In this document: piece by piece, positions 1-64,000 of the stretch
Numbering within the stretch: position 1 is the first letter of the stretch
Layout of the letters: every line of letters begins with the position of its first letter
Assembly: GCA_964016885.1 (NCBI GenBank)
Contig: OZ024742.1
Span: forward strand, 20,646,001-20,710,000
DNA from: Eledone cirrhosa
Taxonomy: Eukaryota
Reading direction: 5' to 3'
DNA: 64,000 nt
The notes under the pieces: generated by a model
Told to the model about the DNA's origin: nothing
The model's database searches: none
The model's input: the letters and a program-made list of their open reading frames with translations, nothing else
Position numbers and translations under genes: made by a program

Positions 1-11185: not shown

Positions 11186-11428
11186 TGAAATTTTAGTTGT
11201 AAATTAATTTTATAATTTTCTTATTTTACGTCTCTCATATTATTTTTCTGCATCCCCATGCATTGAACTACAAAGTTACTAAGAGAAAACCTATATATTT
11301 GCTAGCATAAGTATGCATCTGTGTATATATGTTACTAGATATACTAATTCTTTATATATATATATACAAAGAATGAAAGAGAGAAGGAACAAAAGAAGGT
11401 GATAGAGATTGTGAACAGGCATGAGAGG

Positions 11429-11488
<60 letters not shown>

Positions 11489-11831
11489 TAGAGATAGATA
11501 GATAGATAGATAGATAGAGAGAGAGAGCTTTCTTTTCTCCATTTATAACAATCAGGGTGTAAAAAATGTTCATGTCAACAAGTTTTATCTGTTAATTTCT
11601 AGAATGTATCACACGTAACAATTTGCGGTTCTCTGGTTATTTGAAGTAGATTTCTTTTGTTGGTTCTTCTATCAAATATATTATCTCTAATTAACACTAA
11701 TTTCCTATAGTTCGTAATAAATGAGAGGCGGTCTCAGAAATATCTTCATACGTCGTTGAAAATATTTCCTAGATTTATCTCTTAATGAAGATAGCCAGGA
11801 TTTTAATAAATTTCAGTATATTTGTAAATTC

Positions 11832-11832
11832 G

Positions 11833-11866
<34 letters not shown>

Positions 11867-11898
11867 CGTCGTCGTCGTTGTCGTCGTCGTCGTCGTCG

Positions 11899-11963
<65 letters not shown>

Positions 11964-12007
11964 CTTCTTCTTCTTCTTCTTCTTCTTCTTCTTCTTCTTC
12001 TTCTTCT
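11832..12007. repeat. Compound trinucleotide microsatellite (GTT)n(GTC)n(GTT)n(CTT)n
   Basis: Directly visible. Confidence 0.97.
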
Positions 12008-12235
12008 CGCGAGTCTCACATCTACGTGTAGCCAACTCCATGTCGCTGGTGGTAAGTAGGAAGCTGGTCCTAGGGCCAAGTGCACCAGAAGTCTCCACTG
12101 CTACAGGCTCGACCGCAAACCTGTCAGAGAGCGATCGTTATTTGGAGAGTTTACCCTCCTCGGTCCGAAGTGCAGCAAGGCCTGGATTGCCCGCAGACTG
12201 CACTAAGTTGCCACTGGAGAAAGCGTCCCTGAGAT
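12008..12235 (-). pseudogene. Fragment of a CRE-like non-LTR retrotransposon, restriction-like endonuclease C-terminus
   Basis: Minus translation AALRTEEGKLSK*RSLSDRFAVEPVAVETSGALGPRTSFLL matches the E..K..KY...F.P.A.ET.G..G pattern; paralogue at 42450-42740. Confidence 0.65.
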
Positions 12236-12980
12236 AGATGTGATAATATCGCAGCTTAAAATAGTCATAGCATGACTTATATGTTTCTTGTACAGAAACA
12301 TACCTTATTTGTCTTCATATATACCTCTATTACGACGTTATTGTATCGGTGACCTTGCTACCATTTTGTTTTTTAAGTTAGTCTATCTAAAGTTATTATA
12401 CATATAACTATCTTAGACATTGGTAAGGCCCGATTTAAGGGCATTCGGCTACTATTTCTAGCATGATAATTACACAGAAGCTTCTTCAGTGACTACAGAA
12501 TAATTCTTAACGTTCCAACGTGCCTCTCTATATATAGTTGATGTATCAATGACTACTTGTTGGCGTCAATCAGTTGAAATATTACTGGATATTACCGGAG
12601 GCAGTACATTTCATTTAGTCGATTTATACAAGGGAGTGTTAGTTAATCAGACAACAAATAAACGGTAAAATAGACATTCGATTCATATCTAAAAGATGCT
12701 TTTATTTTCTCAAATCACTTTCATCCTCTTCAAGCCGTCCATTTATCTCACTATATCAATAATTGACTAATTATTGTCTACTTGATGAAGGATGAGGTGT
12801 AGTCATTTAAGAAATTATTTAATACAATGGGTAGCATGTTTAACGTTTATTAACTTGTTCATAGTATTGTGCGGTGTGTAAATAACTACATAAATATATG
12901 GCTATAAGTTAAATCATTTAAGTATACACATGTAAAGAGAATATAATCTCTACATATTTAGAACTCAGTCAACTGCTAGC

Positions 12981-12988
12981 ATATCTAC

Positions 12989-13032
<44 letters not shown>

Positions 13033-13033
13033 A

Positions 13034-13065
<32 letters not shown>
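12981..13065. repeat. (TATC)n microsatellite
   Basis: Directly visible. Confidence 0.95.
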
Positions 13066-13066
<1 letters not shown>

Positions 13067-13240
13067 GTACGTACTGAATCTAGAGCCACTACTGCGGAAC
13101 TTGGAGCTTCTGCAGGGCATCCCGTTGGAACCGGTACTGCAGAAAGCAGCGTCGGCTTATGCCGACGACTTGACAGTAATGGTGTCGGAAACCTCGGAAA
13201 TCGGGGCGTCCGGCAACTTACTGCAGGAATACGAAAGGCT
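13064..13240 (+). pseudogene. Tx1-family reverse transcriptase fragment around the YADD motif
   Basis: LYVLNLEPLLRNLELLQGIPLEPVLQKAASAYADDLTVMVSETSEIGASGNLLQEYERL aligns with ORF2 of the adjacent LINE, in the opposite orientation. Confidence 0.85.
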
Positions 13241-13473
13241 CACATATATATAGATAGATTTCTTTATTTACCATAAAGGCATAAAAAGAAGGGACAAATA
13301 CAAAGGGGGAGTTTACATATAATCGAGTAAAAAGGGTGTAACATGAAAATAATCGAAAATAACCTCAAAAGGGAGGGGACGTGATGGGGGTTGCACACAC
13401 CCCCGAAAAAGTGTGCAATCCTTTGCCCGGGGAGCACATGGAGAAGGTGCTCCCCTCTCCTTTACTTCTTTAC

Positions 13474-16400
13474 CTACAGGATGGTATACAGAGAAGGCCC
13501 ATTTACACGAGCCATTCTCGCCACTATCACCCACCTTTCATAAAACTGCCTGTGGCCAAGCACCTCTCTCTCCATTCTTATCCTTCTTCCGAAGTGATAT
13601 CGGAAGAAGTAGACCAGACTATGGCCAGAGAGGAAGTTGCCTGACCTCAGACCTTTCAATCGTGTCCACCAAACAACCTCTTTCAACATGGCTATTACGC
13701 ACAGAAAAACCGCCTTTGCTTCCTTTGTGAAGAGGGGAGGCGGTTTGATTGTCATCACGGACTCGGCTGTCAATTTAATCGGCGCCACCCGCGACAGCAG
13801 TTGTTCGGCGTAGCCCCACAGATCAGCCACGCCCGGACATTGCACCAATGCGTGCGCCACGGTTTCTTCGTGACGCACGCATCTAGGGCAAATCTTTTTT
13901 GAGGGATCCCTGCCCGGGCGCCCGTGTCTGTAGAGCCTCTCTCGAACGGGTAGAGCCCCCCGGTAGCACTGCCAGGCCAGTGACTTCTGGAAGTTGTCCA
14001 TTGGTCCTGGGCCGAAAGTCCTACCGAACAGGCTGGCCAGTTCGTCTTCTTCCATGTCCAGCGACTCTCCAAGGGTGTCATCGCCCCTGCTAGCCACCAG
14101 CCCTCTATAGAATGATGAGGTGGATTCTCCACCGATGGCCCGGCCCGCTTGCCAGAGAGCCCTGAGCGCCTGAGCACACTCAGTGTGCCAGTCTCCCAGT
14201 TTTCCGGATCTTTGCTTGACCCAGGACTGTAGCTCGGTGAGTGAGACGAGTCTCGGAAAGGCTCGTTTCACGAACGGAGCCCACACCGGTTGACCAGTGA
14301 GGAATACCTGTAGGTGCCGTAGCCTTAATGCGTGCCTACGCATCATCAACCACGGCATCCCCAGCCCTCCTTTCGAAGGTTGTTGGCAGCAGATGGATCT
14401 TCTCACCATAGGAGGACGCTTCTTCCAAAGAAATTGGAAGAGCATGCGTTCCATGGTGGTGAGTGTTTCCTTAGGGCAAGGCACGACAGTCAGGCGGTAG
14501 TAAGTGACGGACGCTATGTAAATGTTCGCCACCTCCGCCCGGCCTTTTAGGGACAGCTTACACTTGGCCCATTTCTGGGTTAGTGCAAACACCTTGTTCG
14601 TAACCTCGTTCCAGTTCTTTTCCACCTGGAGGTCCGGTCCAAACCAGACCCCAAGCAACTTTACCGGGCCCTCCGTCCAGTGTCCGACGACACCATCGGG
14701 AGGCATCGGTCTGCCTCTCCACGTTCCGAGTTGCAGCCCGATGGATTTTTCCCGGTTCAGTTTCGCTCCTGACAACCTTTCGTACTCCTCCAGTAAGGTA
14801 CCGATCGCCTCGATCTCCGAGTCGGTTGATACCATTACTGTTACGTCATCGGCGTAGGCCGACACCGCTTTGCTCAATCCTGGTTCCAGGGGGATACCCT
14901 GCAACAACTCCAACTTCCTCAGTAAAGGCTCGAGAGTCAATACGTACAGAAGGGAGGAGAGAGGGCACCCCTGTCGAATGGATCGTGTGATTTCGAACGG
15001 CTTCGAAAGGTAGCCGTTCACCTTGATCCTAGAACAGATGTGGTTGCTATGTAGGGCAGTGATCCAGCCTCTGAAAACAGGACCGAACCCAGCCGCCGCT
15101 AGCACCGCATCCAGGTAACCATGGTCGACCCTATCGAAGGCCTTAGACTGATCCAAGTTGATCAGGGCCCCACCGAAGCCGGGTTTGTTGCCAACCCTCT
15201 CTATGATGTATCGCATGAGGTGGAGGTTATCGTGAATGGACCTGGATGGGATAGCACATGTCTGCGCATCTCCCACCAGGCCACCCACGACAAGCGCCAA
15301 CCTCTTTGCTAACACCTTGGCCAAAATCTTTAACTCTGTGTTTAGCAGGGTTATGGGCCGAAAATTATTTATACTATCCCCCTTGTTCTCGTCCTTCCTC
15401 ACCAGCGTGACTACGCCCTTGGCTACAGAACAAGGAATTCTCCCGTTCTGCTGCCAATTGCAGTAGACCGCTTCGAGGAGTTCGGAGAAGAAGACCGGCA
15501 TTGCTAAATAAAGTTCGTAAGGTATACCATCGAGACCTGGAGATTTGCGTCTGCTGCATTGGCTCAGCGCATCTCCGATCTCATCAGCCGAGATTGGTCC
15601 CTCGCAGGACTCCGCCTCTTTGTTCGAGAGACGCGGCAGGCCGTCGAGGTATGGACCGAAATTCACGCCCCGGCCCGGACCCTCGCCTCCCCCGAACAAT
15701 CGGGCAAAGTGCTTTTGAAAGGCCTCGCACATCTGCTTAGGCTCCCGGATCACTCGTCCATCTTCGTCTTGCAACGACCGGATGGTGGATCGATTTCCAC
15801 TTTTAGCTTCTGTCACGCGGGCCCATCCAACGGCTTTGGCCCCCTCATTACCTAGAGCACGTATTTTACTTCGAATGACGCAGCCTTCATGCTTTGCATC
15901 GAAAAACTGGTTCAAGGCCGTCCTCGATGCCAGCACTCTGGCCACATCTTCGCTCTTGATTGCCTCTTCTAATTTACCTGTTAATTCTTTCTCGTTTCTA
16001 TTCCTATTGGCAGCTAACATCTTGCTATAGCTTATTGATTCTGTTCTAATCTCTCTTTTGAGAGATGCCCACCATCGGTTGTTGACGATTGCACCCGTCA
16101 ACCTCTCCTTAACTAATCTGCTAATCCGGTTTCTGTAAGTCTCTTTTGCCGGTAAAGACAAATTAAGTTTCCAGTAACCGGGACCCTGTCTATGTGTTTT
16201 CTCGAGATTGACCACGCAGGTCACTAATTTGTGATCCGTGTAGCCAACCGTGCGCATTTCTGGACAGCTTAATATGTCCCTATCCTTACTTCTAACTAAG
16301 AATCTATCTAAGTACGATCTAGATTGACCACTGTGGTTTCTCCAAGTCCAGGTAGGCACAGTTGGAAAATCTAGTCGATATCTATCGACCAAGTTAAAAC

Positions 16401-16911
16401 GGTCGAGTAACCCCTTGAGGCTGTTACACCCCCCTCTATTAGGACATGCTCCTGCATAGTCCCAACGTGCATCTAGGATGTCATTCCAATCCCCCGCTAG
16501 AAGCAGGGAACGCGACGTTCCCAGAAAAGTCTCCAAACGCTGGAAGAAGTCGGGCCGTTCAGCTCCGAAAGGGGAGTAGACGGCGACCAGTCTCAAGGCC
16601 GCACTTTCACTACTGCCAACGTCTAGCACCAACAAACGACCCTCCGGGTCCGAGTGCACAACCTGTACGGCAAGACCCAGGTGTTTTTGCAGCAGCACGA
16701 CAACCCCACCCCCACCTCCAGGTTGACAGAGAGATGCATGCACCTCAAAGTCATCGAAGGTGGGGGCCAGCTGCCGCATGACGCTGATTCGAGTCTCACA
16801 GATAACCATTACATTTATACTACATGACCTGAGGTCATTTAGAAGCTTTGCTTGCTTCCAAGTTGAGCCCAGGCCACGTGCATTCAAACATCCTACTCTT
16901 AACACATCCAT
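13474..16911 (-). CDS. LINE ORF2p: APE endonuclease, reverse transcriptase and C-terminal zinc-finger domain (1145 aa)
   Basis: APE motifs LNARG, ICET, GDWN, YLDRF, TDH; RT motifs KSPGLDG, FRPITLLN, LDQSKAFDRV, RQGCPLS, YADD; C-terminal CPRC...ETVAHALVQC. Confidence 0.96.
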   Translation of the reverse strand: MDVLRVGCLNARGLGSTWKQAKLLNDLRSCSINVMVICETRISVMRQLAPTFDDFEVHASLCQPGGGGGVVVLLQKHLGLAVQVVHSDPEGRLLVLDVGSSESAALRLVAVYSPFGAERPDFFQRLETFLGTSRSLLLAGDWNDILDARWDYAGACPNRGGCNSLKGLLDRFNLVDRYRLDFPTVPTWTWRNHSGQSRSYLDRFLVRSKDRDILSCPEMRTVGYTDHKLVTCVVNLEKTHRQGPGYWKLNLSLPAKETYRNRISRLVKERLTGAIVNNRWWASLKREIRTESISYSKMLAANRNRNEKELTGKLEEAIKSEDVARVLASRTALNQFFDAKHEGCVIRSKIRALGNEGAKAVGWARVTEAKSGNRSTIRSLQDEDGRVIREPKQMCEAFQKHFARLFGGGEGPGRGVNFGPYLDGLPRLSNKEAESCEGPISADEIGDALSQCSRRKSPGLDGIPYELYLAMPVFFSELLEAVYCNWQQNGRIPCSVAKGVVTLVRKDENKGDSINNFRPITLLNTELKILAKVLAKRLALVVGGLVGDAQTCAIPSRSIHDNLHLMRYIIERVGNKPGFGGALINLDQSKAFDRVDHGYLDAVLAAAGFGPVFRGWITALHSNHICSRIKVNGYLSKPFEITRSIRQGCPLSSLLYVLTLEPLLRKLELLQGIPLEPGLSKAVSAYADDVTVMVSTDSEIEAIGTLLEEYERLSGAKLNREKSIGLQLGTWRGRPMPPDGVVGHWTEGPVKLLGVWFGPDLQVEKNWNEVTNKVFALTQKWAKCKLSLKGRAEVANIYIASVTYYRLTVVPCPKETLTTMERMLFQFLWKKRPPMVRRSICCQQPSKGGLGMPWLMMRRHALRLRHLQVFLTGQPVWAPFVKRAFPRLVSLTELQSWVKQRSGKLGDWHTECAQALRALWQAGRAIGGESTSSFYRGLVASRGDDTLGESLDMEEDELASLFGRTFGPGPMDNFQKSLAWQCYRGALPVRERLYRHGRPGRDPSKKICPRCVRHEETVAHALVQCPGVADLWGYAEQLLSRVAPIKLTAESVMTIKPPPLFTKEAKAVFLCVIAMLKEVVWWTRLKGLRSGNFLSGHSLVYFFRYHFGRRIRMEREVLGHRQFYERWVIVARMARVNGPSLYTIL

Positions 16912-16944
16912 GTGGGCGGCAGAGCCAAAGGAGAGTGTAGAGAC

Positions 16945-18633
16945 CTACCTTTCCGCTTCCCGGGGTTCGGGTTGCACGACTTCCATGGGGTCGGGGGTGT
17001 TGGGTGAAGGGGTGTCTTGTGGTGGTGTGGGGTCGTCGGTGTGTGGTGGGGTTGGGGTGTTTGGAGTTGTGTTGGGGAGGGGAAGGGGAGGGGGAAAGCT
17101 TTTTAGTAGGACGCGGTTTATGGGTTTGACAGAGGGTGGTCCTACGTCCTCCTTAAAATCCTTTTTTAGTTTTTGGTAGAGGTTCATTGGGATTTTTATT
17201 AGTTTTAAATGTGGGTGGTTTTCTGATGAAACAAAGTTTACACCTTCGGTTTGTACCGAAGGATTATTGTATATGAGTTCATTTAATTTATTATTGTTTC
17301 TGTTGATGTAAGTATAGTGTAATGTCTTTTTTTCCGATGGTGTGAGTGTTTCGAAGAGGGGAGGGGCAGGTTTGGTTTTGTTTGTTGCTGGAGGGGTGTT
17401 TTCTGTTTTGTTAGATTGTGTTGCGATTTGGGTGGGGGTTGTTTGTCCTTGTGTGTTTTGCACATGTTTTCTTTTTTTCCTTTTAATCTGTCTGAAGGAC
17501 TCCGTTTCTTCCTCCGAATTCGTTGGGTTATCTTCAGTGTTGGAGGGAAGAGGTATGTTTGCTGGTAATGTTTCCGTGTTGGTTTTCTTTGTGGGGGAGA
17601 TGGATGTCACTATGTTAGACTGTGTTGTGTGTTGTGTCTGCGGTGGTTGTGTTGTTTTATTGAGTGAGAGGTTGGGTGGGCCTGTATTTTGTTTTGGGGT
17701 AATGTGTTGTGACTGTTTGTGTTGTGGTGGTGTTGTGGTGTTACTGAGGGACGGGTTGGGTGGGACTGAGTTTTGTTGTTTGTTTATCTGTTGTGGTGGT
17801 GGTGGTGGAGCTGGTGTTGGTAGCAGGGTTTTCTTTTTGTTGAGTTGGGGACAAGCGGCCTTCAGGTGCCCTCTGCCTGCACAGATATGGCAGGACGGCC
17901 TTCTCCCCTCCACGCTAATGTTTATATACCCGTGGTCCTCTAATAGGATTCTGTCGGGTATTTGGGCGATGCGTTCAGGCTTCATTTGTACTACCAGCTC
18001 TATACCTGTTCCACTGAACGCATTGCCTGTGGTTTTCCCAATGGAAATCACGTTGTCATTCACTGGATCGATGAAGCCAGCTATGAGCCAGCAGTAGTCC
18101 ACATCTGGCATCATTGCATCCAGCCATATGCGTTGAGTTTTTTTCCCCATATAAGATGGATAAAAGGTGAAATTTTTCGAACGAATCGGTGACAAAGCAC
18201 ATTTTTTTGCCGCCGATTCGTTCTTCATGATAATTGCTAGGCTTCCATACAGTCTGTCTTTTCTTATGAAAGTTGTTTCATTCAGTACTTCTGCGAGTAC
18301 TGTTTTGATATCTGCTTGAGAAGGCTGTTCAGGTTTTTTTGTACTGTTGTTGATGGTCCGAAACTTGACCGTTCGGCTTTCAATGTCTTTCGTGAATTCT
18401 TGAGGCATTTTTACCAATAAAATACCATTCTCACCTTCACTTATGTATTGTTTTGCGTCCGTGATCCTTCGTACCACATCTGAAATGTTTTCCGCTATAT
18501 AAGTCAAAGATTTCTTTGTTTTCTGTGCAAAAGAAATCTTGTCGTCTGCTTTGTTTTCTGATATTATGTTATTTTCAACTGTTATTTTTTTGTTTGTTGT
18601 GTCTTTGTTTGTGTTATTAGTATTGTCATGCAA
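16945..18633 (-). CDS. LINE ORF1p, gag-like with CCHC zinc knuckle (562 aa)
   Basis: CHICAGRGHLKAAC knuckle, Pro/Thr-rich region and basic KRKKRK; lies immediately upstream of ORF2; homologues at 38580-40466 and 58206-59165. Confidence 0.9.
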   Translation of the reverse strand: MHDNTNNTNKDTTNKKITVENNIISENKADDKISFAQKTKKSLTYIAENISDVVRRITDAKQYISEGENGILLVKMPQEFTKDIESRTVKFRTINNSTKKPEQPSQADIKTVLAEVLNETTFIRKDRLYGSLAIIMKNESAAKKCALSPIRSKNFTFYPSYMGKKTQRIWLDAMMPDVDYCWLIAGFIDPVNDNVISIGKTTGNAFSGTGIELVVQMKPERIAQIPDRILLEDHGYINISVEGRRPSCHICAGRGHLKAACPQLNKKKTLLPTPAPPPPPQQINKQQNSVPPNPSLSNTTTPPQHKQSQHITPKQNTGPPNLSLNKTTQPPQTQHTTQSNIVTSISPTKKTNTETLPANIPLPSNTEDNPTNSEEETESFRQIKRKKRKHVQNTQGQTTPTQIATQSNKTENTPPATNKTKPAPPLFETLTPSEKKTLHYTYINRNNNKLNELIYNNPSVQTEGVNFVSSENHPHLKLIKIPMNLYQKLKKDFKEDVGPPSVKPINRVLLKSFPPPLPLPNTTPNTPTPPHTDDPTPPQDTPSPNTPDPMEVVQPEPREAER

Positions 18634-19148
18634 TTTTTCAAATTTTTTTTTTTCGTTGTTTTCGTCATTTAATTTTTTTTTCCTCCGCAGATTCGTCCGT
18701 TTTTATTTTCATTTTTCCTTCCTTCTCTATGACGTTAGTTGGGAAGGAAGGGAGGACTAAAGCGTGCGAGCTTACAACTCTTACCGCTGTCCCCCCACCA
18801 CTATTTTCGTTCGCTGCGTTTAACATTTCTGTTAGACGATTGAAATTTTTTACACAAAATTTTTTAAAACAGGTTTTTCACCTCTAGGAGGGGTAAAGAT
18901 GAGCTGACCCACCGCCTGACAGTTCAGACGGAGGGTCAAGCTACACAATTGTATCAAAATTAAGTTTGAACTCACAAAATTTCCTCAATAAATTTGAACA
19001 AAACTTCTGTGCGAAGTGAATGACATCCACACTGTAGAACAGACGACAGCTAGATTGACACATATATATAGATAGATGTGTAGTTAGGTATGTATGTATG
19101 TATGTATGTATGTATGTATGTATGTATGTATGTATGTATGTATGTATG

Positions 19149-19182
<34 letters not shown>

Positions 19183-19266
19183 ATATTTATAGACAGTTAA
19201 GCACTATGGTTATGTTTGGAACATTACTAAACCATTTAAGCTTAAGCGTAGGGATAAATAGCACTA

Positions 19267-19313
<47 letters not shown>

Positions 19314-19467
19314 ATACTACTACCGACCACCAGCAGCAGCAGCAGCAGCACCACCACCACCACTACACCACTACCTCCACCACATTCTTATATTATACGT
19401 ACATATGCATATTTATATATTTATATATAGTTATATATATGTATATATAAATATATGTGCATATATC

Positions 19468-19539
<72 letters not shown>

Positions 19540-19542
<3 letters not shown>

Positions 19543-20307
19543 TATTGTTGTACTTGCGGAGGGTCATATTTGTGTAATATTGCCAGAATTAATAACAGAA
19601 CACACTCACTGTTTGGTTGGTTTTCTCTTCTCGCTGTCTTTTATATCTGCGATCTAACTTACTCGGTCCTCAATGTTGCCGTTGACTGACCGATGGTCAA
19701 AAATAATACAGATACAATATAGACACAAACACATATATATAGTTTACATAATTTACATAAATCTTTCGTTGCACATCTGCAACATCGTCAGTGGTGTTAT
19801 ATTTTTTCCTCTTGTTGTGTTGTATGTCTACGCCATTTTTTATTCAGTCTGTCGATATATTTATTTATTTATTTGCTTGTTTGTTTATTTTATTTTGTCT
19901 TCTTTGCGCATGCGTTTGCGTGTGTGTATAGTGTTATGTTTGCTGTGTGACTAGTGTGTATAGTGTTGTGTTTGCTGGGTGACTAGTGTGTGTTTATGTG
20001 CTTGTTGTTATTGTGCTTGTGTATGTATTTATTTATCTTATTTTATTTACTTATTTATACTTCTCTTAGGTCAGTGTTGTTTGTTTGGGTGTTGTTGTTG
20101 TTATATAATTATATATATATATATATAATTATATATATATATATAATTATATATATATATATATATAATTATATATATATATATATATAATTATATATAT
20201 ATATATATACATTTATATTTATATATATACATTTATATATATATTTATATTTATATATATCTATATATATACATTTATATATATATTTATATCTATATTT
20301 ATATTTA

Positions 20308-20338
<31 letters not shown>

Positions 20339-20440
20339 TGTTATACTTGGGGAGGGTCATATTGTTGTAATAATATTGCCAGAATTAATAACCGAACACA
20401 CTCACTGTTTGGTTGGTTTTCGCTTCTGTATCTTTTATAT
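19540..20440 (-). mobile_element. PLE pLTR-like remnants, direct repeats at about 19540-19650 and 20335-20440, with a decayed HHR core at 19764-19791
   Basis: TATATTGTT.TACTTG.GGAGGGTCAT is shared with 35398; minus strand CUGACGA-U-GUUGCA(GAUG)UGCAAC-GAAA. Confidence 0.55.
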
Positions 20441-20709
20441 CTTACATATATATGTATATAGATTACATCTCTCCAATTATATGTTAGGAGATGTAAAACT
20501 TTGAAATTATAGGTTTACTGGATAAGGAATAACTTGAGATTTAACAAATGCAAGAACCAGAATAAAGTTATGCTTAGTAATTCTAACATTTTCACACAGT
20601 CTTACTCTAATGGTTATGTGAAACATTGAGGCTCAACTCGCTTAATACCTGCAACGCAAGTAAAATGCATGAACAACAGTAGCATTCAATGTTTTTGCGA
20701 TTAGCAAAT

Positions 20710-21172
<463 letters not shown>

Positions 21173-21630
21173 CAAAGAGATATTTTCCAACATAATATAT
21201 TTAACAAAAGTCACATCAAAATCTTCTCTGATATTCTTATCTACAATTGTATTTTATCGGATAATCTCCTAAAGTAAATACTCGTTAATGTATTTCATCT
21301 TGTATATATGTGTTCCTGCTTCACATCATATAACCTTTCTCTTGTATACTGGTGGGAAGATCGATAAGTATAGGTCAATCTATCAAATACTAGAACTAAT
21401 GGTATTTTATTTCATTCCGATCCCTACAGATATCAAATCATTCCGTGTTGTGTTTTGCTATGTGTAAGCAGCATCTAATCTATGATTAGAGATGCAGGCA
21501 CCAAGTTCACAGGTATATTAGGATAATACAGATAATATTAATAATTCGAACAATATTCCAGCCTAATGCTTTCCATATAGCAATTGAGGATTCGCAGAAC
21601 ACTTTTTTCTGGTATTAGCAAATACTTATG

Positions 21631-21664
<34 letters not shown>

Positions 21665-21862
21665 TATTAGGTATAGGATTATCCAAGATGTAGTAATGGT
21701 TAATTACTACACTGGATATGGTTGACGTACGGTAAGAGGTTACTCTACGAGTTATGGAAGAATTGTTGAAGAAACTTAGTTCCTGATCCTTCTGTATTCC
21801 GGAGTGTATATAATGAATGAATAATAACAGGTAGACATCATAAAAGGGTAATTTATTCCGTG

Positions 21863-21974
21863 TGCTTACAAGTGTTTCCACGGTGGTACTACAGCCTAGT
21901 TATGCTATGTGCAAATTCACAAGTACTTGCAGAACTCAAATATCCAATGCTGTGACCACTGTTTCCTCAGAGCA
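21863..21974 (-). ncRNA. Type I hammerhead with extended stem II in the PLE 3' UTR
   Basis: Minus strand: UGCU-CUGAGGA-A-ACAGUGGUCACAGC...GCUGUAGUACCACCGU-G-GAAA-CACUUG-UA-AGCA; GUA triplet. Confidence 0.75.
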
Positions 21975-22464
21975 GAATGGTAAAATGTACAATGTAAATA
22001 CCCTTAAGTGGGGTTGTTGGGGAAGATAGAGTAGAAAAGGAAGAGAGAAAAGTAGGGGAGAGGGAGAGATAGAGAAAGATATGCAGAGGCTGGAGAAGTA
22101 GGAGAGAGTGGTTTGTAGATATCTTAATCAAAATGTTATGGTAGGGGTTTTATTATACTGGTTACTTTTGGAGAGATGCGTTGATAGTTAAGGTCGGAAT
22201 TATTTATTGCCCCAGATGGCAGGTTCATAGATGTTGAGAGGGAGGTAGGCCAAAGGCAAGAGACAGAGAGTGTAATGGATGTAGAGAGAGAGGTAGAGAA
22301 GGGACAGACGAAGTTTGTGTGGTGAGTGAACTTTGGGTTTGTAGTAGTAATCTAGGAATTGCACTGAGTTACCATTTATAGTGATAAGCAGTGTATTGTC
22401 TTGTAGTGTGGGGGTAAGAGGAGGTGGTTAGCTAGAAAGCGGGTTATAGTTACGGGTTCGAATG

Positions 22465-23080
<616 letters not shown>

Positions 23081-23081
23081 C

Positions 23082-23126
<45 letters not shown>

Positions 23127-23871
23127 GATAATTTAATATATCTACTAACATAAGCGCACAGATGTATGCTATTGCCAGCAAATACACAGGTTATGTCATA
23201 GTACCTAGGTGGTTCAATGCAGGAGAATGCAGAACAATAATATATAAGACGTAAAATAAGAAAATTTCTTAAAAAAAAATTGTTTCTAAAAAATTAACTT
23301 ACTTACTTAAATGTTCACTCCAACTAATTAGTTTCTGCAATGGGATAAAGAGAGTTACGTAATGAACTGTTGAGAATTTCATTGCGTCATCAGGGTGGTC
23401 ATTCTCAGCCGAGTCTCCAGGCGATGCGCGGACACTGGGGACTCATATAAAAATAATAATAATTCGGCAACTGGAACAGCTATCGAGGACTGGATTCCAG
23501 CTACTGAAAATTCTCACTGCCACTGATCATATGGCCGATTCTAAAGAATCAATCACGTGACACAGAGGCTAGTCAGTAGGAATGGGATGGTAAGATGACA
23601 GACGCCTACTAACACCCCCCAAAAAAATTTAGAAGTGGTTTTGGCAGGTTTGCTCGACAAATCAGTGATTTGAAAATAAATATAGATAATGTAATATATC
23701 TACTAACATAAGCGCACAGATGTACGCTAATGCCAGCAAATACACAGGTTATGTCATAGTACCTAGGTGGTTCAATGCAGGAGAGTGCAGAACAATAATA
23801 TATAAGACGTAAAATAAGAAAATTTCTTAAAAAAAAATTTTTTCTACAAAATTAACTTACTTAAATTTTCA

Positions 23872-23951
23872 CTCCAACTAATTAGTTTCTGCAATAGGAT
23901 AAAGACAGTTACGTAATGAACTGTTGAGAATTTCATTGCGTCATCAGGGAG
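23872..23951 (-). ncRNA. Variant type I hammerhead, representative of one per 557-bp monomer
   Basis: Plus strand CTCCAACTAATTAGTTTCTGCAAT...CATTGCGTCATCAGGGAG recurs in the units. Confidence 0.7.
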
Positions 23952-26900
23952 GTCATTCTCAGCCGAGTCTCCAGGCGATGCGCGGACACTGGGGACTCAT
24001 ATAAAAATAATAATAATTCGGCAACTGGAACAGCTATCGAGGACTGGATTCCAGCCACTGAAAATTCTCACTGCCACTGATCATATGGCCGATTCTAAAG
24101 AATCAATCACGTGACACAGAGGCTAGTCAGTAGGAATGGGATGGTAAGATGACAGACGCCTACTAACACCCCCAAAAAAATTTAGAAGTGGTTTTGGCAG
24201 GTTTGCTCGACAAATCAGTGATTTGGAGATAAATATAGATAATTTAATATATCTACTAACATAAGCGCACAGATGTACGCTAATGCCAGCAAATACACAG
24301 GTTATGTCATAGTACCTAGGTGGTTCAATGCAGGAGAATGCAGAACAATAATATATAAGACGTAAAATAAGAAGATTTCTTAAAAAAAATTTTTTCCTAA
24401 AAAATTAACTTACTTACTTAAATTTTCACTCCAACTAATTAGTTTCTGCAATGGGATAAAGAGAGTTACGTAATGAACTGTTGAGAATTTCATTGCGTCA
24501 TCAGGGAGGTCATTCTCAGCCGAGTCTCCAGGCGATGCGCGGACACTGGGGACTCATATAAAAATAGTAATAATTCGGCAACTGGAACAGCTATCGAGGA
24601 CTGAATTCCAGCCACTGAAAATTCTCACTGCCACTGATCATATGGCCGATTCTAAAGAATCAATCACGTGACACAGAGGCTAGTCAGTAGGAATGGGATG
24701 GTAAGATGACAGACGCCTACTAACACCCCCCAAAAAAATTTAGAAGTGGTTTTGGCAGGTTTGCTCGACAAATCAGTGATTTGGAGATAAATATAGATAA
24801 TTTAATATATCTACTAACATAAGCGCACAGATGTACGCTAATGCCAGCAAATACACAGGTTATGTCATAGTACCTAGGTGGTTCAATGCAGGAGAGTGCA
24901 GAACAATAATATATAAGACGTAAAATAAGAAAATTTCTTAAAAAAAAATTTTTTCTACAAAATTAACTTACTTAAATTTTCACTCCAACTAATTAGTTTC
25001 TGCAATAGGATAAAGACAGTTACGTAATGAACTGTTGAGAATTTCATTGCGTCATCAGGGAGGTCATTCTCAGCCGAGTCTCCAGGCGATGCGCGGACAC
25101 TGGGGACTCATATAAAAATAATAATAATTCGGCAACTGGAACAGCTATCGAGGACTGGATTCCAGCCACTGAAAATTCTCACTGCCACTGATCATATGGC
25201 CGATTCTAAAGAATCAATCACGTGACACAGAGGCTAGTCAGTAGGAATGGGATGGTAAGATGACAGACGCCTACTAACACCCCCAAAAAAAATTAGAAGT
25301 GGTTTTGGCAGGTTTGCTCGACAAATCAGTGATTTGGAGATAAATATAGATAATTTAATATATCTACTAACATAAGCGCACAGATGTACGCTAATGCCAG
25401 CAAATACACAGGTTATGTCATAGTACCTAGGTGGTTCAATGTAGGAGAATGCAGAACAATAATATATAAGACGTAAAATAAGAAGATTTCTTAAAAAAAA
25501 TTTTTTTCTAAAAAATTAACTTACTTACTTAAATTTTCACTCCAACTAATTAGTTTCTGCAATGGGATAAAGAGAGTTACGTAATGAACTGTTGAGAATT
25601 TCATTGCGTCATCAGGGAGGTCATTCTCAGCCGAGTCTCCAGGCGATGCGCGGACACTGGGGACTCATATAAAAATAGTAATAATTCGGCAACTGGAACA
25701 GCTATCGAGGACTGAATTCCAGCCACTGAAAATTCTCACTGCCACTGATCATATGGCCGATTCTAAAGAATCAATCACGTGACACAGAGGCTAGTCAGTA
25801 GTAATGAGATGGTAAGATGACAGACGCCTACTAACACCCCCCAAAAAAATTTAGAAGTGGTTTTGGCAGGTTTGCTCGACAAATCAGTGATTTGGAGATA
25901 AATATAGATAATTTAATATATCTACTAACATAAGCGCACAGATGTACGCTAATGCCAGCAAATACACAGGTTATTTCATAGTACCTAGGTGGTTCAATGC
26001 AGGAGAATGCAGAACAATAATATATAAGACGTAAAATAATAAAATGTCTTAAAAAAAATTTTTTTCTAAAAAATTAACTTACTTACTTAAATTTTCACTC
26101 CAACTAATTAGTTTCTGCAATGGGATAAAGAGAGTTACGTAATGAACTGTTGAGAATTTCATTGCGTCATCAGGGAGGTCATTCTCAGCCGAGTCTCCAG
26201 GCGATGCGCGGACACTGGGGACTCATATAAAAATAATAATAATTCGGCAACTGGAACAGCTATCGAGGACTGGATTCCAGCCACTGAAAATTCTCACTGC
26301 CACTGATCATATGGCCGATTCTAAAGAATCAATCACGTGACACAGAGGCTAGTCAGTAGGAATGGGATGGTAAGATGACAGACGCCTACTAACACCCCCA
26401 AAAAAATTTAGAAGTGGTTTTGGCAGGTTTGCTCGACAAATCAGTGATTTGGAGATAAATATAGATAATTTAATATATCTACTAACATAAGCGCACAGAT
26501 GTACGCTAATGCCAGCAAATACACAGGTTATGTCATAGTACCTAGGTGGTTCAATGCAGGAGAATGCAGAACAATAATATATAAGACGTAAAATAAGAAG
26601 ATTTCTTAAAAAAAATTTTTTCCTAAAAAATTAACTTACTTACTTAAATTTTCACTCCAACTAATTAGTTTCTGCAATGGGATAAAGAGAGTTACGTAAT
26701 GAACTGTTGAGAATTTCATTGCGTCATCAGGGAGGTCATTCTCAGCCGAGTCTCCAGGCGATGCGCGGACACTGGGGACTCATATAAAAATAGTAATAAT
26801 TCGGCAACTGGAACAGCTATCGAGGACTGAATTCCAGCCACTGAAAATTCTCACTGCCACTGATCATATGGCCGATTCTAAAGAATCAATCACGTGACAC

Positions 26901-29900
26901 AGAGGCTAGTCAGTAGGAATGGGATGGTAAGATGACAGACGCCTACTAACACCCCCCAAAAAAATTTAGAAGTGGTTTTGGCAGGTTTGCTCGACAAATC
27001 AGTGATTTGGAGATAAATATAGATAATTTAATATATCTACTAACATAAGCGCACAGATGTACGCTAATGCCAGCAAATACACAGGTTATGTCATAGTACC
27101 TAGGTGGTTCAATGCAGGAGAGTGCAGAACAATAATATATAAGACGTAAAATAAGAAAATTTCTTAAAAAAAAATTTTTTCTACAAAATTAACTTACTTA
27201 AATTTTCACTCCAACTAATTAGTTTCTGCAATAGGATAAAGACAGTTACGTAATGAACTGTTGAGAATTTCATTGCGTCATCAGGGAGGTCATTCTCAGC
27301 CGAGTCTCCAGGCGATGCGCGGACACTGGGGACTCATATAAAAATAATAATAATTCGGCAACTGGAACAGCTATCGAGGACTGGATTCCAGCCACTGAAA
27401 ATTCTCACTGCCACTGATCATATGGCCGATTCTAAAGAATCAATCACGTGACACAGAGGCTAGTCAGTAGGAATGGGATGGTAAGATGACAGACGCCTAC
27501 TAACACCCCCAAAAAAAATTAGAAGTGGTTTTGGCAGGTTTGCTCGACAAATCAGTGATTTGGAGATAAATATAGATAATTTAATATATCTACTAACATA
27601 AGCGCACAGATGTACGCTAATGCCAGCAAATACACAGGTTATGTCATAGTACCTAGGTGGTTCAATGTAGGAGAATGCAGAACAATAATATATAAGACGT
27701 AAAATAAGAAGATTTCTTAAAAAAAATTTTTTTCTAAAAAATTAACTTACTTACTTAAATTTTCACTCCAACTAATTAGTTTCTGCAATGGGATAAAGAG
27801 AGTTACGTAATGAACTGTTGAGAATTTCATTGCGTCATCAGGGAGGTCATTCTCAGCCGAGTCTCCAGGCGATGCGCGGACACTGGGGACTCATATAAAA
27901 ATAGTAATAATTCGGCAACTGGAACAGCTATCGAGGACTGAATTCCAGCCACTGAAAATTCTCACTGCCACTGATCATATGGCCGATTCTAAAGAATCAA
28001 TCACGTGACACAGAGGCTAGTCAGTAGTAATGAGATGGTAAGATGACAGACGCCTACTAACACCCCCCAAAAAAATTTAGAAGTGGTTTTGGCAGGTTTG
28101 CTCGACAAATCAGTGATTTGGAGATAAATATAGATAATTTAATATATCTACTAACATAAGCGCACAGATGTACGCTAATGCCAGCAAATACACAGGTTAT
28201 TTCATAGTACCTAGGTGGTTCAATGCAGGAGAATGCAGAACAATAATATATAAGACGTAAAATAATAAAATGTCTTAAAAAAAATTTTTTTCTAAAAAAT
28301 TAACTTACTTACTTAAATTTTCACTCCAACTAATTAGTTTCTGCAATGGGATAAAGAGAGTTACGTAATGAACTGTTGAGAATTTCATTGCGTCATCAGG
28401 GAGGTCATTCTCAGCCGAGTCTCCAGGCGATGCGCGGACACTGGGGACTCATATAAAAATAATAATAATTCGGCAACTGGAACAGCTATCGAGGACTGGA
28501 TTCCAGCCACTGAAAATTCTCACTGCCACTGATCATATGGCCGATTCTAAAGAATCAATCACGTGACACAGAGGCTAGTCAGTAGGAATGGGATGGTAAG
28601 ATGACAGACGCCTACTAACACCCCCAAAAAAATTTAGAAGTGGTTTTGGCAGGTTTGCTCGACAAATCAGTGATTTGGAGATAAATATAGATAATTTAAT
28701 ATATCTACTAACATAAGCGCACAGATGTACGCTAATGCCAGCAAATACACAGGTTATGTCATAGTACCTAGGTGGTTCAATGCAGGAGAATGCAGAACAA
28801 TAATATATAAGACGTAAAATAAGAAGATTTCTTAAAAAAAATTTTTTCCTAAAAAATTAACTTACTTACTTAAATTTTCACTCCAACTAATTAGTTTCTG
28901 CAATGGGATAAAGAGAGTTACGTAATGAACTGTTGAGAATTTCATTGCGTCATCAGGGAGGTCATTCTCAGCCGAGTCTCCAGGCGATGCGCGGACACTG
29001 GGGACTCATATAAAAATAGTAATAATTCGGCAACTGGAACAGCTATCGAGGACTGAATTCCAGCCACTGAAAATTCTCACTGCCACTGATCATATGGCCG
29101 ATTCTAAAGAATCAATCACGTGACACAGAGGCTAGTCAGTAGGAATGGGATGGTAAGATGACAGACGCCTACTAACACCCCCCAAAAAAATTTAGAAGTG
29201 GTTTTGGCAGGTTTGCTCGACAAATCAGTGATTTGGAGATAAATATAGATAATTTAATATATCTACTAACATAAGCGCACAGATGTACGCTAATGCCAGC
29301 AAATACACAGGTTATGTCATAGTACCTAGGTGGTTCAATGCAGGAGAGTGCAGAACAATAATATATAAGACGTAAAATAAGAAAATTTCTTAAAAAAAAA
29401 TTTTTTCTACAAAATTAACTTACTTAAATTTTCACTCCAACTAATTAGTTTCTGCAATAGGATAAAGACAGTTACGTAATGAACTGTTGAGAATTTCATT
29501 GCGTCATCAGGGAGGTCATTCTCAGCCGAGTCTCCAGGCGATGCGCGGACACTGGGGACTCATATAAAAATAATAATAATTCGGCAACTGGAACAGCTAT
29601 CGAGGACTGGATTCCAGCCACTGAAAATTCTCACTGCCACTGATCATATGGCCGATTCTAAAGAATCAATCACGTGACACAGAGGCTAGTCAGTAGGAAT
29701 GGGATGGTAAGATGACAGACGCCTACTAACACCCCCAAAAAAATTTAGAAGTGGTTTTGGCAGGTTTGCTCGACAAATCAGTGATTTGGAGATAAATATA
29801 GATAATTTAATATATCTACTAACATAAGCGCACAGATGTACGCTAATGCCAGCAAATACACAGGTTATGTCATAGTACCTAGGTGGTTCAATGTAGGAGA

Positions 29901-32900
29901 ATGCAGAACAATAATATATAAGACGTAAAATAAGAAGATTTCTTAAAAAAAATTTTTTTCTAAAAAATTAACTTACTTACTTAAATTTTCACTCCAACTA
30001 ATTAGTTTCTGCAATGGGATAAAGAGAGTTACGTAATGAACTGTTGAGAATTTCATTGCGTCATCAGGGAGGTCATTCTCAGCCGAGTCTTCAGGCGATG
30101 CGCGGACACTGGGGACTCATATAAAAATAGTAATAATTCGGCAACTGGAACAGCTATCGAGGACTGAATTCCAGCCACTGAAAATTCTCACTGCCACTGA
30201 TCATATGGCCGATTCTAAAGAATCAATCACGTGACACAGAGGCTAGTCAGTAGTAATGGGATGGTAAGATGACAGACGCCTACTAACACCCCCCAAAAAA
30301 ATTTAGAAGTGGTTTTGGCAGGTTTGCTCGACAAATCAGTGATTTGGAGATAAATATAGATAATTTAATATATCTACTAACATAAGCGCACAGATGTACG
30401 CTAATGCCAGCAAATACACAGGTTATTTCATAGTACCTAGGTGGTTCAATGCAGGAGAATGCAGAACAATAATATATAAGACGTAAAATAATAAAATGTC
30501 TTAAAAAAAATTTTTTTCTAAAAAATTAACTTACTTACTTAAATTTTCACTCCAACTAATTAGTTTCTGCAATGGGATAAAGAGAGTTACGTAATGAACT
30601 GTTGAGAATTTCATTGCGTCATCAGGGAGGTCATTCTCAGCCGAGTCTCCAGGCGATGCGCGGACACTGGGGACTCATATAAAAATAATAATAATTCGGC
30701 AACTGGAACAGCTATCGAGGACTGGATTCCAGCCACTGAAAATTCTCACTGCCACTGATCATATGGCCGATTCTAAAGAATCAATCACGTGACACAGAGG
30801 CTAGTCAGTAGGAATGGGATGGTAAGATGACAGACGCCTACTAACACCCCCCAAAAAAATTTAGAAGTGGTTTTGGCAGGTTTGCTCGACAAATCAGTGA
30901 TTTGGAGATAAATATAGATAATTTAATATATCTACTAACATAAGCGCACAGATGTACGCTAATGCCAGCAAATACACAGGCTATGTCATAGTACCTAGGT
31001 GGTTCAATGCAGGAGAGTGCAGAACAATAATATATAAGACGTAAAATAAGAAAATTTCTTAAAAAAAATTTTTTTCTACAAAATTAACTTACTTACTTAA
31101 ATTTTCACTCCAACTAATTAGTTTCTGCAATAGGATAAAGACAGTTACGTAATGAACTGTTGAGAATTTCATTGCGTCATCAGGGAGGTCATTCTCAGCC
31201 GAGTCTCCAGGCGATGCGCGGACACTGGGACTCATATAAAAATAATAATAATTCGGCAACTGGAACAGCTATCGAGGACTGAATTCCAGCCACTGAAAAT
31301 TCTCACTGCCACTGATCATATGGCCGATTCTAAAGAATCAATCACGTGACACAGAGGCTAGTCAGTAGGAATGGGATGGTAAGATGACAGACGCCTACTA
31401 ACACCCCCGAAAAAAATCTAGAAGTGGTTTTGGCAGGTTTGCTCGACAAATCAGTAATTTGGAGATAAATATAGATAATTTAATATATCTACTAACATAA
31501 GCGCACAGATGTACGCTAATGCCAGCAAATACACAGGTTATGTCATAGTACCTAGGTGGTTCAATGCAGGAGAATGCAGAACAATAATATATAAGACGTA
31601 AAATAAGAAGATTTCTTAAAAAAAATTTTTTTCTAAAAAATTAACTCACTTACTTAATTTTTCACTCCAACTAATTAGTTTCTGCAATGGGATAAAGAGA
31701 GTTACGTAATGAACTGTTGAGAATTTCATAGCGTCATCAGGGAGGTCATTCTCAGCCGAGTCTCCAGGCGATGCGCGGACACTGGGGACTCATATAAAAA
31801 TAATAATAATTCGGCAACTGGAACAGCTATCGAGGACTGAATTCCAGCCACTGAAAATTCTCACTGCCACTGATCATATGGCCGATTCTAAAGAATCAAT
31901 CACGTGACACAGAGGCTAGTCAGTAGGAATGGGATGGTAAGATGACAGACGCCTACTAACACCCCCCAAAAAAATTTAGAAGTGGTTTTGGCAGGTTTGC
32001 TCGACAAATCAGTGATTTGGAGATAAATATAGATAATTTAATATATCTACTAACATAAGCGCACCGATGTACGCTAATGCCAGCAAATACACAGGTTCTG
32101 TCATAGTACCTAGGTGGTTCAATGCAGGAGAATACAGAACAATAATATATAAGACGTAAAATAAGAAAATGTCTTAAAAAAAATTTTTTTCTAAAAAATT
32201 AACTTACTTACTTAAATTTTCACTCCAACTAATTAGTTTCTGCAATGGGATAAAGAGAGTTACGTAATGAACTGTTGAGAATTTCATTGCGTCATCAGGG
32301 AGGTCATTCTCAGCCGAGTCTCCAGGCGATGCGCGGACACTGGGGACTCATATAAAAATAATAATAATTCGGCAACTGGAACAGCTATCGAGTACTGGAT
32401 TCCAGCCACTGAAAATTCTCACTGCCACTGATCATATGGCCGATTCTAAAGAATCAATCACGTGACACAGAGGCTAGTCAGTAGGAATGGGATGGTAAGA
32501 TGACAGACGCCTACTAACACCCCCCCAACAAAATTTAGAAGTGGTTTTGGCAGGTTTGCTCGACAAATCAGTGATTTGGAGATAAATATAGATAATTTAA
32601 TATATCTACTAACATAAGCGCACAGATGTATGCCAGCAAATACACAGGTTATGTCATAGTACCTAGGTGGTTCAATGCAGGAGAGTGCAGAACAATAATA
32701 TATAAGACGTAAAATAAGAAAATTTCTTAAAAAAAATTTTTTTCTAAAAAATTAACTTACTTACTTAAATTTTCACTCCAACTAATTAGTTTCTGCAATG
32801 GGATAAAGAGAGTTACGTAATGAACTGTTGAGAATTTCATTGCGTCATCAGGGAGATCATTCTCAGCCGAGTCTCCAGGCGATGCGCGGACACTGGGGAC

Positions 32901-33884
32901 TCATATAAAAATAATAATAATTCGGCAACTGGAACAGCTATCGAGAACTGGATTCCAGCCACTGAAAATTTTCACTGCCACTGATCATATGGCCGATTCT
33001 AAAGAATCAATCACGTGACACAGAGGCTAGTCAGTAGGAATGGGATGGTAAGATGACAGACGCCTACTAACACCCCCCAAAAAAATCTAGAAGTGGTTTT
33101 GGCAGGTTTGCTCGACAAATCAGTGATTTGGAGATAAATATAGATAATTTAATATATCTACTAACATAAGCGCACAGATGTACGCTAATGCCAGCAAATA
33201 CACAGGTTATGTCATAGTACCTAGGTGGTTCAATGCAGGAGAATGCAGAACAATAATATATAAGACGTAAAATAAGAAAATGTCTTAAAAAAAAATTTTT
33301 TCTAAAAAATTAACTTACTTACTTAAATTTTCACTCCAACTAATTAGTTTCTGCAATGGGATAAAGAGAGTTACGTAATGAACTGTTGAGAATTTCATTG
33401 CGTCATCAGGGAGGTCATTCTCAGCCGAGTCTCCAGGCGATGCGCGGACACTGGGGACTCATATAAAAATAATAATAATTCGGCAACTGGAACAGCTATC
33501 GAGGACTGGATTCCAGCCACTGAAAATTCTCACTGCCACTGATCATATGGCCGATTCAATCACGTGACACAGAGGTTAGTCAGTAGGAATGGGATGGTAA
33601 GATGACAGACGCCTACTAACACCCCCAAAAAATATTTAGAAGTGGTTTTGGCAGGTTTGCTCGACAAATCAGTGATTTGGAGATAAATATAGATAATTTA
33701 ATATATCTACTAACATAAGCGCACAGATGTACGCTATTCTTTAGAATCGGCCATATGATCAGTGGCAGTGAGAATTTTCAGTGGCTGGAATCCAGTCCTC
33801 GATAGCTGTTCCAGTTGCCGAATTATTATTTTTATATGAGTCCCCAGTGTCCGCGCATCGCCTGGTGACTCGGCTGAGAATGAC

Positions 33885-33964
33885 CTCCCTGATGACGCAA
33901 TGAAATTCTCAACAGTTCATTACGTAACTCTCTATATCCCATTGCAGAAACTAATTAGTTGGAG
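33885..33964 (+). ncRNA. Variant type I hammerhead in the inverted monomer
   Basis: CTCC-CTGATGA-C-GCAATG-loop-CATTGC-A-GAAA-CTAATTAG-TT-GGAG. Confidence 0.72.
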
Positions 33965-35029
33965 TGAACATTTAAGTAAGTAAGTTAATTTTTTAGAAAA
34001 AAATTTTTTAAAGAAATTTTCTTATTTTACGTCTTATATATTATTGTTCTGCATTCTCCTGCATTGAACCACCTAGGTACTATGACATAACCTGTGTATT
34101 TGCTGGCATTAGCGTACATCTGTGCGCTTATGTTAGTAGATATATTAAATTATCTATATTTATCTCCAAATCACTGATTTGTCGAGCAAACCTGCCAAAA
34201 CCACTTCTAAATTTTTTTGGGGGGTGTTAGTAGGCGTCTGTCATCTTACCATCCCATTCCTACTGACTAGCCTCTGTGTCACGTGATTGATTCTTTAGAA
34301 TCGGCCATAAAATCCTAAATCAAATATCAGAAATTATAAATTAAAACATTAAGAAATTAACAATTAGAAATTAAAGAATTAAAATAAAAAAAATTCTTTT
34401 CAGGTGATAATTCGGATTGAGGTGAGTAAAAATATAGACTGAAGTGAGTAAATAATATGGAGAGAGATGTTTAAGTAATATGTTCTGAGAGGGATTCTAG
34501 TGTCACAGTTACTCTATCCACATATTGAACGACAGTGCCGTACATTATAACTGATTGAAAACTACTTGGCTCTAGGCATTAGTCAATCCATTACACAGTC
34601 ATAATTTCCATCACATGGAACAAAATCAAAGAAAAACAGACATAAAGTACACAAAAGAAAAGAACAGAACCAATAGTGAATAAATGCAAAAACACAGAGA
34701 ACATATATGCAAAATGAGCCATATGATTGTCCATCTGTCCATGTATAGATTGAATTGAGGGGGCTTCTGTTCAAATGCGATTTGGTGCAGGAAAATAGGG
34801 GTTTATCCTATTATTTGTTTCCGCGTATTTATCCTGCCGAAAGTTACTATTATGTCTGTCCAGTGTAAGGGGTTTCCATCCCCATGGTAGAGGGAATTTC
34901 CGGGGTAGCTTATGGTTGGTTCCTCTCTTCTCCACCATATCGGTTACATCGTAAAGCGCTCAACTAATTGAGTGTTTGAATTGAATTGCATCAATGTTTA
35001 CCCTAATATATATGTTTTCTATACCTTTC

Positions 35030-35105
<76 letters not shown>

Positions 35106-35130
35106 ATGTATATATATATATATATATATA

Positions 35131-35312
35131 GATGAGATTCTACAGGACTAGAACTGTTTCATTCTTTAGAAATCATCAGGAATCTTGATGATTTCTAAAG
35201 AATGAAACAGTTCTAGTCCTGTAGAATCTCATCTATATTAGAACTTTTATAATCTGTAATGTATTGAGTACCTTACTTACTGTGGTTACCTCCGATTCAA
35301 CCCGGAATAACG
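35131..35312. mobile_element. PLE terminal fold-back: near-perfect palindrome (35131-35233) of an HHR core plus 3' tail
   Basis: Arm reads (C)TGATGA-TTTCTAAAGAAT-GAAA-CAGTTCTAG-TC-CTGTAG; related pieces at about 8805-8922, 37022-37065 and 61470-61512. Confidence 0.75.
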
Positions 35313-35551
35313 TATATATATATATATGTATGTATATATATTTCGTTTCTGAATTTGTTTAGCAAGATTCTTTATCTGAAATCGTGTGTTGAAACCGATA
35401 TTGTTATACTTTGGGAGGGTCATGTTGCCAATAAGAAACACACGCACCAGCTGCTTTCACTTCAATTTATTATAATAAATTTATAAATTTAGGAATTTAT
35501 AAATTTCTGGTTGGTTAGTTGGTTCCACAACCAGATAGTTGTTTATATATT

Positions 35552-35592
35552 GTCAAAGTTCTTTCGTCACATTCTGTGACCTCTTCAGTGAC
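35552..35592 (-). ncRNA. Minimal type I hammerhead in the PLE pLTR
   Basis: Minus strand: GUCA-CUGAAGA-G-GUCAC(AGAAU)GUGAC-GAAA-GAAC-UU-UGAC. Confidence 0.72.
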
Positions 35593-35896
35593 TGGGGATT
35601 CTTTTCTTTGTTTTTGTGCCTCTCCTTTGTTCTGTCCTACGCCATTTTGTTTCTGTGTGTGTGTTGTGTGCTCAGTCTGCGCATGCGCCACATCCGGGTG
35701 TCTGTGTGTGTTTATATTTGTTTATTTATTTGTTTATTTACATGTTACCGGTTGTTGTTTGTTCTATGTGTGTGTGTGTTTTCATTTTGTCCTTAATTGT
35801 AAGTTGTGATGTTGCTGTTCCACTCATATTTTCTATTTATTTACATGTTACCGGTTGGTTGTTTTTTCTATGTGTGTGTGTGTTTTCATTTTGTCC

Positions 35897-36480
35897 TTAA
35901 TTGTAAGTTGTGATGTTGCTGTTCCACTCATATTTTCTATTTAATTTTGGTTGTAATTCTTTTATGTTTATTGCCTCTGTGATTTGTCTAAACATTGCGT
36001 CTTTTCTGTGTGTAGATTCTATTTTTATTTCTATGTTCTCTAATTTACCCTTATGTTCTATTTTAGCATGTTGATAGAGTACAGATGATTATTTACTATC
36101 TTGAAGGTCTCGCCAGTGTTCATTTATCCGTTCCCCTATACTACGAGCTGTCTCACCTATGTACGCTATATGTTTGTCTCTACATTGTCCTTCATTACAT
36201 CTTAGGCTATACACCACATTTCTAGTTTTACAGTTAATATGGGGGCTTATTTTACAGGTTATACATTTCTTATCTATACAGGGGGGTCTTTGGAAAGGGT
36301 ATGTCTTGCTAATAAGTGTTTTTACGGAGGTACCTGGTCTTTCTACTATCTCAATATTGAGTTTATGTTTATCTAGGGACTTCTAAATTTGTAAGCTAAT
36401 TCACCTCTAGGGCTTGTATCGATGAACATTACACTCTGGTATTTATTGCTATCATACCATGAGTTTATTCTATTAGCCTT
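35897..36480 (-). pseudogene. Disrupted PLE linker and GIY-YIG endonuclease, not in the ORF track
   Basis: Hand translation: SWYDSNKYQSVMFIDTSPRGEL/frameshift/...PCIDKKCITC...NCKTRNVVYSLRCNEGQCRDKHIAYIGETARSIGERINEH...SK*SSVLYQH...RQITEAINI...LNRKYEW. Confidence 0.85.
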
Positions 36481-36640
36481 ATTCCTTTGACAATATATAA
36501 ACAACTATCTGGTTGTGGAATCAACCAACCAACCAGAAATTTATAAATTCCTGAATTTATAAATTTATTATAATAAATTGAAGTGAAACAACTGGTGCGT
36601 GTGTTTCTTATTGGCAACATAACCCTCCCAAAGTATAACA

Positions 36641-36678
<38 letters not shown>

Positions 36679-36684
36679 TCGCAA

Positions 36685-36790
36685 GTTCTGATGAATTGAC
36701 TGGTTATAACTATGTATTGATGATCGATTGATGCAGAAACATGCGGGCAGCGATCTCTAGACCTACCAGTTCAGAGAAACAATTGTCAGC
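36685..36790 (+). ncRNA. Type I hammerhead with a long stem II insertion
   Basis: GTT-CTGATGA-A-TTGACTGGT...ACCAGTTCAG-A-GAAA-CAATTG-TC-AGC; palindromic stem III and GUC triplet; stem I only 3 bp; flanked by (TA)n. Confidence 0.6.
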
Positions 36791-57919: not shown

Positions 57920-60900
57920 CAGTGTTTGTCTGTATTCTTACGTTATTGTGTTAATTAACCCCCTTGCCTGGGTCTTCGGACATTAGGGTTAATTTATTTC
58001 ACCCCTTTTGGGGTGAACATTTTCATTCTAAAAATCTTGTAATTGTCTCTACGCTAGTGGTAATGGAAGCCATTACCACAGGTAACGATGACACGCTCAC
58101 TAAACAAACTGAAGGAGAGCGGGTAGCGGAGGCAACAAGCCTCCCTACTGAAAGAAGATTATTAGAAACATTGAAAAAAATGGAGCCTAACCCTAATGAA
58201 AAAATGTGAAAAAAATTGACTCGGAAAAATTGCCAACATTAATGGATGCCGTTTTGACTTTTCACGGTGCCACGCCCACCAGCAAAGGTGAAAGAGAAGT
58301 AGTAGCTGTGATTACAAGTCTCTCAGATACTGAAAATAAAAGTGAACATTTTGAAAAAATGGAGTCTAACCCCAACTTTGAAAAAAATGGGAACGCATAC
58401 ACCAACATAAATAACACAAACACAACAAAAAATGAAAATTGTAACAACAAAAAACAAGAAAACAACCACATTTCTACAAATGTAAACAAAGAGGGGGCGA
58501 ACAAAATGACGTTCGCTCAAACTACGAAAAAAACCATTGTGTACGAATCTATTGACATTTCGAACATGGCCCAGCAAATGGAAAATGCACGGAAGTATAT
58601 AACTTTGGAAAATGCACGGAAGTATATAACTTTGGAGGACTTTGGAGGTCTATTTTCTTTAAATTCTCCCCCAGAGCTAAAAAAGGAAAATAGCTTAAAA
58701 ACTATTATTTATAGGACAATATCCAACAAAAGCCGTAAGCCAGTACAACTCACACAGACAGAGATTGAACTGGCTTTAAAAGATCATCTGAAAAACATTG
58801 TATTCATTCGGAAGGATAGACTCTACGTTATTTATAATAACAACTTAATAAAAACCGAAGGTTCGAATCTCGCCCAAGCAACGGGGCTTCCCCATCTAAA
58901 AATGATAAAAGCCCCAATGGACATTTACAAAACGTTAAAAGACACTTTTAAAGAGGACGTGCCCCCCCCACACCCCTGCGTCAGACCCATTAACCATATC
59001 CTCCTAAAAAAATCCCCCCCTCCCCAGACACCCACACAATTCCAAACACTACAATCCCACCACACACTGATGCCCCTACACTTCCACAAACCACCACCCC
59101 ACCCAACAACCCACCCCCACCCTCATGGAAATTGTGCGGCCCGGTCCCCGGGACGCAGAGAGGTAAGTGCCTTTTCTCTTTACCACCAACATGGCTGTGT
59201 TGAGAGTAGGTTGTCTAAATGCGCGTGGCCTGGGCTCACCTTGGAAGCAAGCAATGCTTCTAAATGACCTCAGGTCACGATGTATACATGTGATGGTTAT
59301 TTGCGAAGCCCGGATCAGCAGCGAGCGACAGCTGGCCCCTACCTTTGATGACTTTGAGATGCACGCATCTGTCTGTCAGCCCGTAGGTGGGGTGAGGTTG
59401 TCGTTCTGCTGCGAAAACATCTGGGTCTCGCTACACAGACGGTACACTTGGACCCGGAGGGTCGACTAGTGGTTCTGGACCTTCGCAGTGGTGAAGGCGG
59501 AGCTTTTAGGCTGGTCTCCGTCTACGGCCCTTTTGGGTCAACGCGACCGGACTTCTTCCATCGTCTGGAGACTTTTCTAGGGACGTCCCGCTCCTTGCTT
59601 TTAGTGGGGGACAGGAATGGTATCCTAGATGCACGTTGGGACTATGTATCGGCATTTCCTGATAGAAGGGGTTGTAACAGTCTCAAGGGGTTAATCGGCC
59701 GATTCGACCTGGCCGATAGATATCGACTAGATTTTCCGACTGTGCCAACCTGGACTTGGAGAAACCGCAACCGTCAATCTAGATCGTACCTAGATAGGTT
59801 CTTAGTTAGAAATAAGGATAGGGATTTTTTAAATTGCCCAGACGTAACAGAAATCGGGGAGATCGGCACCTTACTGGAGGAATCCGAAACGTTTACAGGG
59901 GCTAAGCTGAACCGGGACAAGTCAGTCGGTTTGCAACTCGGCGAGTGGAGGGGCAAACCGATGGCCTCCAACGGCGTCGTCGGACGTTGGATGGAGGGCC
60001 CGGTGAAGTTGGTCTGGTTCGAGCCAGACCTCCAGGTGGAGAAGAACTGGGGTGAGGTATCGAACAGGGTGTTTGCGCTGACGCAGAAGTGGGCTGAGGG
60101 CAAACTATCCCTGAAAGGTCGGGCGAAGGTGGCGAACACTTATATAGCGTCCGTCATCTATTACCGCCTGACCGTCGTGCCTTGCCCAAGGCAAACGCTC
60201 ACCAAATTGGAGCCAGCACTCTTCCAATTCCTTTGGAAGAAGCGGGCTCCTTTGGTGAGGAGATCCATCTGCTGTCAACACCCTTCGAAATGAGGGCTGC
60301 TGATGCGTAGACACGCATTAAGGCTACGGCACCTCCAGGTATTCCTCACTGGTCAACCGGTGTGGGCCCCGTTGGTGAGGCGAGCCTTTCCGAGACTCGT
60401 CTCGCTCACCGAGCTGCAGTCCTGGGTCAAGCAAAGACCGAGAAAACTGGGCGCCTGGCACACCGAGTGTGCCCAGGCGCTCACGGCTCTCTGGCAGGCG
60501 GACCCAGCTATCGGTGGAGACACCACCTCGTCATTCTATAGAGGGCTGGTGGTTAGTAGGTGTGACGACGCCCTCGGACAAGCCCTAGGCATGGAAGAAG
60601 ACGAACTGGCCAGCCTATTCGGGAGGAATTTGGCTCGGGACCTATTGACAACTTCCAGAGGTCCCTGGCCTGGCAGTGCTACCGAGGGGCGCTGCCCGTT
60701 CGAGAAAAGCTCTACAGACACGGGCGCCCGGGTAGGGACCCCTCGAAAAAAATTTGTCTCAGATGCGTGTGCGACGAGGAAACCGTTGCGCACTCTTTGG
60801 TACACTGCTCGGGCGTTGCCGATCTGTGGGGCTATGTCGAACGACTGCTGTCACGGGTGGAACCAATCCGGTTGACCACTGAGTCTATTGTAACGATAAA

Positions 60901-61345
60901 GCCCCCCCCTTCAAACATGAAGGAGAGGCGGTCTTCCTCTGTATAATAGCCATGGTGAAAGAGGTGGTATGATGGACACGTTTGAAAGGGCTGAGGTCGG
61001 ACACATTTCTCTCCGGCCAACAACTGGTCCTTTTCTTTAAATACCATTTTAAGAGAAGGATCAGAATGGAGAGAGAGGTGCTCTACCCCAGCAAGTTTTA
61101 TGAAAGGTGGGTGAAAGTAGCGAGAATGGCGCACCCCTCTCTGTTCTCCTAAGGAAAAGGGTTGCACTCTTTTTCAGGGGTGTGTGTAAACCCCAAAACG
61201 CCTCCTCCCTATTCAGGACTGTATTGTTAATTTTATATTTATTTGTTTTTTACTCGTTCCTTTATGTAAACTCCCCCCCTTGTATTTGTCCCCTTCTTTT
61301 GTGCGCTCGTGGCAAATAAATAGAAACTTATCTATCTATCTATCT
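57920..61345 (+). mobile_element. Internally deleted, frameshifted Tx1-family LINE
   Basis: ORF1 remnant at about 58206-59165; ORF2 starts at 59191 (MAVLRVGCLNARG); jumps from LNCPD to VTEIGEIGTLLEE at about 59842, losing the RT core; ends AATAAA...(TATC)n; left boundary approximate. Confidence 0.9.
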
Positions 61346-61432
61346 ATCTACCTATCTGTCTATATGTCTACCCCTCTTCCTGCTTATCTACCAACCAACC
61401 AACCTATCTCTCTCTCTCTATATATATGTATG

Positions 61433-61467
<35 letters not shown>

Positions 61468-61556
61468 ATATGAAACAGTTCTAGTCCTGTAGAATCTCAT
61501 CTATATTAAAACTATATATTATATATATATATCCCCTTACTACTACCTACATACCA

Positions 61557-61602
<46 letters not shown>

Positions 61603-62520
61603 TCATCATAAAACCATATATCATATCCTAACAACTGTTACAATTCCCTGAGTTTATAAAAGTTCGGACTACTCACCGAATGGTTATTATTTTCTGACTA
61701 GTGTTGTGATGCTGTTCCCTGCCATTGTCTCTGGGGTTATGAATAGCTTTTGTCCTGTGTAGCTTCAATGTTGAGTATCTATAAGTGTTCATTTCCTATG
61801 TACTGCCCAAGTCAATCAGTTTAATTCTCAAACCTCCGCATTGTTAAGAAAACTAACTTGGTTGTAAAGTGTTTAGCTTATTTATAGAAATAATTATATA
61901 GTGGAAATCGTAAAATCTTGAAACATTTATACATCTGATTATTTCAACAATAAATTTTGGGTTAGATGAGTGCAGAAATACTGGAATAAAATTAAGCCAG
62001 TTCATGAAATCGTAATTATAACTGAAACTGGCAGCAGATTATAACTGAAATAGTTTCAGATATAATCAGCTTCTAGATTCGGTCAATTGCCTGCTGTGAA
62101 TCTAACGTCGTTTGCATTCATAAAAAGACGTTAGAAATCCATTGGTTTGCTTTGCACTTCAACGAAAAGAAGATTATGATTGGTAATTATATTTTAGAGT
62201 TTAAATCATTCTTCTTTCCAAGACATCTTGATGGAATATATTCATATTAGCAAATTATTTCATATAAGTTTAATATTATTTCAGTAAATATCATTATTAG
62301 CTGGCAATTCATCTAATTGACACATACAATGATAATTATTTTGATAACATTCCGAAAATGTTAATTGTTTATATATTCTACCACTTGTGAAATGAAAATC
62401 GTATTATTCGAAAATGGACGTTTATATGTAGGTAAACATAATATAAAATCAAAGAAATCTAATGAAATATTTTGTTTATGAATAGTACGAGTATTATGCA
62501 TTATATAATTGTTTCTACTT

Positions 62521-62617
62521 TTGGCACAAGGCCAGCAATTATCCCAGTGTATTACTGGTATTTTATTATATCGACCCCGCAAGGATGAAAGACAAAGTTA
62601 ACCTCGGCGGGATTTGG
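62521..62617 (-). mobile_element. SINE fragment of the 3763 family
   Basis: GGCACAAGGCCAGCAATT...ATCGACCCCGCAAGGATGAAAGACAAAGTTAACCTCGGCGGGATTTG. Confidence 0.7.
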
Positions 62618-62751
62618 ATAATGTTGTCAGATATGTAACTAAAGTTTTGGGTGAATAAGTACACAGACTGACGATACGTGAGAAAAACCATTGCGTCATA
62701 GTGCAGTATTTCATATTAGCTTAGGTTTAGCAGTAAAAAGATACAGCTAGC

Positions 62752-62884
62752 TTAGCTGCCGAAACGGCCGGAGCTTAGCCGTCGGGGTCCTGACTCTTTT
62801 CCTATTACCCACTCTACTACCCAAAGTATCGAGTACTCTGGTGCGTTATGGTCCACCTGGTTCCTTACCACACTTCCTTCGTTA
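62752..62884 (+). mobile_element. PLE terminal fragment starting within HHR stem II and ending in (TA)n
   Basis: GAAA-CGGC-CGGAGCTTA-GCCG-TC-GGGGTC plus a tail homologous to 9648-9730. Confidence 0.65.
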
Positions 62885-63162
62885 TATATACATACACATA
62901 TATATATATTATGTATATTATATATATACATATAATATATATAATATATATATATATACAAATGGAAGTTCAGTAGAATCGATGCTCTAGCTACGGCCAA
63001 GTTAACGAATGCAATCCGGAATGTGCAGCTAAGCACTCAATAATGTAGTTTTACCTTAGAGTAATAACATACGTTTAGACAGCTTGACAAGTTGAAGACT
63101 GCGAGCGGTGAGCCAGCCGCAAGGACCAAAGCAACGAGAAAACCTACTCAGGATATATATAT

Positions 63163-63352
63163 AACAAAGGAATTGTGGTAAGGAACCAGATGGACCAAAA
63201 CGCACCAGAGTACTCAATACTTAGGGTAGTAGAGTGGGAAATAGGAAAAAGTATGACCTCGACGGCAGAGCTCAAGCCGTTCGACGGCTATTTTTGGACT
63301 GAAATAGCCGTCAAAACAACTTGAGCTCTGCCGTCGGGGTCATACTTTTTCC

Positions 63353-63355
<3 letters not shown>
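63163..63355. mobile_element. PLE terminal fold-back palindrome of the 9648 family
   Basis: Arms at about 63241-63292 and 63302-63355 around GACGGCTATTT-TTGGACTG-AAATAGCCGTC. Confidence 0.7.
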
Positions 63356-63412
<57 letters not shown>

Positions 63413-63419
63413 TACAAAT

Positions 63420-63453
<34 letters not shown>

Positions 63454-64000
63454 TACACATAAACCCAAACACACAGACCCAGTAAGAGAGAAGTCTTCGA
63501 TAGATTCAGATTCAGTTGTCTCGACCCTCAACCAAGTTCTCTTCTATAACCTCTCTCTTAGAAACTCTTTACTTACATTAATTCACTTCATCGGGTATAT
63601 TAGTATACTTGGGACTGACGGTTCTGGCTGGCTTCAAAGTGTATTGGGTAACTGCCTAATGAATGGCAAACAGTGCAGATACAGGCATTCACGAACAGTT
63701 TAAACTAGAGATTCCATCGTAGATTTCTGATCAGCACTGTGTAGTTATTCTTAACGGAAATATGGATGTTTAAACGATATTTCTGTAAGATATTTCTTAA
63801 AAGATTCTTTATTTCTTTTTACGTAGTCGATTTGAATAAGCAGTTTCTTTAATATCGATTGAATATCCAACTTAATACATTCAGCTTATTAATACATTCA
63901 GTTTTATGGAGAGCTATCTTAATAAACACATTAAGTTTTATGATTTTATCATTGCAGGCAACGTAAAGAAATTAAAAAAGAATAAAATGGTGACATTAGA

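Follow-up and report, generated by a model that had tools for sequence, protein, structure and literature searches.

An 11-kb hammerhead array in Eledone cirrhosa: a probable non-LTR retrozyme insertion into (TA)n, likely amplified in place

The array described here lies in a 64-kb stretch of the Eledone cirrhosa genome (contig OZ024742.1, assembly GCA_964016885.1; hereafter the window). On balance, we favour reading it as one insertion of a dispersed 557-nt non-LTR retrozyme, inserted by a Penelope-like element (PLE) at a (TA)n tract, with a likely circular RNA as template, and subsequently amplified in place. An earlier note on this DNA had proposed a non-autonomous hammerhead retroelement that entered in pieces longer than a unit and expanded afterwards. 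Its non-autonomous character is borne out by a longest ATG frame of 48 aa per unit (both strands considered) and by thousands of dispersed copies. Entry in pieces longer than a unit is likewise supported, and the later expansion is borne out by nested variants and a triplicated 4-unit block.

Organization of the array and its flanks

Unit coordinates q1–q557 denote the reverse complement of window positions 25907–26463. A 20-nt anchor occurs 20 times on the plus strand at a spacing of 549–559 bp, equivalent to 19 full units, and once in inverted orientation; TRF is blind to the array because the period exceeds 500. The earlier description of about 20 monomers of 557 bp, with a minus-strand hammerhead core in the 19 tandem units, therefore holds for the number and the core; the uniformity of the monomers does not, given their range of lengths and the 4-unit higher-order repeat. 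The term satellite, which implies long, typically clustered arrays of very many units, is probably too strong for a single 11-kb locus of 19 units, even with its higher-order structure.

Table 1. Features of the array and its flanks (window positions)
Feature	Position	Strand	Details
Separate 5'-truncated Hydra-clade PLE copy	21668..22922	-	C-terminal GIY-YIG (22468-22922) and 3' UTR
Hammerhead-like motif in PLE 3' UTR	21970-21867	-	PLE copy's own
(TA)n tract	22923..23126		Landing site common to array and PLE fragment
Sense arm	23127..33737	-	19 tandem units of 549–559 bp and ~45-nt 5' piece
4-unit higher-order repeat, three copies	24238..30916	-	Lag 2,226 bp
Representative type I hammerhead	26098..26177	-	Predicted cut after GUU at 26102; 4-bp stem I, CUGAUGA, C.A mismatch, 6-bp stem II with 37-nt insert, GAAA
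Inverted (head-to-head) arm	33737/33738..34309	+	q135–557 then q1–153
Inverted-arm hammerhead	33885..33964	+	Predicted cut after 33960
Truncated head-to-head insertion, third unrelated hammerhead-bearing family	34310..35032		~1.3-kb period

As previously noted, the left end is fused to (TA)n: the 3' end of the sense arm is the distal terminus of the family, q557, joined directly to the tract. The two arms meet with a 1-nt overlap. What had been described as one inverted unit is indeed an inverted arm, 1.03 units long, with its outer end at a non-canonical point short of either family terminus. There it abuts a truncated copy of another repeat family (34309/34310) that here lacks both its ribozyme and its left terminus; a later deletion probably took away the outer part of the inverted arm.

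Four sequencing runs of unspecified kind, available as contigs, contain the family; none of the carriers listed is an RNA run. The private bases of the inverted arm differ in essentially all covering contigs and, among the contigs listed, none bridges the inversion junction; these runs therefore probably derive from another individual or a relative.

A PLE endonuclease remnant had been reported across the same (TA)n tract, and a GIY-YIG match at 22468–22923 on the minus strand (Pfam PF01541, E 5.3e-05, above the cut-off) confirms it. The distal 3' end of this copy rests on (TA)n as well (21627–21667). Its family shows the same two-end inverted pattern as the family of the array (here q1116/q1255 of the PLE, 139 nt apart) and, as in the Hydra clade, combines (TA)n insertion with a hammerhead in the pLTR. 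A 785-aa single frame (L061) has the C-terminal GIY-YIG, RWK, DKT, the CxCX5C linker, CxxC and CxH all present, and Pfam matched neither RT nor GIY-YIG on the full frame at E 0.1, so that the Hydra-clade assignment rests on motifs. By these, the adjacent fragment is a Hydra-clade member. A Naiad-type reading of the endonuclease was rejected, since its C-terminal position and motifs are those of Hydra; Naiad PLEs likewise target (TA)n.

The earlier note implied a link between the array and this endonuclease piece. Judged from sequence, the piece is a Hydra-clade insertion independent of the array: in a partner search that compared two Hydra families out of at least seven families, the monomer was unlike both, the one exception being an AT-rich motif of 13 nt at the proximal end.

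The hammerhead and the dispersed family

The CUGAUGA...GAAACUAAUUAGUU core is present in 20/20 units (19 sense units and the inverted arm), and stem III is palindromic (ACUAAUUAGU). In the array, a descriptor search recovered 18 hammerheads on the minus strand and 1 on the plus strand, and missed the leftmost unit solely because its stem I is altered; Rfam at gathering thresholds matched nothing in the 64-kb window. Folding of the hammerhead region gave -8.6 kcal/mol for the constrained active shape versus -11.3 for the lowest-energy state (z +1.24). The active shape is therefore not the lowest-energy state, and the predicted fold of the monomer also disfavours the active ribozyme.

In stem II, pairs 2 and 5 form in 20/20 distinct sequences, through three and two types of Watson-Crick pair respectively; this covariation supports the predicted fold. 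The core is identical in a 72%-identical relative. A pseudoknot between GAGAAU and AUUCUC is also predicted, and the ribozymes of the array include G332C and C342T forms. The pattern of stem II and core suggests that a ribozyme with predicted cleavage activity has been maintained by selection across subfamilies. Comparison of core and flanks, raised in the earlier note, gives a different answer at each level: between subfamilies the core is preserved and stem II shows covariation, whereas within the family the core changes at 0.98% versus 0.86% for the flanks and is no better conserved, as expected from the neutral decay of copies. The C and A of the C.A mismatch were imposed by the search pattern, which forces their apparent conservation; a different base stands at the first mismatch position in 340 matches, which mostly represent an A.A subfamily and C-to-T decay. 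A reading of the mismatch as a novel ribozyme variant was discarded, because PLE-X1_cBra is already listed with C.A (File S2, PMC8557442). The same file lists U.U in most Hydra families, and an axolotl retrozyme type carries a U.U mismatch at the helix II base (PMC7229834).

Genome-wide, the exact ribozyme pattern has 5,747 matches against 0 in the reversed control, so the motif is not a chance occurrence; a first look gave 1,664 candidates for the family. Insertions are circularly permuted runs of units with random 5' ends, no LTR structure and a GC content below 50%, and in a chromosome-arm check 0/30 ribozyme matches (~21 insertions) were tied to an ORF in the same unit.

The 3' ends are far more regular. 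Across 29 loci, picked for containing a full unit or a whole ribozyme and counted without L019, a duplicate of L018, 45/46 arms end at q444–446 or q556–557 and the remaining arm at q548. These fixed sites lie 113 nt apart, and 24/26 two-armed loci have one arm at each. Arms join head-to-head with 0–5 nt of microhomology, and their mean length outside the array is 725 bp (~1.3 units; maximum 1,353 bp, 46 arms). L098 and L132 carry arms of 3–3.5 units, one haplotype each.

With homopolymer tracts and q368–399 masked, segment pairs within a locus had the minor allele in common 26 times and discordant once at subfamily-diagnostic sites, versus 141 common and 2,198 discordant between loci. The units and arms of one insertion thus share one template haplotype, which fits copying of a circular RNA.

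Insertion, growth of the array and alternative origins

In the mechanism that we propose, tandem copies would be transcribed, and their hammerheads, probably as dimers formed through the palindromic stem III, would release monomers to be ligated into circles, by analogy with other retrozymes. A PLE RT-endonuclease, probably of the Hydra clade, would then nick both (TA)n strands and begin reverse transcription on each of them at a different fixed internal site, 82 nt past the cut in one case and 195 nt downstream of it in the other. Both cDNAs would cross the ribozyme junction for a random length before joining head-to-head through microhomology. The fixed ends, the one-per-arm rule, the run through the junction for random lengths and the microhomology joins are observed in genomic copies, whereas the enzymology behind them is inferred. 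We advance more tentatively, as a possibility somewhat short of even, that a dimeric Hydra-PLE enzyme makes two simultaneous copies of a single circular ribozyme RNA, each from its own fixed start, with the starts 113 nt apart and one per nicked (TA)n strand. If so, this twofold copying would account together for PLE tails, inversions and partial tandems, in a 557-nt parasite and a 3.2-kb autonomous element alike. It would also mean that long retrozyme arrays are not master copies, and that they decay as by-products of recombination between DNA copies. Two published results weigh against the preferred mechanism: eight of nine predicted Xenopus retrozyme dimers gave no in vitro cleavage (bioRxiv 10.64898/2026.07.22.740005), and the PLE studied in vitro (PAc) inserts from uncleaved RNA (PMC11167929). 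Also against it are the predicted fold of the array's hammerhead region, the parity of core and flanks within the family, the failure to find a sequence-similar autonomous partner in the two Hydra families compared, and the use of (TA)n targets by Naiad PLEs as well.

At this locus the founder would have been short, probably one to five sense units plus the inverted arm, and would have been duplicated repeatedly by unequal recombination, most recently as the 4-unit block; a later deletion likely took the outer end of the inverted arm. Local DNA duplication after insertion is likely from the distribution of variants. Twelve are shared by subsets of array units, in nested groups; at other loci, 10 occur in all units, 73 are private and subset sharing was seen once. 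Among the 26 of 2,534 candidates scored in the long-array search, other loci reach at most 5.2 units (L131, in which 10 shared variants reveal a duplication of 2 units); the array itself was absent from that list, so a rank as the longest is not supported. Nested private mutations, the threefold block and short arms elsewhere together indicate that the 19-mer did not come from one run. Long rolling-circle synthesis gains no support from the length of the array, as most units arose afterwards. One variant counts against our preferred explanation: the private G332C is present in the inverted arm and absent from 5 sense units, which demands gene conversion or reversion. G332C was also considered as a subfamily allele and rejected, as the 4 remaining carriers in the genome fall in another subfamily and have it in one unit each. 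The mutation that marks the array is absent from every other member of the array's subfamily, so by this comparison the array looks like a dead end.

Derivation of all 19 units from a single rolling-circle run, with divergence later, is accordingly very improbable. It would account for the G398 form of an otherwise hypervariable T/A hairpin in all 20 units, which indicates one founder template, and published retrozyme arrays do reach 62 to 300 units. However, the nested variants contradict it unless conversion alone made them, the 4-unit block is triplicated, and primary arms elsewhere do not exceed ~3.5 units. In part, the array could also be an assembly artefact, in which one 2,226-bp block was written twice and the true count is ~15 units. 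Positions 23907–27517 and 26133–29743 show zero differences over 3,611 bp, set against a mean divergence of ~1.35% between units, yet a very recent duplication would look identical; the third block differs at 4 positions, and 11 distinct unit types mark the array as such as genuine. We consider this error improbable, and it would be compatible with insertion followed by local amplification. Scarcely credible, by comparison, is the idea that the monomer began as the adjacent PLE copy's terminal repeat (pLTR) and was amplified beside its parent, despite the shared strand, the shared (TA)n tract and the presence of hammerhead-like motifs and two 3' ends in both. Six long representatives of this PLE family show no similarity to the monomer (best E 0.07), and the fragment is an entire insertion in its own right, 5'-truncated and bordered by TA at either end. 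ORF pieces from further Hydra families lie beside 4 more retrozyme loci, and the genome holds 57,744 Hydra endonuclease candidates.

Two further alternatives concern the template. Template jumping occurs in other retroelement RTs, and repeated jumps between linear, ribozyme-cut monomers, which the earlier note had allowed for, could in principle yield multimers. Such jumps should leave traces at the cut site, and we hold them to be highly unlikely: 0/65 arm 5' ends fall within q358–368 (<=5 nt from the predicted cut at q362/363), a weak test given the ~1.3 that a uniform null expects and the way in which the loci were picked, and 88/92 segments cross q352–367 without a scar, the other four showing one 1-nt deletion and three substitutions. 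A linear template of another kind, the uncleaved multimeric transcript of a young tandem copy, is unlikely but deserves more weight; it would leave the element and its local amplification unchanged, with the ribozyme serving another step. PAc inserts mainly from unprocessed RNA, and its ribozyme mutants do so without reduced insertion (PMC11167929). The predicted monomer fold points the same way, and a young source locus with identical units would also give shared haplotypes and scarless junctions. Against this, rare alleles are common to the units of one insertion 28 times within loci, most easily if one unit was recopied; the single-haplotype arms of L098 and L132 demand long homogeneous sources; and core and stem II are kept across subfamilies. 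A circular template therefore remains our preferred reading.

These observations address two open questions, namely the means by which retrozymes move and the reason that PLE insertions occur as tandem, inverted and tailed copies. The family supplies thousands of young copies, with two exactly defined start sites and a single haplotype in each insertion. With a full 785-aa Hydra-clade frame in the same genome, it yields concrete predictions for an in vitro assay of a Hydra-clade protein. In the array, moreover, two processes that tend to be lumped together can be told apart: retrotransposition brings in no more than a few units, and duplication at the DNA level produces the long array, so that array length is no evidence for rolling-circle reverse transcription.

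Comparison with known systems

Hydra-clade PLEs share with the family (TA)n targets and partial-tandem and inverted insertions (PMC8557442), and most of their hammerheads have the same short stem I, 1x1 mismatch at the stem II base and palindromic stem III (File S2, PMC8557442). The family differs from them in its 557-nt unit without an ORF and without a sequence match to the two Hydra families examined, and in an end spacing of 113 nt (139 nt in the adjacent PLE) versus their 30–40-bp tail (PMC8557442). As with the PAc Poseidon PLE in vitro (PMC11167929), both strands would be nicked and extended, and two internal RT starts define the genomic tail. PAc, however, belongs to a different clade, and its start site shows no strand difference in vitro, whereas here opposite arms almost always differ and the start sites lie in UA-rich motifs.

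Newt and axolotl satellite 2-type repeats are likewise tandem hammerhead units, whose ribozymes perform better as dimers; they are very high-copy with demonstrated RNAs (PMC7229834), in contrast to one 11-kb locus and a mostly dispersed family here. The closest likeness is to metazoan non-LTR retrozymes (PMC7229834; bioRxiv 10.64898/2026.07.22.740005), which are tandem units that encode no protein, each bearing one type I hammerhead, with GC below 50%, without LTR, PBS or PPT, and dispersed as monomers to multimers. The 557-nt unit falls within the 51–972 bp range of bioRxiv 10.64898/2026.07.22.740005 and above the 170–400 nt of PMC7229834. Expression, cleavage and circles have been demonstrated for published non-LTR retrozymes, whereas the present family is known from its genomic copies. 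Its ribozyme is of PLE type with a long two-part stem II, unlike theirs, and the available portions of both sources do not describe a strict (TA)n target, two fixed 3' ends or head-to-head arms for retrozymes. Those portions do propose PLE mobilisation and later expansion by unequal crossover for non-LTR retrozymes (PMC7229834; bioRxiv 10.64898/2026.07.22.740005). With element class, PLE link and expansion model already in print, the surprise is limited, and the array clearly adds one more case to an established kind of element, the retrozymes, and is not a new system.

Array layout and growth

The tandem hammerhead array described in the earlier note was confirmed by a 20-nt anchor that recurs 20 times on the plus strand of the window at spacings of 549–559 bp and once more in inverted orientation. 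Units were numbered q1–q557 along the reverse complement of window 25907–26463, which places the predicted ribozyme cut after q362; no ATG frame in the unit exceeds 48 aa, and Rfam at gathering thresholds gave no match in the window. The two arms meet head to head with a 1-nt overlap. The inverted arm ends at q153 and abuts, with a 2-nt TA overlap, a mid-element piece of a third repeat family, the simplest reading being that one deletion removed the outer ends of both.

Sites covered by at least three segments in ordinary multi-unit insertions carry 10 variants present in all segments, 73 private variants and one found in a subset; the array has 12 variants common to unit subsets, in nested groups. 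There are three copies of a 4-unit block, two of them inside a 3,611-bp exact repeat, and the 19 sense units form about five lineages. Outside the array, the longest arm found has 5.2 units, including a 2-unit duplication (L131), and primary arms have up to about 3.5 units (L098, L132). Together, the nested variants, the repeated block and the short primary arms indicate that the founder was probably short and that most units are later duplicates, so that the expansion after insertion proposed earlier is borne out. The inferred route is unequal crossover, as put forward in bioRxiv 10.64898/2026.07.22.740005; the exact 2.2-kb duplication could be a very recent event or an assembly error. All array units deviate from the family in stem II, through G332C, which breaks its inner hairpin (15/20 units), or C342T, which creates a G.U pair (the other five). 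Since the 19 genomic G332C matches comprise these 15 and four single units of another subfamily, the array has no detectable daughters.

Elsewhere in the window, the second hammerhead family has (TA)n at both ends; its stem II has a canonical G-C basal pair, and its palindrome, ACUAGU, is short. The near-perfect palindrome probably consists of a very short pair of opposed arms from another family, and the scanned motifs are probably ends of other PLEs or retrozymes. The long frames resemble a two-ORF LINE encoding endonuclease and reverse transcriptase, putatively of an L1/Tx1-like family, and the islands in the degenerate tract suggest that a segment of about 1.7 kb was duplicated locally.

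Features of the window and one fetched locus (L061)
Feature	Position	Strand	Details
Second hammerhead family, like layout	382-2832	minus	4.2 tandem 467-bp units and inverted arm
93-bp unit	7485-7948		five tandem copies, 94% alike, within open frame
Hammerhead-like motif	8389-8322	minus	descriptor scan
521-bp relative of 557-bp unit	10033-11345		about 72% identical; head-to-head, proximal and distal ends
Long open frames	13474-18702	minus	1,156 and 585 aa
Sense arm of array	23127-33737	minus	19 tandem units of 549–559 bp
Inverted arm of array	33737/33738-34309	opposite to sense arm	
Near-perfect palindrome on (TA)n tract	35131-35240	core on minus	hammerhead core
Hammerhead-like motif	36688-36787	plus	descriptor scan
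Hammerhead-like motif	47729-47798	plus	descriptor scan
Degenerate (TA)n region	50488-55237		4.7 kb, repeated non-TA islands
Broken relative of LINE-like element	58200-60946		
Apparently full-length Hydra-clade PLE	L061:3138-6667		pLTR and 3.18-kb unit, open 785-aa frame

Insertion pattern and template of the retrozyme family

The monomer search returned 1,664 first-look candidates, of which 39 were scored and 30 loci fetched; arm ends were counted in 29, L019 being left out as a duplicate. At these loci 45 of 46 arm ends fall at the proximal (q444–446) or distal (q556–557) site, nearly always on a (TA)n target, and 5' ends are scattered. In a set of 39 loci, 26 had two head-to-head arms, with junction overlaps of 0–5 nt in 20. 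Twenty-four of the 26 have one arm per end site, one has both arms proximal, and at the last (L133) the script gave no end assignment, the arm continuing by eye to q444. Judged from sequence, this pattern is the PLE signature, which PMC8557442 gives as inverted 5'-truncated copies with a tail at one end and PMC11167929 traces in vitro to two internal start sites on both nicked strands. We found no report of the one-end-per-arm rule for retrozymes in the open literature. Among L001–L030, a (TC)n run precedes the (TA)n tract at 7/25 distal versus 0/18 proximal ends, possibly through slippage when reverse transcription starts or later microsatellite growth.

At five polymorphic sites, within-locus segment pairs had the minor allele in common 26 times and disagreed once, the counts for between-locus pairs being 141 and 2,198 (pairs are non-independent in both sets). 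Read per locus, 14/15 informative loci were concordant, among them 6/6 in which a minor allele falls within both opposite arms. The two start sites follow the cut at distances of only 82 and 195 nt, so a linear cut monomer would yield at most 195 nt. Mean arm length is 725 bp (biased upward by locus selection), none of the 65 arms has its 5' end within 5 nt of the cut, and q352–367 is unchanged in 88/92 crossings, which together indicate a template continuous across the cut site. This template would be either a ligated circle, the simpler reading and one proposed before for PLEs and retrozymes (PMC4209133, PMC7229834), or an uncleaved multimer, which the sequence also allows. A T-run/A-run hairpin at q385–415 varies among units of one insertion, T runs replacing A runs (e.g. 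L010, L021, L026, L029), which suggests error-prone copying of a quasi-palindrome in every round; all 20 array units have one form in common.

Neighbouring PLE copy and candidate machinery

The endonuclease piece beside the array is part of a 5'-truncated PLE copy of 1,255 bp that is bounded by TA on either side and comes from a young family (96–98% identity, 2,818 candidates). The frame of the apparently full copy at L061 contains RWK, DKT, YRDD, CxCX5C, CxxC and CxH, the set defining the Hydra clade (PMC8557442), and its product is a candidate for in vitro assays. This family carries a hammerhead-like motif of its own and an upstream pLTR, and its two 3' ends are separated by 139 nt; the distal end lies 199 nt downstream of the predicted cut, against 195 in the retrozyme. 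Sequence comparison found no similarity of the monomer to this family or to a second Hydra family; moreover, Hydra ORF pieces adjoin four other retrozyme loci and the genome holds 57,744 Hydra endonuclease candidates. Adjacency therefore reflects a common target, and the link between array and PLE fragment implied earlier is not supported. Judged by its target, by the geometry of its ends and by its type of ribozyme, the element has Hydra-type machinery as its best candidate mobiliser.

Predicted ribozyme and known retrozymes

Each unit carries a predicted type I hammerhead with a 4-bp stem I, CUGAUGA, a C.A mismatch, a 6-bp stem II around a second hairpin, GAAA, the palindrome ACUAAUUAGU and GUU. 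Exact pattern matches number 5,747 in the 3.0-Gb genome (reversed control, 0), and 340 more deviate at the mismatch position. Stem II pairs 2 and 5 are Watson-Crick in 20/20 distinct sequences (from 30 matches), with three and two pair types, changes that reflect a few subfamily-level events rather than 20 independent ones. The palindrome is predicted to form no stable hairpin (+1.5 kcal/mol) but a stable homodimer (−9.0), in keeping with the dimeric cleavage reported for ribozymes of metazoans and PLEs (PMC4209133). Counting against a functional ribozyme, the active fold is not the predicted lowest-energy state of the monomer. Better conservation of the core than of its flanks, a check named in the earlier note, fails within the family (changes at 8/816 core versus 231/26,884 flank sites), as expected if copies decay after insertion, but holds in the 72%-identical relative, whose core is unchanged. 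In every unit, GAGAAU upstream of stem I (window 26180-26186, minus strand) is complementary to AUUCUC in the stem II internal loop (26152-26158), with 5–7 bp in most subfamilies and no compensatory changes seen across them; it could form a pseudoknot of the type that supports fast hammerhead cleavage (PMC3088659).

The ribozyme variant is not new: in File S2 of PMC8557442, a short stem I, a 1x1 mismatch and a palindromic stem III are common to most ribozymes of Hydra-clade PLEs, and PLE-X1_cBra is listed there with the C.A mismatch itself. A SINE motif points to a probable octopod host, and no paper on cephalopod retrozymes was found in the open literature. The element matches the sequence-level criteria of metazoan non-LTR retrozymes (PMC7229834). 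Arrays of 62 to 300 units have already been published (bioRxiv 10.64898/2026.07.22.740005, PMC7229834); what this locus adds is that insertion can be told apart from later amplification.

Follow-up and report, generated by a model that had tools for sequence, protein, structure and literature searches.

A short non-coding repeat of 518–571 nt, each unit of which carries, by its sequence, a type I hammerhead ribozyme motif, was found in the window (the whole stretch of 64,000 nt analysed here) and in thousands of copies in the genome. The repeat is likely a mobile element and likely a retrozyme derived from Penelope elements, and we consider it probable that its hammerhead contains a covarying pseudoknot that braces stems I and II and that the RNA cuts itself after GUU. 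By sequence and covariation, the core, stems I, IIa and IIb, the pseudoknot pairing and a palindromic stem III could be established for the predicted fold, as could the tandem and inverted arrays and the fixed 3′ ends in (TA)n.

The motif that the initial annotation had described was recovered at 33885–33964 of the forward strand, letter for letter: CUCC-CUGAUGA-C-GCAAUG, a stretch of 37 nt, then CAUUGC-A-GAAA-CUAAUUAG-UU-GGAG. The parts of this copy were assigned as follows:

33875–33881 (+): UGAGAAU, 5′ strand of the predicted pseudoknot, upstream of stem I; conserved core GAGAA at 33876–33880
33885–33888 (+): CUCC, 5′ strand of stem I, partner 33961–33964; lineage-specific pairing (14/5040)
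33889–33895 (+): CUGAUGA, catalytic core C3–A9
33896 (+): C facing A33946, mismatch at 10.1/11.1; alternatively inserted bases 9a and 11a before an invariant G-C
33897–33902 (+): GCAAUG, 5′ strand of stem IIa, partner 33940–33945
33905–33911 (+): AUUCUCA, 3′ strand of the pseudoknot and 5′ side of the stem II internal loop; core UUCUC at 33906–33910
33912–33931 (+): hairpin ACAGUU/AACUCU of stem IIb (P2b), 33912–33917 with 33926–33931; one C.C mismatch in this copy
33932–33939 (+): 3′ side of the internal loop, family form UUUAUCC; candidate third strand, a putative role
33940–33946 (+): CAUUGC, 3′ strand of stem IIa (33940–33945), and A11.1 (33946)
33947–33960 (+): G12–A14 (GAAA, 33947–33950), stem III palindrome ACUAAUUAGU (33950–33959) and U17 (33960)
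between 33960 and 33961 (+): predicted cut after GUU, with a pile-up of 5′ ends nearby
33961–33964 (+): GGAG, 3′ strand of stem I

The core C3–A9, G12–A14, A15.1-U16.1 and an H17 other than G were all present, as in type I hammerheads, H17 being U in the main lineage and A in six distant lineages. Three helices surrounded the core with stem I open, and stem III was palindromic in each lineage. Position 10.1/11.1, which adjoins the core, held C.A instead of the Watson-Crick pair, usually G-C, of type I hammerheads, with G-C one step further out. Rfam searches gave no match at the gathering score and no hammerhead at E values up to 10, for which the long stem II is the likely cause. Folding of the region alone was no more stable than that of shuffled sequences (z +1.08). 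In the cited copy, the hammerhead fold drawn without the pseudoknot reached −6.9 kcal/mol against −14.2 kcal/mol for the lowest-energy fold, and it lay 6–12 kcal/mol above the lowest-energy fold in all four copies tested, which makes the pseudoknot a plausible brace. In several lowest-energy folds, CUGAU of the core was paired with AUUAG of stem III, an inactive shape. A motif resembling a 5′ splice site (GUAAGU or GUAGGU; window 33975–33984) was also seen 15–25 nt past the cut in most lineages, being retained in the main, GATC, E, F and I lineages; introns are known in Penelope elements. The stem III palindrome formed no stable hairpin alone and gave −9.0 kcal/mol as a duplex, so dimers are likely; dimeric hammerheads with an unstable stem III have been reviewed (PMC6765202).

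CTGATGA occurred 39 times in the window against 7.9 expected, and the full layout was matched by 23 copies, 20 of the 557 family (19 on the − strand and one on the + strand) and three of the 521 family. The following copies and arrays were delimited:

23125–33736 (−): array of 19 units (553–558 bp), each with one hammerhead; its 3′ end lies at terminus B and is joined to (TA)n
33737–34309 (+): inverted arm of one unit with a terminal redundancy of 19 nt; contains the cited copy
10040–11350 (no single strand): insertion with two arms, of the 521 subfamily; its hammerheads lie at 10156 (−), 10590 (+) and 11111 (+), and (TA)n runs flank it
47702–47808 (+): copy of the distant lineage H (at 47729) with the same architecture, G-C closure, a GAGU/ACUC pseudoknot and an A-rich 3′ loop strand

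Apart from 19 nt that repeat the beginning of the unit, the inverted arm is exactly one unit long, and it ends at neither of the usual 3′ termini nor in (TA)n. Two unit types alternate in the array, one with AACUCU and CAUUGC (14 units) and one with AACUGU and UAUUGC (5 units), and the regularity of this alternation suggests amplification of a multi-unit block. The UAUUGC variant of stem II, which had been noted beforehand, was thus present in 5 of the 20 window copies of the 557 family. Other repeats were also observed. Positions 382–2600 hold a 467-bp tandem family (four units on the − strand, one inverted on the + strand) with a small canonical type I hammerhead having a GUUGU/ACAAC stem II, an ACUAGU palindrome and a GUU site. 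A LINE-type element lies at 13474–18702 (−). Its 1,155-aa frame contains endonuclease, reverse transcriptase and zinc-finger domains, and ahead of this frame is one of 585 aa for which Pfam gave no match; an inverted stretch related to this element lies near 59389–59842.

The genome (3.0 Gb) was searched with three disjoint exact patterns, which gave 8,667, 1,602 and 456 matches, or 10,725 for the main lineage, with 0 matches for the reversed controls. A single fixed stem position was altered in only 55 copies (0.6%), and most copies are therefore young. A tree of 91 distinct full units, built with the ribozyme columns excluded, was a ladder of subfamilies with identities down to 67%. The last letter of one search pattern favoured truncated copies; the count from that search was set aside, and its loci entered the discovery set only. 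A looser pattern gave 11,579 genome matches against 30 for the controls, and of the first 100, judged by eye, 71 belonged to lineages of the same architecture. These distant lineages (GATC, E, E2, F, I and H) were 60–84% identical to the main unit over short, mostly AT-rich stretches, which is weak but consistent sequence support for homology, and tandem spacing was 478–485 bp in F, I and E. Dispersed tandem non-coding units with one type I hammerhead each, as in non-LTR retrozymes, were thus observed. Two further contig sets contained only already known variants of the repeat; a scan of metagenomes for the motif pattern gave 0 matches, and in a viral scan one of 120 pattern matches, with weak stems, was read as chance.

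Published Penelope hammerheads lie in the pLTR of an element that encodes reverse transcriptase and endonuclease (PMC4209133). Among the loci examined, no autonomous coding element joined to the long-armed ribozyme was found. The coding element next to the repeat contains a small hammerhead of its own, with (TA)n between the two, and a Pfam search of the neighbouring endonuclease-like frame gave no match. A very young coding element (L087:1-1430 and its G000 matches, 150 scored matches at 99% identity) was also noted. It often occurs as inverted pairs and has open frames that reach 1,217 aa, a zinc-knuckle end, its own small hammerhead and a (TA)n end; we take the end of this element to be GIY-YIG-like from its motif, for which Pfam gave no match. 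It is a candidate mobiliser. Further hammerheads were seen beside these lineages. Lineages J and K (L484, L487, L502, L550 and others) are abundant, with a long bulged stem II, a non-G-C closure, a non-palindromic stem III (CCUCUGG or CCUUUGG) and no pseudoknot signal, and loci L277 and L357–L362 represent more families with CUGAUGA-C-G...C-A-GAAA, a UACGUA palindrome and long, differing stem II regions.

Stem II was composed of stem IIa (6 bp), an internal loop and the hairpin IIb, which was often capped by UUCG. The loop II of about 37 nt that had been proposed is therefore not a plain loop: a second hairpin, which also covaries, caps an internal loop. The 5′ side of the internal loop comprised a spacer of 1–4 nt and UUCUC, and the 3′ side UUUA-Y-Y-C. 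The compensatory changes claimed for stem II were borne out: over 55 internal branches, stem IIa showed five changes per strand, and each of the five fell on the same tree branch as that of its partner (5/5, p 1e-5). In an alignment of 18 subfamily copies, 99.1% of the cells were paired and the covariation score was 0.292, compared with 0.108 for shuffled controls and at most 0.066 for slid partners; in stem IIb, a two-sided change was found in three of the four tested pairs of these copies. The 18 rows were taken from 24, the six omitted being mostly misaligned because the 557-type, L061 and distant rows had lost register in the MAFFT alignment; one subfamily copy in the 24-row alignment was swapped for its sister copy, and the 557 family was covered by anchored analyses. 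The tree test and the 18-copy alignment thus uphold the covariation-backed hammerhead fold. The C.C mismatch in stem IIb was shared by the cited copy and 15 of the 20 window copies, and the genome-wide majority form is intact. The base after UUCUC (window 33911, in the first stem IIb pair) was 13% variable against about 1–5% for its neighbours. It changed from U to C, A or G with an unchanged partner in the UUCG-capped GGAAUG subfamilies (such as L061, L327 and L455) and was invariant in the GUAAGG subfamily (25/25 U). A copying error at the helix junction, a modified base or hidden sub-lineages could account for this.

The complementarity between UGAGAAU and AUUCUCA that had been pointed out in both window families was complete in the 557 family and reached only 5 bp (GAGAA/UUCUC) in the 521 family, whose copy at 10590 has UUUUC and GAAG. 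Because both window families carry GAGAA/UUCUC, they display conservation and not covariation, and they offered no test of the pseudoknot. A single G-C to A-U double change (GAAAA/UUUUC) occurred on one branch of the main lineage (p 0.053), whose pseudoknot strands accumulated 2 changes over their 10 columns where 7.4 were expected (p 0.023), with one G-U subfamily, while the spacers beside them varied in length and sequence. This was the only compensatory event within the main lineage, where four of the five pseudoknot pairs never vary. The distant lineages had strands of their own: UGAGAAA/UUUCUCA in GATC, UGAGAAG/CUUCUCA in E, GGAAAA/UUUUCC in I, UGAAAAGA/UCUUUGCA with a fixed A.G in F, and GAGU/ACUC, GAGCU/AGCUC, GAGCG/CGCUC or GAGCA/UGCUC in H.

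Across seven lineages, represented by 27 copies hand-picked after viewing and with J and K (14 copies with a different stem II) excluded, the cognate duplex averaged −6.4 kcal/mol and the non-cognate −4.3 kcal/mol in fixed windows. Only 9 of 5040 lineage permutations were as good (6–9 with four other windows; within-lineage p 0.02), and stem I, which served as positive control, gave 14/5040. In six distant lineages the upstream strand paired best with its own loop strand. A cognate duplex of −3 kcal/mol or lower was reached by 72 of 78 gathered copies of five of these lineages (GATC 12/13, H 34/36, F 14/16, I 6/7 and E 6/6), with that of F weak (−3.2 kcal/mol) and containing the fixed A.G, and by 4 of 14 copies of J and K (means −1.1 and −1.4 kcal/mol). 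At least 4 bp linked the arms of stems I and II: 4–7 bp in 26 of the 27 representatives, the remaining one being the G-U form. The pairing thus gains support from the main-lineage double change and from the specific pairing of the six distant lineages, beyond the two families originally compared, and on sequence grounds it is very likely real. The upstream strand pairs with the 5′ side of the internal loop, so that the suggested stem I–loop II pseudoknot stands as a pairing and not as a contact with a terminal loop.

The 3′ strand of the internal loop runs parallel to the upstream purine run and is U-rich in six lineages and A-rich in H. Its UUUA had no changes against 2.9 expected (p 0.053) and is otherwise conserved beside a private T>A at 33934 of the cited copy, the whole strand having 5 changes against 5.9. 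Pairing of this strand with upstream or downstream sequence was considered and gave no cognate signal. Tentatively, and we rate this as somewhat unlikely, the internal loop might be a two-sided clamp that forms a triple helix with the purine run: the 5′ loop strand would pair with the run upstream of stem I and the 3′ strand would lie in its groove, with U.A-U triples in the six lineages whose run is A-rich, for which ENE elements offer a comparison, and A-minor contacts of the A-rich strand in H (run GAGU or GAGC). One switch of state between lineages and the conservation of UUUA lend this slight support. If it holds, the motif would be a natural hammerhead docked by a triplex. It would probably cut faster than the Penelope ribozymes known so far, and its roughly 19,000 copies would have been missed by Rfam and by descriptors that limit loop II.

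At 10.1/11.1, C.A may represent either a mismatch or two bases inserted before the invariant G-C; the mismatch is favoured because lineage F has G-C at the same register. The C-A pair had been described as fixed between the two window families. In the genome, an A.A subfamily exists inside the main lineage, and C and A had looked invariant at first only because both had been built into the search patterns. Among 100 listed main-lineage copies without C, about two thirds were A.A (66, by eye) and 33 were scattered T changes; the A.A copies, which kept GAGAA/UUCUC, came nearly all from one subfamily group. Closures in the pseudoknotted lineages were G-C (F 16/16, I 5/7 and H 13/36), A-U, U-A, A.C, C.A, A.A, U.U and A.G, and a separate family (4 loci) combined A.A with a 3-nt loop II, which leaves no room for a pseudoknot. 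The position is probably loose across the whole clan, C.A being one tolerated state, and under either reading C.A is not tied to the pseudoknot. Exceptions at 10.1/11.1 have been published, and C.A therefore marks a variant, not an exclusion from type I: a U.U closure of stem II is tolerated in active ribozymes (PMC3088659), U.U lies at the base of helix II in the active ribozyme of the axolotl retrozyme Amex2 (PMC7229834), and an A...A double insertion appears in Fig. S3 of PMC4209133, where one of 56 rows, by row order that of the Cotesia element, reads AGAAA. Moreover, an extra nucleotide after A9 is the published consensus of Penelope hammerheads (PMC4209133).

Of 169 mapped 3′ ends, 79 lay 60–99 nt and 75 lay 160–219 nt past the predicted cut. 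Two fixed 3′-end sequences were used, fused mostly to (TA)n, and many inverted loci had one in each arm. By analogy, this fits a Penelope enzyme extending both target strands, as the enzyme of the anole element does from two internal start sites (PMC11167929). Between −5 and +20 of the predicted cut, the discovery loci had 17 5′ ends where 4.1 were expected, and 100 held-out loci fetched afterwards had 12 where 2.9 were expected, although about 5 of these 29 may be alignment artefacts in AT-rich sequence. Copies truncated at the 5′ side past the predicted cut were thus in 4.2-fold excess, a result that replicated, and the other 5′ ends were scattered; truncation was, however, raised across the ribozyme too (3.8–5.1 vs 6.5 per kb). 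In the mechanism that we propose, the pseudoknot would hold stems I and II side by side, substituting for the usual loop I–loop II contact and stacking on stem IIb, and the RNA would cut itself after GUU. Transcripts of at least two units may fold as dimers through the stem III palindrome, and cleavage, perhaps with circle formation, would yield templates that the Penelope enzyme, starting at two fixed internal sites, would copy into (TA)n. The sign of the pseudoknot effect, activating or inhibiting, we infer by analogy: pseudoknots accelerate cleavage in tested hammerheads, where disruption and rescue were demonstrated (PMC3088659). Against the proposed mechanism, Penelope hammerheads are weak in vitro (PMC4209133).

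Other explanations were weighed against this reading. The upstream strand might simply extend stem I, the complementarity to the loop being inherited chance. RNAalifold, which cannot draw pseudoknots, predicted such an extension (UGAGA/UUUUA and ACUUA/UAAGU), and the invariance of four of the five pairs in the main lineage would suit it, but no extension pair showed a two-sided change, and three rival pairings with downstream sequence scored 3491, 3164 and 1868 of 5040 against 9/5040 for the pseudoknot. Three other rival pairings likewise had no cognate advantage, and we regard the absence of a pseudoknot as very improbable. The initial annotation had proposed that the pseudoknot compensates specifically for the G-C closing pair replaced by C.A. 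The freedom of 10.1/11.1 in the pseudoknotted lineages is unusual and is what extra tertiary support would allow, and lineage F has G-C at the register where GATC has C.A; against this, the pseudoknot is equally present with G-C closure in F, I and H, mismatched closure also occurs with the 3-nt loop II, and the U.U closures and the A...A insertion cited above are on record elsewhere. In its specific form the proposal thus lacks support, and we judge it improbable.

A further alternative accepts the pseudoknot and assigns it another purpose than faster cutting, with cleavage slow or occasional: the pairing may keep the ribozyme inactive while the RNA is a monomer or circle, shield the RNA or serve as a handle for the Penelope enzyme. 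Inactive shapes among the lowest-energy folds would agree with this, as would the 84 of 316 intervals that run through a cut site, and both U17 (a GUU site) and a mismatched closure are generally expected to slow cleavage. The anole element, moreover, can insert without cleavage (PMC11167929). Yet the position and spacing of the pseudoknot match those of activating stem I–II pseudoknots (PMC3088659 and PMC7936874), every lineage has kept an intact core, and 5′ ends are in excess just past the cut, so that this alternative appears unlikely, if the least so of the three. A pseudoknot that braces the two stems for self-cleavage after GUU is preferred.

Hammerhead pseudoknots and mismatches at 10.1/11.1 are already published, and Lünse et al. 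in 2017 reportedly described stem I–loop II pseudoknots as common. The suggestion of a possibly undescribed hammerhead variant is accordingly narrowed to the internal-loop pseudoknot in a type I hammerhead of the Penelope kind, which was not found in print. The full-text literature yielded no type I hammerhead with such a stem II, and the alignments of Lünse et al. (2017) and the supplements of PMC3088659 may hold earlier examples. Perreault et al. (2011, PMC3088659) reported pseudoknots in about 40% of hammerheads of types I–III, including human C10orf118, formed as here by 4–7 Watson-Crick pairs between the arms of stems I and II; in contrast to the present case, the available text describes no hairpin-capped internal-loop acceptor on stem II, and their filter rejected mispairs at 10.1/11.1.

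The minimal Penelope hammerheads (Cervera and de la Peña 2014, PMC4209133) share with the repeat type I topology, a short helix I and a palindromic helix III. Their consensus is CUGANGA-H-G...C-GAAA, with low activity and no tertiary contact found in the published set; U17 occurs in many rows, and the AGAAA row would have extra nucleotides on both sides, as here. The present motif likewise has an extra nucleotide after A9 followed by G-C, but the published loops II are short, whereas stem II here spans about 50 nt, contains an internal loop, ends in a second hairpin and takes part in a covarying pseudoknot. The closest architecture is that of the ribozymes in PMC7936874 (toad, termite HDV-like RNAs and Drosophila pseudoobscura type III), in which a short stem, an internal loop and a capping hairpin also occur and the 5′ strand of the internal loop also base-pairs with the other arm. 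The arrangement is a mirror image: in those type III ribozymes helix I carries the internal loop, whose partner is terminal loop II, whereas in the present type I motif helix II carries it and its partner is the free strand 5′ of stem I, so that the toad and termite topology, with internal loop and hairpin on helix I, does not apply. The PK hammerhead (Zhan et al. 2024, PMC11300833) also combines the core with a pseudoknot and a third-strand contact, as considered here, but its pseudoknot replaces helix II, whereas helix IIa is present and covarying in the repeat and the pseudoknot is peripheral.

Metazoan non-LTR retrozymes (PMC7229834; bioRxiv 10.64898/2026.07.22.740005), whose derivation from Penelope elements has been proposed, are also tandem non-coding units with one type I hammerhead. 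The units here are longer (478–571 nt vs about 220–390 nt) and differ in their inverted two-armed insertions, two fixed 3′ ends and long pseudoknotted stem II; the terms 'pseudoknot' and 'stem II' are absent from the available text of the preprint (10.64898/2026.07.22.740005). Tandem and inverted insertions with (TA)n targets are described in PMC8557442, whose core searches limit the spacer to 17 nt, and permuted hammerhead forms in PMC10085705. A link to the 'half cores' of Naiad was rejected, as the one consensus compared, Naiad_Ovul, has GAAA before CUGAUGA, a different layout.

Penelope-type hammerheads have been described as minimal, without a recognised stem I–II contact and nearly inactive in vitro. 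Since the motif was missed by Rfam here, similar long-armed hammerheads may be under-counted in animal genomes. The clan offers a tertiary helix backed by covariation together with natural variants at each position that matters, among them six or more closing pairs on one scaffold. It thereby provides a test bed for whether Penelope ribozymes can be fast and whether they still need dimerisation, and a test of how much freedom a tertiary contact gives to the hammerhead pair that ranks second in conservation.
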